Position numbers and translations under genes: made by a program
The notes under the pieces: generated by a model
Told to the model about the DNA's origin: nothing
The model's input: only the letters and a program-made list of their open reading frames with translations
Database searches by the model: none
In this document: positions 1 through 64,000 of the stretch, one piece after another
Layout: each line of letters starts with the position of its first letter
How positions within the stretch are numbered: the stretch's first letter is position 1
Source: a phage
Assembly: GCA_020773975.1 (NCBI GenBank)
Contig: GCA_020773975.1_3638.1
Reading direction: 5' to 3' (one strand)
DNA: 64,000 bases

Positions 1-230
1 ACTCACAAGACCCTCCACATTTCGCCATTCAAGGCTACTCTACTCACTTCTTCACATCAGGTGAGGCTGATGCTATGCTTTCGATAGTCGTTAGAGACAA
101 TTTCTTGCCTACGGGGTTAGCTCTGCCCCAACAGGGTTTAGCCTTTCTTACCAGCTTATTGTTTATTCAGCTATGCCCGTTTAGTGGAGTTATTCGACAA
201 CCATCACTGGTTGAAGGCCCAATTGTGTCT
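1..230 (-). mobile_element. Group I intron (intron A, partial, continues past window start) interrupting nrdD
   Basis: nrdD reading frame is lost after ...SLYGTP (exon ends ~231). The region carries the rc R-like motif (tcgatagtcgttag at ~91-104) and the same family motifs as introns B-D. Confidence 0.5.
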
Positions 231-692
231 AGGCGTGCCATATAGGCTAAATGCTAAACCACTTCGCTCTTTAAAATCAGCACAAATATCCTTCATGTAT
301 TTCAAGATATTCATTGCCATCTCTTTACGAACTGGCTCACCATACAAAATTTCAACTGCTTCATAAAGACCCACGTAACCAATACTGATTGATGCGTAGC
401 CATTAAAGAAGAGTTTACTGATCTTCTCATCAGGTCCGAGCCGTGCAATAGCCCCCTCCATAAACATTGTAGGGTTCTGGGATGCTTTTACATCCATCAG
501 TCTACCGACTCTAACCATATGCGCTTTATATGCCATTTCCATGTGCTTTTCAAGCAATTCGGTAAACAGAGTTTTCTTAGATTTTGCTTCTGCTGCAATC
601 ATAGGTAAGTTTAGAGAGACAACACCAAGATTGAATCTACCATCATATTTCTCACCATGTTCTGTTACATAATAAGATAAGAAACTTCTACA
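231..692 (-). CDS. nrdD: Anaerobic ribonucleotide reductase NrdD, exon 4 (CRSFLS...AFSLYGTP)
   Basis: ORF 204..722 translation matches the NrdD C-terminal half (GVVSLNLP, SISIGYVGL, AFSLYGTP). The first 10 codons and last 8 codons of the ORF are intron read-through. Confidence 0.7.
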
Positions 693-942
693 CATTATGT
701 TCAGAGTGGTTCGCAAGTCCACCCCCGCACCACTACGTGCTGCTGCATGTCACCATGCAGATCAGACTATATCTTCACACTTGGTGTGTCTACCATTTCG
801 AGTGTCATCGGCTTACACCCTACTCCGCTACATTCATCACGGTTAGTCGTTAGGCATTTACGGTTGATACCGATTTAGCACGGGATTCCCTCCATAGAGG
901 ATTTCCCCGTTTAGGCAGATTTTACATGAGCAGCTATAGTTT
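693..942 (-). mobile_element. Group I intron B (250 nt, ORF-less, T4-like IA2 type core)
   Basis: On the minus strand: P cuaaacggggaaaucc, Q gggaaucccgug, R gccuaacgacuaacc, S gaagauauagucu. Exon ends with U and intron ends with G. Joining the exons gives ...VTSMG|CRSFLS..., as in T4 NrdD. Confidence 0.65.
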
Positions 943-1242
943 ACCCATACTTGTAACACGCCCGTCTGAAGAACCTGTTACCTTTTTATTCAACGGTACA
1001 GATATGAAATCTGGATAAATCCTTTCAACACAACACTCCATAGCTAATTGCTTTAAGTCGTAGTTTGGATCGCCAGGCTTCATGTTTACACCATCTTCCA
1101 AGAAGAAGATAACTTTTGGAAAAACAGGTGTGACTTTATCTTTGCCAAGTCCGTTTTTGTGAACAAGAAGATAATTCTTTGTAATCATTCTCCCAAAATA
1201 AGAAGTATCAAGCCCAAGACTCAAGGTAATAAATGGGCATTG
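943..1242 (-). CDS. nrdD: NrdD exon 3 (QCPFITL...VTSMG)
   Basis: ORF 934..1245 matches the NrdD central region (GLGKDKVTPVFPK, DPNYDLKQLAMEC). Confidence 0.7.
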
Positions 1243-1521
1243 CATTGCCCACTTTATGTTTCCATAAAGACAGACTATCTCTTAGCATCTCCTAGATGCC
1301 CTCTCCGTTTCGGAGTTGGTATTTCAACCAACCACTACACTACTGGGTTGTGCTTCACAAAATCCATTTCGCACCTTTTCGTTAGTCGTTACAACCGTCA
1401 AGCCAGATGCCTGACTGGTCACGGGATTAGCATAGCTCTATGCCTTAGCGTTCCCCGTTAGCCAGAATATATCTGACCCCACTTGTGTGGTTAGGAGAGT
1501 TTTATAACGGCCATTGTGTTA
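1243..1521 (-). mobile_element. Group I intron C (279 nt, ORF-less)
   Basis: In-frame stop directly after ...NTLMSANG; S-like gagauagucu and R-like aacgacuaacg on the minus strand; splice restores SANG|QCPF. Confidence 0.6.
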
Positions 1522-1890
1522 ACCGTTAGCACTCATCAAGGTATTTACCTGATAAAGCAATGTCTGCATAGCATCGTAAACATCTTTTTCCGTCATCTGC
1601 ATAGCTACACCTTCTGGGTCTGGCAGCCATTGCTCCTGACAAAATTTTAGATTTTTATCGTAGCTTGCCTTGGCATATTGTTTTAATCCTTCATCGATAT
1701 GGGTGTATGACTGCCCCCCGTACTGAGATGAAGAAACTGATTGCGATATTTGGCTAATAATTGTACAGGCAACGCCAATTGATTTGGGTTTTTCTATTTT
1801 TGCGTTGCCAATTTTAAAGCCGTTCTCCAACATATCTCTGTAATCTACAAGACTACAGTTGAAGTGCGGACTTATTAAGTAATCTAAATC
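1522..1890 (-). CDS. nrdD: NrdD exon 2 (DLDYLISPHFNCSLVDYRDMLENGF...SANG)
   Basis: ORF 1519..1833 plus its upstream in-frame extension matches NrdD (MLENGFKIGNA, KPKSIGVA, QYGGQS). Confidence 0.7.
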
Positions 1891-2220
1891 CTTGATTTTC
1901 CTACATTTTTATAGGCAATGACTATATCATAATCTCAAAAGAGATTCTCTGCTTTTCAACTGGTAGCGTCTCCAGCTTACTCCCGAAGGATAGTCGATAC
2001 ACATAACGAAGTCTCACTCAGAATTATTATCTTCACGGAGTGATACTTCGTCTTAGCACGGTATTACCTTGCCCCTTAGCCGAGGGGTTTAGGCTCCCTT
2101 ACTCATAATGCAGTCACCTGCTTCTGAACCGTTAGCACAGTTTTTACTGCACACCGCTTTGCAATCAGCGTTAACAGAGTTATTCAATACTGATCACTCA
2201 GTAAGGCCACGATGTTATTC
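1891..2220 (-). mobile_element. Group I intron D (330 nt, ORF-less)
   Basis: Frame breaks after GYGHVH. Minus strand carries R-like aucgacuaucc and S-like gauauaguc. Exon ends in U, intron ends in G. Splice restores HVH|DLDY. Confidence 0.6.
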
Positions 2221-2718
2221 ATGGACATGACCATACCCGTTTGTATGCCATTCAGCTAATTCTTTTGGTAGAATTTGAGTTAGTGAGACGTGCTTGCTAA
2301 GGATACCAGCAAGAAGATCACGATGGCTACTAACCACCCCACTTGGTTTATTAGCGTTTTCTTTAGTAAATTCATCGGCAGTTTGTTCTAAGAATCCCGT
2401 AATATCTGCAAACAGCTTTCCTTTACCTTCCCTAACGTTATCACGCGTTTTACGATATTCAATATAAGCCCGTGCAGCATTCTTGAGGTCAAGATCCATT
2501 AGTGAATCTTCCACAATGCGGTGAATATCACAAACAGCCACTTTCTCTTGTGGTGGTTCTGATTTTTCCAGAGTCCCATAGACTTGCTCGCCAACTGCAC
2601 ACGCCAGAGGATATGATTTCTCACCATAACCAGCAGCAATCAGAGCAGCTTCTGCCGCTCTAATAACTTTCACACCATCATAATCTTCTTCACGCCCATC
2701 ACGTTTAACAACTTTCAT
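2221..2718 (-). CDS. nrdD: NrdD exon 1 (N-terminal ATP-cone region)
   Basis: MKVVKRDGREE... ATP-cone-like N-terminus, then RDLLAGILSKH...GYGHVH matching the NrdD N-terminal domain. Confidence 0.7.
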
Positions 2719-2721
2719 TGT

Positions 2722-2991
2722 TTATTCCCCCAGTTCAGTATTAATAAACGCAATAAATTCATCTGCCGTACCAACATACACAGTATCGACACCGCACTCA
2801 TAGAAAATCCGTGGGACTGTTTTTGGGATAACAGGGGAACATTTTAAGACCAATTCCTCTTTGGTGAAGTCTTCTCCTAATTTCTTATAGATAAAGTTAA
2901 GTCCTTTTTGTTTTGCAAACTCTTTTGCTCTTACACAATGAGGGCAATTATCTTTTCCATAAATTAAAAACGTGCATTCTTTAAAGTTCAT
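2722..2991 (-). CDS. Glutaredoxin/thioredoxin-like redoxin (NrdH/NrdC-like)
   Basis: CPHC active-site motif in a ~90 aa protein between nrdD and nrdB. Start probably the internal Met (MNFKECTF) rather than 3024. Confidence 0.6.
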   Translation of the reverse strand: MNFKECTFLIYGKDNCPHCVRAKEFAKQKGLNFIYKKLGEDFTKEELVLKCSPVIPKTVPRIFYECGVDTVYVGTADEFIAFINTELGE

Positions 2992-2992
2992 C

Positions 2993-4081
2993 TTAAAAAT
3001 CCCAGATTTCTTCTTCTGCATCATTCACTGTGGTGTTAACACGATAATCTGTGTTAGACATTTCTTGGTTAGCCGTCTGCTGTAGCGCAGGATTCATCCA
3101 TACTTGCATAAACGGCAAAGGGTCTTTGGAAGGAGGGTTGAAGTCTCTATCAAATCCAAAATGATCATAGATAGGAGAACAATTATAGTCAACCCACTCT
3201 TTCAACAATGGTTCGTTAAGGCCAATGATTGCTCTACCATCACTGAAGATATAGTGACTCCAACTATACTCTTTTAGTCTAACTTCGTCAAGAATTTCTT
3301 TCAATTCATGTTTGATGGCATTAAAGCTGTTCAACCATACAGGGTCTTCTAACAGAATTTCAATAATTGCCAAGTCGTTCTTTGTGTGGAGAATCTCATC
3401 AAGCATTATTTTTTGCACAAGTTGTGCCACTTGAACAAAGATCCCTTGTTCAGCCAAGGCAAATGTGCACGCAAAACTGGATATGAACTCTATAGCTTCT
3501 AGGCCAAGCAGGGCAAACATAGCTCTCAGAATGCCTCTACGGGCTTCTTCTTTATCTATAGAAGCAGGATCCAGTCTGTATTTAGCACCAAGAACTTCCA
3601 GTTCGCGCATATATTTGACAATGACACCAGATCTGTTTAAAACTTCTTGGTTGTTTTGTACTTCCTCAATAATTTCTCGTGCATTTGGCAAACACTGTCT
3701 GACAATTTCTGAGTATGTCAAAGCATGAAGCACTTCGATTTCTGCCTGTTTCATCATCAAAGCGTATAATTCACTGTTTGTGATGAATGGGGCAAATAAA
3801 CAGATAATTGATTGCGCTGCAACACTATCAGCTTCCCATTGCCACATCAAAGTTTGCACCATAACATCATAGGTTGATTTACTGCATGTGGTAAAATCTG
3901 AAATTGATTGTACTAAATCAACTTCGTCTTCTGACCAGTCTTGCTCTTTTTGTTTTTTATATAAATCGAAAAGTTTTGGGTATTTTTTATTAATGGAGTC
4001 ATACATCCCCATCTGCTGACCAAGAAACAGAGGGTAATCCCCAGTTTTATGTGCTGTGTTTTCTGTATTGAATAATGCCAT
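2993..4081 (-). CDS. nrdB: Ribonucleotide reductase small subunit NrdB
   Basis: 362 aa; ferritin-like R2 motifs (EAIEFISSFACTFALAEQG, C-terminal tail ending EEEIWDF). Confidence 0.75.
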   Translation of the reverse strand: MALFNTENTAHKTGDYPLFLGQQMGMYDSINKKYPKLFDLYKKQKEQDWSEDEVDLVQSISDFTTCSKSTYDVMVQTLMWQWEADSVAAQSIICLFAPFITNSELYALMMKQAEIEVLHALTYSEIVRQCLPNAREIIEEVQNNQEVLNRSGVIVKYMRELEVLGAKYRLDPASIDKEEARRGILRAMFALLGLEAIEFISSFACTFALAEQGIFVQVAQLVQKIMLDEILHTKNDLAIIEILLEDPVWLNSFNAIKHELKEILDEVRLKEYSWSHYIFSDGRAIIGLNEPLLKEWVDYNCSPIYDHFGFDRDFNPPSKDPLPFMQVWMNPALQQTANQEMSNTDYRVNTTVNDAEEEIWDF

Positions 4082-4094
4082 TTAGACCTCGATG

Positions 4095-4118
4095 AAAAAG
4101 GGGCTTTCGCCCCTTAAT
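4095..4118 (-). terminator. Putative hairpin terminator/attenuator between nrdA and nrdB
   Basis: Minus strand aaggggc-gaaa-gcccc followed by a U-run. Confidence 0.35.
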
Positions 4119-4121
4119 AAA

Positions 4122-7100
4122 TTACAATGCACAACTCTCGCAGTACGGATCTTCAACTGAACTGTCTGCAATCAAAGGATAGTTCTTTTTAGTTTCTTCC
4201 TCAGCTTGTTTCTTCGCGTGAAGTTCCGCTGTCAAAGAATCACCAGCACCAACCTTAGAGTTTAGATAGTACCATGTTTTCATACCCACTTTTGTTGCCT
4301 TGATAAGATATCCTAGCTGTTCTTTCATAGAAATCTTACCATCTTTGTGTTTGGTGTAATCAAGATAGAGATCTGCACTGATCGCCTGTCCAGTAAATTT
4401 CTGGAACAGGGCATAAATATCTATCAGATCATTTGTTGGTGTATCCCAAGCAGATGTGTAGTAATCTTTTAATTTTTCATAATCAGGAACGATAAAAAGA
4501 ACCTGACCTTGAGGTGATTTTTTAAAGATCACATGATCACGAACAGGGTATATACCATTTGTGGTGTTTGTTGCCAAAGACGAACTCTCGTTCGGCATGT
4601 AGGCTTCCAGAACACTGTTCCTGATCCCACCAAAATCAACAATCTCCTTGCGCAAGGACTCCCAATCCTGTTTGAGTGTAGGATCCTTCACCACACTATC
4701 AATCGCTTTGTTGTAAGTATCAATCGGTAGCCAGCCAGATGGGTATTTTGTTTTACCAATCCACTCACAAACACCACGTTCTTTAGCTAACCGCAGACTT
4801 GCCTTATGAAGGCTGTAGCTGTGCAATTCAGCTAAATCATGTACCAACTGTTTGCTCTCAGGAGAACCATAAGGAACTCTATGTGTCGCAATATAATGTG
4901 CCACGTTTGTGATGCCAACACCAATAGACCTACGTTTTTTAACTGTGCTCTCCATATTTTCATACGGATAGGTCATGATATCCATCACGTTGTCAATCAT
5001 GAGCACAGTATAGTATGCCACATCTTCATACTCTTCTGGTTTAACCCTGCCAGCAACCAACGAGGCCAAGAAGCATAAAGCAACTTCACCATCTTCAGCA
5101 TCATACTTGAAGAGGTTACGCATATCTGAATAACCTTTTGTTGGGAGTGATATTTCTTGGCATTGCCCAGTTAGCAAGCCATTAAACACTCCCATATGAC
5201 GTTTTGGCTCAGAAAAACAGTAGGTGTCATCTCTGCGACCATCATCCTTAATACCAACTATTCTTACAAAATGCCCAGCATTCCTGTTAGGTTTGTGTTT
5301 TACCAACACCAGACGGTATAACTTCAAGCCCATTTCTAACAATTTTTGTGTTTCGGTACTTGAGATAAGTAATCTGAAAGCGTCTTTAGTGTTAAAAACC
5401 CCGTAATCTCCAGAGCCATTGTTCAAAGGAAGTAGCTGCGGTCCAGATTTGCTTGCTAAAACAATTTTGCTGTGTACCCCCACCTCTTGAAGAAGGCGTT
5501 GTATCTTAACGAGGAAATTTTTATTTACAGATGCACATGTAAGTTGTTGATTATCACCATTACGGTAAACGCACCCATCAGCATCTAAATAACCAGCAAG
5601 CCATTCAAGTCTGGAATCTAGAGTGTATTCACTGCTAGGCACAAAAAATTTTGTTTTTAAATTATCTTTATAAACCAGAGTGTGTCTATCTTGGAGTTCT
5701 TGGGTTGAAATCTTAAACTCCCCACGAAAACGGCTCAATAAATGTTTTTTACCACCATAGAGATACACTAGCTTTCTATTTTCGCTAACTTCACAACCAT
5801 CACCACTGTAAAATCCGTTTTCATAGGCTAAATCAAGTACCTTAGAACCATGTACCACTTGAGATAATGTGAATTTTACCAATTTATCCCCTGGTTGAAG
5901 ATCTATTGCACGTTTTTCAATCACCCTACCTTTCCCTACAAAACCTTCTTGGATGTAGAATTTATGGTAAGGAGTACATACAAGTTCCTGCCCAGAGTCT
6001 GTTGTCACAGTGATTAGTTTTTGGTCACTACCTGTTTTTCTGACAACAACCTCTGACCACTCTTCACCATTCCACACCTCAACACTACGATCTTTAAGGT
6101 CAGAAATGGTTTGATACCCATCCTTAGTAAGAATTTCCGTTTCTGGTGCAACACACAAATTGCTTGAATAAATAATTTCCTTAAATGGGGTGTGTCTATT
6201 CATCTCGTCAGTCCAGTAAACATAAAGTCTACCCGTTTCTGTACGCTGGGTAAGTATCTCTATTGCCAAATCTCTTGCCTTAATCCAAGTTTTTGGAATA
6301 GAAGCATCCTTGGCAATCTTATCAACTTCAGAGTCAAACTCCTCCATTGTCATAGTGAACATCCCATCATGGAGTTGTGGGGCATCTTTATAAGATACCA
6401 GCATCCAATCCAGGTTTTTCGCAACACGATTGACAAAAGATTTGTTAATACCAACGGAATAATCCATTGTGTTAATCCGCTTAGATGTCACAGTCATAGG
6501 GTTACGTAAGCGAATTAATTCATCAATTTGTGGATCAAGAGCTAAGAAAGAAACTGTTGCTGAACCACCTCTGGACTGTTGCCTATTTTCTTTTACCCCA
6601 GCATCAATACCACGATAATAAGGTAGTTTACCCATATGCTTGATTGTGTTTCCTCTAACACCATCACCAATAGAGCGAGATGCTAGATAATAACCGATAC
6701 CAGCTTGATTAACAGTCATCGTATATGCAACTTCTCGTGCAACACCGATAGATTTAGCTGTATCGTCTGCCTTAATTACACAACACGAAGCATATCCTGT
6801 TTTTCCGGTACGAAGCCCGTTAAGGTATGGTGTCGGGGCGTTGATTTTAAGATCAGACAAATATGTGTACAATTTTGTCACATCTTTAATACGACGATCC
6901 TTAGGCATATTCTTCATAACTGCCATCGCCATCCCCATAAACATCATCTGTGGGGATTCAAAAAGGATGTCATTAACAGCGTCCTTAATACCGTACTTAT
7001 CACGGAACTGTTTCAATACAGCATACCCATAAGACAGATCTTTACTATGGTCGATGACAGCTTCTAATGCTGTTAACTCCAAGCCTGTGTATTTCATATC

Positions 7101-7430
7101 TTCCCAATAGCCTGAATCAACCATACGGTGATAGAAATTTGGCAAACTTGGAATTTTTGTGAACCCACCAAAGGCTTCTTTATAAATCTGCCCGACTAAA
7201 ACTCTACCAGCCATCCGTGCATGTGCTTCATCTTTACGGCTAATACATGCATCTATAATAGCTTGGTTTACTTCTTTTGTTGTGCAACCATCATATAGTC
7301 TTTTATATGCGTCAAGAGCAATGTGTGACCAGTTGCCGTTGCCATCATCACCAAAAATGGCAGCTTTGTTAAGGCGTTCAGGGTCGAATACTACCTCTGA
7401 CCCATCGCTTTTAATAACTTTAGTAATCAA
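4122..7430 (-). CDS. nrdA: Ribonucleotide reductase large subunit NrdA, containing an intein
   Basis: 1102 aa, far longer than a normal NrdA. N-terminal ATP cone; active-site SSNL / CQEISLPT split by a ~331 aa insertion. Confidence 0.8.
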   Translation of the reverse strand: MITKVIKSDGSEVVFDPERLNKAAIFGDDGNGNWSHIALDAYKRLYDGCTTKEVNQAIIDACISRKDEAHARMAGRVLVGQIYKEAFGGFTKIPSLPNFYHRMVDSGYWEDMKYTGLELTALEAVIDHSKDLSYGYAVLKQFRDKYGIKDAVNDILFESPQMMFMGMAMAVMKNMPKDRRIKDVTKLYTYLSDLKINAPTPYLNGLRTGKTGYASCCVIKADDTAKSIGVAREVAYTMTVNQAGIGYYLASRSIGDGVRGNTIKHMGKLPYYRGIDAGVKENRQQSRGGSATVSFLALDPQIDELIRLRNPMTVTSKRINTMDYSVGINKSFVNRVAKNLDWMLVSYKDAPQLHDGMFTMTMEEFDSEVDKIAKDASIPKTWIKARDLAIEILTQRTETGRLYVYWTDEMNRHTPFKEIIYSSNLCVAPETEILTKDGYQTISDLKDRSVEVWNGEEWSEVVVRKTGSDQKLITVTTDSGQELVCTPYHKFYIQEGFVGKGRVIEKRAIDLQPGDKLVKFTLSQVVHGSKVLDLAYENGFYSGDGCEVSENRKLVYLYGGKKHLLSRFRGEFKISTQELQDRHTLVYKDNLKTKFFVPSSEYTLDSRLEWLAGYLDADGCVYRNGDNQQLTCASVNKNFLVKIQRLLQEVGVHSKIVLASKSGPQLLPLNNGSGDYGVFNTKDAFRLLISSTETQKLLEMGLKLYRLVLVKHKPNRNAGHFVRIVGIKDDGRRDDTYCFSEPKRHMGVFNGLLTGQCQEISLPTKGYSDMRNLFKYDAEDGEVALCFLASLVAGRVKPEEYEDVAYYTVLMIDNVMDIMTYPYENMESTVKKRRSIGVGITNVAHYIATHRVPYGSPESKQLVHDLAELHSYSLHKASLRLAKERGVCEWIGKTKYPSGWLPIDTYNKAIDSVVKDPTLKQDWESLRKEIVDFGGIRNSVLEAYMPNESSSLATNTTNGIYPVRDHVIFKKSPQGQVLFIVPDYEKLKDYYTSAWDTPTNDLIDIYALFQKFTGQAISADLYLDYTKHKDGKISMKEQLGYLIKATKVGMKTWYYLNSKVGAGDSLTAELHAKKQAEEETKKNYPLIADSSVEDPYCESCAL
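5163..6155 (-). mobile_element. Intein in NrdA (LAGLIDADG-type homing endonuclease domain)
   Basis: Starts with Cys (CVAPETEIL) directly after SSNL and ends ...HMGVFNGLLTGQ before the +1 Cys of CQEISLPT. LAGYLDADG motif present. Terminal GQ instead of the usual HN. Confidence 0.65.
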
Positions 7431-7705
7431 ACATTCTCCTTCTCTTCTACATCATATTTAGCCAAAAATAAAGCAGCTTCATCATTAAGATCCTCTTTTA
7501 AAGAGTCTCTATCATCTGCAAGGATATTAATTACTTTTCCTGTGTATGCGTCATAATAAACATCATCATACATCTTGCTATCATCTATAAGATCATTAAA
7601 ATATAACCACCCAGCATAATGATATTTATCATCAAAACCGCGATCTTTCCATTTGGTCTTTTCTCGCGCCATTATGCCCCCAGACCAAACATATCGCCAA
7701 GCCAT
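7427..7705 (-). CDS. Hypothetical protein
   Basis: ORF in operon context; no recognisable motif. Confidence 0.35.
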   Translation of the reverse strand: MAWRYVWSGGIMAREKTKWKDRGFDDKYHYAGWLYFNDLIDDSKMYDDVYYDAYTGKVINILADDRDSLKEDLNDEAALFLAKYDVEEKENV

Positions 7706-8148
7706 GATTCATCTTTAGAATCAAAGTTAATATCTAAACTTTGCTTTCTTTCTCCACGCTTTGTGTATTTTCTGACATTGACTTTTTCTGCCACAGGAAG
7801 ATCGTATGGAAGATCAATAACAAATTCCATATCCTTTTCTGAATACATCTCTACATCAAGAATATCTATACCATTATAGATTCCTGCGTATGGATAATCA
7901 TTCCGCATATCACCTACAAAAATTGTTGTTTTTCTATAGGTTGATGGGAAATTGGCACAACGAACATTCTTGTCGTGTAGCATTGTAATATGCTTAGGAA
8001 GTCCATCAGCATCACTGACCTGGAATCCAATAGCATACAACGCAGCACGAAGTTGATTTTCTTCTTTAATATTAAAACCGGGGATTGTGCGAAGAAAGTC
8101 CAGCGTCACAGAAATATGCTGTGTAGGTTTACGTTTTGTTTTTTTCAT
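7672..8148 (-). CDS. Hypothetical protein
   Basis: ORF with upstream promoter-like element; no recognisable motif. Confidence 0.35.
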   Translation of the reverse strand: MKKTKRKPTQHISVTLDFLRTIPGFNIKEENQLRAALYAIGFQVSDADGLPKHITMLHDKNVRCANFPSTYRKTTIFVGDMRNDYPYAGIYNGIDILDVEMYSEKDMEFVIDLPYDLPVAEKVNVRKYTKRGERKQSLDINFDSKDESWLGDMFGLGA

Positions 8149-8206
8149 ATATTCTCCACCACATTTGCAAACTAGGGGACAAATAGCCCCTATACATCAT
8201 GCAAAC

Positions 8207-8235
8207 ATAATATGTATTTTTATTAAATTTGTCAA
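8207..8235 (-). promoter_or_regulatory. Sigma70-like promoter (TTGACA-17-TATTAT) for the leftward genes
   Basis: Consensus -35 and near-consensus -10 with 17 bp spacing on the minus strand. Confidence 0.4.
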
Positions 8236-10118
8236 CCTGCCACAACATTGTTGGGAACTAGTTGGCGGTATTGTACCCACCCACGTAGATTTCCTGACCA
8301 CATATTTCCTTTTCTATCCATATGCGTCACACCGTCACTTGCCTGTCCATCCCACCACAATGAAGCCTCATTCTCCAACATAGGTGTTGCAACATGCTCA
8401 AAAGGAGATGCGTGTACCTTATCACCACTTGTTAGCTTTTTATAGATATCAAGGGCTTTATCCTTAGTGTTGTTAAGCACGCGATAAGATACTTGTGCAC
8501 AACAAGACACAGAAATAGCAATTGCCTCATCAACACGTAGCATCACAGGCTCGTTGTTTTCGTCTAAAACACAATACCCATGAAATTCTCCAACACCATC
8601 ATCAACATCAATTGTGTAGAGGTGCTCTACATATGGGGTGTGCCACTGACCAGGTTCTAATGGCTCAGGTACAGACTCATCCACAGCTTGTTTCATGAGA
8701 GATGCTAGTTTATGGATCGTCGGGTCTGCATCTCCATCTGCACGAAGATGGAAAAAATTATTCCAATCCGTAGCAGTAACAACAGTTTTCATCCTCTGGA
8801 ACGGTTCCAGTAAGCGATTTGCCACCTGCTTGTGGTATCCAGCTTGTGAGTATGCTTCGGCAAAACGTGATGCACTTAAAGCCGCCAATTTCCACCAATC
8901 CTCTGGGGAATATCCAGCATCTATTTCAGCATTGTGATTGCCATCATCTTGCATACCAGGTTTATTCTTACCAAATTGAACAGGCATGGCAGGATTTTTT
9001 CGTACTTGCTCAATCATCTTAGAGATTGGAATTGCTCTGCTGCTCATAGCATTCCTGCTAAACAGTCTATGCGTCATAAGTTCACAGTTCCCACTGATAA
9101 ATACGACACCTTCCCTTCGAACAACCACGTAGGAGGTGTCTACACTTACACAATACACCTTCCCTACATAGTCTTGGTACTCGAAGATATCTTTATCCTT
9201 CCTTAAACTGATGTAGTTCGTAACCTTAAATGAGCATTTATACAGAGAGCCATACTTACGAATATTCACAGAGTCACCATTCAGGTGAGCTAACACCTGA
9301 ATTTGGTTAATCAGTGTTTTGGATGTGGTGTTATACTCCATGTTGTCAATATTGCCGTCTGAGAGTAGCAATGCTCTCTTAAATAAGCGGTACTGCTCAA
9401 TATTTAACCCTCTGATATATTCTGGTAATTTCTTCTCCCCTTCTTCAGTGTAACATGCTTCTGTTAATGGGTTTTTATTAAAACGGATAACTATATCGTC
9501 CCCATATGTAGAGGTGCTATATTCGTATCCACACTCTTCAAGGATACGTGTAACTTCCTGTGCCTTCCGGGGCTTTTTAAAGTGGAAGTTTACCTTATCC
9601 CCCTTTTCTGGAGTATGTCCATCAGCAGCAAACCAAACACAAAATTCAATCTCTGCATCAGAAAGGTCACACTTTACATCCATTACTCCAGATTGCTCAA
9701 TACGTAATGTCCCGTAGTCTTTTACAAGTTCCTCGGCAAGAATCGTCTTACTCACAAATTTACCCCCAGTAGTCCTTTTTTTCGTGAGGACTCGATGCTT
9801 GTCTGTAACAAGCATGGGGAACTTCTTCTTGTTCAGAGATACCATCCGATGATGGCCTTCGTTCTCTATGTGTGCTGAGGGGGTTACAAAGCTAATAGTC
9901 CCTGTTGTATCATCATACTGTGCTACCTTGGCATTGAGTGCAAATACTTCCTTGAAAGACCTGAACTCTGGTAATTCAGAGTTAATCTGACTGAGTATCT
10001 CTGTCTTCTCGTCAAAGCAGTGAATAATGCGGGGGTATTCCAGCTCAAAAGTGGTAATTCTGATACCTTGTGGGGAAATACTGTCAGCTACGATACGCAC
10101 AGAAATCTGATTATTCAT
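8232..10118 (-). CDS. ThyX-like (flavin-dependent thymidylate synthase family) protein containing an intein
   Basis: Extein sequence TTFELEYPRIIH / CELMTHRLFSRNAMSSR resembles the ThyX core (RHR-type motif, here THR) and FHLRADGDA resembles the ThyX LRAD motif. Family assignment is from memory of motifs. Confidence 0.45.
   Translation of the reverse strand: MNNQISVRIVADSISPQGIRITTFELEYPRIIHCFDEKTEILSQINSELPEFRSFKEVFALNAKVAQYDDTTGTISFVTPSAHIENEGHHRMVSLNKKKFPMLVTDKHRVLTKKRTTGGKFVSKTILAEELVKDYGTLRIEQSGVMDVKCDLSDAEIEFCVWFAADGHTPEKGDKVNFHFKKPRKAQEVTRILEECGYEYSTSTYGDDIVIRFNKNPLTEACYTEEGEKKLPEYIRGLNIEQYRLFKRALLLSDGNIDNMEYNTTSKTLINQIQVLAHLNGDSVNIRKYGSLYKCSFKVTNYISLRKDKDIFEYQDYVGKVYCVSVDTSYVVVRREGVVFISGNCELMTHRLFSRNAMSSRAIPISKMIEQVRKNPAMPVQFGKNKPGMQDDGNHNAEIDAGYSPEDWWKLAALSASRFAEAYSQAGYHKQVANRLLEPFQRMKTVVTATDWNNFFHLRADGDADPTIHKLASLMKQAVDESVPEPLEPGQWHTPYVEHLYTIDVDDGVGEFHGYCVLDENNEPVMLRVDEAIAISVSCCAQVSYRVLNNTKDKALDIYKKLTSGDKVHASPFEHVATPMLENEASLWWDGQASDGVTHMDRKGNMWSGNLRGWVQYRQLVPNNVVAG
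9087..10019 (-). mobile_element. Intein in ThyX-like gene (~311 aa, endonuclease-like domain)
   Basis: Begins CFDEKTEIL, ends ...VVFISGN followed by +1 Cys; degenerate LAGLIDADG-like segments (FCVWFAADGH, LLLSDGNID). Confidence 0.55.
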
Positions 10119-10438
10119 TATAAAGCCCCTTCCAGTTTCTTTAGAAAGTCATCTTTAAAACTATCTACCAGTTTCATATATTCTTCTGCAATCATATCCT
10201 CAATAATCCCACGGCGTTCAGAATATTTTTTATCGAAGGAGATCATTTCTTCGATTTCTTCTGCGGTGAAGATTTTTAAGTGCATATCGTTAATAATTTT
10301 AGTAACAAATTCCTCTGTGATACCCAGATCTTCAATTGTGATCCCTGTTCCTTCAAGGCCAAGGATAGGGATGATTTTCCCTGCACGAGCAATCATTTCA
10401 TTCTTAAGGTATTCAAAAGATTCTTTTTTCAACATCAT
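10118..10438 (-). CDS. Hypothetical protein
   Basis: ORF only. Confidence 0.35.
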   Translation of the reverse strand: MMLKKESFEYLKNEMIARAGKIIPILGLEGTGITIEDLGITEEFVTKIINDMHLKIFTAEEIEEMISFDKKYSERRGIIEDMIAEEYMKLVDSFKDDFLKKLEGAL

Positions 10439-10632
10439 CTTCCTCTCTTTTTTATCTTAAACTTTGTTTGCGGATCCATACCCGCTTTAAAAACAAGATA
10501 TCTTGTAAGAATATCATTACACATATCACTGGTAGCTTTAAAAGAGATTAAGAAGTCCTCATCCTCTGTGAAAACTTCCACCCAATCCCCATATTTTACT
10601 ACAAAATCACCTTTTGTGCATCGTCTAATCAT
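10435..10632 (-). CDS. Hypothetical small protein
   Basis: ORF only; translationally coupled to neighbours. Confidence 0.3.
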   Translation of the reverse strand: MIRRCTKGDFVVKYGDWVEVFTEDEDFLISFKATSDMCNDILTRYLVFKAGMDPQTKFKIKKRGR

Positions 10633-11234
10633 GCTATGTCTAAAACAAAATCACGTATTGTATACCAATCATCTGTTTCAAGGTCTAGGGATGTTTTTAA
10701 TTCTTCAGACTGATCATAAGGTGTTTTAAATTTAATTTTAATAACCTCTGGACCAAACTGATTAAGGAACTCATTCCTATCATCAATAATAACATCAACA
10801 TCTACCCCAGCTTTATGCTTTGTTGCATAGAAAGCATGACCGGAACCAAGCTCTAAGCTGAAAAACTCTTCTGTTTCTCTTTTTAGAAAGCGCACTTTAG
10901 ATGAAAAATGACCTTTCATACAATAAGAAACAAAATGATTAAAATGACCAGCTTTAGCCCATGCAGCCACTGCTTCAACTGCACCGGGGAGAGGCTTCAA
11001 CTTATCGTAAAGATAGGGATCCTCCCAAAACTCATAAGGACTAAGCTGATGCACCTTCGCAGGTGGGAAATACTTAGAAACATTGTAATACAGCATACCT
11101 TGCTGGTTTGGTGGTGGTAATGATAAATCCATTTTAACACCATAAACCTTTTCCAACCACTCAATCCAAGGTGTCCCAGAATCAACAAATGTCAAATCCA
11201 CATCAATTCCGATCTTAAGCGTATTCACCTTCAA
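10629..11234 (-). CDS. HAD-superfamily 5'(3')-deoxyribonucleotidase-like protein
   Basis: N-terminal DxD-type motif (GIDVDLTF) typical of HAD phosphatases and nucleotidases. Confidence 0.45.
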   Translation of the reverse strand: MKVNTLKIGIDVDLTFVDSGTPWIEWLEKVYGVKMDLSLPPPNQQGMLYYNVSKYFPPAKVHQLSPYEFWEDPYLYDKLKPLPGAVEAVAAWAKAGHFNHFVSYCMKGHFSSKVRFLKRETEEFFSLELGSGHAFYATKHKAGVDVDVIIDDRNEFLNQFGPEVIKIKFKTPYDQSEELKTSLDLETDDWYTIRDFVLDIA

Positions 11235-11844
11235 ACACTCCCCCTGCTGCCAAAATGTTTTCTAAAACTTTAGCCTTATCCATACAATATTTGTGGATCC
11301 TTTCTTCCACGCAGATAGCATCCTCACTGTCCAAATCCATTTTGATCTTCTCTACTTGGCCTTTCAACCAAGCATGGTGTGCTTCCAGTTCTGTTTCAAA
11401 CGTACCTATGTGCTTAGGATAAGGTTTTGCTAAGACAACCGCTCGCCACTTTTCTTTATTTCTTACTTTAACTGTCCCTATGAGGCCACCACTCTTTGTT
11501 CTTGCTCGTATTGGAAAGTTCACAGCCAACCACTTTGGAACAAAAACCGCGTTTTCAGGATTAAAAATGGTTGTGCCTACCTCCAGGCTAATGTATCTTC
11601 CTGGGTATCCATATTCAAGGAAATATTTTTCAAAATTGCTAAATGTTAACCATTCATCGCAAACTGATTGGTTGGATTCTTCCTCTTGTCCATACACATG
11701 TTCGATAAGATATTTCCAAGCTGCATACGCTCCACGGGACTTACCTTTTAAAGCCTCTTGATCTGAATCGTCCACAGCAATACCGTACAATAAAATACCT
11801 TTCTTATTCATTGTGAAAGCTCCGCAGCGGTAAACACGAACCAC
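11215..11844 (-). CDS. AP2-domain DNA-binding protein (freestanding homing-endonuclease-like)
   Basis: GTVKVRNKEKWRAVV...IGTFETELEAHHAW matches the AP2/ERF-like fold common in phage homing endonucleases; no clear HNH motif. Confidence 0.4.
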   Translation of the reverse strand: MVRVYRCGAFTMNKKGILLYGIAVDDSDQEALKGKSRGAYAAWKYLIEHVYGQEEESNQSVCDEWLTFSNFEKYFLEYGYPGRYISLEVGTTIFNPENAVFVPKWLAVNFPIRARTKSGGLIGTVKVRNKEKWRAVVLAKPYPKHIGTFETELEAHHAWLKGQVEKIKMDLDSEDAICVEERIHKYCMDKAKVLENILAAGGVFEGEYA

Positions 11845-12410
11845 TTATGGATTGACTTGGCACAGTCTTCCATTTTACCATCAATATTCTCGAAATCTCT
11901 TTCGTACCCTCGGATCCCATCTAAATAGAGCCAATTACGACTATCATTTCCCCAGTCACAACCTTCTCTGTGAATACGTGCCAAGAAGAATTTACCACCA
12001 GTTTCATAAGCATAGTTGGAAAGCTCAAGGATCTCTTCCTTAAAACCACCATCTGAAAAAACAACCAACCATGCCTCTTGATGGTTTTTCTTTAAATTCT
12101 CTACAGCAGCTTTGCCAAAAGCATTCTGTCCGAAAATTGGTTTAATCACATTCTCTGAACAATGGATCATCCATTCTCGTGGGGAGACATGTTCTCCATC
12201 AATTTGCAGGTAAGGACAAGGTTTTTCTTTGTATCTACGGTCATAAAGACTGTTCCACAAATCTTTTGAGACTCCAGCAGATCTGATAGCAACTTCAAAA
12301 AGGAGTTTCTTCACTTCTTCATGAAACACACCAGAGATGTTCTCACTCAAATAAGAACAAATAGCGTCTTTTCCAGCACCTGCTGGTGCATTTAAAACAA
12401 GAATATGCAT
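11808..12410 (-). CDS. P-loop nucleotide kinase (dNMP kinase-like)
   Basis: Walker A-like NAPAGAGKD near the N-terminus; ~200 aa. Confidence 0.45.
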   Translation of the reverse strand: MHILVLNAPAGAGKDAICSYLSENISGVFHEEVKKLLFEVAIRSAGVSKDLWNSLYDRRYKEKPCPYLQIDGEHVSPREWMIHCSENVIKPIFGQNAFGKAAVENLKKNHQEAWLVVFSDGGFKEEILELSNYAYETGGKFFLARIHREGCDWGNDSRNWLYLDGIRGYERDFENIDGKMEDCAKSIHKWFVFTAAELSQ

Positions 12411-12424
12411 TCAATCTCCCACAA

Positions 12425-13399
12425 TCAGATGATATTAACAAGAGTATTAGCCATCTCTTCTTTGGTACGGATATTACGTCTATCACGCATAACAGATCCA
12501 CAACATTCGCAACGGTAAGCCTGGAATTTTGATAGATATGTTGTCCCTACCTTACCATCCATAACTGACAAATTATCAGAATTACATCTTACGCAACGAA
12601 GTTCAACACTATCATCCGGCTCATTAAAAAGTGTAACGTTAGGGTGTTTTTTCATAAAAGGTCTTACTTTAAGGTAAATACCTTCCAGTGTCGGAATATC
12701 ACCAATGTTATAATATTCCATTTCCTCAAACGCCTTAACATCTCCGTGGCAGCATCGTTTCCACAAAGAGATCCCTTCGTGGTGTCTTTTACGAGCCTCT
12801 AGTTGAAAGTAGTTACACGCAGCTTCTAAAGAGTTAGAAGGTAACGAAAAAGCATTCTTTAACTCTGCAAGAGTATCAATAACAATATATGGTGATGGGG
12901 GGTTCATACCATGAAAAGCAAATCTTTGGTTTGCCCATCCTTTATCAAATTTAGCATTGTGTGCAATGAAAATATCACACTCATCCAAAATGTGCCACAA
13001 ATCTTCCACAAGCTCTCTGTCATCATGGATATCTGTTTTAAATGTTTCGTAGTCAGGCAATTTACGACTTAATATTGCTGGGTTGTCTAACCACTTCCCT
13101 GCCCATGTCAACATATATGGTTCGCTCTCTACGTGAGACGGAGAGATGTTTTCTTTAATTCTTCTAAATACCCAAGCCAACGTTGGTGCTACTTCCACAT
13201 CACCCAGAAAAATCTTTGCCCCTGGCTTTTTAGTGAGGGTCTCCACAATCTGTTTTGATGCCTCTGTATTCTGAGCGTGAGCTTTAAGAACTAACCTGAT
13301 ATGTGACTCTTTACTTTCTTTTCCCAGATACCGACGAGCTATTTCTCTGTTGCTCAAACCTTTAGACTTTAACTCTAGAATTTCTTCTGCACTAAGCAT
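12425..13399 (-). CDS. DEDD-type 3'-5' exonuclease
   Basis: DnaQ-like Exo motifs (DECDIFIAHNAKFD, YH...D). Confidence 0.5.
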   Translation of the reverse strand: MLSAEEILELKSKGLSNREIARRYLGKESKESHIRLVLKAHAQNTEASKQIVETLTKKPGAKIFLGDVEVAPTLAWVFRRIKENISPSHVESEPYMLTWAGKWLDNPAILSRKLPDYETFKTDIHDDRELVEDLWHILDECDIFIAHNAKFDKGWANQRFAFHGMNPPSPYIVIDTLAELKNAFSLPSNSLEAACNYFQLEARKRHHEGISLWKRCCHGDVKAFEEMEYYNIGDIPTLEGIYLKVRPFMKKHPNVTLFNEPDDSVELRCVRCNSDNLSVMDGKVGTTYLSKFQAYRCECCGSVMRDRRNIRTKEEMANTLVNII

Positions 13400-13611
13400 T
13401 ACACCTCTCTAACAAACTCGATGATATCGTTAACAGCAAAATCACGGACATCACCCTTGTCGATATCGTATGCCCTCATTAGCCATTGAGGTTTTTTGTG
13501 ATAAGGGGTCGTTCCAAACCACATTTTTGGGTCTAAAACATTTCTGTAGCCACACTTACCTTTCCAGTTTTTATAATAAAAACGTAGAGGGTTATTCAAA
13601 TCTCCAGCCAA
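13399..13611 (-). CDS. Hypothetical small protein
   Basis: ORF only. Confidence 0.3.
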   Translation of the reverse strand: MAGDLNNPLRFYYKNWKGKCGYRNVLDPKMWFGTTPYHKKPQWLMRAYDIDKGDVRDFAVNDIIEFVREV

Positions 13612-13891
13612 AATTCTCCTCCGTCTGCCTCACAAATTCCTTCAAATACAAGATAATACTATCCTGTTTCTTAGTTGTTGAAGGAATGTCTAATCCAAGG
13701 TCTTGTTTTGCTCTTTCGATGATCTTTTCATTAGAGCATCTTCTTAAGAACTTTAGCATGTCATCCTTATATGAGGGATGTAAAGGGTAACTGCTAAAAT
13801 CCCTCTCAAGATAATCTGCAAGGTTTCTTAATGCTGTAGACAAAGATGTTTCTGTGTGAAGTGACACATACTTCATCCAAGCCTTCAACAC
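13592..13891 (-). CDS. Hypothetical protein
   Basis: ORF only. Confidence 0.3.
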   Translation of the reverse strand: MLKAWMKYVSLHTETSLSTALRNLADYLERDFSSYPLHPSYKDDMLKFLRRCSNEKIIERAKQDLGLDIPSTTKKQDSIILYLKEFVRQTEENFGWRFE

Positions 13892-14115
13892 GTACCCTTC
13901 GAAAGTGTTAACACACTGACTAAGGACTCCACGGCATTTCCCTTCAAAATGGTCATGATCAAGACAAGGGTTGCGAAGTGGCTCACCTAAAACAGGATCA
14001 AGACCATTCTGGTCTAAGATTAGATATTCTCTAAACTCAGCTATTTGCTTAGGATTTTTTAACCAGAGACTATTGTTGAGAGGGACGCTTACTGCTTTCT
14101 TCCTTGGTTTACGTT

Positions 14116-14745
14116 TTACTTTCTGTTGTTTTTGTCTCTTTCTTGGGATAATTCCTCCAAGAATTTTTTACCTATTAAGTAAGCATCAGCATAATCTGAT
14201 TTACCAGCAGCCAATGTAATACCATCTAACCAACCAGGACAAACACAATCAACAGCCCGTATCATGTGTGATTTTTCCATCTTTACTTTACGAGATGAGT
14301 ATACCTTTTTCCCAGTCTTTTTGTCAAGTCTTTCTTTAACTATTTCTCTATCTTTTTCTGGGAGTAAGTTTCTGGCAAAAGACTTTAGAGAAGTTGGTGG
14401 TATTTTATGTATATTATCAAGCCACTCAGGTGATTTATCACATAAGGCATAGACAATGCAATGGAACAAACCTGCCAAATCACGCGTCGCATTCCCTACA
14501 GATCCGAAACTCAAATCCTCCATCACATACTTATCTATCTTGTACTTATCAACTAATTCCAAGATCTTTTGAACTATGTGTCTGATTTGTTCGTAGACTG
14601 TATCGTAATAAACGACATCTTTATTTTTCTTAGACCTGCTGGAGTTAGATCCTGTTCTAATCATCTCTCTATATATGGGAACACCATGCTCCCATATAAC
14701 AACAGCGCAGTGGGAGATTGACTGGTCAACCGACATCAGTCGCAT
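14116..14745 (-). CDS. Putative RuvC-like Holliday-junction resolvase/nuclease
   Basis: N-terminal MRLMSVDQSISHCAVVIW resembles the RuvC/A22 resolvase first strand with catalytic Asp; weak. Confidence 0.3.
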   Translation of the reverse strand: MRLMSVDQSISHCAVVIWEHGVPIYREMIRTGSNSSRSKKNKDVVYYDTVYEQIRHIVQKILELVDKYKIDKYVMEDLSFGSVGNATRDLAGLFHCIVYALCDKSPEWLDNIHKIPPTSLKSFARNLLPEKDREIVKERLDKKTGKKVYSSRKVKMEKSHMIRAVDCVCPGWLDGITLAAGKSDYADAYLIGKKFLEELSQERDKNNRK

Positions 14746-15055
14746 CTAAACCCCCGCCAAAATCTTCAACAGCCTGATCTTTAAATAAAACTAAACCACA
14801 TTCTAAATCACCATGCAACACACTTGTCAGAAGAACTAGTCTTTCTCCTTCTACCAACTCACAATCTTCTAAAATCTGTGCAGCAAATATTTTATCCTTG
14901 TTTATAAAATCATCCTTAAAAAGGATATGATCACCATTCTCATCTTCTACTAATTTCCACTGCCCTGTACCAACCAAGAACTTCGGTTTCAAAGACGATA
15001 CAGAAAGTGCTTGGGAGTCCCTCATCACAGCTTCTATAATCATCACATCTATCAT
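14726..15055 (-). CDS. Hypothetical protein
   Basis: ORF only. Confidence 0.3.
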   Translation of the reverse strand: MIDVMIIEAVMRDSQALSVSSLKPKFLVGTGQWKLVEDENGDHILFKDDFINKDKIFAAQILEDCELVEGERLVLLTSVLHGDLECGLVLFKDQAVEDFGGGLDATDVG

Positions 15056-16185
15056 AGTACCCCTACCCTTTTCAATTCTGTTGCTAGTGTTGTTTTATCA
15101 TTGGGGTGTCTTTTCATGTAAACCATCTGGAAAATTACAGATGCCCATTGACCAGCACTCATCTTTTTAAGGCTTCCATCCCAAGATGTAAATTCAACCC
15201 CGTTTGGAAACCATGCCTTATACTGGTCAACAATTGCTTCCCACATCTCTTTTTCTGTTCCAAGATGCCCGATCAAATTGAAAGCCGCAGTATCCCCAAA
15301 TCTTCCGTTTATATCAAAGCACTGGTATGGTTTAATATTGTCAGAAATATCACCACAAAGCATCTGATAACCGAAGAACTTTTTGCCCCAGCCTTTAACC
15401 TTATTACCTTCCATCCATATTTCACCCATTGAGTCATCAATCAGCATTGGGGTTGGATGTTTCCACTGCTTCTCTCCGTTATCGCGCATCGTATCAAATA
15501 GCAGACCTGGTGTTCCTTTCTGATCCTTATCGAAGGATGCTATCAGGAAATTAAACTTACCTGTCTTCTTATAATTTTCCCACCCTGTGTACATTAGTAC
15601 GGATAAGTAATCATCTGCTTCAACACCATTGATGACTTTTGCATTGTACTTCTTCTTAACGTAATCTCGCGTTTCCTGTAAAAGCAACGGCCTGAGTAGA
15701 TCTTCCCTATTACCTTTATATCTCTCTGGGGCAGGAAGCATAAGACGGAAATTATTCTCGCCACCAAGAACACTAACACCTTGCTTGCTACTAATTTCAA
15801 GATGATCAAAAATAGCATTGATCTTCATTTTGAGAAGATGAAGGCAATTCTCAACAGGCTCCGGTGTTTGGATATCCTCAACAAGGAAGTCTTCCCTCGT
15901 CCAAGGTGTAAATGATTTTCCTGCGGCCTTTGCTTTCATTTCCATATTGGCATTTTGGTCTTTTAGCCAACCGCCTACAACTTTTTTGGTTGATCCCCAA
16001 AACTCTGTGCGATTACGAAACTCTTTAGATTTCCCAGATTTAATATGCGTCGCTCGGATGGTTCTTTTTTCAGAACCAGCAGCCGATACGTAACATGTTT
16101 GATCTAAATCTAAGACAATTACACAATCATTTGTGATTTTATCTTTCCAGTTTTTATCGTATGGATACCCCACAACACCTCTCAA
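15052..16185 (-). CDS. RNase H / 5'-3' exonuclease (FEN-like)
   Basis: VEADDYLSVLM and IASFDKDQ resemble the T4 RNase H/FEN catalytic motifs. Confidence 0.5.
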   Translation of the reverse strand: MRGVVGYPYDKNWKDKITNDCVIVLDLDQTCYVSAAGSEKRTIRATHIKSGKSKEFRNRTEFWGSTKKVVGGWLKDQNANMEMKAKAAGKSFTPWTREDFLVEDIQTPEPVENCLHLLKMKINAIFDHLEISSKQGVSVLGGENNFRLMLPAPERYKGNREDLLRPLLLQETRDYVKKKYNAKVINGVEADDYLSVLMYTGWENYKKTGKFNFLIASFDKDQKGTPGLLFDTMRDNGEKQWKHPTPMLIDDSMGEIWMEGNKVKGWGKKFFGYQMLCGDISDNIKPYQCFDINGRFGDTAAFNLIGHLGTEKEMWEAIVDQYKAWFPNGVEFTSWDGSLKKMSAGQWASVIFQMVYMKRHPNDKTTLATELKRVGVL

Positions 16186-16619
16186 GTATTACCTAAATAA
16201 TCTTTCAAATAGCTAACGTCAAGTTCCCATTCCTGACGCTTACTTCTCTCACGATACAGAGCAAACGCCTCTTCAACATATTTTTCGGCTACATGTTGAG
16301 GGATGTTGTTAACTTTCATGAAATGCTTCAAAGCTATATGCCCTCTACCTCGTAAACTAGCCAAACCAATATGTTTAACTTCGTGACACGATGGGCATAG
16401 TGCAATAAGACCTTTCAGGGTGATCTTACCATCTTCAAAATCCCATACCTCGTGGCATTCAACAGGGTGTTTATGTCCTTTGCCACCGCAGATTTCACAT
16501 TTATAACCTGCTTCTGCATAACATTTCTTTCTTACCTTGTCCCATTCTGATTTTGATAAGTAAGAACGTAAATTGTTGAACCATGCCGTTTTAGGTACTA
16601 GTTCAATAGTTAATCTCAT
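16182..16619 (-). CDS. HNH-type zinc-finger nuclease-like protein
   Basis: Cys/His-rich (CEICGGKGHKHPVECHEVWD...CPSCHEVKH). Confidence 0.4.
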   Translation of the reverse strand: MRLTIELVPKTAWFNNLRSYLSKSEWDKVRKKCYAEAGYKCEICGGKGHKHPVECHEVWDFEDGKITLKGLIALCPSCHEVKHIGLASLRGRGHIALKHFMKVNNIPQHVAEKYVEEAFALYRERSKRQEWELDVSYLKDYLGNT

Positions 16620-16817
16620 TCCGATTTCTCCCGAAGTACATATGCAAAATTCTCATCCAACTGGGCATTGGTAAAAGAGACAGCAGAGAACATATCATTA
16701 GTGCCTTCAAATCATAATCTTGACAAACAAGCCATCCAATGCTTACCAAACATAAAGACAGGATAAAACTTAACAACACTATTAACATATTTTTCATAAC
16801 AATCTATGTTCTATGTT

Positions 16818-17015
16818 TTAATGAAATATTCTTTTTGATGGGCAGCTTCCAGCACCTTCTTTAACCACTGTTTCTGTCCTATGCCCATCGCTATAAATAC
16901 AGACTTTGGAATCACCATCACGATATTCTGCCTCAAGGCTCAAGGTGTTTGTGGTAGAAATTGCTAGAGGACTAAACAGAAGTGAGGACAGGAGGATAAT
17001 GTTTTTAAATTTCAT
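16818..17015 (-). CDS. Small secreted/exported protein
   Basis: N-terminal signal-peptide-like segment (MKFKNIILLSSLLFSPLA). Confidence 0.3.
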   Translation of the reverse strand: MKFKNIILLSSLLFSPLAISTTNTLSLEAEYRDGDSKVCIYSDGHRTETVVKEGAGSCPSKRIFH

Positions 17016-17066
17016 TTTTACCACCTTTGAAAAAGCCCGATGAAAGCTCATCGGGCATACGGTATA

Positions 17067-17957
17067 TTATTTACCTGTAGGTAATGTTACAAACGGGGCT
17101 TGTGCTCCACTAGTCATATACACAGGTGTTACACCATTCCATTTATTAATGGCTTCAAGCTGCATAATCTCTGGATTTTTACGCAGGGCAGCACCACGTA
17201 GTTCAATAGACTCTGCATCACCTTTGGCAATCAAGATTTTAGCATCTGCTTCGCCTTGTGCCTGTAGGCGTTTAGACTCAGCCTCACCACGAGCAGCCTC
17301 GATACGTTTCTGAGCTTCAGCTTTCACTTGCTGAATTTCGTTTTCACGAAGCAGTGCTTTTTGTGTTGCTTCGATCTTAGCATTGATGGAAGCCGTTACC
17401 TGTGGAGGATACACCAGATCGTCAGTATAAGACAGCTTCACAAGCACAATACCAACAGGATCAAGTTTTTGTTTCAGATGCTTGGTTACACGCTCAAGCA
17501 GTTGTGTTTTTCCATCACCAGCCAGTGTACCGATATCCATTGAACCAGCTTCTTTGATCAAAGCATCAGAGATATTCTGGCGAATGTTTACCTCTGTAAT
17601 TTCTTGCACACCTTTACGGTACGTCTGGAAAATAGTCGTTACTTTAGAACGATCAACATAATACTCAACACCAATTTTCGCAGAAACTGTCATAGAGTCT
17701 TTTGTCTGGAAATTGAATAGTTGGTCATAGTTATGCAACTGGTTAAAAGTCGGGAACTGATAAATCTCTTCGTTCCAAGTCAGCCAGTACTTACCTACCC
17801 CAACCTCTTGTTGCTGGACACCTTTTTCATCACCGTACAGATCAACTTTAACGCCAACGTAACCTGCTGGAACGGTTGCACGCTCACAACCTGTGAGACC
17901 AATTGCAGAGACTGCAAGAATACCTGCAAAAATAACTCGTTTAATAGATTTAAACAT
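17067..17957 (-). CDS. SPFH/band-7 (stomatin/prohibitin/HflKC-like) lipoprotein
   Basis: Lipobox LTGC, band-7 core and coiled-coil AEAQKRIEAARGEAESKR tail. Confidence 0.55.
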   Translation of the reverse strand: MFKSIKRVIFAGILAVSAIGLTGCERATVPAGYVGVKVDLYGDEKGVQQQEVGVGKYWLTWNEEIYQFPTFNQLHNYDQLFNFQTKDSMTVSAKIGVEYYVDRSKVTTIFQTYRKGVQEITEVNIRQNISDALIKEAGSMDIGTLAGDGKTQLLERVTKHLKQKLDPVGIVLVKLSYTDDLVYPPQVTASINAKIEATQKALLRENEIQQVKAEAQKRIEAARGEAESKRLQAQGEADAKILIAKGDAESIELRGAALRKNPEIMQLEAINKWNGVTPVYMTSGAQAPFVTLPTGK

Positions 17958-17970
17958 TAAACCAATCTCC

Positions 17971-18183
17971 TTACTTTTTACGTTTTCCAGTTTTCTTCTT
18001 AGAAGACTTGCCTAAGAAGACCTTACGCCCCCATACAAAAACAATCATCGGAGACACAAACAACATTGCAAAACCACACATTACCATCAGTGTGTCTTTT
18101 GCAGAAAGCATTGTTGGTACTACAAATCCAATGATGACACAGATAAAAACAAGAATACCAACGCAATTTAAATACGTCTTCAC
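17971..18183 (-). CDS. Small membrane protein (possible NfeD-like partner of the SPFH protein)
   Basis: Two hydrophobic helices plus a basic tail; adjacent to the SPFH gene. Confidence 0.35.
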   Translation of the reverse strand: MKTYLNCVGILVFICVIIGFVVPTMLSAKDTLMVMCGFAMLFVSPMIVFVWGRKVFLGKSSKKKTGKRKK

Positions 18184-18185
18184 AA

Positions 18186-18503
18186 TTATCCCTCACGACC
18201 AAACAGAATATCCACCTCAGCCATTTGCTCAACCTTTTCCTCAAGGTCTTTTCGCTTCTTACCAGCTTGGTATTGTCGGTCAAATTCTGCATTTATCATT
18301 GCATTGATAAATTTAGGGTCGTATCCGTGGCTTTCTTTTTCTACGGATACAATATCTTTAAGCATGTCACTTGCGTCTTTTTTCATGATGCGAGCTTCAA
18401 CACCTTCCAAGATGACTTTTTTCAGTCGATCGCGCTCAACAGGATCAGAAGGTAAAGTATTTTTCAGTTCAATTTTTGTTTTAGGCATACGTGGCATTTT
18501 CAT
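18186..18503 (-). CDS. Hypothetical protein
   Basis: ORF only. Confidence 0.35.
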   Translation of the reverse strand: MKMPRMPKTKIELKNTLPSDPVERDRLKKVILEGVEARIMKKDASDMLKDIVSVEKESHGYDPKFINAMINAEFDRQYQAGKKRKDLEEKVEQMAEVDILFGREG

Positions 18504-18561
18504 CTCCTCTGTCTACGTATAAATTTAATTATAAAAATTTTATATGGTTTGTCAAGGGGTA

Positions 18562-18768
18562 TTAAATAAAATCTACACCAATTAAATCACCATCACAACG
18601 AGCAATATTATCTGCCACACTGCTAAGTTCATAGACATAGCAAGTATGAGCATATTTCTTAGCGCCACCCCAACGGCGCTTTACAACAAAGCGTACAACA
18701 CACTTCTGAAACAGTGTTTCTGTACCACCGCGTTGTTCGATCTTCTTGATAAGGTCTTCGATATTCAC
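18562..18768 (-). CDS. Hypothetical small protein
   Basis: ORF only. Confidence 0.3.
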   Translation of the reverse strand: MNIEDLIKKIEQRGGTETLFQKCVVRFVVKRRWGGAKKYAHTCYVYELSSVADNIARCDGDLIGVDFI

Positions 18769-18823
18769 TTTTTACCACACTTCCAAAACAAGCCTCTTAT
18801 AAGGGGCTATTGTTATATATTGA

Positions 18824-19513
18824 TTACACTTTAATAATCGGTTCAACAAAGGTAATTGGTTTCATAATTTTACCATTACCATCCATAAAGGCAACACGTT
18901 CACCTACCTGAACATGGATTACAGAATTATAACGTCCTTTTGAACGCCGTTCAATCTCTTTGCATTCAAACTCCAACATCTCCAGTTCTTTATCCTTGTA
19001 GTCAGGATATTTAACAAGTAGTTGTGTGATTGTTGGGAACTTAGAGTCGTTAGAATTAAGAACCTCTTCCATATTATACCCAAGATTGATATCCAATTTA
19101 TAGCATAAAGCCACAACTTGTTTCAAAATCTCAGCATAATCAGAGATTTTCAACTTATCTTTATGTACCAAGTCAAGCAAACTACCGATTTGCAACTCAA
19201 CCGTGTCTGAGGGAACCATGCATGACTCCCATTTTTCAGTGTCCCACTGCACCAAACGCAAAGCGTAAGAGCTTACGACAAAAAGATCACAGGCTGCATC
19301 AATAACCGCTGCCTTGTCGGATGATGATAAGGCTTCAATAAGCTCAGAAAGCTCCTCTTTAATAAGATTTGTTTGTAGTTTAATATCTGTTGACATCCCA
19401 CCACGACCAATTCTTGCCACCTCATTCCATTTGGCAACACGATGACCATATGCAATCATGTTATCAGGCTTGCTCATGGTTTCAAGTGTGGAATACATAT
19501 TTTTTAAATTCAT
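18824..19513 (-). CDS. Putative MazG-like nucleotide pyrophosphohydrolase
   Basis: EExxE...D pattern (LIKEELSELIEAL ... DAACDLF); weak. Confidence 0.3.
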   Translation of the reverse strand: MNLKNMYSTLETMSKPDNMIAYGHRVAKWNEVARIGRGGMSTDIKLQTNLIKEELSELIEALSSSDKAAVIDAACDLFVVSSYALRLVQWDTEKWESCMVPSDTVELQIGSLLDLVHKDKLKISDYAEILKQVVALCYKLDINLGYNMEEVLNSNDSKFPTITQLLVKYPDYKDKELEMLEFECKEIERRSKGRYNSVIHVQVGERVAFMDGNGKIMKPITFVEPIIKV

Positions 19514-19522
19514 CTCTTCTCC

Positions 19523-19894
19523 TTAATTTACTGCATCTGGTATATGATCACCATCTGGTTGATCACGAATTATTCTTAGAGGTAACAAAGCACCATTTTT
19601 TCCTGTGAACAGACATTTATCTGCATAGCTACCATTCTTGTACCAAGAGTATGATGTATTAACTTTATAAGTCATACCATCAAACTGGCAAGCAACAGTG
19701 TTAATTATTGGCCTAATAAGACAAAATGTAAGGATACCAATAACAACAAACCATGCGATAATAATCTTGCGAATATTTGGTTTTACCCAATCAATAAAAT
19801 CATCTAATTTATCCCGTCTGAACCTATATGCCAGATACACACATACAGAGAACAGTATAGTAGTCAGTAGAACGAACACCCAATACCAAATCAT
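19523..19894 (-). CDS. Membrane protein
   Basis: Two or three predicted transmembrane helices. Confidence 0.35.
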   Translation of the reverse strand: MIWYWVFVLLTTILFSVCVYLAYRFRRDKLDDFIDWVKPNIRKIIIAWFVVIGILTFCLIRPIINTVACQFDGMTYKVNTSYSWYKNGSYADKCLFTGKNGALLPLRIIRDQPDGDHIPDAVN

Positions 19895-19906
19895 AATTAT
19901 TAACCT

Positions 19907-21232
19907 TTAATATATAGGATCCCACGTCAAAGAATCTACCTCACGAACACATTTGCCAACAGGAAATTGCGGAACACCGTCATCGGTCCTTGCTTGGTAT
20001 GTAAAAGTTATATACTTGCCGATAAGTTTTTTCATATTCTCTTGTGAGCGTTCTTCGTGTGTGCCTCTCATCTTACAGTTAAATTGTGTACCATCCTTCT
20101 CAGCACACAACAGGACACCTTCTCCATTCTTATCCTCAAAGGAATCAAGAACTCTGGCCTCACCATCCTGAAACAATTTCCACTTTTGAAGATCAGACGA
20201 TCTTTGTCCAAACTCATACTTTCCGTGAAAGTTCCTTATTACAACACCCTCATAACCTGCTTCCATGAACTCACTGATAAGCATCTTAACACGATCCTCA
20301 CCAGATACAATTGTTCCGTGTACCACTTTAATTAGGTGATGAGGCCACGCATATTCAGATACTTTCTGTAAATTATTAAACCTACACTTGTTTGTGTCAG
20401 AAGACATCCATGGTGTGTCATCTTCCGAAGGGATATCGAAAATATGATATTCTAAGTCTAAACTTGAATAACCACAATACTTATTAATATTTTTCTCTGG
20501 TTTCTTTGTGATAGGATGTTCTAACCCTTCGGAGTCTTTCCAAAATTCATCACCATTGTTAATTGCTTTTTCAAATCGCTTTATGTCTGATTGATAGTCT
20601 TTTTCTATCTCACACTCTATCTCTTCTGGTGTTCTCCATTTCTTAGCCAAAGAGACTATTTTCTGGAGACTTAACCCATGAATATACAACTCACCATCAA
20701 ACATTTTCAACCCTGTCTTTTTGGCTAGCTTAGACATCTGATCAAGCAATTGGCCTTGTACAGGATATGTTTTATTGCCACGACTATTAAACACAGGTAC
20801 ACCATCATCACCAACAAGAACAAGTGCTCTGACACCATCGAGTTTTGGTTGAACATGCACAGGGTACACTAAAGAGCTTTTCCTTTTAATAGCATCATGT
20901 GCAAGCATTGGTGAGAAATCTTGTGTTTTTGTAAGATCATCCTTTGATACACGATACCCAAGGCGTACTTGTTTTTCCCACTTAGATTTTGCCTCCAAAA
21001 CAGCTTGTTCTGTATCAGTTGTCTCATTTTTCTTACCGATGTTTTTGGCAAAGCATTTTGTGCGTTTATACTGCATTTTACCGTTTTCTTTACCAAACTC
21101 AACAACAGTTTCTGATCCATCTACCCACACATTCCACACTTGATATGTACCATCCCTGTTTATGGCGTACAGTGTTGGGAGGTTATTTTCAAGCATTAAA
21201 TACCTCGCTTGTGACAACAGATTTTCCTTCAA
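19907..21232 (-). CDS. ATP-dependent DNA ligase
   Basis: Motif I KLDGVRAL (KxDG) and nucleotidyltransferase architecture; 441 aa. Confidence 0.65.
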   Translation of the reverse strand: MKENLLSQARYLMLENNLPTLYAINRDGTYQVWNVWVDGSETVVEFGKENGKMQYKRTKCFAKNIGKKNETTDTEQAVLEAKSKWEKQVRLGYRVSKDDLTKTQDFSPMLAHDAIKRKSSLVYPVHVQPKLDGVRALVLVGDDGVPVFNSRGNKTYPVQGQLLDQMSKLAKKTGLKMFDGELYIHGLSLQKIVSLAKKWRTPEEIECEIEKDYQSDIKRFEKAINNGDEFWKDSEGLEHPITKKPEKNINKYCGYSSLDLEYHIFDIPSEDDTPWMSSDTNKCRFNNLQKVSEYAWPHHLIKVVHGTIVSGEDRVKMLISEFMEAGYEGVVIRNFHGKYEFGQRSSDLQKWKLFQDGEARVLDSFEDKNGEGVLLCAEKDGTQFNCKMRGTHEERSQENMKKLIGKYITFTYQARTDDGVPQFPVGKCVREVDSLTWDPIY

Positions 21233-21974
21233 GGTGATTCTCTACCAACTCGATAAGTTTTTGGTTGCTGAATGCTTCAACTGCTCCACAGCGCATTTGG
21301 TACACACCATATTTATCATACTGCTCTTGTTCAAAGTAATTGATCGCTGGGTTTATTACAACCAGTTTAATACCTCGTTTTGCGATTGCATGCAGCAATT
21401 CCCAGTTAAAGTCGATAACCTGATTAGAGCAGCCAACCAGAAGTACAAGATCTTGAGTATTCAAGTCATCAAGCATGGTAAACATGTCCTGATAAAGTGG
21501 TGCATTCTCACCGAAAAATACCACATTTGGCTTGCACCACCAGTAATCATCAGGGTCAACAACCGCATATCCGACATCAATCACACGTTTAGGAAACTCT
21601 TCACCATTCTGTACAACAAGCTCTTTGAGAAAACCATGTACATGGAGAATATCCTTCTTTTCAATGCCAGCACGTTCAAGCAGATCGTCAACGTTTGTCG
21701 TAAGATTACGTACTTGTCCAGGATAACGGTTATACCATTCTGCTACACGAAGATGTGCCATGTTGGGATGAACAGTCTTCAATTCTTCACGGCGTTTGTT
21801 ATAAAATTCGTGTGTTTTGTGATAGAAATTGCCACGAAATGCATGGATATTGCACACCTCTTCAAGATCATATTCGTCCCAGAGGGCTTTACCTGACGAA
21901 GTATCTGTACGGAATGTACGAATACCGCTTTCTGTTGACATACCTGCACCACTAATCACAAGTAATCGACGCAT
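21189..21974 (-). CDS. Sir2-family (sirtuin-like) NAD-dependent protein
   Basis: Canonical Sir2 NAD-binding motif GAGMSTESGIRTFR near the N-terminus; 261 aa. Confidence 0.7.
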   Translation of the reverse strand: MRRLLVISGAGMSTESGIRTFRTDTSSGKALWDEYDLEEVCNIHAFRGNFYHKTHEFYNKRREELKTVHPNMAHLRVAEWYNRYPGQVRNLTTNVDDLLERAGIEKKDILHVHGFLKELVVQNGEEFPKRVIDVGYAVVDPDDYWWCKPNVVFFGENAPLYQDMFTMLDDLNTQDLVLLVGCSNQVIDFNWELLHAIAKRGIKLVVINPAINYFEQEQYDKYGVYQMRCGAVEAFSNQKLIELVENHLEGKSVVTSEVFNA

Positions 21975-21982
21975 ATAACCAC

Positions 21983-22390
21983 CTATTGTAATTTTAAAGA
22001 GTTACGTAAACGTGCTTCTTGACGATCACGAATAAACTGCGGGACATCATGAATGCTTTCGTTACCATGATAATTTTCCACAACTACAGATGTTACATCA
22101 TAGCAGTACCTTTCTGCTAAGTCAAGATAAGGTTTTAACTCTTTTACAGAAGTTGTTGTGTTTGAAACAATAACCTTTTCAACTTCATTCTGCATGTGGA
22201 GTTCTACTTTGTCACGACACCATTGATGAGCTTTGTGGACATTTTCTTCCTTCCACTCATACACACCTTCTTCGGTGTAATGAAATTGGTCAGCTTCGCA
22301 TACAGGCCAACGACCACCATCAGCCAACTCTTTAGCCAAAGTTGACTTTCCTGACCCAGAAACACCACGTAAAATAAATAACTTTTTCAT
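21983..22390 (-). CDS. P-loop kinase (polynucleotide-kinase-like)
   Basis: Walker A GVSGSGKST; 135 aa. Confidence 0.45.
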   Translation of the reverse strand: MKKLFILRGVSGSGKSTLAKELADGGRWPVCEADQFHYTEEGVYEWKEENVHKAHQWCRDKVELHMQNEVEKVIVSNTTTSVKELKPYLDLAERYCYDVTSVVVENYHGNESIHDVPQFIRDRQEARLRNSLKLQ

Positions 22391-22400
22391 TAGTTTCCCT

Positions 22401-22733
22401 TTAGTATTGGTGGCGGTAGAATTTTATACCTAGAGTATTTTCAAAATATTCTCTCGCCAACATGAATTTGTTCACAGCAGATGGATTAGAGCTATGTACG
22501 TGAATCTCCTTAAGATTCATAAACTTACCATCATGAAGCTCACGTTCAATATAGATGAAAGCATCGTAACCTTCCTCATCACCACCCAAGTCATTATCAA
22601 AATGGATGGAATCAATGTCACTATCACTCATAAATTTTAGTAATGAGTAGAAGCTAGAGAGATTCTTACACCATAAGGCATTAGGGTATCCATAATCTAC
22701 TGGATTTCGCAGATCATCCAACCACAGTTTCAA
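22401..22733 (-). CDS. Hypothetical protein
   Basis: ORF only. Confidence 0.3.
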   Translation of the reverse strand: MKLWLDDLRNPVDYGYPNALWCKNLSSFYSLLKFMSDSDIDSIHFDNDLGGDEEGYDAFIYIERELHDGKFMNLKEIHVHSSNPSAVNKFMLAREYFENTLGIKFYRHQY

Positions 22734-23662
22734 ATTGTACCTCCGAAAAAATCCTCAATGATTTCACGACGGAATTGTTCATGCAAACATTCCCAATGTT
22801 CTTTAGAATAGTTATCACGCAAATAGTTTAGAAGTTTATAATACTCTTCGTCAACTTTCTTCTTAGCTTCTTCTGGATTTCCCCAAATCATATCCCACTT
22901 GTTCTTACCACCACGCATCAAGAATTTCTTCGCCAAATAGTGTGGAGATTTTATTTTCAATAGAAGATCTTGTTGCCCTGTGGCAGCACGTACAACAAAT
23001 CCCTCATGTTTGCATTCCTTAGACATTTTAAGGATGTCTGAAAAGTGCATATTTATGTAAATCTCCGGTCGTTTAAAACCGAACTCTTTTGCGATAAGAT
23101 CAAGAGCTTTTTCACTAAGCATAGAAGTTAATTTGTCTTTGTGAAAGCGAACACCAATCAAATACACACCAGATTTTTCAGGTACAATGTGTGGATCTGA
23201 AGGAGCACAAATCTCAAAGATAAATGTTGTCTTTGGTTCTTCCACACATGATAACAACATTGGCAAATTAGTACATTCAGCCATAATCATGCCTTTTGCA
23301 AGTTTTGCAAAATCTGAATCTAAAGTTCCTGTTGTTGAAACAATTAGCTCACCATTGTATGAGCTTACTGCTGCCATAAAGCCATTAACTTTACGTGCTG
23401 CATTTACAGCCATATCTTTTGGCAGGTCAGTACCGTTCTCTAAATGATTGAAAATCTTTGTAAAAGGCCAAACAATAATGTTGTCATCACTGTCCACAAC
23501 CATACCACGGCAATCAAGTAAGCGACTGTCTTGATCCCACAAGTTTTCCCAGAAAACTTTGTTACTGTATTTCAAAACAGACAAACCTTTAAACTCACCA
23601 CTGGTATAAGTCTTCTTTTTAACAAGACCTTTTGCCACTAAATCTTCAACATTAAATTTCAT
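22730..23662 (-). CDS. Putative RNA ligase (nucleotidyltransferase superfamily)
   Basis: KVNG (KxNG-type motif I lysine); sits with the kinase and phosphatase genes. Confidence 0.4.
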   Translation of the reverse strand: MKFNVEDLVAKGLVKKKTYTSGEFKGLSVLKYSNKVFWENLWDQDSRLLDCRGMVVDSDDNIIVWPFTKIFNHLENGTDLPKDMAVNAARKVNGFMAAVSSYNGELIVSTTGTLDSDFAKLAKGMIMAECTNLPMLLSCVEEPKTTFIFEICAPSDPHIVPEKSGVYLIGVRFHKDKLTSMLSEKALDLIAKEFGFKRPEIYINMHFSDILKMSKECKHEGFVVRAATGQQDLLLKIKSPHYLAKKFLMRGGKNKWDMIWGNPEEAKKKVDEEYYKLLNYLRDNYSKEHWECLHEQFRREIIEDFFGGTI

Positions 23663-23859
23663 AAGTCTTCACCACCACTATTGTAGGTTTGTTTATTCAA
23701 TAACTCAATTATACATAGCGATCGTCTTGCGTCAACAGATTGGCTTGTTGAGTTTTTAGCAACAACCAGCTTGTCCACATCTTCTTTCTTGATGGATCCG
23801 TAAGCACCAGAATCCATCATGAAGAATATTTTATCGTCTGTTATCTTGTATATTTTCAT
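23659..23859 (-). CDS. Hypothetical small protein
   Basis: ORF only. Confidence 0.3.
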   Translation of the reverse strand: MKIYKITDDKIFFMMDSGAYGSIKKEDVDKLVVAKNSTSQSVDARRSLCIIELLNKQTYNSGGEDL

Positions 23860-23880
23860 TCATAAACTCTGAATAATTAT

Positions 23881-24459
23881 TCAATGACCATCAGCGGTGA
23901 AAACGTCTTTTTCCATGCACATTTGGTATGCTTCTGGTAGATCCAAAATTCTCCCATGTACATCCCAACCCACATCAAGGATCCGTCCTTTCGCACTGTA
24001 AGAGCCGTGGCAATGACCGTGCAAGAACACAGACCCAAAGTGGGATTTATTCCATGCGGCAAACGGATAATGACTCATACAAATTTTTTGTTCATAATCG
24101 TTAAATTCGTAATAATCGCACACATCATGACCACGTTTTTTGAATGTTTTAATCGCATCAAAATTGTCATGATTACCTTTGACAAGGACGATATGCCCAA
24201 CAAGTTCATCAAGAATTTCTTCAAGTCTTTTAATAACTTGCTTGCCATGACCGAAACAGAAATCACCAAGCACAAAAGTCACAGTGTCAGCATCTGCACC
24301 ATGGTTAAATTTCACTGTGAGGTCTTGGTTCATTTGTTCAACTGTTTTGTACAAATCACCACGAAAACGTTTTGAACTCTCAAAGTTAAGGATGTTTTTA
24401 TGCCAGTAATGTAAATCAGATGTTACACGGTATTTGGTTCCCATTTCTCTCTCCCACAC
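23881..24459 (-). CDS. Calcineurin-like metallophosphoesterase
   Basis: Motifs GD...G, GNHD and GHCHG. Confidence 0.6.
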   Translation of the reverse strand: MWEREMGTKYRVTSDLHYWHKNILNFESSKRFRGDLYKTVEQMNQDLTVKFNHGADADTVTFVLGDFCFGHGKQVIKRLEEILDELVGHIVLVKGNHDNFDAIKTFKKRGHDVCDYYEFNDYEQKICMSHYPFAAWNKSHFGSVFLHGHCHGSYSAKGRILDVGWDVHGRILDLPEAYQMCMEKDVFTADGH

Positions 24460-24469
24460 ACAACAAAAA

Positions 24470-24748
24470 TCACTGTCGCTCTAACAAATCTTCTGCTGGA
24501 TAAGCATACAGCATGTATTCCCAACCACGATGATAGTGTCTGTGCTGCCAGTTGATTAATTTTAGGCACACAATGTTCACCACGTTCCTGTCCCCATGGA
24601 TAAAAACACAAGTCTCAAGGATTGACTTTCCAAACTCAACATGACTGTCAAGATACAGTTTTGTGTTGTATCTTTTTTCAGCATCTAGCATGATCTGTTT
24701 CAGAGCCAGAAATGCCTCACGACACACAGATTTTTCATCAGAAATCAT
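24470..24748 (-). CDS. Hypothetical protein (first gene of the leftward unit; start trimmed to internal Met)
   Basis: C-terminal 92 aa of ORF 24470..25060. The N-terminal part of the ORF runs through the repeat-rich non-coding region and is Cys-rich junk. Confidence 0.3.
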   Translation of the reverse strand: MISDEKSVCREAFLALKQIMLDAEKRYNTKLYLDSHVEFGKSILETCVFIHGDRNVVNIVCLKLINWQHRHYHRGWEYMLYAYPAEDLLERQ

Positions 24749-25188
24749 TTTGATATTCAAGCATTTCCCCCACACAGGCAACCACGTAAATCGTGTCTGA
24801 TCACCACAACACAATCGGTTTGAAACAAACCTGTTTGACACACAACTGAATCGTCGTAGTGTCATGCCAAAACACAGACAGACATGATACGACGAAGATC
24901 CCCACACAGAGTCACATAGTGACTTGTGACAACCCGAATCCATGATTGAGATCAACACACAGAGACAAACCTGTAGGGTTTGTTGATGTGGGTTTATCTC
25001 AGAATGGCTCATGAGGGTTAGATGGTCACAAGCTATCAGCGCAGTGAGCATCTTACACACTCACGTATTGCCTGAAGAGTCTCATCGACTCACACTTTCA
25101 GGCAAAACACTATGAACTCTATGATTCGAAATCATCGAACCATACGATTCGACTCAATCGAATCATATCAACAAAAATATTTAAAATC

Positions 25189-25222
25189 AAGTCTTGACAT
25201 TCTTCAAGACTTAGTGTATTTT
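25189..25222 (+). promoter_or_regulatory. Sigma70-like promoter (TTGACA-17-TATTTT) overlapped by a 9-6-9 palindrome
   Basis: TTGACA at 25194-25199; palindrome AAGTCTTGA-cattct-TCAAGACTT spans 25189-25211. Confidence 0.45.
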
Positions 25223-25253
25223 AAATAAATTTTATATAATATATTATTATATA

Positions 25254-25384
25254 TATAATACGTAGTATTATATTAAATTATATTATATAATTTATATTAT
25301 ATTAGATCATATTAAATTATATTATACGTAGTATAATATATTATATTAAATAGATCATAGTATTATAATACGTAGTATTATATT
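25254..25384. repeat. AT tract with three copies of an ~20 bp repeat containing palindromic TACGTA, and clustered GATC sites
   Basis: ataatacgtagtattatatt at ~25255 and ~25365 (exact) and a variant at ~25322. GATC at 25305, 25353, 25390 and 25413. Confidence 0.55.
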
Positions 25385-25427
25385 TAATAGATCTTATATG
25401 TTAGTTTAATTTGATCAGTTAGTATTG

Positions 25428-25471
25428 TGTCCCTGAAACGGGGACATACCCATGTCCCTGAAACGGGGACA
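25428..25471. repeat. Two tandem 19 bp hairpin repeats (tgtccc-tgaaacg-gggaca), 25 bp period
   Basis: Exact direct repeat at 25428-25446 and 25453-25471; each is an inverted repeat GTCCC/GGGAC. Confidence 0.6.
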
Positions 25472-25481
25472 TATGGGAGGG

Positions 25482-25510
25482 TTGACATTGTGTGGGGTTA
25501 TGGGTAGCAT
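25482..25510 (+). promoter_or_regulatory. Sigma70-like promoter (TTGACA-17-TAGCAT) for the rightward gene block
   Basis: Consensus -35, weaker -10, immediately downstream of the hairpin repeats. Confidence 0.4.
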
Positions 25511-25917
25511 TCTCGGTGTTGGATTACACACCGGAGTTTGCCTTGAAATCTATTGTTGGGGGTTTCCATGTAAATCCGAAACCTGGGTCGTACATCGCTG
25601 TCCCGACAGAGTGGGTTTTTGATGAACGCTTATCACCAAGCGATCTGCAAAGACTGATACGCTTGTTGTGGAGGTACGAGTATTTCAAGAATCTGAACCC
25701 TCTGGGTGGGGAACTGGTATTCTTTCCGTCACAACAATCCTTGTGTGGCCTGTTGGGGTGGAATGAAAACTCACGAACCAAAGTGTCTGAATTTCTGTCC
25801 CGGATGGAGAGCTTTGGTTATATCAGGCGTGTTAGATCAGGATTTCAGGATTCTGATGGTAACGTGAAACCAAGAAATTATATTATCGTCAATCGTATCA
25901 GAGGGGATAAATCATGA
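25492..25917 (+). CDS. Hypothetical protein (true start probably TTG ~25543 after GGAG)
   Basis: The ORF-track start lies inside the promoter spacer. Stop overlaps the start of the next gene. Confidence 0.35.
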   Translation: MGLWVAFSVLDYTPEFALKSIVGGFHVNPKPGSYIAVPTEWVFDERLSPSDLQRLIRLLWRYEYFKNLNPLGGELVFFPSQQSLCGLLGWNENSRTKVSEFLSRMESFGYIRRVRSGFQDSDGNVKPRNYIIVNRIRGDKS

Positions 25918-26723
25918 ATATTCGTTTGAGTTTGAACAAGCTACATGTGCCAGTTGACCATTTCACATTTAGTGGTGGTGAGGAGCAGATTAAGATCGAT
26001 ATGCGTCATGTTCCGCATGGTTCGATAGGTTTTGTTGATATCTTCGCTAGACTCAAGAACTCACAGGATGTGATGTGTTTGGCACTGCTTGTTGATGCAG
26101 TTAATCGTCTTGGCAATTTGGATGTTGGTGTGGAAAAGGTTTTACACCTGCCGTACATTCCGTATGCTCGACAAGACCGAGTTATGAACCCTGGAGAATC
26201 TCTGTCGGTGAAAGTCTTTGCCACAATGATTAACTCGCTTGGTTTCCACAAAGTCATCGTCGATGATCCACACAGTGACGTATCCGCAGCACTGATTGAT
26301 AACGTGAAAATTCGTTCTCAGACTGATTTGTTCTTGAACATGAATTTTGATTTTGATCTGCTTACGGACGAATCGCTTGTGTTGGTTGCTCCAGATGCAG
26401 GTGCACGCAAGAAGACCCAGAAGGTTGCTGATACCTTGGAACTATCTGTGGTTGAAGCAGGTAAAGTCCGTGATGTTTCGACAGGGGCAATCACAGGTAC
26501 AACAGTGTTTGGTGATGTCGATGGGAAGACATGCCTGGTTGTCGATGATATCTGCGATGGTGGGTTTACGTTTACAAACTTAGCTCAAGCCTTGAAAGCT
26601 GCTGGTGCAAAACGTGTTATTTTGTATGTTACGCATGGAATTTTCTCTCGTGGGAAAGAATTTATTCTCGACGGTGGTGTTGACGAAATTTATGCGTATT
26701 ACGACTGGACAGAAAATTTTTAA
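25914..26723 (+). CDS. Ribose-phosphate pyrophosphokinase (PRPP synthetase) family protein; candidate ADP-ribose pyrophosphate synthetase
   Basis: Prs motifs PYARQDR and PRPP-binding VDDICDGG; 269 aa. Confidence 0.65.
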   Translation: MNIRLSLNKLHVPVDHFTFSGGEEQIKIDMRHVPHGSIGFVDIFARLKNSQDVMCLALLVDAVNRLGNLDVGVEKVLHLPYIPYARQDRVMNPGESLSVKVFATMINSLGFHKVIVDDPHSDVSAALIDNVKIRSQTDLFLNMNFDFDLLTDESLVLVAPDAGARKKTQKVADTLELSVVEAGKVRDVSTGAITGTTVFGDVDGKTCLVVDDICDGGFTFTNLAQALKAAGAKRVILYVTHGIFSRGKEFILDGGVDEIYAYYDWTENF

Positions 26724-26788
26724 GTAGGTATTGACAAAGATACGTTTTAGTGAAAAAATACGCTTTTTAGGATTGGAGGGTTGAGACC

Positions 26789-28504
26789 ATGCTTCACAAA
26801 GAAAGTCCATTGCTGTTTGCAGATTTTTATAAACCAAGTCACATCTCGATGTACGACAAACGTTCACAGTTTGTTCAAGACAACATGACACCACGCAATG
26901 CGAAACACTTTGTACACTTTGCAGATGATGACCATCGTGTGATGTTTGCTGGTCTTCAGGGATTTATCAAGTGGTTCCTGATTGACATGTTTAATAATAA
27001 TTTCTTTGCTTTACCGAAAGAAAAGGCGATTCAGGATTACAAAGAGATTTGTGATTTGAGCATTGGGAAGGATGCTGTTGAAACTTGGGGTTTTGAGAGA
27101 TTGCATGATCTTGGCTATCTCCCAATTGAAATTAGAGCCTTGCCTGAAGGAACTCTTGTTCCTGTTCAGGTTCCTATGTTCACGATTCAGAATACGCACC
27201 CTGATTTTTACTGGCTGCCAAACTTCCTTGAGAGCGTGATCTCCTCGGAGACTTGGAAGACAATTACCACGGCAACGACTTTCTGGCAATACCGTAAACT
27301 ATCAGAACTGTGGGCAAAGAAAACATGTGATAACAACGATCACGTTCCTTTCCAGAACCATTGTTTTGCATACCGTGGTGAAGCTGGAACACATGACGCA
27401 GCACAGAGCGAATTTGGGCAACTGATTAGCTCAATGGGCACAGATACAATTCCAGCGATTGTTTACGCAAATCGCTATTACAACATGAAAGGTCGCTTTG
27501 TTGCTGGGTCTATTCCCGCATCTGAGCATAGCGTAGCGACAACGAACATTGGTTTTATTGTTGAGCGTATCCAGCAGGAAAATCCTGATATGTCGCTTGC
27601 TGAAGTACGTTTTCGTGCTGAAGTTGAGTTCTTAAAGCGTTATGCAACAGAGATTTTTCCGTCAGGCTATGCTTCATACGTCGCAGACAGCTATGATTTT
27701 TGGGCAATCATTACACAGGCAGCCAAAATCCTGAAAGATGAGATTATGTCTCGTGATGGCAAGCTGGTCTTTCGACCGGACAGTGGGATCCCAGAGCACA
27801 TTATTGCTGGCTATCGTGTGTGCTCCCAGGAAGAATGGGCAACTGGTCAGTGCTGTGATATGGATGCTGTGCTGTTTAAAAATGGCAAATATGTCACTCT
27901 GCACGAGATGTCCAGAGACACTTCCTGGATGCGAGATTCGGAAGGAAACCTCGTAGATTGGAAATCTTTGACAGGTGATGAGTTTACAAATTATCTGACC
28001 AAAGAGGAGGTTAAGGGTGCTGTACAATGCTTGTGGGAAATCTTTGGTGGTAGTGTAAACTCTTTGGGTTACAAAGTTCTTGATAGCCATGTTGGTTTAA
28101 TCTACGGAGACTCTATCACAATCTCTCGTGCTAAAGAGATCTTTGAGCGCCTTGAAGAACGAGGCTTTGCTTCCAGCAACATTGTGTTTGGTGTAGGATC
28201 TTATACAACGCAATATACAACTCGTGATTCTCTTGGGATGGCTGTAAAAGCTACTGGTGCTGTGATTGATGGCAGACAAGTAATGGTTGTAAAAGAGCCT
28301 AAGACTGATCTTGGGAAGAAATCTGCGAAAGGTTTTGTTAAAGTTATTCGTGGTGATGATGGTGAGTTGAAGCTGGTAGATAATCTTGGTATTAATCAGG
28401 TATCTGACCCTGATAACGAGCTTAGAACAGTTTTTGTTAATGGTAAGCTGCTTGTGGATGAGGATCTTGAAGAAATTCGCCAAAGAGCTTTGTCACAGCT
28501 TTAA
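26789..28504 (+). CDS. Nicotinamide phosphoribosyltransferase (NAMPT) family protein; candidate nicotinamide ADP-ribose transferase
   Basis: 571 aa with type II phosphoribosyltransferase features; directly downstream of the Prs-like gene. Confidence 0.6.
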   Translation: MLHKESPLLFADFYKPSHISMYDKRSQFVQDNMTPRNAKHFVHFADDDHRVMFAGLQGFIKWFLIDMFNNNFFALPKEKAIQDYKEICDLSIGKDAVETWGFERLHDLGYLPIEIRALPEGTLVPVQVPMFTIQNTHPDFYWLPNFLESVISSETWKTITTATTFWQYRKLSELWAKKTCDNNDHVPFQNHCFAYRGEAGTHDAAQSEFGQLISSMGTDTIPAIVYANRYYNMKGRFVAGSIPASEHSVATTNIGFIVERIQQENPDMSLAEVRFRAEVEFLKRYATEIFPSGYASYVADSYDFWAIITQAAKILKDEIMSRDGKLVFRPDSGIPEHIIAGYRVCSQEEWATGQCCDMDAVLFKNGKYVTLHEMSRDTSWMRDSEGNLVDWKSLTGDEFTNYLTKEEVKGAVQCLWEIFGGSVNSLGYKVLDSHVGLIYGDSITISRAKEIFERLEERGFASSNIVFGVGSYTTQYTTRDSLGMAVKATGAVIDGRQVMVVKEPKTDLGKKSAKGFVKVIRGDDGELKLVDNLGINQVSDPDNELRTVFVNGKLLVDEDLEEIRQRALSQL

Positions 28505-28517
28505 CAGCATAATCATT

Positions 28518-28541
28518 CCCCTCCGTGCGGAGGGGTTTTTC
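28518..28541 (+). terminator. Rho-independent terminator
   Basis: ccctccg-tg-cggaggg hairpin followed by ttttt. Confidence 0.55.
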
Positions 28542-28558
28542 ATCTCTAGGAGAGCGTT

Positions 28559-28765
28559 TTGAGAAATTTCGTAGTGAAGCACGACAGAAACCGTGCATCA
28601 GTCCACACGGACATGAAAAAAGCGTGGGAGCCAGATATCCTTGACGGGCTAGAAGAACATTACATCGAAGTCGGTCTTTGCAAGGATGCATCCTGTGACC
28701 TTTCCCCTCATGAGATTGCAGTAGCAGAATACGAGCGTGGTGTCAAGGCTTCTGGAATAGTTTAA
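28559..28765 (+). CDS. Hypothetical small protein
   Basis: ORF only. Confidence 0.3.
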   Translation: MRNFVVKHDRNRASVHTDMKKAWEPDILDGLEEHYIEVGLCKDASCDLSPHEIAVAEYERGVKASGIV

Positions 28766-28833
28766 TTGACAAAAATAAACACCACTGATAAGATCTAATA
28801 ACAAGATAAAAATAAAGTTAGTGGTGATTTGTT

Positions 28834-29082
28834 ATGTTTAAATTAAAAATGGTTCTTAAGTCTGATAACGGGGAGTACGTAGAACATGAGTCTTTTCATA
28901 AAACACATGATGATGCGCTTGAAGAAGCGGATGATGTCGCTTTTTCTACAACTGGTTTTGGAATTGAATCCTGGAAATATATTGCATCGTTCGGTGAAGA
29001 AGGCGGGTTATATTATTTCTACCCCATCGAAGGGATTAGTACAACAAAGTACGTTATCAGGATCCTTAGAACAACCGTATAA
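28834..29082 (+). CDS. Hypothetical small protein
   Basis: ORF; an alternative overlapping frame exists at 28886..29143. Confidence 0.25.
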   Translation: MFKLKMVLKSDNGEYVEHESFHKTHDDALEEADDVAFSTTGFGIESWKYIASFGEEGGLYYFYPIEGISTTKYVIRILRTTV

Positions 29083-29415
29083 AAATCGTAAACAAAGACG
29101 TGCAGAAGCTGCAATGAAAAGATCGCGGAGAAAAGCAAGATGACCAAAACGTATACTGAAGAGACGCATAGACAAGTTGAGTTGTTGCTTTGTAGATTAC
29201 AACAATGCATTGACAGAGTTCGTATTTTACGTTTTGAGTTTGAAAATAATATCTCTTAATGTGAGGAATGTATGAAAAAAGGTATTGATTTTGAAAAAGA
29301 AGTTGGTTTCGGGGAAGGGTGTCATCAAGAAGAAAACTGGGATGTATGAAATTTTAAAATATCTCTTGACAATGTAGATCATACAGGATAACATCATCTC
29401 ATACCAAAGAGATAC

Positions 29416-29488
29416 GGCCCCTTAGCTCAGTGGTTAGAGCAGGTGACTCATAATCGCTTGGTCGCTGGTTCAAGTCCAGCAGGGGCCA
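29416..29488 (+). tRNA. tRNA-Met (anticodon CAT; could be initiator, elongator or lysidine-modified Ile2)
   Basis: Cloverleaf by eye: acceptor ggcccct/aggggcc, anticodon loop cuCAUaa, T-loop ttcaagt, 3' CCA encoded. Confidence 0.75.
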
Positions 29489-29543
29489 CCAAATGTGGCA
29501 CACGAAATAAACTAGGTTTATTGTTTTCGGAGGAGAAAACTTA

Positions 29544-29867
29544 ATGGCTAAGAAACAGTCTGCTAAAAAGGTATCAGCTATCGAGGCGATCAAGCAACCT
29601 TTTCAGTTTGAATCAAAATCCACGCAGACACATTCTGCACCGCACGATGTGCGTCTTGGTGGCAAAACGCAAACTGTAGCAGTTCTGAAAAAACGCAAAG
29701 ATGAAGACGGTAATACTGAAATGTATTATGAATCTGTGTCTCGTGTCATTGGTGGTGAAGTGATTTCTGCTTCCTATCGTATCCGTACTGGGAAAACAAA
29801 GCGTGAACGAGAAGTGAAACAGAAAACAAGCACTCCTGTAGAAAACGTTAAGAAAACTAAAAAATAA
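29544..29867 (+). CDS. Hypothetical basic protein
   Basis: ORF with RBS; lysine-rich. Confidence 0.35.
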   Translation: MAKKQSAKKVSAIEAIKQPFQFESKSTQTHSAPHDVRLGGKTQTVAVLKKRKDEDGNTEMYYESVSRVIGGEVISASYRIRTGKTKREREVKQKTSTPVENVKKTKK

Positions 29868-29943
29868 TTTACTGACGAGAGTGCCACCGTGAGCCAGCGT
29901 CATTAAACAAAGGGAATCACGGACATTCAGGAGGGTTGAGATT

Positions 29944-30138
29944 ATGATAGGATCTTTGCTTAAGATTGCAAGCGATGTAACAACAACGGCTGTTGAAGTG
30001 ACTGCTGCGGTAACAACTCCGTTTGTTGATTTAGCATCAGATGCTATAGCAGCAGCAGCAGACGAGATGATTTTGTCACCGACATCTGATCTTGTCCAAG
30101 ATCTTTGTGATTCTATAAAAGATGCTGTAAAAGATTAA
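29944..30138 (+). CDS. Hypothetical small protein
   Basis: ORF only. Confidence 0.3.
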   Translation: MIGSLLKIASDVTTTAVEVTAAVTTPFVDLASDAIAAAADEMILSPTSDLVQDLCDSIKDAVKD

Positions 30139-30211
30139 AATTTTTCTTGACATAGTTTTTGTTTTTCTGTATAGTTACTTTATCAAAGCTAATTTACATA
30201 TGAGAGATTGA

Positions 30212-30859
30212 ATGTCTACTAAGATTTCCGTAACTCGTGCACTTGCTTCTATCTCTAAGATTGAAGATAAGATCAATAAGCGTATTTATAACCTTGAATG
30301 TATTAAGATTGCAAAAGGAACTGAGAATAATTGTAAGATTCCTGGTTATATCGGCTCTGTTGATGATTTTAAGAAATCTGCGATCAACGACTATCAAAGT
30401 CTGCAAGACCTCTTGGCAGTTCGCGATGAACTGAAGGCAAAAATTGTCAAGTCTAATGCTGAGACAATTGTCAAAATTGGTAAGGTGTCTATGACAGTTG
30501 CTGAGGCAATCGAACGCAAACGGACGATTTGCTTTAAACAAGAGTTGTTAAACAAACTTTGTGCACAGCGTGCTTCTGCACAGCTTCTTCTGGCAAAAGA
30601 AGAAAAATCTCTGGAAGATAAACTTGAAAATGCCAGAGCGCCATATATCCAACGTGATAAAGCGCCAGATGCAGAGCAGATTAAGACTGTGGAAGCTCCC
30701 ATTCGAATGATGAACACACCATCGGTTGTGGATCCTCTTGAACTGGCTTCTAAGATTCGTTCTCTTGAAGAAGAGATTGAAGATTTCTTGTCTAACGTTG
30801 ATTTTGCGTTGTCTGAGTCAAACGCTAAGACAGAAATTGAGATTGAGCACTCTCTCTAA
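30212..30859 (+). CDS. Hypothetical protein (coiled-coil)
   Basis: ORF only. Confidence 0.35.
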   Translation: MSTKISVTRALASISKIEDKINKRIYNLECIKIAKGTENNCKIPGYIGSVDDFKKSAINDYQSLQDLLAVRDELKAKIVKSNAETIVKIGKVSMTVAEAIERKRTICFKQELLNKLCAQRASAQLLLAKEEKSLEDKLENARAPYIQRDKAPDAEQIKTVEAPIRMMNTPSVVDPLELASKIRSLEEEIEDFLSNVDFALSESNAKTEIEIEHSL

Positions 30860-31224
30860 AAGGCTCTGATAATATCATTATCGTTCCTTTGTTTTGAAAT
30901 TTAAAACATTGCTTTTGATTAACGAAGTTTACATCATCTTGCCTCCTGGGGATTGGAGGTTAAATATTCCCCACCATGTATCGTATATGTATGAGGATAA
31001 TACAGGACATAGATGCAGCGAGGCACACTAAGATGCCTTGTTGTTTCTACTAAGTAAAAGTTCATACAATAAAGGTCAATGGTCAAATGTAAAAGATGAA
31101 ACTTGAAAGTTAATTCTTGAAAGATAAAATTTCGTTTATCATCTGAAATCCTTGGCACAGGTTATGGCTCACAAGATATGGTCTGTAAAGCCTCAAGGCT
31201 GTTAATCGGAAGCAATGTCTTATT

Positions 31225-31296
31225 GCTCGTATAGCTCAACGGTAGAGCACCTGCCTTGTAAGCAGGGGGTTGCAGGTTCGAAACCTGCTGCGAGCA
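31225..31296 (+). tRNA. tRNA-Thr (anticodon TGT)
   Basis: Anticodon loop cuUGUaa, T-loop ttcgaaa, CCA encoded. Confidence 0.7.
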
Positions 31297-31301
31297 CCAA
31301 T

Positions 31302-31398
31302 GCTGGGTAAGCCCCTTGGCAAGGGCGAGGATTTATAATCCTGAAAATAGACGGGCTAGCCGTTGAATACATAGGTGGTTCGATTCCATCGCCCAGCT
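31302..31398 (+). tRNA. Atypical tRNA-like gene (~97 nt; canonical acceptor and T-arm, anticodon not confidently assignable)
   Basis: Acceptor gctgggt/gcccagc and T-arm ggtgg-ttcgatt-ccatc are canonical; the central region holds the palindrome aggatt-TAT-aatcct and a hairpin acgg-gctag-ccgt. Confidence 0.35.
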
Positions 31399-31598
31399 AC
31401 AAGTTTGTTTTATAGTGTATTAGCTTATATTATTCGATATAAATGCCTGATCAGCATTTGTTGGGAATGAGGCATACAATGCGTGAGAAAGCTATCGGTG
31501 CGCAACGTTGATTTCAAACGTATTCATGCTCGTAGAGCACCAACTGTGGAAGTTGGGGTGAGGTTGAGTAACCATACACTATAAAGCATTCTTATTCT

Positions 31599-31672
31599 CG
31601 GGGTGTAGCTCAGTTGGATAGAGCAGCGGCCTTCTAAGCCGTAGGTCACAGGTTCGAATCCTGTCTCCTCGA
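31599..31672 (+). tRNA. tRNA-Arg (anticodon TCT)
   Basis: D-arm tagctcagttggatagagca, anticodon loop cuUCUaa, T-loop ttcgaat, CCA encoded. Confidence 0.7.
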
Positions 31673-31751
31673 CCAGATTAACCCCAACTTGAGAATCGTC
31701 AGCGCGGCTCGTAAGACCCACTCTATAGGTTCTCTACTCGGGGTACTTATT

Positions 31752-31825
31752 GCACGGTTGCCGGAATTTGGTTACGGGTCTGTCTGCAAAACGGATATAT
31801 GTCGGTTCAAGTCCGACACCGTGCT
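31752..31825 (+). tRNA. tRNA-Cys (anticodon GCA)
   Basis: Acceptor gcacggt/accgtgc, anticodon loop cuGCAaa, T-loop ttcaagt, CCA encoded. Confidence 0.6.
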
Positions 31826-31865
31826 CCAAACTTTCAATTTCTTGGTAAATATGTTAAAATACCAC

Positions 31866-31894
31866 TTGACAGATATGTTTTTATTTGATAATAT
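31866..31894 (+). promoter_or_regulatory. Sigma70-like promoter (TTGACA-17-TAATAT)
   Basis: Near-consensus hexamers with 17 bp spacer ~20 nt upstream of the RBS/ATG at 31914. Confidence 0.55.
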
Positions 31895-31913
31895 CATTAA
31901 GTGGGGTTTTAAA

Positions 31914-32261
31914 ATGGCTACCAAGCAGCTTACAAAACGTAGAAGAGGAAAAGGTCGTCCTCTGAAAGAGGAATCTAATGCAATTCAGTTAGAGAAAAAT
32001 ATCCTAGATTTGAAAACGAATCTGATTGCAATGATTCCTGAAGCTCATCAGGTTCTTAGGGATTTGATGAAGAATGTGAATACAAAAGACAATATCAGAG
32101 AAAATATCGCTCGTTATGTTATTGAGAAAGGTGAGCAGATGCTTTCTGATTACTTTGATGAGGAAAACGAAGAGTTACTCGAAAAAGATAACTCAGAAAA
32201 AGCTCCTATTAAGGCAGCTAAACCATTCTCGACGGATATTGTTCAATTCAAACAAGGTTAA
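31914..32261 (+). CDS. Hypothetical basic protein (115 aa) inside the tRNA array
   Basis: ATG with upstream promoter; the longer ORF-track start at 31689 overlaps tRNA-Cys and is rejected. Confidence 0.4.
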   Translation: MATKQLTKRRRGKGRPLKEESNAIQLEKNILDLKTNLIAMIPEAHQVLRDLMKNVNTKDNIRENIARYVIEKGEQMLSDYFDEENEELLEKDNSEKAPIKAAKPFSTDIVQFKQG

Positions 32262-32262
32262 T

Positions 32263-32349
32263 GTGTCGTTAGACCGTAGGGGTAGCTGGGGAGACTGTAA
32301 ATCTCCTGTCTCGAAAGGGACTCGGGTAGTTCGACTCTATCACGGCACA
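32263..32349 (+). tRNA. tRNA-Tyr (anticodon GTA), class II with long variable arm
   Basis: Anticodon arm ggaga-cuGUAaa-tctcc, variable arm, T-loop ttcgact, CCA encoded. Confidence 0.65.
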
Positions 32350-32420
32350 CCAACTGAATCTGTACTGGCTTTGATGTGTGACGATACCCTCCAATCGTGG
32401 TTGTTGGGCCAGTACAGTTT

Positions 32421-32493
32421 GGGAGTGTAGATCAGTTAGTAGATCGCTCGACCGATAATCGAGAGGACGTAGGGGCAGAGCCTACCACTCCCA
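32421..32493 (+). tRNA. tRNA-like, apparent anticodon GAT (Ile), with non-canonical T-loop (possible pseudo-tRNA)
   Basis: Acceptor gggagtg/cactccc, anticodon arm ctcga-ccGAUaa-tcgag (C33), T-arm gtagg-GGCAGAG-cctac lacks the TTCRA consensus. Confidence 0.4.
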
Positions 32494-32501
32494 CCAAATA
32501 T

Positions 32502-32573
32502 GCATCCATAGTTTAATTGGGAAAACTACAGCCTTCCAAGCTGAAGTCGAGGGTTCGATACCCTCTGGATGCT
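32502..32573 (+). tRNA. tRNA-Gly (anticodon TCC)
   Basis: Acceptor gcatcca/tggatgc, anticodon loop cuUCCaa, T-loop ttcgata, CCA encoded. Confidence 0.65.
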
Positions 32574-32687
32574 CCAGTTAAAAGATGTCAATGAAATCCG
32601 CTTGGGTCAACTGAAGACCGTAACAAATTCCATGGTGTTGTGTTTGCGGTCCAACACCAGACATCTTCTATCTATGTACAGGCTTGA

Positions 32688-33251
32688 GTGCGTATGAGAT
32701 ACTTGAAATATTTATCGTGGATTCTGTTAGCACCTCTTGACCCAATTATGTCGGTTCTATGTGTTATTCTGGCTCCTTTTGTTGTTCCGTTCTATAATGA
32801 GAAGACAGGGCATCTACCTTATATTTTCAGGTGGATGGAAACATATGATAATCCTATAGATGGTGACAGAGGACACATAGAGAGATGGGAAGAAGTCCGT
32901 AAAATAGGAAGTTTTGGTGTTTACCTACAACGAGTTGCTTGGTTGTGGAGAAATAAAGCCTACAATTTTTCCTATCACGTACTTGGACGTGAAATCACAT
33001 CTGTGACAAAGTGGAAAGGAAACATCCATGTAAGCTCTGATGTGGAGGATAATCAACAAGGCTATTTGTTGATGTGGAATGACAATGCGTGGGGTGTATT
33101 CGCGTTTGTCCCGTCTTTTAGATTGTTTGGAAAACAATTTTACTGGCGAATTTATGTCGGTTGGAAACTGAAGAGTGTGGTTCCTGAAGACAGAGCTTTT
33201 TCAAGAGAGAGAGTGATGTTGGCATTTTTCATAAGTCCTTTCCGAAAATAG
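32688..33251 (+). CDS. Hypothetical membrane protein inside the tRNA array
   Basis: N-terminal hydrophobic helices (LSWILLAPLDPIMSVLCVILAPFVVPF); 187 aa. Confidence 0.4.
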   Translation: MRMRYLKYLSWILLAPLDPIMSVLCVILAPFVVPFYNEKTGHLPYIFRWMETYDNPIDGDRGHIERWEEVRKIGSFGVYLQRVAWLWRNKAYNFSYHVLGREITSVTKWKGNIHVSSDVEDNQQGYLLMWNDNAWGVFAFVPSFRLFGKQFYWRIYVGWKLKSVVPEDRAFSRERVMLAFFISPFRK

Positions 33252-33256
33252 TTTTT

Positions 33257-33336
33257 AATGAGAGTAGCGTAACTTCACTGGGTGAAGGCTGGCCTCCAAA
33301 ACCAGTGACTAAGAGGTTCGATTCCTCACTCTCGTG
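33257..33336 (+). tRNA. Non-canonical tRNA-like gene with apparent 8-bp acceptor / 4-bp T-stem, 6-bp D-stem; possible anticodon CCA
   Basis: Hand fold: acceptor atgagagt/actctcgt, D hairpin cttcac-tgg-gtgaag, anticodon arm gctgg(c)-cuCCAaa-(a)ccagt, T-arm gagg-ttcgatt-cctc. No CCA encoded. Confidence 0.35.
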
Positions 33337-33340
33337 CAAA

Positions 33341-33413
33341 AGGGGATTAGCATAGTGGCCTAATGCAACGGGCTTTGACCCCGTGATCGGTTGTTCGAAT
33401 CAACCATCCCCTG
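33341..33413 (+). tRNA. tRNA-Gln (anticodon TTG)
   Basis: Acceptor aggggat/atcccct, anticodon arm acggg-cuUUGac-cccgt, T-loop ttcgaat, CCA encoded. Confidence 0.7.
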
Positions 33414-33425
33414 CCAAGTTAAAAC

Positions 33426-33512
33426 GGAGAAGCAAATCGATTGGCGACGAAAACACATTGGAAATGTGCTGACTGGTAAAACGGATTGAGAGTTCGATTC
33501 TCTCCTTCTCCG
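33426..33512 (+). tRNA. tRNA-Ser (anticodon GGA), class II
   Basis: Acceptor ggagaag/cttctcc, anticodon loop uuGGAaa, long variable region, T-arm gagag-ttcgatt-ctctc, G73, CCA encoded. Confidence 0.6.
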
Positions 33513-33549
33513 CCAGTTTTTAATTACTAAGGTATTGGAAGATTAACCC

Positions 33550-33627
33550 TAATTTGGTAAGGGGTCTCCCTGCTGAGGAGATAGTAACCCAGAAATGGGT
33601 GTGACAGTTCGATTCTGTCAGCCTCCT
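33550..33627 (+). tRNA. tRNA-like element with canonical T-arm, acceptor 3' strand and CCA but non-canonical 5' half (GNRA hairpin where the anticodon arm should be)
   Basis: T-arm gacag-ttcgatt-ctgtc, then agcctcc-t-cca; upstream hairpin accca-GAAA-tgggt. The 5' boundary is uncertain. Confidence 0.3.
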
Positions 33628-33857
33628 CCAAGTTATCTTTAATGTAGCTTGTTATTCTTACTTTAGCAGAGTAAATCTTCGGCAAGTGGCGGTAACCACT
33701 TTACCGATACCCCAGAGCAGTCCGCTCTTTACTGGCGTAAGTCAAACACTCATGATGGTCATGTAATCGTAATCTATCATTAGTGTGCCCTCCCTAGAGG
33801 GCTGTTGCGTATAGCTAATTATGTGCGAGTAATTAGCTATTTTAAAGATAATTTAAA

Positions 33858-33931
33858 GGATCTGTAGCCAAATGGTTTAAGGCACTCGACTTTTAATCGA
33901 GGGATTGTTAGTTCGAATCTAACCAGATCCA
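33858..33931 (+). tRNA. tRNA-Lys (anticodon TTT)
   Basis: Acceptor ggatctg/cagatcc, anticodon arm ctcga-cuUUUaa-tcgag, T-loop ttcgaat, CCA encoded. Confidence 0.75.
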
Positions 33932-33953
33932 CCAAAATATTCTGGTTCTTTGA

Positions 33954-34041
33954 CCGAGTGGTCGATGGTGACGGCCTGTTAAGCCGTTGGGAGGAATCTC
34001 CCCACCGAAGGTTCGAATCCTTCAGGAACCGCCAATTCTTG
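33954..34041 (+). tRNA. Class II (Ser-like, long variable arm, G73) tRNA carrying apparent anticodon GTT (Asn codons)
   Basis: Acceptor ggttctt/aggaacc, D-arm acc-gagtggtcgat-ggt, anticodon arm acggc-cuGUUaa-gccgt, variable hairpin gggag-gaat-ctccc, T-arm gaagg-ttcgaat-ccttc, G73, CCA encoded. Confidence 0.5.
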
Positions 34042-34120
34042 ACTTAATCAAGTCACAGATATCACCTAGCCAGCGATACCAGTTAGTAGATTCTGGGACA
34101 ATTAAAATCTACATCTCTCT

Positions 34121-34195
34121 CTGTCCGTAGCGCAGCTTGGGTAGCGCGGGTCACTTGGGATGATCAGGTCGTTGGTTCAAATCCAACCGGACAGA
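34121..34195 (+). tRNA. tRNA-Pro (anticodon TGG)
   Basis: D-arm gcgc-agcttgggta-gcgc, anticodon arm ggtca-cuUGGga-tgatc, T-loop ttcaaat, CCA encoded. Confidence 0.7.
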
Positions 34196-34240
34196 CCAAC
34201 AAACATATACATATCAAAGCAGAAATGTACAGAGGATACC

Positions 34241-34432
34241 ATGTTAACAGTTAAAGTCGTATCTCCAAATGATGAACAAATTTTTTGTGGCAAAATTGTT
34301 GGGTATTGTGCTCATCAAAAGTCTATAGCTATTTCAGGTATTGACCAAAAAGTGTTTTTGTCTGAGGATCAGACAGCTTATGTTATCAATGCCAATGGGA
34401 AAACTATTTCTGTGTATCGTGGAAAACCATAA
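34241..34432 (+). CDS. Hypothetical small protein (63 aa)
   Basis: ATG with SD agagga; the longer ORF-track start overlaps tRNA-Pro and is rejected. Confidence 0.35.
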   Translation: MLTVKVVSPNDEQIFCGKIVGYCAHQKSIAISGIDQKVFLSEDQTAYVINANGKTISVYRGKP

Positions 34433-34446
34433 CTGTTGATATAAAT

Positions 34447-34520
34447 GGGCGATTGATGGAATTGGTATACATGTCAGGCTTAGAACCTGAATTTTGGGGG
34501 TTCGAGTCCCTCATCGCCTA
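34447..34520 (+). tRNA. Class I tRNA with apparent anticodon TAG (Leu codon CUA) but no long variable arm; A73
   Basis: Acceptor gggcgat/atcgcct, anticodon arm tcagg-cuUAGaa-cctga, 5-nt variable loop, T-arm ggggg-ttcgagt-ccctc, CCA encoded. Confidence 0.5.
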
Positions 34521-34528
34521 CCAATCAT

Positions 34529-34601
34529 GTGACGGTAACTCAGTTGGTAGAGTGCCTTGCTGAAGACTAGGTGGTCACAGGTTCGAACCCTGTCCGTCAC
34601 A
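34529..34601 (+). tRNA. tRNA-Phe (anticodon GAA)
   Basis: Acceptor gtgacgg/ccgtcac, D-arm actc-agttggta-gagt, anticodon loop cuGAAga, T-loop ttcgaac, CCA encoded. Confidence 0.7.
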
Positions 34602-34610
34602 CCAAATTAT

Positions 34611-34686
34611 TGCAGAGTGGTGGAAATGGATTTACCATGTTAGGTTCATACCCTGAAGATTGCAGGTTCGACTCCTGCCTCTGCAT
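34611..34686 (+). tRNA. Second CAT-anticodon tRNA (Met or Ile2)
   Basis: Acceptor tgcagag/ctctgca, anticodon arm ttagg-uuCAUac-cctga, T-loop ttcgact, CCA encoded. Confidence 0.6.
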
Positions 34687-34707
34687 CCAAGAATAAGAGA
34701 GAGTATT

Positions 34708-35133
34708 TTGAAAATATGTGGTTGTTGTAATAAATTAAAGGATTTCTCTGAGTTTAGTAAAAAATCAGCAGCAAAAGACGGTTATGCAAGTAAATGTAAA
34801 GAGTGCCACAATAACTATGTTAGAACTAAATGGTATCCTAGGAATAAAAAGAAGCACATCTCTTCCGTAGCTAAATATAAGAAGCTAAACCCTTATAAAA
34901 TAATTTCACATAGGTATGGTATACCAGAAGATATTGTTGAAAATATAATGTCAAAAGGTGAATGCGAGATTTGTGGCTCAACAGAAAATCTTGTTTTTGA
35001 TCATATACATCTGACAAATACTGCTAGAGGATGTCTTTGTACTCTATGTAATATAATGATTGGAAGATTGGGTGATACGAACGAAGAGATTTTAGAAAAA
35101 CTCCCTAAAATTTTAGCCTATGTAAGTAAATAA
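34708..35133 (+). CDS. Endonuclease VII-like (HNH/His-Cys box) nuclease, possible freestanding homing endonuclease
   Basis: C-terminal VFDHIHLTNTARGCLCTLCNIMIG matches the T4 endonuclease VII family signature. Probable TTG start after the GAGAG RBS; the ORF-track start overlaps the tRNA. Confidence 0.5.
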   Translation: MKICGCCNKLKDFSEFSKKSAAKDGYASKCKECHNNYVRTKWYPRNKKKHISSVAKYKKLNPYKIISHRYGIPEDIVENIMSKGECEICGSTENLVFDHIHLTNTARGCLCTLCNIMIGRLGDTNEEILEKLPKILAYVSK

Positions 35134-35140
35134 AATTTTG

Positions 35141-35165
35141 ATTGGTTCGATTCCAATACTCGCAA
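35141..35165 (+). pseudogene. Orphan tRNA 3' fragment (T-arm plus acceptor 3' strand plus CCA) without a matching 5' half
   Basis: attgg-ttcgatt-ccaat-actcgca-a-cca directly after the endonuclease VII-like ORF. Confidence 0.4.
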
Positions 35166-35298
35166 CCAGAATTAAAGTGGACACTAAGGAAGGTCGTGGC
35201 TGAGTAAACGGTAAGACACTCTCGACATGTAAAGGTTCCTTCGCCACTTTTCTCAAATAACTATAATAATAATCCAATCAATCTCCTCTCCTATGCCT

Positions 35299-35326
35299 AA
35301 CCCCGCCTCTTGCGGGGTTTTTCTTT
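35299..35326 (+). terminator. Rho-independent terminator closing the tRNA array
   Basis: ccccgc-ctctt-gcgggg hairpin followed by tttttcttt. Confidence 0.6.
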
Positions 35327-35373
35327 ATGTGCTAGTCTTTACGCATCTTGTTTTGTACTCAAGGATAGCTAAG

Positions 35374-36711
35374 ATGTTGCATGTTTTCAAAAAAGAAGAT
35401 TTTCAAAGAGAGTACGACATTTTGTGCTCTTTTATACCAAAAGGTGTTTATGATTTATTGTCGAAGCTGGATGTTAAGATAGCTGGCGGTGCAATAACCT
35501 CTTTGTTCTCTAATAGTAAAGTCAACGATCTTGATTTGTATTTCCCATCTTGGGAAAGCCTTGAGATATTCATTGCGTACATGATGGATAAAAATCTCTT
35601 AGGTGGAAAGTATGATTTAGCCGCACAGACAAACGGATGGGGAAATCAAAAAAGAACTTTTAGGTATTTTTATAACCTTGATAATGGGCAGGGTTCTCAT
35701 TTAGGTTTCACAGATCCTTTGTCAAGATGTAAAAATCTTCATTTTGAAGATGAAGATCTTCCAAACCTTACCAGAGTTGGTGTAACCGATAAGAGTGTGA
35801 TGCTGTACTTTGGGAAAGACCCTGTATTACAGTGTGTTGCTGTGGATGTGTTCAAAACAACAGAAGATATCTTTAGCAAAGTTGATTTTACAATCAACAT
35901 GGGCGCTTTTAACTTCAAGGATGGTGTGTGGGAATTTGATAGCAATTTCTTAAAACATATTGCTCAAAGGGTTTTAGTTGTAAATCATAAGACTGAATAC
36001 CCGATTATATCACTTTTGAGATCTGAAAAATATAAATCTCGTGGTTATACAATTTCGAAAAAAGAGACAATGAAACTGGCTATGACCATTGCTAGCCTTC
36101 AGATACAAAGTTGGGAATCGGCAAAGTCACATCTTAGCGGGATGTACGGAATGAAACTGTCTGATATCTTTGATGAGACAAAGCCGTTTTCACTTGATTT
36201 TTTGGTTGAGTGTCTAGACAGATTAGAATCTGGTTGCCAGCAGATAGACAAAAATGTTACCCCTGTGCAACCGTTGCCGTTTAATGATGTGTCCCAAGTT
36301 AATATGTTCAGTATTTTCCAAAGATTAAGAAAAGCAACAGGCAGGAAATACTTTACAAAACTATATGGGGTTTGTCCTGCTGAAGTTTTCTATCTTATGA
36401 TGCCAACAAAAGATACACATTATGTTGGGCTTCACAAAGAAGATATAGCAAATAATTTTCCAACTCTCAGACTTTATGTTGATGAAACGGAGGCAAGAGG
36501 AGAGTACAAAATTCTGTGTGAGAACGGAGAGATAGATGGCTATGGGTTTACAATATATCGGCCAGGTGCAGTTCTGTTAAAGGTTTCTGTAAGCGATACG
36601 TCAAAGATCCAATACGATATAGGTTATTTTAATGATTTGTGTATTTCTGAAAACAGAAAAACAACACTGAAAATTGAAAACATTATTGAGTGTGATGGGG
36701 ATATATCATGA
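35374..36711 (+). CDS. Hypothetical protein with possible minimal nucleotidyltransferase-fold motif
   Basis: 445 aa from internal Met (MLHVFKKEDF). IAGGAITS...x12...DLDLYF resembles the [GS]-x(9-13)-Dh[DE] motif of Pol-beta-type NTases; weak. Confidence 0.35.
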   Translation: MLHVFKKEDFQREYDILCSFIPKGVYDLLSKLDVKIAGGAITSLFSNSKVNDLDLYFPSWESLEIFIAYMMDKNLLGGKYDLAAQTNGWGNQKRTFRYFYNLDNGQGSHLGFTDPLSRCKNLHFEDEDLPNLTRVGVTDKSVMLYFGKDPVLQCVAVDVFKTTEDIFSKVDFTINMGAFNFKDGVWEFDSNFLKHIAQRVLVVNHKTEYPIISLLRSEKYKSRGYTISKKETMKLAMTIASLQIQSWESAKSHLSGMYGMKLSDIFDETKPFSLDFLVECLDRLESGCQQIDKNVTPVQPLPFNDVSQVNMFSIFQRLRKATGRKYFTKLYGVCPAEVFYLMMPTKDTHYVGLHKEDIANNFPTLRLYVDETEARGEYKILCENGEIDGYGFTIYRPGAVLLKVSVSDTSKIQYDIGYFNDLCISENRKTTLKIENIIECDGDIS

Positions 36712-37109
36712 TATGGTTTAAAACGCTGTTAACTTTCTTTTCTAAGAACATAAAACAGATAGGTGTTGTTTTGTGTTGTGTGATGCTCGTTTGGGGTGTT
36801 GTGGAGATAAAGCATTGGTATAATGACCAGTTAACATCGTCATACAACGCAGGTGTCAGCGACACTGATCTTAAATGGGAGAGGATTAACCAGCAAGTTC
36901 GGGATCATAATAACGCTTTTAAAAAACAACAGCAGGATAAGATCGATGAGTTGTCAACCATGTTGGTGAAAGAGAGAGAAATTAATAACCAACTGAAAGA
37001 AGACCTTGATAAAAAGGTTAAAAGTTATAGCAAAACACAAGCAGGAAAACAGGTTTGCCTAGATAACCAGTTTGTTGATATTTATAACGATAGTCTGGGG
37101 GTGAAATGA
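36708..37109 (+). CDS. Putative i-spanin (Rz-like)
   Basis: N-terminal TM helix plus coiled-coil periplasmic domain; immediately upstream of a lipoprotein gene. Confidence 0.45.
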   Translation: MIWFKTLLTFFSKNIKQIGVVLCCVMLVWGVVEIKHWYNDQLTSSYNAGVSDTDLKWERINQQVRDHNNAFKKQQQDKIDELSTMLVKEREINNQLKEDLDKKVKSYSKTQAGKQVCLDNQFVDIYNDSLGVK

Positions 37110-37399
37110 AAAAGTGTGTCATCATGGTTCCTTTTCTATTATTGATGTTAATAGGGTGCACTTCACCACCTGAGAGAGTTGTTCCTGTTGCAAAAGAGAT
37201 CATAATAAGCGATATCTTAGCAAGACCACCCGCTGAGGCTATGATACCACCGAAAGAACCTGAAAAATTGCCAGGTGGTCTTAGTAATGCAGATGCTATC
37301 GAGGTGATTAAGAAAAACAACATTAAGGCTGCTGAAGATCGTATGAGATTAAGAACGTTACAGCAGTATGTGAAGACAATATTTTCTTCAGATAAGTAG
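37106..37399 (+). CDS. Putative o-spanin (Rz1-like outer-membrane lipoprotein)
   Basis: Lipobox LIGC after the signal peptide, proline-rich, 97 aa. Confidence 0.5.
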   Translation: MKKCVIMVPFLLLMLIGCTSPPERVVPVAKEIIISDILARPPAEAMIPPKEPEKLPGGLSNADAIEVIKKNNIKAAEDRMRLRTLQQYVKTIFSSDK

Positions 37400-37494
37400 T
37401 TGACAATGCCCTTATTTAATGATAAGGGCTTTATTTTTATCGTTATTCGTGGTAAACTACCTTCTATGGTAGGAATAGAAAATATGGAGGTCTT

Positions 37495-38823
37495 TTGAGT
37501 AAAGTATTTGGACCTGCCAGTCCTAAACAAAAAATGATTTTGGAGAGTAAAGCCCAAATTCTAATAATTGGCGGGGCCGCCGGGTGTTTGTCTAAAGACC
37601 ACGAGGTGTTGACACCATCTGGCTGGATTAAGATATCAGAATGGTCAGGGCAGGACATTCTGCAATATGATAAAGCCACTGGGGAGGCTAAATTTATCCC
37701 TCCTTTAGAGTTTGTTAAACTCCCTTGCGACAAACTTACAAGAATAGAAGGTAATGGCATTTGTCAAGAGCTATCTGACGAACATACTGTGATTTATAAA
37801 CCAGACTATAAATCACAGCCAAGAACACTTTCTTTTTCTGAAGTGGCAGAAAGACATAACAACTCTGTTAAAAAAGGTTGGACAGGTAAGTTCATAACTA
37901 CATTTAACTATGATGGGCCTGGGATAGACATGACAGAAGGGGAATTAAGGCTTCAGGTTGCTGTCATGGCTGATGGGAGAGTTGTTAAAGAAGGGAAAGA
38001 TAATTATACACAGATGCGCTTTGCTAAAAAGCGTAAATATGACCGCTTAATCGAACTTTGTAAAAAGTTTGGATTAAGATATGAAGACAGAGGATCAAAA
38101 CCCAGTGAAAGATATACCACTGGGGAACAGTACGAGGTCATTGTATGGCCTAAATATCCTGATAAAAAATTTACAGAGAAATACTATCAGTGTTCAAATG
38201 AACAACTGGAGATAATACTTGATGAGATTTTTCATTGGGATGGTTCTTTTTGTAAGCCATATGGCGGTAAAACACATAACAGCTTTACAGGTAGATATTT
38301 TACTGCTCATAAGACGAACGCTGATTTTATTCAGTTTGTAGGATCTTCTCTTGGTTATAATACCACCATAAGCCATGACACAAGAAGTGGAAAGGACAGT
38401 TATACTGTTAATATTATGGCTAGAGGAAAAGGATTAAGGTCACTGGCTAATAAAGACAGAAAAGCTGAGTTTAAAGCGTTTACACCTACGGATGGGTTTA
38501 AATACTGCTTTGTAACACAAACAGGTTTCTTTGTTACCAGACTGGAAGATTGTGTGGTTGTCACTGGGAATAGTGGAAAATCATATCTCCTACAATTGAT
38601 GCCGCTTGCTTATGTCGATGACCCGCAGACAGCATGTATAATGTTTCGTAGGACAACACCTCAATTGACAGGTGCAGGTGGACTTTTTGATACAGCGAAA
38701 AGTATTTATTTGCAACTCGATAAGGAATGGAAGCCGAAGTTCAGGGAGAAAGCTCTGGAAGCAATTTTCCCATCTGGGGCAAAGGTGTTGTGGAGACACA
38801 TGGAGTATGAGAATAACAAATTA
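37495..38823 (+). CDS. terL: Terminase large subunit, exon 1 (contains an in-frame intein; 3' boundary ~38806-38823)
   Basis: Walker A GAAG|SGKSY restored across the intein; then ...AIFPSGAKVLWRHMEY. TTG start after GGAGG. ORF continues as intron read-through to 38841. Confidence 0.65.
37585..38571 (+). mobile_element. Intein in terminase Walker A motif (329 aa, LAGLIDADG-like domain)
   Basis: Starts Cys (CLSKDHEVLTPSGW), ends ...CVVVTGN followed by Ser. Removal gives a perfect P-loop GAAGSGKS. Confidence 0.7.
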
Positions 38824-39081
38824 GATCATCAGGGTGAATAGCTTGCCCTTCGTGCCTATAACGGTGGAACTCCCTATGGGAAAATACCGTGCCACAGAAT
38901 ATGGAAATATAAACTCTGGGTGTAACGACTATCTCCGATGAGTGTAGGAGAGTAGAATCACAAGCGATTGGTGATCCAAACGGCACGCCAAGGATGGAAG
39001 ATATAGTCTGTTCCACATGGAAACATGTGGCGGGTGTTTTAGCACACCGCCTCAGTGTAGCGAACTGAGGGGACAATAAGT
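38824..39081 (+). mobile_element. Group I intron 1 in terL (~260 nt, ORF-less; boundaries +/-17 nt)
   Basis: R-like guguaacgacuaucu (~38918) and S gaagauauagucu (~38998). The frame resumes in ...QYTFIGFDEG (Walker B-like). Confidence 0.55.
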
Positions 39082-39111
39082 TGCAATATACCTTTATAGG
39101 TTTCGATGAGG
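39082..39111 (+). CDS. terL: Terminase large subunit, micro-exon 2a (Walker B region ...QYTFIGFDEG)
   Basis: In-frame segment between two intron cores encoding a hhhhDE Walker B-like motif; stop follows within 6 codons unless spliced. Confidence 0.45.
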
Positions 39112-39462
39112 GTAGAACAGTGTGCTCTCTATAAACCCCTTTAATTGACGGGTAACTCTTTATACATATCACCACTAAGTAGGTATGGTAACATATTTAT
39201 GGTCAACGGTAATGACGTTGAGTATAGTAACAGTGTGAATGTTTAGACAATCCGCAGCGAAGCATCCCTACGGGATGAACGTTCAACGACTATCGCTTAC
39301 GGGCGTTAGGGCCAAGCGGTGAGGGAAACCTCCGGTTGATTATCAACCGCCGAAACAGGGGGGTGTGTAATAACACACAAGATATAGTCTGATCTGCATG
39401 GTGACATGCAGCAGCACGTAGTGGTGCGGGATAAGAGTAGCGATCTTATCTGAACAAAAACG
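39112..39462 (+). mobile_element. Group I intron 2 in terL (~351 nt, ORF-less)
   Basis: Q aauccgcagc (39246), R guucaacgacuaucg, S aagauauagucu (39381), then the shared block cugcauggugacaugcagcagcacguaguggugcggg. Ends in G before ACA CAA TTC... Confidence 0.6.
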
Positions 39463-39752
39463 ACACAATTCACATGGTCACAGATAGATTATCTGATATC
39501 TCGTCTACGTTCAAACTCTAAATATCCGAGCAGGATGGTTATCTCTTGTAACCCTGATCCAGATCATAAGATCAAGGAGTTGATTTCTTGGTATTTAGAT
39601 GATGAGGGATATCCTATACCTGAACGCGATGGGGTGATTAGATGGTTTATAAGACGTGACGGGGAGTTTATCTGGGGTGAATCAGAGCAAGAATTAATTG
39701 AAAAGTATTGGGATGGCAAGGATGAGAAAAGAAAGCCTAAACCACTTTCATT
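39463..39752 (+). CDS. terL: Terminase large subunit, exon 2b (TQFTWSQIDYLISRL...VISCNPDPDH...)
   Basis: Spacing and residues between Walker B and the SCNP motif mirror T4 gp17 (DE-x28-TTTPNG). ORF 39535..39846 is the tail of this exon plus intron read-through; 3' boundary +/-6 nt. Confidence 0.5.
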
Positions 39753-40755
39753 TTCCTTCATTTCCGCAACCATTAAAAGAATAGTGGCTTCATGCAGTAA
39801 TGCATGTCGAATAACTTCGTTAATTGCTGGGAAACCCTTTGTATAAGGGCAATCAGCAGCTATAATTACTTTTCCGAAACTGTAGTAGGGAGAATGTTTG
39901 AGATGAAAAATTTAGGATTTTTAGGGTATTCCCATTATTGTGCGACGTATGATGGAAGAATTTATAGTTTGTATTCCCACAAATTTTTACATCCTAATGT
40001 CCATAAGAAAACTGGCTATGCAATGTTAACGTTGTGTGAGGATGGTAAAAAGTTTCAAGTTCTTGTCCATAGGGTTATTGCTTTTGCTTTTGTCGAGAAT
40101 GATAGCCCTGATACAAAAACTCAAGTGAACCATTTAGATGGAAACAAACTTAATAACGCAGCGTGGAATCTTGAGTGGACAACTGCAAAGGAAAACACAC
40201 ATCACGCACATGAAATAGGGCTTAAGAAGTCTTATGTAAACAGTTACAGGCCTCTTGATGATAACACTGCCCTTGAGATATGCAGATTACTTGAGCAGGG
40301 TGCTAGAGTAAAGGATATCAGTGAGATGTTTGGTATTGGGCAGACTGTGGTTAGTAGTATCAAAGCTGGGAGAGTCTACCCAGACATTTCTAAAGAGTTT
40401 AATTTCAGGATGGTTCCTTCTTCCAACAGAATTAGTGAATCCAAAGTTATAGGGATATGTGAAGATCTGAGAGACGGTATCCTAAGCATTAATAAGATAT
40501 CTAAAAAATGGGGTGTTAGTTTTAATCTTGTTAGAAGAATAAAAGATAGAAAAACTTACATCTATATCTCAAACAACTATGAATGGTAATGTAGTTCAAC
40601 GACTATCCCGCAAGGGAGTAGATCGCAAGCTAATGGCGTTCGAAAAGCGAAGCACCCATTATGTGTGGGTGGTGATATAGTCTACTCTGCATGGTGACAT
40701 GCAGCAGCACGTAGTGGTGCGGGGGTTGGCGTTGCGTCCAACCTTGAATACAAGG
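39753..40755 (+). mobile_element. Group I intron 3 in terL (~1 kb) carrying an HNH homing endonuclease ORF
   Basis: P aauugcugggaaaccc (39822), Q aaucagcagc (39851), ORF in a peripheral loop, R guucaacgacuaucc (~40596), S gauauagucu (~40674), shared P9 block, ends in G. Confidence 0.6.
39894..40589 (+). CDS. Intron-encoded HNH homing endonuclease
   Basis: HNH motif QVNHLDGNKLNNAAWNLEWTTAKENTHHA plus C-terminal helix-turn-helix-like repeats; lies inside intron 3. Confidence 0.65.
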   Translation: MFEMKNLGFLGYSHYCATYDGRIYSLYSHKFLHPNVHKKTGYAMLTLCEDGKKFQVLVHRVIAFAFVENDSPDTKTQVNHLDGNKLNNAAWNLEWTTAKENTHHAHEIGLKKSYVNSYRPLDDNTALEICRLLEQGARVKDISEMFGIGQTVVSSIKAGRVYPDISKEFNFRMVPSSNRISESKVIGICEDLRDGILSINKISKKWGVSFNLVRRIKDRKTYIYISNNYEW

Positions 40756-41557
40756 ATTCGATAATCCTCCCATGCTGGAGAATAACCCAGATTATCTAGC
40801 ATTCCTTGAAGGTCTTCCAGAGGTAGAAAAAGCCCAGTTGTTGCATGGGAACTGGAACGCAAGACCTGAAGGGGCAAACTATTTCCAGAGATCTTATTTA
40901 AAAGAGGTTCCCTGCTTACCTCTCGGTGTTGTATCTGTTCGCCCGTATGATAAAGCAGGTACAGAAAGAACATCTGGAAACAGATATCCTGACTTTACAG
41001 CATCTGTTAAGGTAAGTAAAGACAATGATGGCTTTTACTACTTGTCTGGTGATTATTGTCCTGAATTTTTTGATGATGGTAGATATTCGACTCAAACGCA
41101 GGGAAGATTCTGTAAAAAAGCTGGGGAACGTGATGTTATCATTAAGAAACAGGCTTATTTTGATGGTGATGATGTCACTATAATTTTCAGTGTTGACCCA
41201 GGACAAGCAGGAATAAGTGAATTTTTAACAAGCTCTCGTGAACTAATAGCGGAAGGGTTTACAGTAGAAAAAGATCCTACACCAAGCAATAAATCAAAAT
41301 TAACACGATTCACACCGTTTGCAAAACTTGCTCAAGCAGGTATGGTGAGAATAGTTCGTGATAGTTTTGATCCTAAAACTTATGAAGCCCTTATGACAGA
41401 GCTTGAAAAGTTCAATGGGGAAAGGAGTACGACGACAAGAAAAGACGATTGGGTCGACGCCATTTCTTCTGGGATAAATTATCTTGAAAAAGAAGAAATA
41501 GTCAAACCTGTTGTTATTCCAAAAATTGTAGCTCCTACCTTGTATAAAAGAATATAA
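40756..41557 (+). CDS. terL: Terminase large subunit, exon 3 (C-terminal nuclease domain)
   Basis: ...FDNPPMLENNPDYLAFL..., IIFSVDPGQAG and RKDDWVDAISSGINY are typical RNase H-fold terminase nuclease motifs. Confidence 0.6.
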
Positions 41558-41572
41558 CAGAGGGGATAATTC

Positions 41573-43114
41573 GTGTCAACAAGATTTGCACAACAAGAAG
41601 AGATTTCTAAAGCAGGTAATGAGAGACTTGCTGTTAGTCGTCTTCGCACCGGAGAGTTAGGCTCTGGTGCTCTTTCTCAACTTAGGGCTGAATCAGAGAT
41701 TATGAAAGTTAAGGAGTTGAGATGGCCTAATTTCATCGCCACTGTTGAAGCCATGAAGCAAGACCATACAGTTTCCACAGCCCTTGATACAAAGTATGTC
41801 TTTGTAACTAAAGCATTCAATGATTTTAAAATCTTGTATAACAGAGATAGCAGAAAATCTAAGAAAGCTGCTGAGTTTGTGGAGTATGCGCTGAAGAATC
41901 TTGCTAACCAACAAACTCTACGTGACATAGCCCGAAGCGCAGCAACGTTCAATGAGTATGGGTTTTCGATATTTGAAAAAGTTTATCGTACTGAGCCAGA
42001 GACTTCAAGGTATGCTGGGTATATTACGATTGATAAAATTGCATTCAGGCCACAGTGCAGTCTTTCTAGATCAAAGCCTTGGGTATTTGATGCCGATGGT
42101 AAGACGCTGAAGGGCATTAACCAAAGCAGTTTGGCTTTCTCCAATTTACAAAACGGAATGCTGGGGGATACTTTAAACATTATCCGTAAATTGACTAATG
42201 GTGATGATGTTTTTATTCCAGTTAATAAGTTGATGATAATGAGTTTGGGGGGTACGGAATCCAACCCTGCTGGGTTATCACCTTTGGTTGGTTGTTATAG
42301 GGCATTCCGAGAGAAGATCCTTATAGAAAATTTGGAGACTATCGGAGCATCTAAAGATCTTGGTGGTATCATAGAACTTAAGATACCCTCCCAGATCCTT
42401 AATAAAGCAGCAATAGACCCAACATCACCAGAAGCTGCTATGGTGCAAGGACTAATGGCAGATGCTGCAAACGCACACGCTGGGGAACAAGCCTATTTTA
42501 TCTTACCATCTGACCTCAATAATCAAGGTGGTAAACAATATGAAATGTCCCTTAAAGGGATCGATGGCGCAGGTAAACAATACAGCACACAAGAGCTTGT
42601 TAACTCTCGCAAGAAGGCTATTCTTGATCGTTTTGGTGCGGGGTTTATTAACTTAGGTAACGATGGGCAAGGATCTTATAATCTTTCAGAATCAAAACAA
42701 ACTATTCATGGTCATTTTGTCCAGAGAGATATTGATATTATTGTTGAGGCGTTCAATAAGAACTTAATACCTCAACTTCTTGCTTTGAACGATATAAGAT
42801 TGTCTGACGAAGATATGCCAAGACTGAAACCTGGGCTTATTCAAGAAGTCGATATGGAAGGCTTCTCTAAATTTGTTCAGCGTATTGGTGCTGTTGGGTA
42901 TTTGCCTAAAACACCTACAGTTATTAATAAAATTCTTGAGGTTGGTGGCTTTGACGAAGAAATCCCTGAAGATATGGAGCTTGATGAATTGTTGCAAATT
43001 CTTGGTCAGGATGTAAGCCGTTCTGGAGATGGTATGACACCAGGATCAACAGGTAACGGAACATCAAAAATATCTACTGTCAGGGATAATTCTGTTTCTA
43101 ATTTAGAGAATTAA
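41573..43114 (+). CDS. Putative portal protein
   Basis: 513 aa ORF immediately downstream of terL; position and size only. Confidence 0.45.
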   Translation: MSTRFAQQEEISKAGNERLAVSRLRTGELGSGALSQLRAESEIMKVKELRWPNFIATVEAMKQDHTVSTALDTKYVFVTKAFNDFKILYNRDSRKSKKAAEFVEYALKNLANQQTLRDIARSAATFNEYGFSIFEKVYRTEPETSRYAGYITIDKIAFRPQCSLSRSKPWVFDADGKTLKGINQSSLAFSNLQNGMLGDTLNIIRKLTNGDDVFIPVNKLMIMSLGGTESNPAGLSPLVGCYRAFREKILIENLETIGASKDLGGIIELKIPSQILNKAAIDPTSPEAAMVQGLMADAANAHAGEQAYFILPSDLNNQGGKQYEMSLKGIDGAGKQYSTQELVNSRKKAILDRFGAGFINLGNDGQGSYNLSESKQTIHGHFVQRDIDIIVEAFNKNLIPQLLALNDIRLSDEDMPRLKPGLIQEVDMEGFSKFVQRIGAVGYLPKTPTVINKILEVGGFDEEIPEDMELDELLQILGQDVSRSGDGMTPGSTGNGTSKISTVRDNSVSNLEN

Positions 43115-43182
43115 CACTCAACCTTCTGAAATAACTTGCAAAAGAAAAAGAACGATGTTAAAATAACTGTTATGGGGAAATA

Positions 43183-43824
43183 ATGAAATTTAAAAGCATT
43201 AAAGACCTTCCTTCATCAGTATCTGATCTGTCTCTTGTTCAAAAGAGCAAGATACTGAATATCGCTAATGGCCTGATTGCTTCAGGCCATTCTCCAGAAA
43301 TTTCTGTAGAAAAGGCTTCTGAGAGAGTTTTATCTCTAAATCTTAAAAAGAGTCTTAATAAAGAAACATCTGTAGTTAATATCCAAAAAGATGCGGAACA
43401 AATGATCTCTTATGAGGTTATTTATGAGCCAAACACCAAGGATGCCCATGGAGAGTGGATGTCTCCTGAAACGATAGTAAAGGCAAAAGAATCTTACGAT
43501 AAGGCACTCGCTGCTGGTTTGGTGAAAGAAAATTTATTCCATCTTAGCGAGACTGATGCATTCACTATTGAAAAAACTTGGATTCAAGAAGAACTGGATG
43601 TTGTGGTCATTGGGACGGAACAGATAATTAAAGCAGGAACATGGGTAGCCAAGGTTAAGTATAATGATCCTGATTTGTGGAATTTGAAAAAAGCAAATGT
43701 TGTTGGTGGTTTAAGCATCCAGTGCTCTGGGCGTGTGGACACAGCAACAGGAGAAATAACAGATGTTGATTTCGGTATCGAATGTCTGGGTTATCTAGAT
43801 GAAACAGAGGAAGAGGACGAATGA
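43183..43824 (+). CDS. Head morphogenesis protein (possible prohead protease/core)
   Basis: Position between portal and scaffold-like gene; acidic C-terminus. Confidence 0.3.
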   Translation: MKFKSIKDLPSSVSDLSLVQKSKILNIANGLIASGHSPEISVEKASERVLSLNLKKSLNKETSVVNIQKDAEQMISYEVIYEPNTKDAHGEWMSPETIVKAKESYDKALAAGLVKENLFHLSETDAFTIEKTWIQEELDVVVIGTEQIIKAGTWVAKVKYNDPDLWNLKKANVVGGLSIQCSGRVDTATGEITDVDFGIECLGYLDETEEEDE

Positions 43825-44822
43825 CAATTGTAAAGGCCAAAGCCATTAAGGAGAAGGGTATTGCACTGTGTCATGAGCTTCAAGGGTATTCTGCTAATTT
43901 AAGACCAGTATCACTTCTTATGAAGTCTGATCTTAAACCTGAGCAGCTTACTAAAGACGTTATCAAAGCCCTCCAGCAAGTAACTGTTACAATGAGCTTT
44001 GAAGAATTTCTGCGTAGATTCTTCTACATGTGGCATGATGATGCAGAACTGCTGGCAAAACTTCTTGGTTTTGAAACTGAACTTGAATACGATGCGGCGC
44101 AAAACCCTGATGATGAATTTATTGTGGCGTGGAATGCACAACATCAAGAATTTCTTGAAGAACGCGTGCAAGCAATAACAATTGCTAAAGCTGCTCACGA
44201 AGGTAAAGAATTAGATCTCGCTAAACAATATGAGTTGCTAAAATTACAACAATTGTTTGAAAAAGGTGTTGCAGAATTAGGAGTCACTTTCGTAGAGGGT
44301 GATGATAAAGATCTCCAGGTGACTGGGGTCGTCAAAGAAGCAGGTTCAAAACCTGTAGTTGATAAATCCAAGAAAAAAGAGGAGACCTCAGTGTCTAATA
44401 ATGTTGATGTGACCAAATCTCAGGAATATCTGGATCTGGTTAAAAAATTAGAAGAAGCTGAAGCCAAAGCTGCTAAAGCTGATGAAATTATCAAAGCTGC
44501 CGTTGAAGTGGAAAAGAAAGAAGCTCTGAATAAAGCAAAAACTTTCACTTTCGCTGCTGACTCTGATCATGAAGCACTGGCTAACTTTATTATCGAGAAA
44601 GCTAATGCTCCTGTGGTGACTATTCTGGAAAAAGCACAAGCTCGTATTAAGGAGCTTGAAGAAGAAGTTAAGACTGTGAAAAAAGAATTTGCTACCGCTG
44701 AACATGGTTCCGGTGCTGAAGCTACTACAGACGACATTAATAAGTCTGCTGAAGATATTCTGAAAGCCAACGTAGAAAAAGCTCGCGCCCGTGCACGCGA
44801 AGCGGCTGCAATGAACGCGTAA
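43821..44822 (+). CDS. Putative scaffolding protein
   Basis: Highly charged, alpha-helical/coiled-coil (EEAEAKAAKADEIIKAAVEVEKKEALNKAK); upstream of the capsid gene. Confidence 0.4.
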   Translation: MTIVKAKAIKEKGIALCHELQGYSANLRPVSLLMKSDLKPEQLTKDVIKALQQVTVTMSFEEFLRRFFYMWHDDAELLAKLLGFETELEYDAAQNPDDEFIVAWNAQHQEFLEERVQAITIAKAAHEGKELDLAKQYELLKLQQLFEKGVAELGVTFVEGDDKDLQVTGVVKEAGSKPVVDKSKKKEETSVSNNVDVTKSQEYLDLVKKLEEAEAKAAKADEIIKAAVEVEKKEALNKAKTFTFAADSDHEALANFIIEKANAPVVTILEKAQARIKELEEEVKTVKKEFATAEHGSGAEATTDDINKSAEDILKANVEKARARAREAAAMNA

Positions 44823-44840
44823 TTCGAGGAGATTAAATAA

Positions 44841-45263
44841 ATGGCTAATCCAATTCAAGGTTTCTACTCTGACATTGTACTGGGTAAAGTTGATTCTTCT
44901 GACCAAGGCTATAGCTTCAAGGAAATGGAGATTCAGTACGCAGCAGGTATGAAAGCAGGTATGATCGTTAAAGAAGATGGTACTCTAGCTGCATCTGGTG
45001 ATGCTGCGCAGGCTTATGGTGTTCTGGTTGACCATGACCTTGTACCTGCATACGAACCTGTTACCCCGTTCAAAGTAGGAACTAAATATAATTTTGTTGT
45101 TGCTGTTCGTGGCCTTACTCTGAATAAGTCCAAGATTGTGTTCTCTGATGGTTCTACTGGAATTGACGAGACTGCTATTAAAGCTCTTGAGGCAAGAGGT
45201 CTGAAAATCACCGATAAATATTACGATGGTTCTGAAGATATTAAAGTAACGGCTATCAGCTAA
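44841..45263 (+). CDS. Putative head decoration/auxiliary capsid protein
   Basis: 140 aa ORF directly upstream of the major capsid gene with strong RBS. Confidence 0.3.
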   Translation: MANPIQGFYSDIVLGKVDSSDQGYSFKEMEIQYAAGMKAGMIVKEDGTLAASGDAAQAYGVLVDHDLVPAYEPVTPFKVGTKYNFVVAVRGLTLNKSKIVFSDGSTGIDETAIKALEARGLKITDKYYDGSEDIKVTAIS

Positions 45264-45286
45264 TTTGCATCAAGGAGAATTTATAA

Positions 45287-46300
45287 ATGGCAGCAGTACA
45301 GACTAACGACTTTCAAATCGTAAACCTTGGCGCAGCACTGGAACTTGTTCCACGTCAGTATCGCCTGATTACCAACATGGATCTGTTCACCGCTTACCAT
45401 GGTGAAACCACAATTGCTCGTGTTGAGCGTGTTGACGAAATTGTTGCGGATATTCCTGCACGTCGTCGTGGTGGAGAACGTAACTATGTGGGTAGTGAAA
45501 AAGCCCAAATCAAGAACTTCAACATTCCGTTCTTCCCTCTGGATCGTCAGATCACTGCGGCAGATGTTCAGAACTTCCGTAAATACTTCACTACGGACGC
45601 TCCGAGAACTGTTGAAGACGTAGTTGCTCGCGTAGTTAAGCGTATTCGCGTTTCTCATGAACAACTGAAAGAAAAAGCAATGGTTCAGGCAATCATGGGT
45701 AAATCATGGTCTCCACAAGATCCGACCGCACAGTACAACTACTTTACTGAGTGGGGAGTTACCCAGCATACTGCCAATATCAACTTCACAGATGTTGCAG
45801 TTGACCCGTCTGACCTGATTGAGAAAGACGCTCGTGCATACATTATCGACAATGCAGGTGATAACGGCAATAACTACAATATCATTGTTCTGGCTTCTCG
45901 TAAATGGTTCTCTGCTCTGATCGCCCATCCGCTGATCATGAACGCTTACCAGTATTACTCTTCTACCCAAGAGCCGCTGCGTCGTCGTCTGGGTATGGGT
46001 TCTGAGAATGCCAACAACCGTATGTTTGTTCATAAGAACGTAACCTACATTGAAGACATCTCTGGATATATCCCAGATGGTGAGGCGTACATCCTGCCGC
46101 AAGGTATTGATGATATGTTCCAGATCCATTACGCTCCGGCAGACGATGTTCGTGAAGCGAACACTGTAGCTGAAGAACTGTACCTGTGGTACAAATCTTC
46201 TGCATATCTGCGTGAAGAGAAAGTTGAATCTGAGACTTCCTTCTTGACGGTTAACACCCGTCCTGAACTGGTTGTACGTTCTACAGGTACTTTCGCATAA
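45287..46300 (+). CDS. Putative major capsid protein
   Basis: 337 aa, strong RBS, biased codon usage, followed by a strong terminator. Confidence 0.5.
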   Translation: MAAVQTNDFQIVNLGAALELVPRQYRLITNMDLFTAYHGETTIARVERVDEIVADIPARRRGGERNYVGSEKAQIKNFNIPFFPLDRQITAADVQNFRKYFTTDAPRTVEDVVARVVKRIRVSHEQLKEKAMVQAIMGKSWSPQDPTAQYNYFTEWGVTQHTANINFTDVAVDPSDLIEKDARAYIIDNAGDNGNNYNIIVLASRKWFSALIAHPLIMNAYQYYSSTQEPLRRRLGMGSENANNRMFVHKNVTYIEDISGYIPDGEAYILPQGIDDMFQIHYAPADDVREANTVAEELYLWYKSSAYLREEKVESETSFLTVNTRPELVVRSTGTFA

Positions 46301-46324
46301 GATAGCTTAAATGCTACCTCTAAT

Positions 46325-46356
46325 GAGGGGAGGTGATAATTCACCTCCCCTTTTTC
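46325..46356 (+). terminator. Strong rho-independent terminator after the capsid gene
   Basis: 10 bp stem ggggaggtga/tcacctcccc with taat loop, followed by ttttt. Confidence 0.65.
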
Positions 46357-46431
46357 ACATTCTGACTTTAATAATAACCACTTATCCTGTATTGTAAAGT
46401 GGTTTTTACTAAGGAATAAAAAGGAGAATTT

Positions 46432-46938
46432 ATGGCGAATCAAAATTATCGTATTTTCCCTAACAAAGTTGAGCTGTTTAAATTTTTCGGAGCATATGCA
46501 CCACAATTGAATGCAGCAGTATCTGCAAGACTGCCTTTGAACGGTTTGTGTGTGGGGACACAACACAAGGCATTCCGAAATACGGTTGAATTTTTCACTG
46601 CTCTTGCTGAGATGTCTGGTCTGGATGTTGATGCGCAGCATTCTACCATTCGTATGGGTTCTTATATCGTATTCTTTAATAAAGATATTCCTAATCCAAA
46701 CAGTATGGGTAAGATAGTTGATGCTAAGATTGTTACAGCACAAGAGAAGAAAGATGGAGAGCCACTTTCAGTTGAAGAGATTTTGGCTGAAGCAGAGAAG
46801 TTGAATGACGAAACTGATAAGAAAGGTAGTAAGGATAAACTGGCTGAGTTTGCACTCTCTAAAGGTGTTACATTGGCTAAGAATAAATCTTTTGAGAAGA
46901 TGATTGCTGATTTAAAATCTGAATTAGAAGTATCCTAA
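46432..46938 (+). CDS. Hypothetical structural protein
   Basis: ORF with RBS aaggag. Confidence 0.35.
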   Translation: MANQNYRIFPNKVELFKFFGAYAPQLNAAVSARLPLNGLCVGTQHKAFRNTVEFFTALAEMSGLDVDAQHSTIRMGSYIVFFNKDIPNPNSMGKIVDAKIVTAQEKKDGEPLSVEEILAEAEKLNDETDKKGSKDKLAEFALSKGVTLAKNKSFEKMIADLKSELEVS

Positions 46939-46956
46939 TTTTTAAGGAGTTAAGCC

Positions 46957-48234
46957 ATGACAGCAACTACAGGTGTTGGCGGGTTAATTTATGGTCGTGC
47001 ATTAGTTGACCAGAAAACAGGAAAGAAAATAAATTTTGATGAGTTGGGTGGTGGGAATATCCCAGAAGATATAACAGAACTTATTGCATCTAAAGCCCCA
47101 ATAGAAAGCCCTTCATTTACAGGGAAACCTCAAGCACCAACACCATCGGATGATGCGGTAGGGAAGGAAATAACTAATGTAGAGTATGTTAAAAATCTAA
47201 TTGCAAAACTAGTTAACTCAGCACCTGAGACATTGGACACTCTCAATGAGTTGGCAAAAGCATTAGGTGATGACCCCAATTTTGCGACAACGGTCACTAA
47301 TGAACTGGCAGGTAAACAGCCGCTGAACGACGTGCTGACGGCAATCAGTGAACTGAAGCAACGGGCAGATAATCTTCTGTGCTTTAATCAGGACGGGAAT
47401 GCTTCACTGTCCCCGCTGTCAGAAAAAGCCCGGTCACTGCTGGCACTGGACACGACAGAAGCCATGCGCACGGAGCTTGAACTGAAGGCTGCCGCGACAA
47501 TGGATGTTCAGAGCGATATCCGTGACCGCACAGAAGGGCGTCTGGCCCTGCCGGGAGCATATGGTTACGGGCGTCTGTTCGCGTACGATGAGCACCTTTA
47601 CGTGAACGACGAACCCCAGGGCAGGAACTGGATAAAGAGTGCCACGCCGGGACGGTATGCGCTTACTTTTCGCGATGTCTCCTGGCTGCTTCCCGGCGTG
47701 AAAACATTTTCCGGCATTATTGATGTACTCCAGTCACCATTCACCATCAGTGATGATGAGCGTGGTGCCAAAAACATGACACTGGTCTGTTATAACCAGC
47801 GTGGTGATGGTGAAAACAGCATTCATATAGTCAGCTACAGTGTTTCCGGTGATGAGCTGAGCTTCACATCGTCCACTGTTGTCTCAGACGGTCTTTCACT
47901 GGCCCGGTTGATGTCGGTGACGACAGGAGAGGGGCCGTCATCCTGGTACAGGTATCCGGATGTTGGCGCGCCAGTTCTGGCTGTGTATCAGGGAACAGCG
48001 GCCGGAGATAACTCAGTCAAAATAGGCCTGGGAGATACGGTGCCGGGGTCACGACTTGGTCCGGTGAGTATTACCTGTACATTCAGTCAGTCTGGCATAT
48101 CGGAGTCCACACCGTCTGTAAACACAGGAGGTGCAGGTGCATACAGTTTTCCGGGGCGTTATCAGGCGCTGTCCGGGTGGAAGCAGGGAGGGTCAGCCCG
48201 TGGCTGTATCTGCCTGTTCGTGCGCATTGAGTAA
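46957..48234 (+). CDS. Tail fibre protein (chimeric: AT-rich N-terminal part, GC-rich C-terminal part from ~47330)
   Basis: N-terminal SPSFTGKPQAPTP...NELAGKQPLNDVLTAISEL resembles the conserved joint of T4 gp37/lambda Stf-type fibres; abrupt rise in GC after ~47330. Confidence 0.55.
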   Translation: MTATTGVGGLIYGRALVDQKTGKKINFDELGGGNIPEDITELIASKAPIESPSFTGKPQAPTPSDDAVGKEITNVEYVKNLIAKLVNSAPETLDTLNELAKALGDDPNFATTVTNELAGKQPLNDVLTAISELKQRADNLLCFNQDGNASLSPLSEKARSLLALDTTEAMRTELELKAAATMDVQSDIRDRTEGRLALPGAYGYGRLFAYDEHLYVNDEPQGRNWIKSATPGRYALTFRDVSWLLPGVKTFSGIIDVLQSPFTISDDERGAKNMTLVCYNQRGDGENSIHIVSYSVSGDELSFTSSTVVSDGLSLARLMSVTTGEGPSSWYRYPDVGAPVLAVYQGTAAGDNSVKIGLGDTVPGSRLGPVSITCTFSQSGISESTPSVNTGGAGAYSFPGRYQALSGWKQGGSARGCICLFVRIE

Positions 48235-48249
48235 CGGGGTAAATAAGGC

Positions 48250-48825
48250 ATGAAAATCAGAGCGGTAAAAGGCATCAGAAACGCACATTATCTTGAAAAT
48301 GGTGCGGTTGACTGCGAGGTGTTATTTGAAGGCGAAACGGAATTCGTTCCGTATACCGCCATGCGTGACGACAGCGCCCGGACAGGGCGGTATATCTGGC
48401 GGGAGCTGCAAAGCGGCAAATGGGGTGAAGTCGCGCCGTTTACCGTCACGCCTGAACGTATCGCTGCGGCAAAAGCAGCCAAAAAACAGGAAATCGAGGC
48501 ATGGCAAACAGAGCAGGAAGCGCTGGCGTTCACGTTCGAATGGAACGGTCGAACGTGGAATGGAGGTGCGTCCTCAGTATCCCGTCTCACGCCAGCGGTG
48601 ATGACGGCAAAGTCAGAGAGTCGCGAGGAGACAGAGTGGAGTGATGCGGAAAACAGGCGGGTGAAGCTGTCGTTGCAGAAACTGGAAGAGTTGCTTACAG
48701 CGATGGTGCAGGAGCAGGTTATTCGCAACGATGAGATTTATCGCCGGCAGCGGGAGATGAAGGATGAACTGAATAACCTGGAGGATTTAAGCTCAATCAG
48801 AGCGATGACGATTAGCAGCAGTTAG
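48250..48825 (+). CDS. Tail fibre assembly protein (Tfa-like chaperone)
   Basis: C-terminal ...NDEIYRRQREMKDELNNLEDLSSIRAMT typical of lambda/Mu-type Tfa; GC-rich like the fibre 3' end. Confidence 0.55.
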   Translation: MKIRAVKGIRNAHYLENGAVDCEVLFEGETEFVPYTAMRDDSARTGRYIWRELQSGKWGEVAPFTVTPERIAAAKAAKKQEIEAWQTEQEALAFTFEWNGRTWNGGASSVSRLTPAVMTAKSESREETEWSDAENRRVKLSLQKLEELLTAMVQEQVIRNDEIYRRQREMKDELNNLEDLSSIRAMTISSS

Positions 48826-49192
48826 CGGTCAATTAGCCCAGAAAAAAAAACGCGAAGTTACAAAAGAGTGGAGAAAACGGGAAGAAAGCTCTACAACTAT
48901 TGTTTCCTATAATGGTGCAAGGTATGATGTTGATAATGCAACTCTTGATCGTATTTATCCAGTATTATTAGCACAAAAAGCATCCTCGGCTAGGCAAGCT
49001 GTGATTTGGAGAGATGTTGATAACAGACCTGTTGAGATGAGTAGCTCTGAATTTGAAAATCTTGTTGTAGCTATGTCTTCCGAGTTGGCAACCAAGAATG
49101 ATACAATATACACTAGGCAACGAGAGATGAAAGACCAAGTGCTTTCAGCCTCTACAGTTGAGGAATTGCAAAGTATAACAATTGGGTGGTAG
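48809..49192 (+). pseudogene. Remnant of a second, AT-rich tfa paralogue (C-terminal part, no start codon, different frame)
   Basis: Frame translation ...DVDNRPVEMSSSEFENLVVAMSSELATKNDTIYTRQREMKDQVLSASTVEELQSI parallels the Tfa C-terminus; only a GTG at 49001 is available as start. Confidence 0.4.
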
Positions 49193-49494
49193 CTACGGAT
49201 TATAAGGATAAAGTTGTCAATGCTGAAGTTATACTTCCAGATGGGCATAGTATTGGAGGATCAGGACTCCCAAACCAATCTTTTAAATTATACACAGAAG
49301 ACACCGCGACCATAAAACTTTCAGGTAATGGTGAAAAAGCAACACCACTTAAAGGTGTTGTTGTGGTGGCAGAAGATGAAAATAATGCTCTCCAAGCTGG
49401 AGATAATGGGTTAGCTGGAGTAATACCCGAAGCAGGTGCTGATGAAGCCTCACATGAATTTAATTATGTTGTTCAATATAGTTACACAAGTTAA
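49186..49494 (+). CDS. Hypothetical protein
   Basis: ORF only. Confidence 0.3.
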   Translation: MVATDYKDKVVNAEVILPDGHSIGGSGLPNQSFKLYTEDTATIKLSGNGEKATPLKGVVVVAEDENNALQAGDNGLAGVIPEAGADEASHEFNYVVQYSYTS

Positions 49495-49505
49495 AAGGAG
49501 AAAAT

Positions 49506-49763
49506 ATGGCAACAAATGGCGTAGCAGGTAAAGTATATGCATCAAGCCTTATTGATATAAAAACTGGAAAATCTGTGAAAATCGAAGATATTGTTGCTGG
49601 AGGCTCAGATAGCTATGTTCTTCCAGCGGCTACGGAATCAGTATTAGGAGGTGTTAAGAAAGCACAAACACAAGCAGATTCTGTGGCTTCAGATGTCTCT
49701 ACGTTGGTCAACGATTTTAATGCTTTGCTTGCCAAATTGAAAGCCGCTGGTATTATGTCGTGA
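49506..49763 (+). CDS. Small protein similar to the tail-fibre N-terminus
   Basis: MATNGVAGKVYASSLIDIKTGKSVKIEDIVAGG parallels MTATTGVGGLIYGRALVDQKTGKKINFDELGGG of the 46957 fibre. Confidence 0.35.
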   Translation: MATNGVAGKVYASSLIDIKTGKSVKIEDIVAGGSDSYVLPAATESVLGGVKKAQTQADSVASDVSTLVNDFNALLAKLKAAGIMS

Positions 49764-49765
49764 TA

Positions 49766-49792
49766 AAAAGACCCTTCGGGGTCTTTTATTTT
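49766..49792. terminator. Bidirectional rho-independent terminator
   Basis: gaccc-ttcg-gggtc hairpin flanked by A-run and T-run; between convergent genes. Confidence 0.6.
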
Positions 49793-50190
49793 AGGATTCC
49801 TTGCACTCCTTTATCCAAGTTTGCATTAATATACACTTCCCGCCCATCTTTGTAAAAAGTGCAGATGTATTTTCCAGTGTAAGATTGTTTTCCTGAGATA
49901 ATTGCGACATCATCAAAATATTGATATGCTTCCGCCTGTTCTGCTATCCTACCCTCGAAACCTGATGACACAACAATAACGCCTGGTTTAAATGCTTCTC
50001 TAAATCTCTTATCGCAAGATAATTGTACAATACGGCTAATTGCCTCATCTTTTTCTTCTGGCGACAACCAACTTGCCTCGACAGATTTATAATCATTAAT
50101 ATCTGGGTTCTTTTTCACATATTGGAAAGTTCCCGCTGCAATAACAGCACAGACGCACAGACCAATTGTAATTTTTAAAATATTTTTCAT
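49786..50190 (-). CDS. Reverse-oriented lipoprotein (moron-like insertion in the structural module)
   Basis: Signal peptide with lipobox-like LCVCAV; own promoter-like element at ~50200-50260 (rc TTGACA); opposite strand to all neighbours. Confidence 0.45.
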   Translation of the reverse strand: MKNILKITIGLCVCAVIAAGTFQYVKKNPDINDYKSVEASWLSPEEKDEAISRIVQLSCDKRFREAFKPGVIVVSSGFEGRIAEQAEAYQYFDDVAIISGKQSYTGKYICTFYKDGREVYINANLDKGVQGILK

Positions 50191-50317
50191 AAATCCTCCA
50201 TAGCAATTGTTGTGTTTATCTTACCTACGGAATTTTTCGTGTCAAGCGTTTTTAATGACAAAAATTGTATTTTGTGATAATATAGTTACTGACAAGTAAC
50301 ATAAAATGGAGAGTTAG

Positions 50318-50836
50318 ATGACAGACCAAGAAATTGTTGATTACATCAGGCTCCTGCTTGGGTCAATATCCCCAGAGGCACTACCTGATGAAGTTATCAT
50401 GGCATTCCTTGAGATGGAGAAAAAAAGAGCAAACTGGCCTAACCCATCATCCACGCCTTGCGACATGTGGAAAGTGGTCTATAACACAATGGTGGCTGTA
50501 TTAAGATGGTTAATTCTTCAAGAGATAAATTCTGGCGAGGCATCCATCACAGAAAGATTGGAAAAGATAGGTGATGAGACAATACAGGTGAAAGGCGGCT
50601 CATCATACCAGAACTGGAAAGATTTTCTGGACTGGCTACTGCAAAACCCTGATTACGTCAATAGTTGTCTGAATGGTGTCTCTGGTTTGATTATTGTAGG
50701 TGGTGTGCGGCAGGATGAGTTTTGGCGTGTCAAGAACAATCCAAACTCCAGAAGCCCGTTTGATGTTTCTGGTATAGTTCCTCAAACAGGAGTCCCCGGT
50801 ATTCCTCGGAGATACCCAAAACACAGGTATTATTGA
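50318..50836 (+). CDS. Hypothetical structural protein
   Basis: ORF in the late operon. Confidence 0.3.
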   Translation: MTDQEIVDYIRLLLGSISPEALPDEVIMAFLEMEKKRANWPNPSSTPCDMWKVVYNTMVAVLRWLILQEINSGEASITERLEKIGDETIQVKGGSSYQNWKDFLDWLLQNPDYVNSCLNGVSGLIIVGGVRQDEFWRVKNNPNSRSPFDVSGIVPQTGVPGIPRRYPKHRYY

Positions 50837-50901
50837 CAATCGTATTCCTAATTATTGATTTTGCTTGGATAATGTGGTAAAATACCTTAACGGGAGTTCT
50901 T

Positions 50902-51378
50902 ATGAGAACAAAATTTAAATCTCATCAAGATTTAAGTGCTTTGGAGAATTTTTATAACTCTGTACAGCAACTTGATAAAAAACAAGTCTCCTATGGTTAT
51001 TATGATGACCCACACTATTCAGGACTAAATACTGCAACTCTGGCAGCTATCCATGAACAAGGCTGGAATAATCTTCCAGCCCGTACATTCATAACTAGCG
51101 CGGCTGTGTCCTTTCAAAAGGATTTGGAGAAATTACAGAAGGAGTTATTCGGCACGTTAGCATCTGGAAGTAATAATCCAACCCCAATGCTGAAAAAAAT
51201 TGGTAAAGCAGGTGCTGAAAAAATTAAGTTTGTAATAGACTCTGGTCTTTTCCCTCATAATACTGTATCAGATGCATGGGCAGATGTCAAAGGTTTTAGC
51301 GCAGCTATGTATCATTATGGGGATTTAAGAGATTCCACAACTTATAAAATTTCGAACAGAAGAGGTTCAGGGGCGTAA
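50902..51378 (+). CDS. Hypothetical structural protein
   Basis: ORF in the late operon. Confidence 0.3.
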   Translation: MRTKFKSHQDLSALENFYNSVQQLDKKQVSYGYYDDPHYSGLNTATLAAIHEQGWNNLPARTFITSAAVSFQKDLEKLQKELFGTLASGSNNPTPMLKKIGKAGAEKIKFVIDSGLFPHNTVSDAWADVKGFSAAMYHYGDLRDSTTYKISNRRGSGA

Positions 51379-51381
51379 ATT

Positions 51382-51816
51382 ATGGCGGGATACAAACTTA
51401 TAGGCAAGAACAAATTGATACCCAGAGTCACCATGAAAGGTAGACACAGACAGTTCAAAAAGACAGACTTAGATAATCCATTTGAAAATGGTGGGTTGGA
51501 TATTGAGTATGTTGAATTTGATGTACCTGAATGTGTCGTTCAACCTATTAGTGGTAAAGCAGCTAGGGATTATACGTCCCAATTAGTTCCTGAAGGTGGT
51601 AGGCAGTATGATTCCTTTACTGTGTATTCATCTGTGATGTTGAAAGGCCCAGTTGAAGGGTCTGATAACATGGCTGATCAGATCCTATTAATGAACTCTC
51701 GTGGTGAGATGGAGTGGTTCACAGTTATTAAATCTGATTTGTATCAGACCACAGGTGTCTCTAGGTTCAGAGCTTATGTGGTGGCAATACCAGAAGGGAC
51801 AAACGGAGGTATTTAA
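51382..51816 (+). CDS. Hypothetical structural protein
   Basis: ORF in the late operon. Confidence 0.3.
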   Translation: MAGYKLIGKNKLIPRVTMKGRHRQFKKTDLDNPFENGGLDIEYVEFDVPECVVQPISGKAARDYTSQLVPEGGRQYDSFTVYSSVMLKGPVEGSDNMADQILLMNSRGEMEWFTVIKSDLYQTTGVSRFRAYVVAIPEGTNGGI

Positions 51817-52346
51817 TGACTGATTTTATCAGTACAGATGAAATCTTCGATGCTTTGACGAAAACAATAGGTTCTTTTTGTAAAGAAGTTACTGGTAGGA
51901 AAGTCGTGCTGGCAGGGGAAGATGAAATACCTAAAGTTGATGGTGAGTTTATTCTAGTGGATCTTACTGCTGTAGATCAGCTTGACTGGCAATCAGACGA
52001 TGGATTTACTGATGATGGTCGAGCGATGACAGTTCATAACTATGAAATTGTATATACATTGACTGCTTATCGTGGTAAAGCACCAAATGCCCTAAGTCGT
52101 ATTTTACAAGCTATGAACTTACCTTTTATATACGATAAGTATTTCCCAACTAATTCACCTTTTGCATATTCCTCCTCTTCAACAATATCTCGGTTGAGAG
52201 TTCCTTTGAATGTCCAAAAATATGAAACTCGGGCTGTAGTGCTGATAACTTTTAATGTTTGCTTTGCAGAAACAGACACTGGAGTTTTCGAAGATTTGGA
52301 AACCCTCAATGCGCAACTTTCATATCATTTTCCGAAAGAGGATTAA
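51816..52346 (+). CDS. Hypothetical structural protein
   Basis: ORF in the late operon. Confidence 0.3.
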   Translation: MTDFISTDEIFDALTKTIGSFCKEVTGRKVVLAGEDEIPKVDGEFILVDLTAVDQLDWQSDDGFTDDGRAMTVHNYEIVYTLTAYRGKAPNALSRILQAMNLPFIYDKYFPTNSPFAYSSSSTISRLRVPLNVQKYETRAVVLITFNVCFAETDTGVFEDLETLNAQLSYHFPKED

Positions 52347-52472
52347 AAGAAATATTTTGGTTATTGATAAGCACTGGCTTATTGGTGATCACGATGTGGA
52401 GAAATAACCCACAACACAGCACAAATAAGTGCTGGTCAATAACTGTACGTACAGAAATAAAAGAGGAAATCG

Positions 52473-53885
52473 ATGGCTTATAATGACAAGGTGGTTGATG
52501 TAACAGTCACACTTGGTACTCAACCAATCGACACAAAAGGGTTTGAAACCCCACTGTTCCTTGCGATCCATAATGTCTTCCCAGAAAGAGTTCGTGCTTA
52601 TACCGAACTTAGTCAATTAGTTGATGATGGATTTGCTGTTGGAACACCTGCATATAATTATGCATCTAAGGCATTTTCTGGAACATTCCGTCCACAATAT
52701 CTGATGATTGGTCGCCAAGGCTTCACCAATACGATTGTGGATTTTACAGACCAGACAAACACAGACCCAGAAACACCTGTAGCTCTAAACTTTGTGACAG
52801 GGGCTTATCAAAAGAGCATACTTGTCAATGTAAATGCATCTTCAGAGCCTTCTACAATTGCTACATCTCTGGCTAACGCTATTAATGCGGATACAACGCT
52901 GAAGACTGTACTTACGGCAACAGCAAGCAAGGCTAAAGTAACAATTGCCCCAAAAGATAGTGGCAAGTTTAGTGTTGGTAAAGACAGCGGAAATATGGTC
53001 ATCACCAATACCTCCGATGAGACAGTTTCTTCTGTTCTTCCGCAGGTTATGACCGCAAATGAGAACTGGTATTTTGTCAGCACTGAGTCACACACAAAAA
53101 CATCTATCTTAAGTGCCGCCGCATTCGCCGCTGCAAATTACAAGATGCATGTCTACTCAACTGCGGATGAAAAATCTAAAACTGCTGATAGTGATTCCAT
53201 CGCAGATGAACTGAAAGCTCTGCAATACGACACCTCTATTGGTATGTACGATCCGCTGGCAGACAGTGCCTATCCAGAAGGAGGAATTATCGGGGCGATG
53301 GCCTCAAATGATCCTTCCTATGGGGATTCTATCCACCTGAAGACTATGGACGGGGTTGTTGCTCCAACCTTGAGTGCAACGGAACGTATGACTATCTGGG
53401 GTAAGAATCTGAACTTCTACCGCATGATTAATGGTGTAGGATCCTTCTATGAAGGCAAATGTGCTTCCGGCAATTATGTAGATGTTGTGAGATTTGGTCA
53501 CTGGCTTAAGTTCCGCACCGAAGAAAGTGTTTTCGGATATATGTCCCGCAGATCCAACATGGGACTGTCTGTTAAAATGAGTGATGATGACCTCCCTAAC
53601 CTGAAGTCTGTCATCATGAATAACCCTATCAACGTAGGTATTTCTAACGGAGCTATTTTAACAGGTTATGATGAGGTTAACAAGGTCTTCTTCGACCCTG
53701 TAATCACAATCCCTCTGCGTGGAAGCATACCTACTAACGATCTGGCAGCACGTACACTTAACAACGTGAAAGTGGAACTGGTATACAACACACCACTACA
53801 TTTTGTCAAGATCCGTATGACTGTCATGCTGGACAAAACAGGTTCAAATTCTGGTAACGCACAGACAGTAACAGCAGGAGTGTAA
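52473..53885 (+). CDS. Putative tail sheath protein
   Basis: 470 aa ORF followed by a ~157 aa ORF, chaperone-like ORFs and a tape measure gene (myovirus order). Confidence 0.45.
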   Translation: MAYNDKVVDVTVTLGTQPIDTKGFETPLFLAIHNVFPERVRAYTELSQLVDDGFAVGTPAYNYASKAFSGTFRPQYLMIGRQGFTNTIVDFTDQTNTDPETPVALNFVTGAYQKSILVNVNASSEPSTIATSLANAINADTTLKTVLTATASKAKVTIAPKDSGKFSVGKDSGNMVITNTSDETVSSVLPQVMTANENWYFVSTESHTKTSILSAAAFAAANYKMHVYSTADEKSKTADSDSIADELKALQYDTSIGMYDPLADSAYPEGGIIGAMASNDPSYGDSIHLKTMDGVVAPTLSATERMTIWGKNLNFYRMINGVGSFYEGKCASGNYVDVVRFGHWLKFRTEESVFGYMSRRSNMGLSVKMSDDDLPNLKSVIMNNPINVGISNGAILTGYDEVNKVFFDPVITIPLRGSIPTNDLAARTLNNVKVELVYNTPLHFVKIRMTVMLDKTGSNSGNAQTVTAGV

Positions 53886-53888
53886 TAA

Positions 53889-54362
53889 ATGAATACAGCT
53901 ATTCTAACGCCGTATGCATATGACCCTAAAAAAGTAAAATTGTATCTGATGACTCAAAGAGTAACAGGATTCGCAGCGGACACGAAAATTGTTGTGTCCC
54001 GTAATGAAGACAATATCATCCCCCACATGGGGGTTGATGGTGAGCTATCTGCTGCACTGTCCCGTAACCAATCTGGTGTTATGACGGTTTCTCTTCAGAA
54101 TACAGCATCATGGAATGGTAATTTAGCAAACTGGCAAAAACAAGCATCCGTAACTGGCCTTATTTTCTTCCCTGTTCTTCTGGAAGGTTCTCAAGGTATG
54201 GGCTTGAGTACAATTGGATGGATTCAGAAACAGCCTGACCTTACTTACGGAACGGAAGTTGGTCAGATGGACTGGGAAATTGGTATTCTGGATGCTTGGT
54301 TGAGTCCTGATACTCTGTCCTCTGTTGGCTTCGGCCTCGCTGGACTTTCCGGTATTATTTAA
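53889..54362 (+). CDS. Putative tail tube protein
   Basis: 157 aa ORF immediately after the sheath candidate. Confidence 0.4.
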   Translation: MNTAILTPYAYDPKKVKLYLMTQRVTGFAADTKIVVSRNEDNIIPHMGVDGELSAALSRNQSGVMTVSLQNTASWNGNLANWQKQASVTGLIFFPVLLEGSQGMGLSTIGWIQKQPDLTYGTEVGQMDWEIGILDAWLSPDTLSSVGFGLAGLSGII

Positions 54363-54371
54363 TAATTTCGT

Positions 54372-54905
54372 GTGCCACATGGATGTGGCCTTTATACACG
54401 TAAGGATAGTTCAACTTCTAAAGACGCAGGAGCGTGCATGAAAATCAGACAAACAACTGAAATTGACCTAGCGGGTCACAACTTTGTTATTACACATTGG
54501 TCCCCAACAAAAGCATTTAAAAATATTCCTAAGATAGGACGTTATATTGCTGTTCCAATGGCATCCATTTCTGGAGCACTTATGTCTGGTGGGCAGAATC
54601 TTTCGGATGCTATTCCAACAGCAGTATTATACCTATTTGACCAGATGGAGCAAGATAATATTGAAGAACTTTTTGCCTTAATTCTGGACGATGTATCTGT
54701 TGATGGTATGGCAGGTAAGGTAGACATTGATGATATTTTCCAAGGGAAGATGATGGACCTTATCAAACTCGTGGCAAAAGTGCTGGAGGTTAACTACGGC
54801 TGTTTTTTCACGAAAGACGGTTTCGCAAGCCTTCAGGATCTTCTGGGACGCCTGGGTCAGACCCATCAACTGAACACGATGGATCAGGCAGAGGAAGCGG
54901 AGTAA
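54372..54905 (+). CDS. Putative tail assembly chaperone (start probably internal Met ~54438)
   Basis: Acidic ~155 aa ORF upstream of the tape measure gene. Confidence 0.3.
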   Translation: MPHGCGLYTRKDSSTSKDAGACMKIRQTTEIDLAGHNFVITHWSPTKAFKNIPKIGRYIAVPMASISGALMSGGQNLSDAIPTAVLYLFDQMEQDNIEELFALILDDVSVDGMAGKVDIDDIFQGKMMDLIKLVAKVLEVNYGCFFTKDGFASLQDLLGRLGQTHQLNTMDQAEEAE

Positions 54906-54940
54906 CACCGTCTAATATTTCGAAAGTTGTCCTGAGAGCT

Positions 54941-55183
54941 ATGAACTATGCAAGAAAAAATAGCTCATTGACTTGGTTCGATTATTTGTGGTGTCGTGCT
55001 CTGAAGAGTTTTAAAGGTGAGTCTTATTCCTCACTTGAGTCTGCTGACATGGCCTACCTGCTTAAACTGAACGAATATCTTGATATCGAAGAGTTTATCC
55101 AAGACGTACAGGAGAGAGAGGAACAAAGTGCAGCCAATGCTGCCGCCGCTGCAAATAGGTCGCGCCGAGGTAGAAGAGGTTAA
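54941..55183 (+). CDS. Small protein upstream of tape measure (possible chaperone partner)
   Basis: Position only. Confidence 0.25.
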   Translation: MNYARKNSSLTWFDYLWCRALKSFKGESYSSLESADMAYLLKLNEYLDIEEFIQDVQEREEQSAANAAAAANRSRRGRRG

Positions 55184-55234
55184 TCTCAAGCCAGGTTCCT
55201 TCTCGGAACCTGGCTTTTTTATTGAGGAAAATCT

Positions 55235-57619
55235 ATGGCGAATATCATAGTAACTAAAACCGTAAATGCTGTCGAGTGGTCTGTAGATCGCACCAGTTAC
55301 GGTCGTGCAATGAAAGCTATAAAATCCCTGAAGAAGGAATGGGAAAAGACTAACAGAGCTTTCACTTCTAATAAAAGTAATCCGGCAGCAATTTATAAAC
55401 GTTCTGCGCAAGAGGCTCGTCTTGTAGCTAAAAGATTACACCAAACTGAACGTGCAGAGCAAGCAAAATCTACGGCACATGCTATTGCAATGGCAAAAAA
55501 GGAAGCTCGTGCTCGTGAACAAATAGCCAAAGTTGAGAGCGCGAGAAGAAAGCAAGCAGTAGCCAGACTAACAAACAGAAGAACACCTGAAGAACAAAAA
55601 GAATATAATGCATTAAAATCAAAGTTGAAGCAGATGGAAAAAACAGGTTCTGGATATGGAACAAATCCAGAAATATCTGCTGCCCGTCAAGCAAGATTGC
55701 AGCAAGAACTTGCAGCAAGAAAGTCTTCAGGGTCTGCCTCTGGTATTGTTGGGGATCCTAATAGTCGTCACGATCCAAGTCTTGTGGCTGCCCAGAACTC
55801 TGCTATGGAACGCTATCATAAATCTATTCCGAAAGAAAAAACAGCGGATGAGATTAAGGCAGAAAAAGATGCTAATAAGAAGAAAGAAAGAGAAGCGTTA
55901 AGAGCAGAAAGGATAAAGGCTGCAAAACAATCAACAATTGCTAATGCTGCTGTAAGACTTCGTGCTAAGTATGGTGATGATTTCAGGTCTAAAATTAAAG
56001 GTTATGATGATCTGGAAAAGAGATTTATGCAAAGCCAGACTATGAGAGCTTCTAATTTCCGTGCTGAATTGGCAGCAATGGAAACAGGACTCCGCAAAGC
56101 TAAGGCAAATACACTATCTCTTGATCAAGGATTGAAAAACCTTCGTAGCACATTAATTAGTGTTTCTGCTGCATACGGAGCTTTTAATGCTGCCGCAAGT
56201 GTTGTGAAAACAGGACAATTCTTTCAAGGCATGGAAGCTACCATGTTAATGGTTTCTGATGACTCAGAAGAAGCAGCGAAAAGAATACAGTTTGTTCGGG
56301 AGCAATCTTACAGATTGGGTTTGGATTTAAAAACCGCCGCCCAAGGTTATACCCAAATGTCCATATCTGCCAAAGGTGTTTTGAGCAAGGCGCAAAATGA
56401 CGAACTGTTCAAAGGTTTCTCAGAATATGCTACTGCACTTCAGGTTGATCCTGTAAAATACCAGCGTGGTATTACCGCTATCCAACAAATGATGGGTAAA
56501 GGTCAGATCATGGCTGAAGAATTAAAACAGCAGTTAGCCGAGGGTATTCCTGGTTCTCTTGATGTATTCCTTAAAGCCACACAAGAAGCATTCAATGATT
56601 CATCTATAGACATTGCAAAATTAATGGATATGATGAAGAATGGAGAGCTAAAGGCTTCAAAAATTCTTCCTTTGGTCGCTAAGTATTATGCCGAGGCTGC
56701 AAGAAAAGGTGGTGCACTTACCAAGGCACAACAAAGCAACCGTGTTGCTATGCAGCGTTTACAACAAACATGGATGAACTTTCAAAATAAGATATTCGAG
56801 AGTGGATTCGGGGATGAATTAACTAAAACGTTTAATACTCTAGCTGACGTATTGGATACCAATGGAGAGTTAGCCACTAATCTAGGGGAATTTGTTGCAG
56901 GATTTATACAGGGGTTTAAGGATATATCCCTAACGGTGGTAGATACACTTCTGTTTATCAACTTGGCAATAAAAAATTCTATACCACAGTGGGTAAAAGA
57001 GAGTGAGACATTCCAAAAAGCGACTAACTGGGTAGGTTGGGGTCTCGGTGCTCTATTCTTCGCGACTTCCTTGGTTAGAGTATTCAGAATCTTGGCTAAA
57101 ATTGCTGGAATAACGGGAACATTGAAAGTATTGAAGGATATCTTTGGTGATGGTGACGGCTCTGGAGGTGATAAACCTAAAAATCCAAGAAAACCAAGAA
57201 TACCAAAATTCCTGAGACGCGGGAAAGGTTGGCTCGGTTTAATAGCAACAGCCGCTATAGCAGCAACAGGTTTGGATGTTGATGACTCCGAAGAACCAAG
57301 TTCTGACCAAATACCTACAAAATCAATGCAGGAAGATTTTGTTAAGAATAGGAGTGTTTCAGGCGGCCTTTCTCAATGGTGGGATAGTTTATGGGCTGGG
57401 CATATGCAGGATAAAGCCAACTATCTTCAATCCCATAATCTAATGCCCGGCGGATCTGCTACAGGTCAAACTGTAGCTCCTATGGTTATTCCTACCGAAC
57501 CTGTCAGTGGTGAAATAACAATTAAAATAGATGCTGGAGAATTACGTAATATGATTGATCAGCAAATAGAGACAGCTAACATGGATAACATTAATCTTAT
57601 TCTCGCTGTCCCTCAATAA
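55235..57619 (+). CDS. Tail tape measure protein
   Basis: 794 aa, alpha-helical, Ala/Lys/Gln-rich with hydrophobic segments. Confidence 0.55.
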   Translation: MANIIVTKTVNAVEWSVDRTSYGRAMKAIKSLKKEWEKTNRAFTSNKSNPAAIYKRSAQEARLVAKRLHQTERAEQAKSTAHAIAMAKKEARAREQIAKVESARRKQAVARLTNRRTPEEQKEYNALKSKLKQMEKTGSGYGTNPEISAARQARLQQELAARKSSGSASGIVGDPNSRHDPSLVAAQNSAMERYHKSIPKEKTADEIKAEKDANKKKEREALRAERIKAAKQSTIANAAVRLRAKYGDDFRSKIKGYDDLEKRFMQSQTMRASNFRAELAAMETGLRKAKANTLSLDQGLKNLRSTLISVSAAYGAFNAAASVVKTGQFFQGMEATMLMVSDDSEEAAKRIQFVREQSYRLGLDLKTAAQGYTQMSISAKGVLSKAQNDELFKGFSEYATALQVDPVKYQRGITAIQQMMGKGQIMAEELKQQLAEGIPGSLDVFLKATQEAFNDSSIDIAKLMDMMKNGELKASKILPLVAKYYAEAARKGGALTKAQQSNRVAMQRLQQTWMNFQNKIFESGFGDELTKTFNTLADVLDTNGELATNLGEFVAGFIQGFKDISLTVVDTLLFINLAIKNSIPQWVKESETFQKATNWVGWGLGALFFATSLVRVFRILAKIAGITGTLKVLKDIFGDGDGSGGDKPKNPRKPRIPKFLRRGKGWLGLIATAAIAATGLDVDDSEEPSSDQIPTKSMQEDFVKNRSVSGGLSQWWDSLWAGHMQDKANYLQSHNLMPGGSATGQTVAPMVIPTEPVSGEITIKIDAGELRNMIDQQIETANMDNINLILAVPQ

Positions 57620-57622
57620 TTT

Positions 57623-57646
57623 GAAGGGGCTTTTGCCCCTTTTTGT
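57623..57646 (+). terminator. Rho-independent terminator
   Basis: aggggc-tttt-gcccct followed by a T-run. Confidence 0.55.
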
Positions 57647-57698
57647 TGTTTTAATAAAATATTTATGATAAAATCATACAATAACAAGTGAGGTTTTT

Positions 57699-58550
57699 AT
57701 GGCTTCAGTTTCCAATAACCAGTCAAAACCACAGCAAGGGAAAGCTACAGCAAATGTCGAAAGAAAGGTGAGTAGTGCACAGGAAACAAGTTCCGGCATT
57801 AAGTATACACTTTTCGCAAGTGGCTTGAATTATGGTGGGCGTAATATTGAACTGAAAGATAAAAATTATACAGATGATTTAGCTATAATTTTTGATGTTG
57901 TTGAAGAACACTCCTATACAAGAACTGTGGATAAAACTTCGTATGCAGTTGAAGATAGGGTTAAGTTCAGTGACCACGGTGTAATAGGAGATGGGAAATT
58001 CTCTTTTAGTGCAAGGGTTAGCTCATCACCACTTTCAATTATTCAGTTTAATTATATAGATAAAGATACCGATAATCAGAACCCCGCTGCCTCAAAAAGA
58101 CCAGAAAAAGCTCTGGAAGTGCTTGAGCGTCTCATAGACCAACGACAAATTGTAACCCTTGTGACAGAGGATAGAATCTTAGATAATTATATCCTTACTT
58201 CAATGGAGGCATCTCGTAGCAATTCAGATGGTGCGGCATTAGTTTTTCAATTAGAGTTTACAGAGTTCCGTACATTCACATTAGGAAAGACTGTTTTAGC
58301 TACTATCTACACAGATCCTAAAAAATCAGGTAAAACAAAACAAAAAGGCGCTGTCCAGTCATCTGCTACACAACAAGAAGTTGATATCATGGTGCATAAA
58401 AGTATTTTTAATGGTCCTTGGACAAAAGATGCGTATGCACAAATGGCTAAAGATATGCATTGGGATGGTGCGACAGTATTACGCAAAGCAGGTACATACA
58501 ATCCTACAACAGGCCAATGGAAGGATTTGGATGGTAATCCTATGAAATAA
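57699..58550 (+). CDS. Tail/baseplate protein
   Basis: Position downstream of the tape measure gene. Confidence 0.3.
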   Translation: MASVSNNQSKPQQGKATANVERKVSSAQETSSGIKYTLFASGLNYGGRNIELKDKNYTDDLAIIFDVVEEHSYTRTVDKTSYAVEDRVKFSDHGVIGDGKFSFSARVSSSPLSIIQFNYIDKDTDNQNPAASKRPEKALEVLERLIDQRQIVTLVTEDRILDNYILTSMEASRSNSDGAALVFQLEFTEFRTFTLGKTVLATIYTDPKKSGKTKQKGAVQSSATQQEVDIMVHKSIFNGPWTKDAYAQMAKDMHWDGATVLRKAGTYNPTTGQWKDLDGNPMK

Positions 58551-58572
58551 TTTTGCAAACAGGAGAATACAT

Positions 58573-58923
58573 ATGTCCAAAATAACTTTTGTGTGGGATA
58601 TAGATGGTTTTGCTGATCAAACAATGAGAGTTGTCTTGGACAGCCAAACATACGAGATGAGATTTCAATGGAATGAGAGAGATGAATCTTGGTTGGTATA
58701 TTTTGGTGATGTTGGAGCAACACCAACAATTTCTTTTAAGTTGACAACTATATTTGATATCTTCGAGCCTTTCAAGTATCTTGAAAATATTCCGTCTGGG
58801 CAATTAAGGGTCTTTTCTTTTAAACAGTCTACAAAACGTGTCGGAAGATACAATATCGGATTTCTTGCAGATCTCCAACTTCTTTATTCATCTCCTGACG
58901 AGGAGTTAACAGGTGAGGAGTAA
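58573..58923 (+). CDS. Tail/baseplate protein
   Basis: Position only. Confidence 0.3.
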   Translation: MSKITFVWDIDGFADQTMRVVLDSQTYEMRFQWNERDESWLVYFGDVGATPTISFKLTTIFDIFEPFKYLENIPSGQLRVFSFKQSTKRVGRYNIGFLADLQLLYSSPDEELTGEE

Positions 58924-58928
58924 TAATT

Positions 58929-59927
58929 ATGCCATCTTACAGAACAAGAACATATAAACTAACAATAGGTAAACCAATATACATTGGAGAGAAGCCAACG
59001 AATATTTCAGATTATACAAATCAGAATAATAAGGATGCTTATGTTGTAAGTAACGAGTACGGTTCTGCAAATATAGAATTTGAAGTTAAAAAAGACAACT
59101 CAAAAGACCCCAACAAAGGTTACGTAACAATTTACAATTTAAGTGATGAGACCGTTAGCTATCTAGATGCTAATCAGAGAGAATCTCTAGCCATAGTGTT
59201 GGAGGCTGGGTTTGATGGTGAAAACCAAATGTTATTCTCTGGGACAGTAGAGTTTGTTCAGGATAAATGGGATGGAAATACTCGCCAAACAAAAATGATC
59301 CTTGGTGATGCAACCACAAATATTATGACTGCTAAAACAGCAAGATCATATAAAAAAGGAACACCTTTAGATACTGTTCTTAATGATTTAATTTCTGATT
59401 TAAAATTACCTATCGGAAAAGTTGTTAAATTCGGGAATAAGACTCTTCAACAATCAATGGCATTCACAGGGAATGCTGCTAATAATCTTGAGAGGTTAGC
59501 TAGAAATACAGGTTCCACATTTAGTGTCCAAGACGGTGCTGTGTACTGGACAACCCAAGGTAAAAGATTTAAGAACGCTGTTTTTGAAATAAGCGCAGAA
59601 TCTGGGATGCATGATTCTCCAACCCCACAAAATCCAGAACCTGCTAAAAGAAGACTTGAGAAAGAAAGCAAAAAGAAAAAAAGGAAACCTAAACCTGGCA
59701 CGGATACAAGACCAAGTAGAGCAAGAATAAAAGAAGACGCTGGGTTGGTTGTAACCACAGAGCTTAATGGGGCAATTATTCCTGAGAGCACAATTTATTT
59801 GAAGAGTCATAAATATACAGGTTTTTATAAAGTAGTATATTTGACACACAAAGGGCAACTTGAAGGTGGAGATTGGATTTCCGAAATTGGCCTTGCTGAA
59901 GCCCGTGGTGGTGTTGTGGAGGAATAA
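58929..59927 (+). CDS. Tail/baseplate protein
   Basis: Position only; lysine-rich internal linker. Confidence 0.3.
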   Translation: MPSYRTRTYKLTIGKPIYIGEKPTNISDYTNQNNKDAYVVSNEYGSANIEFEVKKDNSKDPNKGYVTIYNLSDETVSYLDANQRESLAIVLEAGFDGENQMLFSGTVEFVQDKWDGNTRQTKMILGDATTNIMTAKTARSYKKGTPLDTVLNDLISDLKLPIGKVVKFGNKTLQQSMAFTGNAANNLERLARNTGSTFSVQDGAVYWTTQGKRFKNAVFEISAESGMHDSPTPQNPEPAKRRLEKESKKKKRKPKPGTDTRPSRARIKEDAGLVVTTELNGAIIPESTIYLKSHKYTGFYKVVYLTHKGQLEGGDWISEIGLAEARGGVVEE

Positions 59928-60628
59928 TGGCAGCAATTCAAAGAATGGACGCAGCATTGAATCAGTGGTTTGCGAGACAAGCTAGAGACATCCACACAGG
60001 ATTAAGGGCGAAGGTTGTTGAGGTTGATTATAGCATACCCTCAGCAACTGTACAACCTTTAGCATCCACTAATTTCGATGACGGAACAGTAGATGCATAT
60101 CCTGCTGTTTTCGATGTGCCGCTTTCGATGCCAAGCGCAAACGGCGGTAAGGCAAGACTTACATTGCCTGTTAAACCAGGTGATATTGTCGGGTTATCTT
60201 TTTCAGAGAGAAATGAGTCAGATGCTAATGACTTAACGACACACGGTTTATTTCCTGGGTGGTCAATCATTGGTGTTCACAGTGATGGGAATGCAATGGT
60301 TATCGACCCAAACAATGTGGAATTATGGAACGACCAAGTTCATTTCTCTCTTGCCCCTGAAGGAGATTTTGTATTAAAAGGCCCAGTGGGAACATTTACT
60401 GTTGATAAAGATGGTAAAATGTCTTTTACCAACGGGTCTGCGACATTGACAGCGAAGCCTGATGGGAATATAGAGATGAATGGGGCGAAGGTTACACCAG
60501 ATGGGAATATCGTGACAGCTAGAGGTGTGAATCTAAATGATTTCTACGACTGGTTTACAAGACACACACATCACTATGTTTGGACAGACCCATCTGGTGA
60601 AAGTGACACAAATGCCCCTAACAAATGA
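59927..60628 (+). CDS. Putative baseplate spike/hub protein (gpV-like)
   Basis: Gly-rich beta-strand repeats; weak. Confidence 0.3.
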   Translation: MAAIQRMDAALNQWFARQARDIHTGLRAKVVEVDYSIPSATVQPLASTNFDDGTVDAYPAVFDVPLSMPSANGGKARLTLPVKPGDIVGLSFSERNESDANDLTTHGLFPGWSIIGVHSDGNAMVIDPNNVELWNDQVHFSLAPEGDFVLKGPVGTFTVDKDGKMSFTNGSATLTAKPDGNIEMNGAKVTPDGNIVTARGVNLNDFYDWFTRHTHHYVWTDPSGESDTNAPNK

Positions 60629-60637
60629 GGAGTGTAA

Positions 60638-61165
60638 ATGGCAACTCTCTATTCTGATTTATTAATGGATCCTGTTACTGGGGATCTCGATGTCTCAGAA
60701 GGTCTTAAACTGATAGAATCAAACCAAGTTAGTCTTCGTCAACGTTTGTGGCTAAGGTTTAATGTCTGGCAAGGAGACTGGTATTTCGATGAGACATTCG
60801 GATTTCCATATCGAACATATATTAGCAAGAAGGTTATGAAGACTGTACTTGATAATAAGATAAAAGAGGTAACAAGGCAGGAACCGGACGTTTTGGAAAT
60901 AACTTATTTTCATTCCACAATGGATTCAGGGACAAGAAGCTATCAAGCATATTTTGAAGTGACAACCAAAGAACAAGAGGTTGTTAGGATTGCCTTTATA
61001 GGGCAGGATGAGTATTATTATCCAGAAGCTGATGCAGGGACAACAATCCTTTGCGATGATGATGGCTGGATACTTTGGGCTAACAAACTCTATTACCTCA
61101 TTAATTTCCGTTTACCTCGTACAGGTGACGCAACTTGGTGGAATAAGTGGGCAACTAATGAATAA
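60638..61165 (+). CDS. Putative baseplate protein
   Basis: Position only. Confidence 0.3.
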   Translation: MATLYSDLLMDPVTGDLDVSEGLKLIESNQVSLRQRLWLRFNVWQGDWYFDETFGFPYRTYISKKVMKTVLDNKIKEVTRQEPDVLEITYFHSTMDSGTRSYQAYFEVTTKEQEVVRIAFIGQDEYYYPEADAGTTILCDDDGWILWANKLYYLINFRLPRTGDATWWNKWATNE

Positions 61166-61168
61166 TGG

Positions 61169-61192
61169 AAAGGGGCTTATGCCCCTTTATTT
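61169..61192 (+). terminator. Rho-independent terminator
   Basis: aggggc-ttat-gcccct followed by tttatttg. Confidence 0.5.
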
Positions 61193-61270
61193 GTGTTTAC
61201 TATTTATAATTAAGACATATTGTGGTAAAATAACCACATCTTATAATAATTTACAAGAGGAGGCATAATC

Positions 61271-62764
61271 GTGGCTGCTCAATTTGGATTAAATGACTAC
61301 GGTTTTTCAATTCCGTCCCTTGATGACTTGATAACAGACACTAAGCAATCCCTTATTAGAGCTTTTGGTGAAAACTTTAACACCCAAACTAACTCTGTTG
61401 TTGATAAGATCACTACTATTTTCAACGAAAGGGAATATCAATTAATTCTTTTGGCTGCATCTATTTATGCAGCACAAACGCTAGCAGGGGCAGAAGGTAT
61501 ATATCTTGACGAGATTCTTGGTCGTCGTGGCATATTCCGTAGAGGAAAAGCCAAAGGGTCCGGTACTGTTCAAATGGTAATTAATAACACAGTGCCGTAT
61601 AACATGATTTATGATACCGCAACATACAGTATTGACGGTGGAAATTTTGTGTTAACAGAAGATACCGCCGTTGCTGGCAATATCATAGCGCAGCAAATAA
61701 CCAATCAAGATTGGGTTCTTGGTAACTACACCATCCAGATAGTTAACCAGAATGATGAGACAACAAAGACACTGAACCTATCTCTGAAAAACAAAACTCC
61801 AAACAGTACCGAATTAAACTCTTTTATGATGGCTATGAAAAAGTTTATAGTCGATAATACAACTTATCTGAACGAAGATAAGATCTTTATCGAATCTTCT
61901 TCAGGAAGTATGTTTATAGGTTATGATCAAAATAAGAAAATGATTGGTCTTAATGCTCCTGTGGACTTTAGAACATCACCCCTACTTGGTCAAAGAACAA
62001 TAACCATGGATGTTATTGCTGTTGAAGCAGGAGAAATATCTAGAGAAGCAGAGACAGTTACTAACATAAGCCCGACACCAAGTGGTTTTGTTAGCTTGAC
62101 GAACAGGGAAGCATTTAGTGATGGTACAGATGTTGAGACGGATACAGAATATAAGCTGAGGGCTTCGAACACCACATCAGCGGGCGCTGCCGCAACACGA
62201 CCTGCTATTGTTTCTGCTGTTTTAAATGTGCCTGGTGTAAGTAAGGTTAAAATTTTCTCCAACAATACTGGTGTGACAAACGAGTACGGTGTTCCAGCGT
62301 ATAAGTTTGAGACAGTAGTCCATGGTGGGGCCACAGAAGATATCAGTAAGGCACTTTATAATACTATAGCACTCTCTAATGCTACTTATGGTGATGTATT
62401 CTATGATGTGACTACAGAAGATGACCAAGTAGAAAGAATTTATCATAGCAAGGCAAAAGTAAGGCAACTTGAAATTCGTGTCAGATATAAAGGTAAATTA
62501 CTATCCCTTACAGAACAGAACACGATCAGGGATTCCCTTAAAGCTGTTGTTGATCCTCTTAACATTGCAGATACGTTGTACAATATCCAACTTGTTTCTG
62601 CTGTGGGGTCATCCATCTCATCAGGCAGATTTACTCAACTTTTAGTAGATGTCAAAAACAAAGGTGAGCCAGACAGTACGTACACTAATGATGATATTGT
62701 TGCTACTATGACAGAAGTTTTCGCTGTAGAGTTAAATGACATAACTTTCCAGCAAGTTCTTTAA
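61271..62764 (+). CDS. Putative baseplate J-like protein
   Basis: 497 aa ORF (GTG start) in the baseplate cluster. Confidence 0.3.
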   Translation: MAAQFGLNDYGFSIPSLDDLITDTKQSLIRAFGENFNTQTNSVVDKITTIFNEREYQLILLAASIYAAQTLAGAEGIYLDEILGRRGIFRRGKAKGSGTVQMVINNTVPYNMIYDTATYSIDGGNFVLTEDTAVAGNIIAQQITNQDWVLGNYTIQIVNQNDETTKTLNLSLKNKTPNSTELNSFMMAMKKFIVDNTTYLNEDKIFIESSSGSMFIGYDQNKKMIGLNAPVDFRTSPLLGQRTITMDVIAVEAGEISREAETVTNISPTPSGFVSLTNREAFSDGTDVETDTEYKLRASNTTSAGAAATRPAIVSAVLNVPGVSKVKIFSNNTGVTNEYGVPAYKFETVVHGGATEDISKALYNTIALSNATYGDVFYDVTTEDDQVERIYHSKAKVRQLEIRVRYKGKLLSLTEQNTIRDSLKAVVDPLNIADTLYNIQLVSAVGSSISSGRFTQLLVDVKNKGEPDSTYTNDDIVATMTEVFAVELNDITFQQVL

Positions 62765-62774
62765 GGATGTTATT

Positions 62775-63452
62775 ATGGCAGACTATTTAAAAGATGTAAA
62801 TCATATACACACACTGCCAGATTTCGTTGAGGGAGGTATTGATTATCTCCCTGGTGATTTTCTGAAAGAGAAAAAGAATCTTGTAAAATTTCTGACAATA
62901 TACCTTGAAAGATTGAAAGCTATTGATGAGATGCTTGTAAAGCTATCAGAAGGTAGATTATTAAGGAATGCCGCAGGGCTGAATCTTGATGAGATAGGTA
63001 ATCAGGTTGGTATTGAGAGAAACGGGCTTGATGATGCCACCTATAGGGCAATAATAATGATCTTGGCTGCTGGATCTGCAAGACACGGTACAAGACCAGA
63101 GTTTATTGAAACATTAGATCAACTGTTTGGTGTTGGAAATTTTACAACTTACAAAGGGGATAATTACCGTTTTGACGTAAACGTATCGAAAAGCTGTTTC
63201 GACTTAGCAGCAGCGATAGATGAGATACTTGACCTATTACCGTTACCAACTCACCTTAGACTAACAGAGTCTGTGGGTTTGGCGTTTGGTTTTAAGAATG
63301 ACAAACATGCACTTGGATTAGGATCTGTGGCAGAGAAATCAAGAACTGGGGATGGTGGTTTAGCCCATCTAGTTTACGTACCGGATCCACCAAGAACATC
63401 GGATGACATCCTTATTTATGTTGACAATATTTCTGTAGATGCAACAGAGTAG
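62775..63452 (+). CDS. Putative baseplate/tail fibre-associated protein
   Basis: Position only. Confidence 0.3.
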   Translation: MADYLKDVNHIHTLPDFVEGGIDYLPGDFLKEKKNLVKFLTIYLERLKAIDEMLVKLSEGRLLRNAAGLNLDEIGNQVGIERNGLDDATYRAIIMILAAGSARHGTRPEFIETLDQLFGVGNFTTYKGDNYRFDVNVSKSCFDLAAAIDEILDLLPLPTHLRLTESVGLAFGFKNDKHALGLGSVAEKSRTGDGGLAHLVYVPDPPRTSDDILIYVDNISVDATE

Positions 63453-63464
63453 AGGAGACCACAT

Positions 63465-64000
63465 ATGGCAGAGGCTATTTTCACAGCCAGAAGAGAAGAT
63501 GACTCTGTAGCTGTCAGCTTTGACTATGAAACAATATCAAACACAGCTATTGCTGGAAGAGATTATACACCCAAAGTAGGTACGGCAACAATTCCTAAAG
63601 GGGAAAAGTCTGTACAGATACCTGTGAAGATAAAACAACATCCTAAAAACTCATTACCAAGAGAATTTACCTTAAAAATGAGTAATCCGTCTTTTGGTGC
63701 AAGGCTAGACAGGCTGGCTTCCAGATGTGTTATTAGCACCAAGGAGGATATGTCTGAGTTGGGGTGGGGAACAAAAGAAGAGAAAATGTTTCTACCTAAA
63801 TATTGGACAATTGATTCTCAACCCACAGAAAGTTGCTCTATAATATCTAATGGTAATATACTTACAGCTTATATGACTAATAGAACTGTAAGCGGTTTAG
63901 CAGGGGTTATTTGGAGCACAAAAGATAAGTATGATCATAAAGGGATCTCTTTTCAAGATCACGCAGATCTTCGAAACGCTAAACTGTGGTTCGATATAGA
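63465..64000 (+). CDS. Structural protein with Calx-beta-like motif (partial, runs off window)
   Basis: AIAGRDYTPKVGTATIPKGEKSVQIPVKI resembles the Calx-beta/adhesion-domain motif; open to the window end. Confidence 0.3.
   Translation, partial: MAEAIFTARREDDSVAVSFDYETISNTAIAGRDYTPKVGTATIPKGEKSVQIPVKIKQHPKNSLPREFTLKMSNPSFGARLDRLASRCVISTKEDMSELGWGTKEEKMFLPKYWTIDSQPTESCSIISNGNILTAYMTNRTVSGLAGVIWSTKDKYDHKGISFQDHADLRNAKLWFDI

What the first reader, a model, noticed from the sequence alone, without database searches (positions are those of the whole stretch)
17067..18183. Phage-encoded SPFH/band-7 lipoprotein with an adjacent small membrane protein
A stomatin/prohibitin-type protein with lipobox and coiled-coil tail is followed by a 70 aa two-helix membrane protein, resembling the bacterial SPFH-NfeD operon arrangement. 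Such membrane-scaffold pairs are uncommon in phage genomes and could modulate host membrane proteases or superinfection.
Basis: partly seen in the sequence, partly recalled or inferred. Interest (0 to 1): 0.4.

Follow-up and report, generated by a model that had tools for sequence, protein, structure and literature searches.

The report
Phage SPFH lipoprotein with membrane-partner cassette
A virulent enterobacterial phage carries an early operon encoding a lipid-anchored, periplasm-facing SPFH (stomatin/HflK-like) scaffold protein and a tiny two-helix membrane protein; the two travel together as a mobile pair (sometimes fused) through many unrelated phages, are not an SPFH-NfeD pair, and have no known function.

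Summary
On the minus strand, 17957..17067 encodes a 296-aa protein with a signal peptide, an LTGC lipobox, a Band_7/SPFH domain (Pfam E=5.5e-20), a 76-residue helix and an HflK/C-like predicted fold. A 70-aa two-helix membrane protein is encoded at 18183..17971. It lies upstream of the SPFH gene, not after it.

With a 105-aa regulator-like gene, the two form one early unit between a perfect sigma-70 promoter and an intrinsic terminator.

- The small protein is not NfeD. It has no OB-fold domain and no NfeD hit by Pfam, PDB profile or a 5.8-billion-protein profile search.
- Phage SPFH genes are not rare: 775 of 50,697 phage records carry a homologue (PHROG 200).

What appears undescribed is the pairing. 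A 55-80-aa two-helix partner with a P-x-L-x-S motif sits directly upstream of the SPFH gene in 22 of 25 unrelated genomic contexts, usually overlapping it by 4-8 nt. In 17 distinct protein clusters the two are fused in frame.

My best model is that they assemble together at the inner membrane into an HflK/C-like periplasmic cage. It is an accessory, early-expressed envelope device. Its biological role is unproven; superinfection exclusion or membrane protection is my leading guess.

The parts
18528..18555 (-). Sigma-70 consensus promoter TTGACA-16 nt-TATAAT (12 of 12 matches) in front of the operon
   Evidence: Scan; read directly. PVP-SE1 has an annotated promoter at the equivalent place.
18186..18503 (-). 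First gene of the unit: 105-aa regulator-like protein (PHROG 639 'transcriptional regulator'). Its stop codon lies 2 nt before the start of the small membrane gene.
   Evidence: No Pfam family. Weak PDB hit to GapR/UPF0335 at E=0.055. It is co-transcribed here and in PVP-SE1, but was not seen next to the pair in the other annotated contexts examined.
17971..18183 (-). 70-aa two-helix inner-membrane partner protein. Predicted N-in/C-in hairpin with conserved P23 and S27 at the periplasmic end of helix 1 and a basic cytoplasmic tail.
   Evidence: Conserved upstream of the SPFH gene in 85 of 87 loci. Fused to SPFH in 17 protein clusters.
17067..17957 (-). 296-aa SPFH/Band-7 lipoprotein precursor: signal peptide 1-23, lipobox LTGC with Cys24, SPFH domain 26-177, long helix 185-260, and a conserved C-terminal KWNG-x-x-P motif in a low-confidence tail.
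17886..17897 (-). Codons for the lipobox L21-T22-G23-C24; Cys24 is the predicted lipidation and cleavage site.
   Evidence: Sequence. In the loci fetched, 46 of 72 unique homologues have a lipobox at this position and 26 have an uncleaved transmembrane anchor instead.
17035..17056 (-). Intrinsic terminator GCCCGATGA-GCTT-TCATCGGGC followed by TTTTT, 10 nt after the SPFH stop codon. It closes the three-gene unit.
   Evidence: Scan; read directly.

Best explanation
This is an accessory, early-transcribed phage cassette.

Proposed sequence of events:
1. Host RNA polymerase reads a three-gene unit (regulator-like gene, two-helix membrane gene, SPFH gene) from a consensus sigma-70 promoter.
2. The 70-aa protein inserts into the cytoplasmic membrane as a helical hairpin. 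Both ends face the cytoplasm, and a 4-5-residue loop with the conserved P-x-L-x-S motif sits at the periplasmic surface.
3. The SPFH protein is exported, lipidated at Cys24 and held against the periplasmic face of the same membrane. Only about three residues separate the lipid anchor from the first SPFH strand.
4. The two assemble roughly 1:1. The SPFH subunits oligomerise through their long helices into an HflK/C-like ring or cage that fences off a patch of inner membrane containing the hairpins.

The cassette is dispensable for basic replication and moves between phages as a unit. That pattern fits a conditional job at the envelope. The most likely jobs are shielding the infected cell's membrane or blocking entry of competing phages.

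What is shown computationally: domain, fold, lipobox, operon signals, conserved pairing, gene fusions and mobility.

What is inferred: cage assembly, inner-membrane location for the lipobox forms, stoichiometry and the biological role.
For: - SPFH identity and cage-type architecture: Pfam, NCBIfam, the AlphaFold2 model and Foldseek hits to HflK/C, prohibitin, stomatin, erlin and QmcA. All of these form closed cages in solved structures (PMC12478178).
- Operon: perfect promoter, 2-nt and 13-nt intergenic gaps, Shine-Dalgarno sites and a terminator.
- Conserved pairing: 85 of 87 loci have an upstream small ORF with two or more predicted helices, and 84 carry the motif. There are 63 unique partner sequences. 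The genes commonly overlap by 4 or 8 nt. In the partner alignment P23 is invariant and S27 nearly so.
- Mobility: the flanks fall into 25 unrelated contexts, 22 of which carry the motif-bearing pair. These include Vequintavirinae, the N4-like Erwinia phage S6, a P1-like phage, a Salmonella prophage, Pseudomonas and Agrobacterium phages, a Stx2a phage and ~110-kb E. coli plasmids that look like phage-plasmids.
- Gene fusions: 20 of the 150 best cluster representatives carry a 60-105-aa N-terminal extension. In 17 of them it is the two-helix domain with the motif, fused in frame to SPFH. The three fused ORFs I looked up (one of them with a diverged motif) each translate to the query on their source contigs.
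- Inner-membrane site: 26 of 72 unique homologues, at 54-60% identity, replace the lipobox with an uncleaved transmembrane anchor yet keep the same partner. Fused forms are three-helix proteins.
- Early or replication-region placement in the annotated contexts.
- Accessory status: a distant family member, T5.080, is 'Not Fit' in a knock-down screen (PMC11879866 supplement).
Against: - No experiment exists on any member of this subfamily. Papers that mention the gene call its role unclear (PMC13239085, PMC8540360).
- Residues +2/+3 after the lipidated Cys are E-R here and are mixed in relatives: ER 20, DR 11, SV 7. By the E. coli Asp+2 retention rule, which I cite from memory, E at +2 predicts export to the outer membrane. 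That would separate the SPFH protein from its partner.
- A prophage-encoded HflK/C-like SPFH protein of Pasteurella was reported in outer-membrane vesicles (PMC9872710). Its relatedness to this protein was not tested.
- Oligomerisation, stoichiometry and contact between the two proteins were not computed; no multimer prediction was available.
- Gene-order conservation is partly inflated by sampling. The 80 viral loci are the closest relatives (49% identity or more).
- The Ounavirinae homologue lacks any membrane partner.
- The proposed biological role rests on analogy only.
Confidence: 0.55

Rival explanations
1. It is a genuine SPFH-NfeD operon. The small protein would be a short NfeD that promotes or regulates SPFH oligomerisation through an OB-fold domain.
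For: A membrane protein is encoded next to and co-transcribed with an SPFH gene, as in qmcA-ybbJ or PH1510-PH1511. In the QmcA-YbbJ cage the NfeD partner is present at 1:1 (26 heterodimers).
Against: The protein has 70 aa, with only 18 residues after helix 2, so there is no room for the OB fold. There is no PF01957 hit for it or for 30 relatives. A family profile hits YbbJ at E=7.9 only. All 35 significant profile hits among 5.8 billion proteins are 58-78 aa with no domain. The topology is also opposite: this SPFH faces the periplasm, whereas QmcA-YbbJ protrudes into the cytoplasm.
Confidence: 0.05
2. It is an HflK/C mimic. The phage cage captures or displaces host FtsH in the inner membrane and so changes degradation of phage or host substrates (CII-like regulators, LpxC, membrane proteins).
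For: HflK is the best NCBIfam hit (E=2.9e-11), and HflC/HflK are the best PDB sequence and fold hits. It shares the periplasm-facing topology of HflK/C. The cassette also occurs in temperate phages and what appear to be phage-plasmids, where FtsH control of lysogeny would matter. Papers have speculated along these lines.
Against: Scores are far below the HflK/HflC equivalog cut-offs (43 against 159 bits; 22 against 134). There is a single SPFH gene rather than a K/C pair. The cassette sits in strictly virulent phages too. This model gives no role to the obligatory two-helix partner. No FtsH contact could be tested.
Confidence: 0.15
3. It is an outer-membrane lipoprotein that masks a receptor or otherwise blocks adsorption or entry at the outer membrane, like T5 Llp or the Cor proteins. 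The small protein would be an unrelated or merely assisting neighbour.
For: It has a lipobox with Glu at +2, not the classical Asp inner-membrane retention signal (the rule is from memory). It is expressed early like T5 llp. A prophage SPFH protein was reported in outer-membrane vesicles (PMC9872710).
Against: 26 of 72 unique close homologues have a transmembrane anchor that cannot reach the outer membrane, yet keep the same partner. There are in-frame fusions to the inner-membrane hairpin. At 296 aa with a cage-type SPFH fold, it is unlike the small receptor-binding lipoproteins. Its host range, from Enterobacteria to Pseudomonas and Agrobacterium, argues against one specific receptor.
Confidence: 0.1
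4. It is a lysis-timing device. The 70-aa protein would be a class II holin-like pore former, and the SPFH protein its periplasmic regulator (antiholin-like).
For: A small protein with two helices, N-in/C-in topology and a highly charged C-terminal tail is the textbook class II holin outline (from memory). In Staphylococcus phage G1 the distant SPFH homologue lies next to the endolysin.
Against: Here and in the other annotated contexts the pair sits among early, replication or nucleotide-metabolism genes, not beside an endolysin or spanin. It is driven by a consensus host promoter typical of early genes. The PVP-SE1 annotation notes no phage rV5 homologue for these genes (indirect evidence that the pair is accessory within Vequintavirinae). 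Only 1 of 30 partners gave a weak holin-family hit, E=0.009. The basic tail is not conserved across the family.
Confidence: 0.08

Closest known systems
E. coli HflK/HflC (SPFH cage around FtsH; PDB 7vhq, 7wi3, 9cz2)
   Same: Best sequence and fold match. N-terminal membrane anchor with the whole SPFH domain and long helix in the periplasm. Expected to fence off an inner-membrane patch.
   Different: Far below the family cut-offs. One gene instead of a K/C pair. A lipid anchor instead of a transmembrane helix in this phage. It has an obligatory two-helix partner that HflK/C lacks. FtsH binding is unknown.
SPFH-NfeD operons (QmcA-YbbJ, PDB 8z5g; Pyrococcus PH1511-PH1510; YqiK-YqiJ; FloA-NfeD)
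   Same: The SPFH gene is co-transcribed with a small membrane-protein gene. The expected stoichiometry is 1:1 (26 heterodimers in QmcA-YbbJ). It is therefore likely to work in a similar way, as scaffold plus membrane partner.
   Different: The partner has no OB-fold domain and no detectable NfeD homology. The SPFH protein faces the periplasm rather than the cytoplasm.
PHROG 200 'lipoprotein' and PHROG 1130 'membrane protein' (phage orthologous groups); PVP-SE1 gp117 and gp115
   Same: The window proteins are members (E=1e-86 and 4e-21). Their PVP-SE1 orthologues are about 90% and 61% identical.
   Different: The databases list the two families separately with no function. I found no paper describing the conserved pairing or the fusions.
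Phage T5 gene T5.080 and Staphylococcus Kayvirus MbpS (distant phage SPFH proteins)
   Same: Phage-encoded, membrane-anchored SPFH proteins in PHROG 200 or found by tblastn. T5.080 is dispensable in the laboratory ('Not Fit').
   Different: Only about 24-26% identical. Transmembrane-anchored. No two-helix P-x-L-x-S partner: T5 has none, and phage G1 has a 102-aa single-helix protein upstream.
Early envelope proteins of virulent phages that exclude superinfection (T4 Imm and Sp, T5 Llp)
   Same: Small, early-expressed membrane, periplasmic or lipoproteins that are dispensable in single infections. This is a functional analogy only, drawn from memory.
   Different: No sequence or fold relationship. 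None of them contains an SPFH domain.

Membership tests
SPFH / Band 7 superfamily (PF01145) | Profile match above the curated threshold | tested here: met
   72.6 bits against a cut-off of 23.6, E=5.5e-20, covering 2-176 of the 176 profile positions.
SPFH / Band 7 superfamily (PF01145) | SPFH alpha/beta domain followed by a long coiled-coil helix, as in cage-forming members | tested here: met
   AlphaFold2 pLDDT 82, strands and helices at 26-177, helix at 185-260. Foldseek matches to HflC/K, prohibitin, stomatin, erlin, QmcA and flotillin at E=1e-14 to 1e-8.
SPFH / Band 7 superfamily (PF01145) | Assembly into a large ring or cage on a membrane | not testable with these tools
   No multimer prediction was available. 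Inferred from the solved relatives only.
Bacterial lipoprotein | Signal peptide ending in a lipobox [LVI][ASTVI][GAS]C | tested here: met
   MFKSIKRVIFAGILAVSAIG-LTGC, Cys24. The lipobox is present at this position in 46 of 72 unique homologues, and the Cys is invariant in 18 fused forms.
Bacterial lipoprotein | Actual lipidation, signal peptidase II cleavage and membrane sorting | not testable with these tools
   Needs globomycin or palmitate labelling and membrane fractionation.
NfeD (PF01957) | C-terminal OB-fold beta-barrel domain | tested here: not met
   70 aa with only 18 residues after helix 2. No PF01957 hit for the protein or for 30 relatives. All profile hits are 58-78 aa with no domain.
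NfeD (PF01957) | Sequence similarity to known NfeD proteins | tested here: not met
   The family profile against YbbJ (8z5g_B) gives E=7.9, which is noise.
NfeD (PF01957) | N-terminal transmembrane helices and an operon with an SPFH gene | tested here: met
   Two helices, 13 nt upstream of the SPFH gene. This feature alone does not define the family.
HflK / HflC (TIGR01933, TIGR01932) | Score above the equivalog cut-off | tested here: not met
   43.3 bits against 159.4 for HflK; 22.5 against 134.4 for HflC.
HflK / HflC (TIGR01933, TIGR01932) | Two paralogous SPFH genes (K and C) forming a hetero-oligomer | tested here: not met
   There is a single SPFH gene in the operon and in all loci examined.
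HflK / HflC (TIGR01933, TIGR01932) | Binding and regulation of FtsH | not testable with these tools
   Needs co-purification or substrate-stability assays.
Class II holin | Small protein with two transmembrane helices, N-in/C-in, and a charged C-terminus | tested here: met
   Hydropathy and charge distribution. The outline is generic.
Class II holin | Encoded with endolysin or spanin genes; match to a holin family | tested here: not met
   The neighbours are a regulator-like gene, an HNH endonuclease, an exonuclease and a ligase. No Pfam holin hit for the window protein, and 1 of 30 relatives at E=0.009.
Phage two-helix partner + SPFH cassette (defined in this study) | 55-80-aa two-helix protein with P-x-[LMI]-x-S at the end of helix 1, encoded directly upstream of (or fused to) a periplasm-facing SPFH protein that ends in KW[ND]G-x-x-P | tested here: met
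   The window protein has VPTMLS at positions 22-27 (P23, S27) and the SPFH protein has KWNGVTP at 272-278. The pair is seen in 22 of 25 contexts and as 17 fusions.

The most novel reading that the evidence does not exclude
The pair is a previously unrecognised, widespread class of phage membrane device. It would be a minimal, lipid-anchored periplasmic SPFH nanocage whose obligatory two-helix partner forms the enclosed or gated membrane element. Phages would use it early in infection either to exclude competing phages or to blunt host defences that kill by damaging the inner membrane.

A corollary concerns the fused forms. They keep an invariant internal lipobox cysteine, so they may be polyproteins cut by signal peptidase II into the same two parts.
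Probability: 0.25. Interest if true: 0.7.

Novelty: new variant of a known kind. Interest (0 to 1): 0.5.

Why it matters
[quoted passage not shown] What the cages do is still largely unknown.

A phage version offers several advantages as a model:
- It is small, self-contained and lipid-anchored.
- It has a single 60-70-aa partner.
- It is dispensable and horizontally mobile, so it is genetically tractable for asking what an SPFH cage encloses and why.

For phage biology, the cassette is found in therapeutic-candidate phages (PVP-SE1-like, N4-like, Pseudomonas phages), in Stx-converting phages and in E. coli plasmids that look like phage-plasmids. In the papers I read it has been treated as a possible lysogeny marker or simply as a gene of unclear role. 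Knowing that it is a two-part early envelope module gives a concrete hypothesis to test.

If it turns out to be ordinary membrane housekeeping, the practical gain is better annotation. These genes are not serine proteases, transposase fusions or NfeD pairs, as several records call them.

Tried and rejected
1. **P1 plp/upl.** I recalled that phage P1 'plp' (putative lipoprotein) with 'upl' upstream might be the same module. The P1 record shows plp is 125 aa, on the other strand and not SPFH. A P1-like phage carries the cassette in that slot instead. Rejected.
2. **NfeD.** Tested four ways, all negative.
3. **Anti-phage defence libraries.** PADLOC gave only a meaningless SspF hit at E=0.002.
4. 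**Literature.** Seven full-text searches found no functional study of a phage SPFH protein and no description of the pairing. An apparent 'prohibitin' hit in the CRISPRi-ART paper was the word 'prohibiting'. Its supplement did, however, show that T5.080 belongs to PHROG 200 and is 'Not Fit'. T5.080 proved to be only a distant relative with no partner.
5. **The downstream 65-aa secreted protein (17015..16818).** I tested it as a third component. It occurs in 102 Vequintavirinae-type records, lies after the terminator, and was not found outside that phage group, whereas the pair is. I treat it as an independent neighbour.
6. **Small-protein homology searches.** The single-sequence search found only close relatives. 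The family had to be recovered by gene position.
7. **AlphaFold2 of a fused member.** It gave three helices plus the SPFH domain, but the tool reports no contacts. It could not test how the hairpin packs against SPFH.
8. **Absence from phage rV5.** I did not verify this directly. It is inferred only from the PVP-SE1 annotation notes.
Full report
**What is there**

The region lies in a run of minus-strand genes. The DNA is 95% identical to Escherichia phage vB_EcoM_TH18 (Vequintavirinae), where all six genes under the match are annotated 'hypothetical protein'. The SPFH gene is about 80% identical to the 'lipoprotein' gene of Salmonella phage PVP-SE1 and its relatives.

The 296-aa product of 17957..17067 matches several profile libraries:
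- Pfam Band_7/SPFH at E=5.5e-20, 72.6 bits against a cut-off of 23.6.
- PHROG 200 'lipoprotein' at E=1e-86.
- HflK weakly, at E=2.9e-11, far below the equivalog cut-off.

Its N-terminus is a typical lipoprotein signal peptide ending in L-T-G-C24, and there is no other hydrophobic segment. The whole mature protein is therefore predicted to be periplasmic and lipid-anchored.

An AlphaFold2 model built on 48 homologues (pLDDT 82) shows four parts:
- an SPFH beta/alpha domain at 26-177;
- one continuous helix at 185-260;
- a short helix at 263-271;
- a disordered tail that carries an invariant W273-x-G275-x-x-P278 motif.

Foldseek places it with the cage-forming SPFH proteins HflC/HflK (E=1e-14), prohibitin, stomatin, erlin and QmcA. 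PDB sequence hits are HflC and QmcA at E of about 1e-4 to 1e-3.

The 70-aa product of 18183..17971 (GTG start) has two hydrophobic helices joined by the loop SAKDT and ends in RKVFLGKSSKKKTGKRKK. By the positive-inside rule, both termini are cytoplasmic and the loop is periplasmic. It matches PHROG 1130 'membrane protein' (E=4e-21) and no Pfam family above threshold.

**Transcription unit**

- A perfect TTGACA-16-TATAAT promoter lies at 18555..18528.
- It is followed by a Shine-Dalgarno site and a 105-aa regulator-like gene at 18503..18186 (PHROG 639).
- Two nucleotides later comes the small membrane gene.
- Thirteen nucleotides later comes the SPFH gene, whose Shine-Dalgarno site overlaps the stop codon of the small gene.
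- Ten nucleotides after the SPFH stop codon there is a 9-bp GC-rich hairpin with a T-run at 17056..17035.

This looks like a three-gene unit read early by host RNA polymerase. PVP-SE1 has an annotated promoter at the equivalent place.

The SPFH call is right, and so is the presence of a two-helix neighbour. The neighbour is upstream, however, not downstream.

It is not NfeD:
- There is no room for, and no match to, the OB-fold domain that defines NfeD.
- A 30-member family profile hits YbbJ of the QmcA-YbbJ structure only at E=7.9.
- A profile search of 5.8 billion proteins returns 35 hits, all 58-78 aa and all without a domain.

Phage SPFH genes are not rare either. tblastn finds homologues in 775 of 50,697 phage records, including Staphylococcus Kayvirus MbpS, Pseudomonas, Erwinia, Bacillus, Klebsiella and Caulobacter phages, crAss-like phages and haloarchaeal viruses. 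A profile of the close subfamily finds 495 clusters (50% identity level) at E<=1e-30 and 2,563 at E<=1e-10 among 1.84 billion representatives.

**The pairing**

BLAST with the small protein finds it only in 69 Vequintavirinae-type records, so I looked by gene position instead.

I examined 87 loci: 80 viral contigs from IMG/VR, four annotated phage records and three copies of a Salmonella prophage locus.
- 85 have a small ORF with two or more predicted helices directly upstream of the SPFH gene.
- 84 of those carry the motif P-x-[LMIVWA]-[LIVMF]-[SN]-x at the end of helix 1. There are 63 unique partner sequences.
- The two ORFs commonly overlap by 4 or 8 nt.
- In a gap-poor alignment of 30 diverse partners, P23 is invariant and S27 nearly so, although overall identity is only 24%.

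Clustering the 1.5-kb flanks by tblastx gives 25 contexts with no detectable similarity to each other. The motif-bearing pair is present in 22 of them. Contexts carrying the pair include:
- PVP-SE1-like myoviruses;
- the N4-like Erwinia phage S6;
- a P1-like phage, where the pair occupies the slot that holds plp/upl/tciABC in P1 itself;
- a Salmonella prophage, between the single-strand-binding protein and DNA polymerase A genes;
- Pseudomonas and Agrobacterium phages at 36-38% SPFH identity;
- a Stx2a-converting phage;
- ~110-kb E. coli plasmids that look like phage-plasmids, where the pair sits between recA and a DUF7238 gene. NCBI annotates the pair there as 'membrane protein' and 'SPFH domain-containing protein'.

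In more distant lineages the SPFH gene still has a small membrane-protein neighbour, but of a different kind:
- Caulobacter phage: 116 aa, three helices, upstream.
- Staphylococcus phage G1: 102 aa, one helix, upstream.
- Bacillus phage: 44 aa, one helix, upstream.
- Halorubrum virus: 44 aa, one helix, downstream.
- crAss-like phage: 108 aa, three helices, downstream.
- The Ounavirinae example has none.

**Fusions**

Among the 150 best cluster representatives, 20 have a 60-105-aa N-terminal extension. In 17 of these the extension is the two-helix domain with the motif. It is followed by a charged linker, a third hydrophobic segment that looks like a lipoprotein signal peptide, and then the SPFH domain.

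The three fused ORFs I looked up (P0135, P0141 and P0138; P0135 is one of those lacking an internal Met, and the motif of P0138 is diverged) each translate to the query on their source contigs. An AlphaFold2 model of one of them shows three helices before the SPFH domain. Such gene fusions are classical evidence that two proteins work in one complex. They also fix the complex in the inner membrane with the SPFH domain outside.

Independently, 26 of 72 unique homologues (54-60% identical to the window protein) have no lipobox but an uncleaved transmembrane anchor, and they keep the same partner. Unexpectedly, the lipobox Cys is invariant in all 18 aligned fusions.

**How it most likely works**

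All solved relatives form closed cages that isolate a membrane patch. I therefore propose that the lipidated SPFH subunits ring up on the periplasmic face of the inner membrane, together with an equal number of two-helix hairpins. The conserved periplasmic-edge motif of each hairpin would meet the anchor-proximal part of SPFH.

The cassette's distribution is patchy and mobile. It sits in early or replication regions. A distant T5 member is dispensable in a knock-down screen. Together these point to a conditional envelope function during lytic growth.

Superinfection exclusion or protection of the membrane is my leading guess, at about 0.3. FtsH modulation, outer-membrane receptor masking and lysis control are weaker rivals.

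The main uncertainty is sorting. Glu at +2 after the lipidated Cys is not the classical inner-membrane retention signal, and a prophage SPFH protein of Pasteurella was reported in outer-membrane vesicles.

**Novelty**

The two gene families are catalogued (PHROG 200 and 1130), and the SPFH domain has been noted in several genome papers that call its role unclear. I found no description of the conserved partner, its motif, the fusions or the cassette's mobility.

I rate it a new variant of a known kind: an SPFH-plus-membrane-partner operon, but periplasmic, lipid-anchored and without NfeD. Interest is moderate.

Noticed in passing
window 18186-18503 (-): The first gene of the operon (105 aa, PHROG 639 'transcriptional regulator') has no Pfam family. 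Its only PDB hit is weak, to GapR/UPF0335, a DNA-binding nucleoid protein (E=0.055). PVP-SE1 has it in the same position and notes similarity to rV5 gp153.
   Followed up: partly
window 16818-17015 (-): A 65-aa protein with a signal peptide and two cysteines (PHROG 4641) starts just after the operon terminator. The longer 77-aa ORF call (from 17051) would run through the terminator hairpin. Homologues occur in 102 Vequintavirinae-type phage records, and it was not found outside that phage group.
   Followed up: partly
window 16603-16797 (-) and 16182-16619 (-): A 64-aa hydrophobic ORF overlaps the start of an HNH endonuclease gene (PHROG 5200, E=5e-72). PVP-SE1 has an unrelated 67-aa membrane protein at the equivalent place. 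This stretch therefore collects several small envelope-directed genes.
   Followed up: no
L002 5884-6048 (PVP-SE1 gp116) and L010-L017, L088: In PVP-SE1-like phages a 54-57-aa soluble ORF (MLLNLKASTWEKLQ...) is inserted between the two-helix gene and the SPFH gene, overlapping the SPFH start by 8-17 nt. Judged by eye, it may be a ribbon-helix-helix type protein. The window phage lacks it.
   Followed up: no
P0131-P0256 (fused homologues), alignment A4: All 18 fused two-helix-SPFH proteins keep an invariant Cys in a canonical lipobox after the third hydrophobic segment. They may be cut by signal peptidase II into a hairpin fragment plus a lipoprotein, which would be an unusual internal use of that pathway.
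   Followed up: partly
L096 218-520 and 710-1807: On one metagenomic phage-like contig, a fused two-helix-SPFH gene lies two genes downstream of a gene with the Acb2/Tad1 hairpin domain (anti-CBASS/anti-Thoeris sponge family). This hints at an anti-defence neighbourhood, but it is a single case.
   Followed up: no
L094 (E. coli plasmid pECAZ155_2) and 32 similar plasmids: In E. coli complete genomes, DNA similar to the cassette is found only on ~104-128-kb plasmids (33 of 5,426 genomes) and never on chromosomes. On the one plasmid examined it sits between recA and a DUF7238 gene. By size and gene content these look like phage-plasmids.
   Followed up: partly
window 29416-34689 (+): A cluster of 15-16 tRNA genes: Met x2, Thr, Arg, Cys, Tyr, Gly, Gln, Ser x2, Lys, Asn, Pro, Leu, Phe, plus one extra called only by Rfam at 32421-32493.
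   Followed up: no
window 743-981 (-) and 39086-39411 (+): Two group I catalytic introns above the Rfam gathering score (74.7 and 67.9 bits). The interrupted genes were not examined.
   Followed up: no
L099 892-1839 (phage T5 gene T5.080): Phage T5 encodes a distant, transmembrane-anchored SPFH protein assigned to PHROG 200. It sits next to tRNA-Arg and the stable RNA 'RNAX', and scored 'Not Fit' in the CRISPRi-ART screen.
   Followed up: partly
L091 (Staphylococcus phage G1) 445-2286: In Kayvirus the distant SPFH homologue (MbpS) and its 102-aa single-helix upstream partner lie directly after the endolysin gene. This differs from the replication-region placement seen in the proteobacterial phages.
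   Followed up: no

Follow-up and report, generated by a model that had tools for sequence, protein, structure and literature searches.

Sirtuins have been noticed in phages since the T5 and KVP40 genomes, and carriers include T5 and several BASEL phages. The window analyzed here (the whole stretch of 64,000 nucleotides) belongs to an rV5-like Escherichia phage and encodes a Sir2-family protein. The gene is already annotated in close relatives, and the Sir2 family, its gene neighborhood, and the hypotheses of a deacylase and of an RNA-repair role are known from papers published in 2016 and 2022 (Skliros et al., 2016; Iyer et al., 2022, respectively for the two roles). Our literature search found no biochemical or genetic test of any phage sirtuin.

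The Sir2 Gene and Its Family

21189-21974, minus strand: Sir2-family gene for a viral sirtuin of 261 aa, zinc-less and of the TTNVD type (ORF, Pfam, PHROG, alignment, AF2)

The Sir2 gene is placed in the leftward arm together with nucleotide-metabolism and repair genes. Its ORF begins with ATG, immediately preceded by a Shine-Dalgarno-like AGGTGG. The protein matches Pfam SIR2 (PF02146; E = 6.2e-26, 91.9 bits with a cut-off of 24, profile positions 1-178 of 180) and PHROG 2162 “Sir2” (E = 7.7e-101). The original prediction, made from the sequence alone, had placed a Sir2-family protein with the sirtuin NAD-binding motif here; its coordinates are exact, and the motif is present as GAGMSTESGIRTFR at residues 9-22. 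Comparison with the 93%-identical copy in phage vB_EcoM_TH18 gives a dN/dS of 0.049, and the gene is intact and under strong purifying selection. Of the 50,697 phage records searched, 987 (approximately 2%) carry a member of the PHROG 2162 family, T5 included.

Active Site and Fold

An alignment with 26 diverse homologues covered the catalytic residues, a check that had been proposed with the original prediction. G9-A10-G11, F21-R22, N94, D96, H113-G114, S183, and N208 are invariant, the NAD-pocket residues among them, and H113 aligns to the catalytic His of CobB. The FGE loop (F153-F154-G155-E156) is also invariant. Escherichia coli CobB (1s5p) matches the protein at E = 3.4e-19; the corresponding CobB motif, GAGISAESGIRTFR, agrees at 12 of 14 positions. 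Y58-x-x-R61 (FYNKRR) is invariant in the 26 homologues, and the Y-x-x-R pattern is found in all 124 close relatives. In SIRT5 and CobB, Y-x-x-R is the class III anion-binding pair for acidic acyl-lysines. Y58-x-x-R61 could in principle hold a phosphate.

The AF2 model is confident (pLDDT 89.9) and CobB/SIRT5-like, with a predicted Rossmann-type large domain and a small domain that are superposable on solved sirtuins. Foldseek matched it at E of about 6e-18, with TM scores of 0.73-0.83 to CobB and Sir2-Af1 (0.7-0.8 when SIRT5 is included), and the best 50 solved-structure matches listed are all canonical deacylase sirtuins (CobB, Sir2-Af1/Af2, Sir2Tm, SIRT5, and SIRT2).

Several clade features set the protein apart. 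The Cys4 zinc-ribbon tetrad (CxxC...CxxC) is absent from the query and from all 124 close relatives; among distant relatives of the TQN type, 57 of 82 have it. TTNVD stands in place of TQN[IV]D in 120 of the 124 close members, so that the NAD-pocket Gln is substituted, and where CobB has its V-Y-P substrate-staple segment, the aligned residues of the clade are V-I-D/N. The NCBIfam CobB cut-offs were missed for the equivalogs NF040867 (115 vs. 243 bits) and NF001755 (97 vs. 320 bits) and for the subfamily model NF001753 (84 vs. 318 bits). Members of the clade are acidic throughout (median pI 5.2). With regard to RNA binding this is a weak argument, as the operon ligase (pI 7.1) and kinase (pI 6.1) are not basic either. 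Conserved basic residues of the clade are those common to CobB, and a new RNA-binding patch is not evident. Distant zinc-less relatives come almost all from metagenomic contigs, with one from a Neptunomonas MAG. Taken together, alignment and model predict a catalytically competent zinc-less viral sirtuin with its fold and NAD/His active site intact.

Gene Neighborhood

The Sir2 gene sits in a nine-gene minus-strand block, tightly packed at spacings from -8 to +21 nt, between the kinase and the DNA ligase. The other genes, in operon order, are:

23881-24444, minus strand: calcineurin-like metallophosphoesterase, the operon’s first gene (Pfam Metallophos, 4.7e-08)
23659-23859, minus strand: small ORF, 66 aa, overlapping the RNA ligase start by 4 nt (ORF list)
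22730-23662, minus strand: Rnl1-family RNA ligase, 310 aa (Pfam RNA_lig_T4_1, 1.4e-17)
22401-22733, minus strand: cREC (cyclic-phosphate-processing receiver) protein, 110 aa (Pfam PF20274 cREC_REC, 1.2e-15)
21983-22390, minus strand: polynucleotide-kinase-like P-loop kinase of 135 aa, separated from Sir2 by 8 nt on its upstream side (Pfam AAA_33, 4.6e-10)
19907-21196, minus strand: ATP-dependent DNA ligase (Pfam DNA_ligase_A_M and DNA_ligase_OB_2; TH18 annotated length)
19523-19894, minus strand: small ORF, 123 aa, with a hydrophobic N-terminus (PHROG 8041)
18824-19513, minus strand: MazG-like nucleotide pyrophosphohydrolase, 229 aa, the block’s last gene (Pfam PRA-PH, 6.9e-06; PHROG 671, 1e-23)

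The phosphoesterase start at 24444 is taken from the 564-nt TH18 gene; the listed ORF has a GTG start and extends to 24459. The kinase matches PHROG 2071 (2e-53) and PHROG 505 “polynucleotide kinase” (2.8e-11). The RNA ligase has homologues in 731 phage records. With the T4 RnlA equivalog it reaches 24 bits (cut-off 242), and a sequence search for a solved structure that could type it as T4 Rnl1-like or 2'-PO4-requiring Trl1-like found no usable match. No macro domain was found in any Sir2 neighbor scanned. In favor of RNA repair, the neighbors belong to RNA end-healing and sealing families (Pfam, PHROG). This operon context is the most informative fact on the Sir2 gene, and the original prediction missed it.

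Upstream and divergent from the operon are a gene pair and a tRNA cluster:

25914-26723, plus strand: Prs/Adps-like gene, first gene of NARP1 (Pfam Pribosyltran_N, Pribosyltran, Pribosyl_synth)
26789-28504, plus strand: Namat/Nampt-like NAPRTase-family gene, 571 aa (Pfam NAPRTase, 2.1e-28)
29416-34689, plus strand: 15 tRNA genes of the phage, among them Lys-UUU, Arg-UCU, Tyr, Asn, and Gln (ARAGORN)

The two genes of the pair lie on the same strand with a 65-nt gap and score above the cut-offs of TIGR01251 (Prs/Adps-like, 145.9 bits, cut-off 113) and NF006629 (Namat/Nampt-like, 475 bits, cut-off 405). A Prs-like and Nampt-like pair is the NARP1 architecture (Adps and Namat), and NAD+ reconstitution is predicted for the pair here. 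The candidate NAD-reconstitution module that had been proposed a few kb from the sirtuin is thus confirmed as a NARP1-type pair approximately 4 kb away. NARP1 and the 15-tRNA cluster are within 13 kb of the sirtuin, and the tRNAs are potential clients of the RNA-repair operon.

Distribution Across Phages

Co-occurrence was compared in 79 phage loci centered on homologues of the operon RNA ligase, of which 13 come from sirtuin-bearing genomes and 66 do not. By raw counts, uncorrected for phylogeny, cREC is present in 10 of the 13 loci from sirtuin-bearing genomes and MazG in all 13, and neither is found in the other 66. Sir2, cREC, and MazG co-travel, added on to a ligase-kinase-phosphoesterase core that is itself widespread. 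The same loci also provide evidence against a role in RNA repair: where the sirtuin is missing (66 of 79), the kinase is retained in 56 of 66 and the phosphoesterase in 42 of 66, which indicates that the core pathway can do without a sirtuin. A search of the 79 loci with E. coli KptA gave no match even at E ≤ 10; KptA thus takes the place of the sirtuin in none of them, a result that counts neither for nor against functional equivalence.

Among sirtuin loci, the cassette recurs in about 13 of 62, in favor of RNA repair, and BASEL phage Bas48 carries the same cassette beside a tRNA gene cluster. In T5-like phages, the sirtuin adjoins HAD_SAK_2 (a “Swiss Army Knife RNA repair” phosphatase by predicted function) in 30 loci, and Erwinia phage KEY keeps this pairing despite altered gene order. 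On a 607-kb phage contig, the sirtuin is preceded, two genes upstream, by an Rnl1-type ligase. Against RNA repair, 289 Salmonella phage records have the sirtuin and 14 have an Rnl1-type ligase; T5-like phages, which are most of the sirtuin carriers, appear mostly to lack an Rnl1-type RNA ligase. Also against it, in phAPEC8-like phages the sirtuin is about 30 kb from the cassette with unrelated genes around it. When four of these phAPEC8-like neighbor clusters (C11, C13, C20, and C21) were compared with RNA-repair families by hhalign, none exceeded 50% probability. By eye, cluster C13 resembles a C5-DNA-methyltransferase.

Proposed Role in RNA Repair

Tentatively, and with a probability somewhat below even, we predict that the Sir2 protein is an NAD+-consuming member of a phage RNA (tRNA) break-repair operon. 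An NAD-using step of the RNA-repair operon is the most likely role, in preference to an NAD-destroying weapon. KptA/Tpt1-like removal of RNA 2'-phosphates was predicted for this neighborhood by Iyer, Burroughs, Anantharaman, and Aravind (2022; PMC9503650). The co-occurrence and neighborhood tests give that prediction partial support.

In the proposed route, an anticodon nuclease would leave a 2',3'-cyclic phosphate, and cREC or the phosphoesterase, by their predicted functions, would open the ring. The sirtuin would then move ADP-ribose from NAD+ onto the residual RNA 2'-phosphate, which is the Tpt1/KptA reaction carried out by another fold. Sirtuin chemistry parallels Tpt1 chemistry step for step. 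In Tpt1, an oxyanion attacks C1'' of NAD+ and attack by O2'' then gives a 1'',2''-cyclic product (PMC11417386). The cyclic ADPR by-product would be removed by cREC and MazG, and the NARP1 pair might regenerate NAD+ out of ADPR plus nicotinamide, a step that we propose beyond Iyer et al. (2022).

A more speculative and rather unlikely extension would make this zinc-less viral protein the first sirtuin to take a nucleic-acid phosphate as substrate, working in an NAD+-neutral cycle with cREC, the MazG-like protein, the metallophosphoesterase, and NARP1. In that cycle, cREC would open the ring and NARP1 would convert ADPR and nicotinamide to NAD+, and the phage could mend nuclease-cut tRNAs even in NAD+-depleting hosts.

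Alternative Roles

Chief among the rivals is a protein deacylase, a candidate role in the original prediction too; we regard it as possible if somewhat doubtful. The Sir2 protein would be a CobB-like NAD+-dependent lysine deacylase (deacetylase/desuccinylase) that resets host or phage protein acylation during infection, with targets such as adenylate-forming enzymes (e.g., acetyl-CoA synthetase) or, in the ligases encoded next to it, the active-site lysines, and its operon position would be incidental or a service to the ligases. By sequence and by fold, the proteins that match it best are all bona fide deacylases (CobB, Sir2-Af1, SIRT5). The invariant catalytic His, FGE loop, and Y-x-x-R, the class III pair that recognizes acidic acyl groups, fit this role, as does an acidic pI, unremarkable in a protein-modifying enzyme. 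The phAPEC8-like lineage, which holds the sirtuin apart from RNA-repair genes, also fits, and a deacylase role has been suggested for the zinc-less homologues in Vibrio phages and T5, with an expression peak at 20 min post infection (PMC5107563). However, the close relatives have uniformly lost the zinc-ribbon cysteines (124 of 124), the NAD-pocket Gln is substituted in TTNVD, the V-Y-P staple has become V-I-D/N, and all of the CobB/deacylase equivalog cut-offs are far missed (e.g., 97 vs. 320 bits). Generic deacylation also does not explain why the sirtuin is paired with an RNA-end phosphatase in two unrelated phage lineages or why cREC and MazG travel with it.

There are two further alternatives. 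An ADP-ribosyltransferase or ADPR-metabolite-generating enzyme in the NAD+ conflict is improbable in our view; such an enzyme would either attach ADP-ribose to a protein or nucleic acid of the host or work alongside cREC, MazG, and the phosphoesterase to turn the non-canonical NAD+ breakdown products ADPR-1''-P and ADPR-cyclic-P into NARP1 substrates. The nearby NARP1 pair, syntenic in 9-10 related loci, points in this direction. So do a divergent homologue directly after a true Nampt gene (locus L062) and another before a nucleoside-deoxyribosyltransferase-like gene (locus L063). The three main carrier groups all rebuild NAD+ (by NARP1 here, NARP3 in T5-likes, and NAMPT/NMNAT in Vibrio phages), NARP1 chemistry yields ADPR-cyclic phosphate as a real by-product, and ADPR-1P phosphatases are known phage additions to NARP1. 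On the other hand, the adjacent macro domain of SirTM-type ADP-ribosylating sirtuins is lacking, NARP1 is a separate transcription unit on the opposite strand, and sirtuin-NARP1 synteny is limited to one phage lineage; because a sirtuin consumes NAD+, it also has no obvious place in an NAD+ salvage route. Far less probable still is a phage-borne NADase effector that would act in superinfection exclusion or host shut-off through NAD+ depletion, like ThsA, DSR2, or SIR2-HerA. Defense SIR2 domains are not known to have a zinc ribbon, and this protein lacks one; the KVP40 copy was first described with a role in NAD+ hydrolysis, as reported in PMC5107563. The analogy with anti-phage NADase effectors, drawn in the original prediction, nevertheless found no support: the sirtuin matched no PADLOC family at E ≤ 0.01, nor did cREC, the phosphoesterase, or MazG, and a defense-system reading of the sirtuin was rejected accordingly. 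Pfam SIR2_2 stayed below threshold (13.9 bits, cut-off 24.5), the best 50 listed structures are canonical deacylase sirtuins, and SLOG, HerA, TIR, pAgo, or sensor partners were not found among the scanned neighbors of this standalone 261-aa domain, which has no regulatory domain and no large N- or C-terminal extension. Since the same genome encodes NAD+ reconstitution, depleting NAD+ would be self-defeating.

If the predicted role in RNA repair is true, sirtuin chemistry would reach from acyl-lysines to RNA phosphates, and the operon would provide an NAD+-dependent counter-defense against anticodon nucleases that is metabolically tied to NAD+ reconstitution. If the protein is instead a deacylase, host acylation would be rewritten by phages.

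Comparison With Known Systems

The closest described system is the type-2 neighborhood of Escherichia phage V5 and Proteus phage Mydo, in which the sirtuin is encoded with a T4-like RNA ligase, cREC, a nucleotide kinase, and MazG; a calcineurin-like phosphoesterase is optional, and a macro domain is absent (PMC9503650). This locus differs from it in no essential point: it shares the full type-2 set, including the calcineurin-like phosphoesterase, and its Sir2 protein is another clade member, 51.5% identical along its full length to the copies in Vequintavirus and 68% identical to the copy in KpS8, in a cluster labeled Mydovirus. Beyond the type-2 account, here the sirtuin stop overlaps the DNA ligase start by 8 nt, and NARP1 and a tRNA cluster are near; NARP1 was not yet known at the time of that paper.

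Phage T5 “cobB” (AAX12033) belongs to the same clade (58.5% identical), is zinc-less, and adjoins a predicted RNA-end phosphatase. The T5-like pair of sirtuin and HAD_SAK_2 corresponds to “type 3”, as in phage SP15. Unlike the present gene, the T5-like sirtuin has no adjacent RNA ligase, kinase, cREC, or MazG, and NARP3 is found rather than NARP1. A link between the sirtuin and T5-like NARP3 was considered and rejected, as NARP3 consists of PnuC and NadR and is unrelated to the sirtuin. The Vibrio “schizoT4-like” phages KVP40, phiSt2, and phiGrn1 encode zinc-less sirtuins that keep the catalytic His, together with NAD+ synthesis genes. Their Sir2/CobB proteins are more divergent (approximately 42% identical to the present one over approximately 80% of the protein), their genes have other surroundings, and the role assigned to them was that of deacetylases of a host protein, ACS (Skliros et al., 2016; PMC5107563).

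The closest solved relatives are CobB, SIRT5, and Sir2-Af1, which have in common with this protein the GAGxSxESGIRTFR motif, the catalytic His, the FGE loop, and Y-x-x-R. It differs from CobB and class III sirtuins in being only about 28% identical, in lacking the Cys4 zinc site, and in having TTNVD and V-I-D/N. ThsA, DSR1/2, SIR2-HerA, and SIR2-APAZ belong to the same superfamily and use NAD+ as substrate, whereas the present protein is without partner or sensor domains and has a canonical deacylase-type core.

KptA/Tpt1 is the proposed functional analogue. Tpt1 enzymes are basic, unlike the acidic Sir2 clade. KptA/Tpt1 has an ART fold rather than that of a Rossmann-type sirtuin, and with no homology between them the Sir2 protein can be no more than its functional analogue. 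KptA/Tpt1 is likewise associated with genes for RNA ligase, kinase, and cyclic phosphodiesterase, and its reaction is NAD+-dependent and proceeds in two steps through a 1'',2''-cyclic species.

Sirtuin gene, fold, and active site

The predicted open reading frame was recovered with its exact span (21189–21974, 261 aa, ATG start) on the minus strand, with a Shine-Dalgarno-like AGGTGG immediately 5' of the gene. It carries the sirtuin NAD-binding motif GAGMSTESGIRTFR at residues 9–22, and the CobB motif GAGISAESGIRTFR is the same except at two positions. The product belongs to the Sir2 family over its full length (Pfam PF02146, E = 6.2e-26, 91.9 bits against a cut-off of 24), matches PHROG 2162 "Sir2 (NAD-dependent deacetylase)" at 7.7e-101, and has E. 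coli CobB (3.4e-19), Archaeoglobus Sir2-Af1/Af2, and SIRT5 as its nearest solved proteins by sequence. Across an alignment of 26 sirtuins covering 56–71% identity, G9, A10, G11, F21, R22, Y58, R61, N94, D96, H113, G114, S183, and N208 are invariant; therefore, the catalytic His and Asn, whose loss would have counted against the original prediction, are retained. Compared with the copy in Escherichia phage vB_EcoM_TH18, dN/dS is 0.049 (61.5 synonymous and 15.5 non-synonymous differences). The AlphaFold2 model is confident (pLDDT 89.9, pTM 0.87), and each of the 50 top Foldseek hits listed from solved structures is a canonical deacylase sirtuin, namely CobB, Sir2-Af1/Af2, Sir2Tm, SIRT5, or SIRT2 (best E-values ~6e-18, TM 0.73–0.83). 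A 244-aa antisense ORF (21162–21896, plus strand) covers the gene almost entirely and is most likely its shadow ORF.

The four zinc-ribbon cysteines are absent. A single Cys aligns where CobB has CxxC...CxxC, and a confidently modeled beta-hairpin replaces the site (residues 114–133, pLDDT >90). All 124 close relatives likewise lack the cysteine tetrad, and 120 of them have TTNVD in place of canonical TQN[IV]D. These traits are linked in more distant representatives (Fisher p=4e-8), where T-types comprise 32 without and 6 with zinc, and Q-types 25 without and 57 with zinc. NCBIfam CobB/deacylase models match significantly, all far under curated cut-offs (115 vs 243, 97 vs 320, and 84 vs 318 bits), which rules out a CobB equivalog. 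PADLOC defense models gave no match to the protein, and it scores under threshold for the defense-type Pfam domain SIR2_2. Taken together, these sequence features place the protein in a divergent zinc-less branch of CobB-like sirtuins, separate from the defense NADases.

Distribution

The region is matched at 93% nucleotide identity in four Escherichia phage records, one of them vB_EcoM_TH18 (Vequintavirinae, 133.9 kb), and the gene is already annotated there as "NAD-dependent protein deacetylase of SIR2 family". An 82-member protein cluster is 97% identical to the sirtuin, on contigs up to ~138 kb, and exhaustive search of 1.84 billion representatives gave 43 clusters at E<=1e-30 and 848 at E<=1e-10. 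By tblastn, 987 of 50,697 phage records carry the family (Escherichia 373, Salmonella 289, Klebsiella 131, Vibrio 50, and others). Carriers include T5 ("cobb: putative transferase", 58.5% identity), the BASEL phages CarlMeissner (Bas48), EmilieFrey, and DaisyDussoix, phAPEC8, Mydovirus-type phages, and Vibrio jumbo phages.

Genomic neighborhood

The gene is sixth in a block of nine minus-strand genes with intergenic spacing of -8 to +21 nt.

Features of the sirtuin operon and the adjoining plus-strand region
23881–24444, minus: gene 1, calcineurin-like metallophosphoesterase (family match)
minus: gene 2, 66-aa ORF
22730–23662, minus: gene 3, Rnl1-family RNA ligase (family match)
22401–22733, minus: gene 4, cREC "cyclic-phosphate processing receiver" domain protein (family match)
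21983–22390, minus: gene 5, P-loop polynucleotide-kinase-like kinase (family match)
21189–21974, minus: gene 6, Sir2
minus: gene 7, ATP-dependent DNA ligase, start overlapping the Sir2 stop by 8 nt
minus: gene 8, 123-aa ORF
18824–19513, minus: gene 9, MazG-like pyrophosphohydrolase (family match)
25914–26723, plus: Prs/Adps-like gene, 269 aa
26789–28504, plus: NAPRTase/Namat-like gene, 571 aa
29416–34689, plus: 15 tRNA genes

A sigma-70 consensus (12/12) lies directly downstream of the block at 18555–18528. Further on, an SPFH/Band-7 protein (17067–17957, minus strand) is 86–90% identical to its Mydo-type phage counterpart, while its operon neighbors are only 37–68% identical in those loci; this reflects either unusual constraint or recent exchange. 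On the other side, a ~1-kb divergent control region (24460–25500) separates the operon from the plus-strand pair and contains a bidirectional hairpin (25188–25213) together with several promoter-like sites distributed over the two strands. A 196-aa GTG ORF there (24470–25060) matches no family and probably does not represent a real gene.

The Prs/Adps-like and Namat-like genes are divergent from the sirtuin operon across this intergenic region, and their layout corresponds to NARP1 as described by Osterman et al.; the NAD-reconstitution module anticipated near the sirtuin is therefore confirmed as a NARP1-type pair (25914–28504, plus strand). The pair is syntenic in 9–10 related Mydo/rV5-type loci. 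The tRNA cluster comprises Met (two), Thr, Arg-UCU, Cys, Tyr, Gly, Gln, Ser (two), Lys-UUU, Asn, Pro, Leu, and Phe, with small ORFs between the genes, including a DUF7338 protein (32688–33251) and an endonuclease VII-like gene (34660–35133).

Class Ia ribonucleotide reductase alpha (4122–7430, minus strand) has 1102 aa compared to 771 aa in TH18, and the extra segment (~aa 439–745) matches Intein_splicing and LAGLIDADG_3, which marks it as an intein carrying a homing endonuclease. The 628-aa ThyX-type thymidylate synthase ORF (8232–10118, minus strand) has LAGLIDADG_3 at aa 162–202, upstream of the Thy1 match (aa 346–485), which probably represents another intein or an inserted homing endonuclease. 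Anaerobic ribonucleotide reductase nrdD (204–2718, minus strand) is fragmented, with the ATP-cone and NRDD start at 2215–2718 and NRDD profile positions 263–415 at 204–722; TH18 nrdD is likewise annotated as three CDSs, which suggests intron/endonuclease interruption or decay. An HNH_3 endonuclease gene (39804–40589, plus strand) lies directly upstream of a 261-aa ORF (40772–41557, plus strand) matching only the large-terminase C-terminal nuclease domain (Terminase_6C), and the terminase gene may have been split by this mobile endonuclease.

Association with RNA repair genes

Among 62 viral loci encoding a sirtuin relative, ~13 combine it with an RNA ligase, kinase, phosphoesterase, MazG, and DNA ligase, with cREC detected in eight of these. 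They are rV5/Mydo-type phages (~145 kb), NARP1 is also found in 9–10, and in Bas48 the same set adjoins six tRNA genes. T5-likes are the largest carrier group, and their sirtuin neighbor is HAD_SAK_2 (4e-20; "HAD domain in Swiss Army Knife RNA repair proteins"), found in 30 loci; Erwinia phage KEY keeps the adjacency in reversed order. Downstream of this pair, phage T5 has two paralogous genes (8661–9482) with two DUF7415 repeats each; the cluster occurs in 32 T5-like loci and may be part of the module. A divergent homolog on a 607-kb contig lies two genes downstream of an Rnl1-type ligase, and two others adjoin a true Nampt gene or a nucleoside-deoxyribosyltransferase-like gene. In the phAPEC8-like lineage (~13 loci), sirtuin neighbors are unannotated, with no profile-level link to repair families, and a cREC-phosphoesterase-ligase-kinase-DNA ligase-MazG cassette lies ~30 kb from the sirtuin.

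Around the RNA ligase, 66 of 79 loci have no sirtuin; 56 of these 66 encode the kinase and 42 the phosphoesterase. Without correction for phylogeny, cREC occurs in 10 of 13 sirtuin-bearing genomes vs none of 66 others, and MazG in 13 of 13 vs none of 66. On these uncorrected counts, phosphoesterase, kinase, and ligase are a widely conserved, self-sufficient heal-and-seal trio, to which Sir2, cREC, and MazG are an accessory sub-module added in one phage group. Phage records with the ligase number 731, and many of these have no sirtuin (Pseudomonas 175, Streptomyces 107, Vibrio 83); those with cREC number 378. Salmonella phage records include 14 with the ligase and 289 with the sirtuin; therefore, most T5-like carriers appear to be without an Rnl1-type ligase.

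Possible roles of the sirtuin

Iyer et al. 2022 (PMC9503650), who described this gene neighborhood, proposed that the sirtuin is KptA/Tpt1-like, removing RNA 2'-phosphates with NAD+, with partner enzymes either opening cyclic phosphates or handling the ADPr>P that results. We tentatively lean toward this RNA repair role. As described in PMC11417386, in Tpt1 a phosphate oxyanion attacks NAD+ C1'', and O2'' attack then gives a 1'',2''-cyclic product; because this parallels the sirtuin mechanism, KptA-like chemistry is plausible by analogy, and the invariant anion-binding pair Y58/R61 could hold the phosphate. Against the KptA-like role, the core repair pathway does not need the sirtuin, T5-likes appear largely to be without the ligase, the sirtuin clade has an acidic median pI (5.2), lysine-tunnel elements (FGE loop) are kept, and cREC and HAD_SAK functions are predictions. 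Displacement of KptA was not seen either, an E. coli KptA query giving zero matches in the 79 ligase loci even at E<=10. Skliros et al. 2016 (PMC5107563) alternatively suggested deacetylation of a host protein (acetyl-CoA synthetase). Protein deacylation is the main rival and, in our view, somewhat less likely; its product would be O-acyl-ADP-ribose, with no need of a cyclic phosphodiesterase. Our literature search turned up no experiment, biochemical or genetic, on the KptA-like or deacetylase role.

All three main carrier groups have an NAD+ rebuilding route: NARP1 in the group of the present phage, NARP3 (PnuC and NadR) in T5-likes, and NAMPT/NMNAT in Vibrio phages. In NARP1, ADPR-cyclic phosphate is a by-product of ADPR-PP, and in some phages the pathway also includes a Poa1p-like ADPR-1''-P phosphatase, taken from the route, downstream of Tpt1, that handles by-products of tRNA splicing in yeast. 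If the sirtuin is KptA-like, it would turn NAD+ into ADPR>P and nicotinamide, cREC would act on ADPR>P, a phosphatase or pyrophosphatase would yield ADPR, and Adps and Namat would return ADPR to NAD+, closing the cycle. Sirtuins and cREC go unmentioned in both NARP papers, and the sirtuin-NARP1 link is suggestive only. Some different function in ADP-ribosyl transfer or ADPR metabolism, coupled to NAD+ salvage, is improbable. An NADase effector is very improbable given the PADLOC and SIR2_2 results. The original observation stands, and its interpretation finds partial support, which covers the Sir2 protein, its intact catalytic residues, and NARP1; the analogy to anti-phage NADase effectors is not supported.

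Zinc-less phage Sir2 proteins (KVP40, phiSt2) were already described by Skliros et al. 2016 (PMC5107563), with T5 listed as a homolog. Public annotation and the literature already cover the gene and its clade, as well as its zinc-less character and exact neighborhood.

What the first reader, a model, noticed from the sequence alone, without database searches (positions are those of the whole stretch)
21983..24459. Clustered P-loop kinase, RNA-ligase-like and metallophosphatase genes: candidate RNA (tRNA) repair module
Three neighbouring genes encode a Walker-A kinase, a KxNG nucleotidyltransferase-type ligase-like protein and a calcineurin-like phosphoesterase. These are the three activities (5'-kinase, 3'-phosphatase, ligase) used by T4 Pnkp/Rnl1 to repair tRNAs cut by host anticodon nucleases. 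Here they appear as separate genes with an unknown ORF (22401-22733) between them.
Basis: partly seen in the sequence, partly recalled or inferred. Interest (0 to 1): 0.45.

Follow-up and report, generated by a model that had tools for sequence, protein, structure and literature searches.

The report
Phage RNA break-repair gene cluster
This coliphage carries a tight operon of a 5'-kinase, a T4/Trl1-type RNA ligase and a metallophosphatase, plus a receiver-fold enzyme, that most likely re-joins tRNAs cut by host defence nucleases; the arrangement was already predicted from comparative genomics but has never been tested.

Summary
Minus-strand genes at 21983-24444 encode a P-loop polynucleotide-kinase-like protein, an Rnl1-family RNA ligase (Lys91-x-Asn-Gly) and a binuclear metallophosphoesterase (MPP), all with intact catalytic motifs. 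The "unknown ORF" (22401-22733) is a cREC protein (Pfam PF20274); its model has a receiver-domain fold and a conserved acidic pocket.

The cluster is wider than reported. A zinc-ribbon-less Sir2, an ATP-dependent DNA ligase and a MazG-like gene follow in the same operon. A Prs/Nampt-like pair resembling the NAD+ rebuilding pathway NARP1 and 15 tRNA genes lie nearby.

Ligase, kinase and MPP stay linked in most of 85 viral loci, in all six gene orders. Kinase and ligase are fused in 11 viral and 31 bacterial loci, the latter usually followed by the MPP.

The window is a Vequintavirinae-like coliphage. This neighbourhood (sirtuin, T4-like tRNA ligase, cREC, kinase, MazG, occasional calcineurin-like phosphoesterase; prototype phage V5) was described computationally by Iyer et al. 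2022. I found no experimental test.

Verdict: a real, probably functional heal-and-seal RNA repair module, and a new member of a known, predicted kind. Interest is moderate. The open question is whether cREC and Sir2 provide an NAD+-dependent, Trl1/Tpt1-like repair route.

The parts
23881..24444 (-). Binuclear metallophosphoesterase (MPP, 187 aa); proposed 2',3'-cyclic-phosphate / 3'-phosphate end-healing enzyme
   Evidence: Pfam Metallophos E 4.7e-8 and phrog_547 'phosphoesterase' E 4.5e-44. The motifs D10-x-H12, G60-D61, G90-N91-H92, H125 and G143-H144-x-H146 are invariant in 22 homologues. The nearest solved structure is Aquifex aq_1665 (1XM7), E 2.7e-21, of unknown function. An MPP is present in 72 of 85 viral loci. 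The ATG at 24444 has a GGGAGAG ribosome-binding site upstream.
23659..23859 (-). 66-aa ORF of unknown function; its stop overlaps the ligase start
   Evidence: phrog_20147, E 2.2e-16, unknown function, no Pfam match. Found in only 3 of 85 loci, so it is lineage-specific and probably not a core part.
22730..23662 (-). Rnl1-family ATP-dependent RNA ligase (310 aa), nucleophile Lys91
   Evidence: Pfam PF09511 E 1.4e-17 and phrog_562 E 7.5e-66. A family profile hits T4 Rnl1 (2C5U) at E 9.3e-13, aligning R52, K69, F71, K91xNG94, E150, E220-G221 and K236xK238 (all invariant) to the conserved T4 Rnl1 motifs LECRG, PMEKFFN, KEDG, FE, EGYV and KIKS. AF2 model pLDDT 91. Foldseek top hits are fungal Trl1 ligase domains (E about 1e-13, TM 0.62-0.69) and T4 Rnl1 (E 5e-12).
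22401..22733 (-). cREC protein (110 aa): stand-alone receiver-fold protein, predicted cyclic-phosphate/phosphoester-processing enzyme
21983..22390 (-). P-loop polynucleotide-kinase-like protein (135 aa); proposed RNA 5'-OH kinase
   Evidence: Pfam AAA_33 E 4.6e-10, phrog_2071, and phrog_505 'polynucleotide kinase' E 2.8e-11. A family profile gives full-length matches to T4 Pnk (1LY1, 5.7e-6), the C. thermocellum Pnkp kinase domain (4GP7, 5.9e-6), Pnkp1 (4XRP, 5.5e-7) and PSTK. Invariant residues are R8, G9, G12, G14, K15, D34, N77 and H114. Next to the ligase in 82 of 85 viral loci and fused to it in 11 viral and 31 bacterial loci.
21189..21974 (-). Sir2-family protein (261 aa) lacking the zinc-ribbon cysteines; accessory gene of the neighbourhood
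   Evidence: Pfam SIR2 E 6.2e-26 and phrog_2162 E 7.7e-101. The closest solved structure is E. coli CobB (1S5P), E 3.4e-19. GAGxS, TFR, TTNVD and the catalytic H113 are conserved, but the CobB zinc cysteines are not aligned to cysteines. Present in 13 of 85 loci, and together with cREC in 10.
19907..21196 (-). ATP-dependent DNA ligase; same operon, membership of the repair module uncertain
   Evidence: Pfam DNA_ligase_A_M plus DNA_ligase_OB_2, and phrog_114. The start at about 21196 follows the TH18 annotation. On the ligase strand in 45 of 85 loci, but within 2.5 kb in only 4 of 17 clusters at 50% ligase identity.
18824..19513 (-). MazG-superfamily nucleotide pyrophosphohydrolase; last gene of the row
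   Evidence: Pfam PRA-PH E 6.9e-6 (26.8 bits against a cut-off of 21.3) and phrog_671 E 1e-23. Listed as a component of the published neighbourhood. Present in 16 of 85 loci.
25914..28504 (+). Divergently transcribed Prs-like (25914-26723) and Nampt-like (26789-28504) gene pair, resembling NARP1 (Adps + Namat)
   Evidence: NCBIfam and PHROG hits. The same two-gene operon type was shown to rebuild NAD+ from ADPR in phage Bas63 (bioRxiv 10.1101/2024.02.11.579819). A Nampt-like gene lies within the 8-kb flanks in 40 of 85 loci and a Prs-like gene in 33. This is context, not a proven part.

Best explanation
The region is the core of a phage operon that repairs broken RNA, most probably tRNA anticodon loops cut by host defence ribonucleases. 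[quoted passage not shown]

Proposed steps:
1. The metallophosphoesterase, possibly helped by cREC, removes the cyclic or 3'-phosphate to give a 3'-OH.
2. The small P-loop kinase phosphorylates the 5'-OH. Asp34 is the proposed general base (an assignment from memory of the T4 Pnk literature, see the Against line).
3. The Rnl1-type ligase is adenylylated on Lys91 and seals the 3'-OH and 5'-phosphate ends.

Shown here: family membership, intact catalytic residues, fold, tight operon packing and evolutionary linkage, including gene fusions.

Inferred: the substrates, the division of labour at the 3' end, and the biological trigger.

In this lineage cREC, a zinc-less Sir2 and MazG are added. Their role is open. 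It could be an alternative 2'-phosphate route using NAD+, or clean-up of ADP-ribose by-products.
For: - Domain hits are above the curated cut-offs for all three core genes.
- Ligase: the profile matches T4 Rnl1 at E 9.3e-13, with every nucleotidyltransferase motif and the Rnl1-specific upstream Arg, Lys and Phe invariant. The model has pLDDT 91, and its best structural matches are tRNA ligases Trl1 and T4 Rnl1, ahead of other RNA ligases and far ahead of DNA ligases.
- Kinase: the full-length profile matches are the polynucleotide-kinase clade, namely T4 Pnk, CthPnkp, Pnkp1 and PSTK. Gluconate, adenylate and nicotinamide-riboside kinases match only the P-loop region.
- MPP: all five metallophosphoesterase motifs are invariant.
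- Synteny in viral loci: kinase in 82 of 85 and MPP in 72 of 85. At 50% ligase identity, 13 and 14 of 17 clusters keep them within 2.5 kb. All six gene orders occur.
- Fusions: a kinase-ligase single ORF occurs in 11 viral loci; L050 has AAA_33 plus RNA_lig_T4_1 in 426 aa. It also occurs in 31 of 37 bacterial loci (Moraxella, Neisseriaceae, Cardiobacteriaceae, Pasteurellaceae). The MPP is present downstream, usually adjacent, in 24 of those fused loci (28 of all 37). In Moraxella boevrei the flanks are housekeeping genes.
- Genes overlap or are separated by at most about 20 nt.
- A published precedent shows an MPP healing 2',3'-cyclic RNA ends: the C. thermocellum Pnkp phosphatase domain (PMC2190708 and PMC3675462, abstracts seen).
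- The same neighbourhood was predicted to be RNA repair by Iyer et al. 2022.
Against: - No experiment exists for any member of this module; none turned up.
- The MPP's closest solved relative is an uncharacterised Aquifex protein, followed weakly by the glycerophosphodiesterase GpdQ. It is not the CthPnkp or lambda phosphatase clade, so an RNA-end substrate is unproven.
- The position that, from my memory of the T4 Pnk literature, corresponds to the RNA-binding Arg38 is His37 in the window and is not conserved.
- The ligase falls far below the NCBIfam equivalog cut-off for T4 RnlA (24 against 242 bits). Its C-terminal helical domain is about 70 aa, shorter than in T4 Rnl1.
- The 11 viral fused-gene loci have no detectable phosphoesterase nearby.
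- The module often neighbours NAD+/ADPR genes, which allows a metabolite-centred reading for the accessory enzymes.
Confidence: 0.7

Rival explanations
1. The module is split. Only the kinase-ligase pair repairs RNA. The MPP, cREC, Sir2 and MazG instead process NAD+-derived small molecules (ADPR-1''-phosphate, ADPR 1''-2'' cyclic phosphate, ADPR-PP by-products or immune signals). They would feed ADPR to the neighbouring Prs/Nampt-like pair if it is NARP1.
For: - The Prs-like and Nampt-like pair lies 1.5 kb away, and within the flanks of 33 to 40 of 85 loci.
- NARP1 intermediates decay to ADPR-cyclic-phosphate.
- Some phages extend NARP1 with an ADPR-1P phosphatase, although that enzyme is a Macro domain. 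The same Macro family appears in JSF10-type loci.
- Iyer et al. predict that cREC opens 1''-2'' cyclic ADPR phosphate.
- The MPP has weak similarity to small-molecule phosphodiesterases GpdQ and SpdA.
Against: - The MPP tracks the ligase much more closely than it tracks NARP1: 14 of 17 clusters against 5 of 17 at 50% ligase identity.
- In bacterial chromosomes the MPP directly follows the kinase-ligase fusion, and no Prs/Nampt-like gene was detected in any of the 31 fused-gene loci; the only Nampt hit is in L087, where kinase and ligase are separate genes.
- The experimentally shown NARP1-associated phosphatase is a Macro domain, not an MPP.
Confidence: 0.15
2. The kinase and MPP are DNA end-processing enzymes, comparable to PNKP, that prepare nicks or breaks for the adjacent ATP-dependent DNA ligase. 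The Rnl1-like protein is incidental.
For: - An ATP-dependent DNA ligase lies in the same operon and on the same strand in 45 of 85 loci.
- From general knowledge, T4 Pnkp and mammalian PNKP act on DNA ends. PNKP kinase domains appear among the weaker profile hits, E about 1e-3.
- Neighbouring genes are replication and recombination functions: exonuclease, RuvC-like resolvase and a DNA polymerase exonuclease subunit.
Against: - The kinase is fused to the RNA ligase, never to the DNA ligase, in 42 loci.
- The DNA ligase lies within 2.5 kb in only 4 of 17 diverged clusters.
- My DNA-ligase profile found no DNA ligase in any of the 37 bacterial loci.
- The ligase's structural neighbours are RNA ligases.
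Confidence: 0.07
3. The ligase homologue serves mainly as a tail-fibre attachment catalyst, the second activity of T4 gp63, and its clustering with a kinase and a phosphatase has no functional meaning.
For: PHROG and many GenBank records name the family 'RNA ligase and tail fiber protein attachment catalyst'. That name is inherited from T4 gp63.
Against: - The gene sits among early nucleotide-metabolism genes, not among tail genes.
- All ligase catalytic residues are invariant.
- Homologues fused to a kinase occur in bacterial chromosomes. In Moraxella boevrei, the one locus whose flanks I annotated, these are housekeeping genes.
- Linkage to the kinase and MPP is conserved through rearrangements.
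Confidence: 0.03

Closest known systems
Sirtuin-centred phage RNA-repair neighbourhood, type 2 of Iyer, Burroughs, Anantharaman and Aravind 2022 (Viruses 14:1977, PMC9503650); prototypes Escherichia phage V5 and Proteus phage Mydo
   Same: All six listed components are present in one operon: sirtuin, T4-like tRNA ligase, cREC, nucleotide kinase, MazG pyrophosphatase and a calcineurin-like phosphoesterase. The phage subfamily, Vequintavirinae, is that of the window's closest relative TH18; the placement of phage V5 there is from general knowledge.
   Different: Nothing essential differs. In my sample the MPP is near-universal beside the ligase, while sirtuin and cREC are the occasional components. 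This reverses the emphasis of the published description. The published function is a prediction only.
Phage T4 tRNA repair: Pnkp (kinase plus HAD 3'-phosphatase) and Rnl1
   Same: The same three chemical activities are expected. The ligase is a profile-level and fold-level relative of T4 Rnl1 with all catalytic motifs. The kinase is a profile-level relative of the T4 Pnk kinase domain.
   Different: The kinase is a stand-alone 135-aa protein with no HAD phosphatase domain. The 3'-end enzyme is an unrelated binuclear metallophosphoesterase. The ligase has a shorter C-terminal domain and scores far below the T4 RnlA equivalog cut-off. A cREC gene is inserted.
Bacterial Pnkp/Hen1 and Pnkp1-Rnl-Hen1 RNA repair systems (Clostridium thermocellum, Capnocytophaga gingivalis)
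   Same: These also combine a P-loop 5'-kinase, a metallophosphoesterase 2',3'-phosphatase and an ATP-dependent ligase. Their kinase domains are among the best profile hits (4XRP and 4GP7).
   Different: There the three modules sit in one polypeptide (or two), with a different ligase clade and a Hen1 methyltransferase partner. Here the genes are separate, the ligase is Rnl1-type, the MPP shows no detectable sequence match to the CthPnkp phosphatase, and no Hen1 was seen among the ORFs examined between 18.8 and 28.5 kb.
Fungal/plant tRNA ligase Trl1 (LIG-KIN-CPD) with Tpt1 2'-phosphotransferase
   Same: The ligase model's top structural matches are Trl1 ligase domains. A P-loop kinase is linked or fused to the ligase. 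A candidate cyclic phosphodiesterase (cREC) and an NAD+-using enzyme (Sir2) are adjacent.
   Different: The domain order in fusions is KIN-LIG, not LIG-KIN. No 2H-family CPD and no Tpt1/KptA were detected among the ORFs examined. The roles of cREC and Sir2 as their analogues are hypothetical. The MPP has no counterpart in the Trl1 pathway.

Membership tests
Rnl1-family ATP-dependent RNA ligase (T4 Rnl1 / Trl1-LIG clade) | Covalent nucleotidyltransferase motifs I (KxxG), III (FE), IV (EG) and V (KxK) | tested here: met
   K91-V-N-G94, F149-E150, E220-G221 and K236-x-K238 are invariant in 22 to 27 homologues. They align to the KEDG, FE, EGYV and KIKS motifs of T4 Rnl1.
Rnl1-family ATP-dependent RNA ligase (T4 Rnl1 / Trl1-LIG clade) | Rnl1-specific N-terminal elements, equivalent to T4 R54, K75 and F77 (numbering from memory of the T4 Rnl1 mutagenesis literature) | tested here: met
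   LxCRG (R52) and PFTKxFN (K69, F71) are invariant and align to the LECRG and PMEKFFN segments of 2C5U.
Rnl1-family ATP-dependent RNA ligase (T4 Rnl1 / Trl1-LIG clade) | Family HMM above the curated threshold | tested here: met
   Pfam PF09511 scores 64.7 bits against a gathering score of 28.3.
Rnl1-family ATP-dependent RNA ligase (T4 Rnl1 / Trl1-LIG clade) | Equivalog of T4 RnlA (NCBIfam TIGR02308) | tested here: not met
   24.1 bits against a cut-off of 242. The protein is a distant family member, not an orthologue of T4 gp63.
Rnl1-family ATP-dependent RNA ligase (T4 Rnl1 / Trl1-LIG clade) | Overall fold closest to Rnl1/Trl1, with an all-helical C-terminal domain | tested here: met
   The first ten Foldseek hits are Trl1-LIG and T4 Rnl1 (E 2e-13 to 2e-11). 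The model has helices from 240 to 307, a domain of about 70 aa that is shorter than the T4 domain.
Rnl1-family ATP-dependent RNA ligase (T4 Rnl1 / Trl1-LIG clade) | ATP-dependent sealing of RNA 3'-OH/5'-PO4 ends, and tRNA specificity | not testable with these tools
   This needs biochemistry.
T4-type polynucleotide kinase-phosphatase (Pnkp) | P-loop kinase domain with Walker A and an Asp general base | tested here: met
   GxxGxGK[ST] and D34 are invariant. The profile aligns the full length of the T4 Pnk kinase domain (1LY1) at E 5.7e-6. Equating D34 with T4 D35 rests on my own comparison with the T4 sequence from memory.
T4-type polynucleotide kinase-phosphatase (Pnkp) | Arg residues that bind the polynucleotide and ATP (T4 R38 and R126, from memory) | tested here: inconclusive
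   The position I take to match R38 is H37 in the window and varies across homologues. Invariant R8 and H114 have no counterpart I can assign.
T4-type polynucleotide kinase-phosphatase (Pnkp) | Fused HAD (DxDxT) 3'-phosphatase domain | tested here: not met
   The protein is 135 aa with a kinase domain only. No HAD hit was found in the operon. It is therefore not a Pnkp family member, although the module may work like one.
Bacterial Pnkp/Hen1 RNA repair system | Kinase, MPP phosphatase and ligase in one polypeptide, with a Hen1 methyltransferase partner | tested here: not met
   The genes are separate. The MPP profile does not hit the CthPnkp phosphatase. No methyltransferase was found among the operon ORFs scanned.
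Binuclear metallophosphoesterase superfamily | Motifs DxH, GD, GNH[DE], H and GHxH | tested here: met
   D10, H12, G60-D61, G90-N91-H92, H125 and G143-H144-x-H146 are invariant in 22 sequences.
cREC (PF20274) cyclic-phosphate-processing receiver domain | HMM above threshold, receiver fold, conserved Asp pocket, and no histidine-kinase context | tested here: met
cREC (PF20274) cyclic-phosphate-processing receiver domain | Cyclic phosphodiesterase activity | not testable with these tools
   The activity is itself only predicted in the literature.
Iyer et al. 2022 type-2 sirtuin / tRNA-ligase / cREC phage neighbourhood | Co-linear sirtuin, T4-like tRNA ligase, cREC, nucleotide kinase and MazG, with or without a calcineurin-like phosphoesterase | tested here: met
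   All six are found between 18824 and 24444 on one strand. The definition is quoted.
NARP1 (Adps + Namat), for the neighbouring gene pair only | Adjacent Prs-like and Nampt-like genes | tested here: met
   The genes are 25914-26723 and 26789-28504. The operon type is described.
NARP1 (Adps + Namat), for the neighbouring gene pair only | ADPR (not ribose-5-phosphate) specificity of the Prs-like enzyme, and ADPR-PP specificity of the Nampt-like enzyme | not tested
   The specificity-determining residues were not examined.

The most novel reading that the evidence does not exclude
In this lineage the module may run a Trl1/Tpt1-style, NAD+-consuming repair route built from unrelated folds.

- The receiver-fold cREC would open the 2',3'-cyclic phosphate to a 2'-phosphate.
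- The Trl1-like ligase would seal the ends.
- A zinc-ribbon-less sirtuin, instead of Tpt1/KptA, would transfer the junction 2'-phosphate to NAD+.
- The MPP and MazG would clear the ADPR-phosphate product.
- The adjacent Prs/Nampt-like pair, if it is NARP1, would rebuild NAD+.

This would be the first sirtuin acting on RNA and the first catalytic (non-signalling) receiver domain of this kind. The idea was put forward by Iyer et al. 2022 and is untested.
Probability: 0.2. Interest if true: 0.7.

Novelty: new member of a known kind. Interest (0 to 1): 0.35.

Why it matters
tRNA-cleaving defences are now known to be very common: PrrC, RloC, PARIS, retron-Septu, Cas13, OLD and others are listed. 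The only phage counter-repair system with experimental support is T4 Pnkp/Rnl1.

This module is a widespread, differently built alternative:
- Ligase relatives occur in 731 phage records.
- They are spread across Vequintavirinae, Stephanstirmvirinae, Pakpunavirus and T5-like Vibrio phages.
- A fused form exists in Moraxella and Neisseriaceae genomes; flanks were annotated only in Moraxella boevrei, where they are housekeeping genes.

If it is active, it would explain part of the host range and defence evasion of therapeutic coliphages and Pseudomonas phages. It would also supply new RNA-end-modifying enzymes. Its cREC and Sir2 components are testable candidates for new RNA and NAD+ chemistry.

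Tried and rejected
- Single-sequence searches of the ligase against PDB sequences found nothing relevant. Only a family profile reached T4 Rnl1.
- The cREC profile gave no hit against PDB sequences.
- The word-indexed homologue search for cREC gave only 6 proteins. The exhaustive search was needed and gave 1376.
- A Pfam scan of ten longer cREC-containing proteins, looking for informative domain fusions, found only the cREC domain.
- I searched for a substitute 3'-phosphoesterase in the viral lineage with fused kinase-ligase genes and no MPP. Pfam found thioredoxin, an Rv2179c-like exoribonuclease, DUF3307 and a weak Pyr_excise hit, but no phosphoesterase.
- I considered that the kinase might be a gluconate or nicotinamide-riboside kinase, because of the local GVSGSGKS...D-x-F-H similarity. 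I rejected this because those matches cover only the first 35 to 45 residues, full-length matches are polynucleotide and tRNA kinases, and the kinase is fused to the ligase.
- I considered that the MPP might be the NARP1-associated ADPR-1P phosphatase. The published enzyme is a Macro domain.
- tRNA genes lie within 8 kb of the ligase in 39 of 85 loci. Without a control this is context only, not evidence.
- Burroughs and Aravind 2016 (NAR 44:8525), the probable first description of such systems, is not held in the library. I therefore cannot say whether the bacterial kinase-ligase plus MPP cassette is described there.

Full report
**Origin of the window**

Bases 21000-25016 of the window are 93% identical to Escherichia phage vB_EcoM_TH18 (Vequintavirinae, 133.9 kb) and to three related marmot-derived phage assemblies. 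In those records every gene of the finding is annotated "hypothetical protein". GC skew shows minus-strand transcription up to about 25 kb and plus-strand transcription beyond it.

**Checking the observation**

The minus strand carries a tightly packed gene row. In order of transcription:

| Coordinates | Product |
|---|---|
| 24470-24748 | small ORF, phrog_7684 |
| 23881-24444 | MPP |
| 23659-23859 | 66-aa ORF |
| 22730-23662 | RNA ligase |
| 22401-22733 | cREC |
| 21983-22390 | kinase |
| 21189-21974 | Sir2 |
| 19907-21196 | ATP-dependent DNA ligase |
| 19523-19894 | 123-aa membrane protein |
| 18824-19513 | MazG-like |

- Neighbouring genes overlap by 4 to 8 nt or are separated by at most about 20 nt.
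- Pfam hits for the kinase (AAA_33), ligase (RNA_lig_T4_1) and MPP (Metallophos) all exceed their gathering scores. PHROG hits agree.
- The MPP more probably starts at the ATG at 24444, behind a GGGAGAG ribosome-binding site, than at the GTG at 24459.

**Ligase**

- A 22-sequence alignment has these invariant residues: R52, K69, F71, K91, N93, G94, E150, E220, G221, K236 and K238.
- A profile of it finds T4 Rnl1 (2C5U) at E 9.3e-13. These residues align to the LECRG, PMEKFFN, KEDG, FE, EGYV and KIKS motifs of T4 Rnl1. A single-sequence search had found nothing.
- An AlphaFold2 model has pLDDT 91. Its best matches are fungal tRNA ligase Trl1 ligase domains (E about 1e-13, TM 0.62-0.69) and T4 Rnl1 (E 5e-12).
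- Rnl3, Rnl5 and Rnl2 ligases follow. DNA ligases appear only at E of 1e-5 or weaker.
- The protein is not an equivalog of T4 RnlA: 24 bits against a cut-off of 242. Its helical C-terminal domain is only about 70 aa.

**Kinase**

- In 20 homologues, R8, G9, G12, G14, K15, D34, N77 and H114 are invariant.
- The profile's full-length matches are all enzymes that phosphorylate nucleic-acid ends or tRNA:

| Structure | Protein | E-value |
|---|---|---|
| 4XRP | Pnkp1 | 5.5e-7 |
| 1LY1 | T4 polynucleotide kinase | 5.7e-6 |
| 4GP7 | C. thermocellum Pnkp kinase domain | 5.9e-6 |
| 3ADB | PSTK | 1.2e-5 |

- Small-molecule kinases match only the P-loop region.
- There is no HAD phosphatase domain, so this is not a T4-type Pnkp.

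**MPP**

- All five metallophosphoesterase motifs are invariant.
- The nearest solved structure is the uncharacterised Aquifex aq_1665, E 2.7e-21. GpdQ is a weak second.
- Its substrate therefore cannot be read from homology.

**cREC**

- An exhaustive profile search finds 1376 representatives.
- In 81 of them D6, D7 and D46 are invariant, and R9, D48, H80 and N83 are nearly invariant.
- No member has a solved structure or a tested activity. The cyclic-phosphodiesterase role is a published prediction.

**Sir2**

- The closest solved structure is E. coli CobB, E 3.4e-19.
- The NAD+-binding motifs and the catalytic His113 are retained, but the zinc-ribbon cysteines are lost.

**Comparative genomics**

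I fetched 80 viral-contig loci (IMG/VR) encoding a ligase relative and five annotated phage loci. I built iterated HMMs from the window proteins and mapped them onto all ORFs.

| Gene | Loci (of 85) | Note |
|---|---|---|
| Kinase | 82 | within 1.5 kb of the ligase in 76 |
| MPP | 72 | within 1.5 kb of the ligase in 66 |
| DNA ligase | 45 | |
| Nampt-like | 40 | |
| Prs-like | 33 | |
| MazG | 16 | |
| cREC | 14 | |
| Sir2 | 13 | |

- I collapsed the loci at 50% ligase identity into 17 clusters. Kinase and MPP lie within 2.5 kb of the ligase in 13 and 14 clusters. cREC does so in 4 and Sir2 in 2.
- All six orders of kinase, ligase and MPP occur.
- In 11 viral loci the kinase and ligase form one ORF. 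Pfam confirms this for L050: AAA_33 at residues 10-109 and RNA_lig_T4_1 at 178-361.
- A scan of one genome per prokaryotic species found 37 loci. Most are in Moraxella, Kingella, Neisseria, Conchiformibius, Cardiobacteriaceae and Pasteurellaceae.
  - 31 of the 37 carry a kinase-ligase fusion of about 500 aa.
  - 28 of the 37 have an MPP, usually immediately downstream.
  - In Moraxella boevrei the pair is flanked by hisG, a Dam-type methylase, tauE and formate-tetrahydrofolate ligase. That is chromosomal, not prophage, context.
- Linkage that persists through rearrangement, together with repeated fusion, is strong evidence that the three proteins act in one pathway.

**Literature**

- Iyer et al. 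[quoted passage not shown]
  - They propose that the sirtuin acts like KptA/Tpt1 on RNA 2'-phosphates.
  - They propose that cREC and the other phosphoesterases open cyclic phosphates or process ADPR>p.
- The jumbo-phage survey from the same group defines cRec and notes its linkage to RNA ligases.
- Four full-text searches returned no experimental work on any member.
- The neighbouring Prs/Nampt-like pair corresponds to the NARP1 operon type shown in phage Bas63 to rebuild NAD+ from ADPR.
- The NARP1-associated phosphatase known so far is a Macro domain. That family also appears in JSF10-type loci in my set.

**Interpretation**

The best-supported reading is a heal-and-seal RNA repair operon that is functionally analogous to T4 Pnkp plus Rnl1 and to bacterial Pnkp, but assembled from separate proteins that are only partly related to them.

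- The core is ligase, kinase and MPP.
- cREC, Sir2 and MazG are lineage-specific additions.
- It remains open which enzyme handles the 2',3'-cyclic phosphate, whether a 2'-phosphate intermediate and NAD+ are involved, and which RNAs are the substrates.

Rivals:
- A metabolite-processing role for the MPP, cREC, Sir2 and MazG alongside NARP1 is the most serious rival. The MPP's much tighter linkage to the ligase than to NARP1 weakens it, as does the absence of any Prs/Nampt-like gene in the bacterial fused-gene loci.
- A DNA-end-repair reading is contradicted by the fusions and by the ligase's structural neighbours.

**Verdict**

The finding is real and correctly interpreted, but it is not new. 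It is a further member of a computationally described and experimentally untested phage RNA-repair neighbourhood.

Noticed in passing
window 25914-28504 (+): A Prs-like (269 aa) and a Nampt-like (571 aa) gene pair is transcribed divergently from the repair operon. It matches the two-gene NARP1 operon type (Adps + Namat) that rebuilds NAD+ from ADP-ribose in phage Bas63. Such a pair lies within 8 kb of the ligase in 33 to 40 of 85 related loci.
   Followed up: partly
window about 25225-25420: An extremely AT-rich intergenic stretch made of repeated ATACTACGTAT(T)ATAAT / TATAAT-like units, with many promoter-like sites on both strands. The linear record of phage TH18 ends at window 25016. The contigs of three sister assemblies end or start at the edges of this stretch. 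It is therefore either an assembly-breaking repeat or lies near a genome end.
   Followed up: partly
window about 25430-25480: Two tandem copies of the palindrome TGTCCCCGTTTCAGGGACA lie just upstream of the plus-strand ORF 25492/25567-25917 (phrog_8453, with weak HTH and DnaD-like hits). This looks like an operator for a local regulator.
   Followed up: no
window 29416-34689 (+): An array of 15 tRNA genes (Met x2, Thr, Arg, Cys, Tyr, Gly, Gln, Ser x2, Lys, Asn, Pro, Leu, Phe) lies 5 to 10 kb from the repair operon. tRNA genes lie within 8 kb of the ligase in 39 of 85 related loci, but there is no control for background density.
   Followed up: partly
L089-L122 (bacterial genome contigs), e.g. 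L095:5416-7648, L103:5377-7601: Moraxella, Kingella, Neisseria, Conchiformibius, Cardiobacteriaceae and Pasteurellaceae genomes carry a two-gene cassette. It consists of a kinase / Rnl1-like ligase fusion of about 500 aa, usually followed directly by an MPP. In Moraxella boevrei it sits among housekeeping genes. The Kingella loci lack the MPP. I could not check whether this cellular cassette has been described before.
   Followed up: partly
L005:6721-7194 (Vibrio phage JSF10) and 9 other loci: A Macro-domain gene sits between the Prs-like and Nampt-like genes. This matches the recently described NARP1-AP variant, in which the Macro protein Adpp dephosphorylates ADPR-1''-phosphate. The window has no such gene.
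   Followed up: partly
L046, L050, L052-L057, L062-L064 (viral contigs): A viral lineage with fused kinase-ligase genes has no detectable MPP or other phosphoesterase within 4 kb. Its neighbours are thioredoxin, an Rv2179c-like 3'-5' exoribonuclease, DUF3307 and a DNA ligase. How 3' ends would be healed there is unexplained.
   Followed up: partly
window 21189-21974 (-): The phage Sir2 keeps the NAD+-binding and catalytic His motifs of CobB, but it has lost the four zinc-ribbon cysteines that shape the acyl-lysine peptide cleft. This hints at a non-protein substrate.
   Followed up: partly
window 24470-24748 (-) and 23659-23859 (-): Two small ORFs of unknown function (phrog_7684, 92 aa; phrog_20147, 66 aa) are embedded in the operon. 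The 66-aa ORF is found in only 3 of 85 related loci.
   Followed up: no
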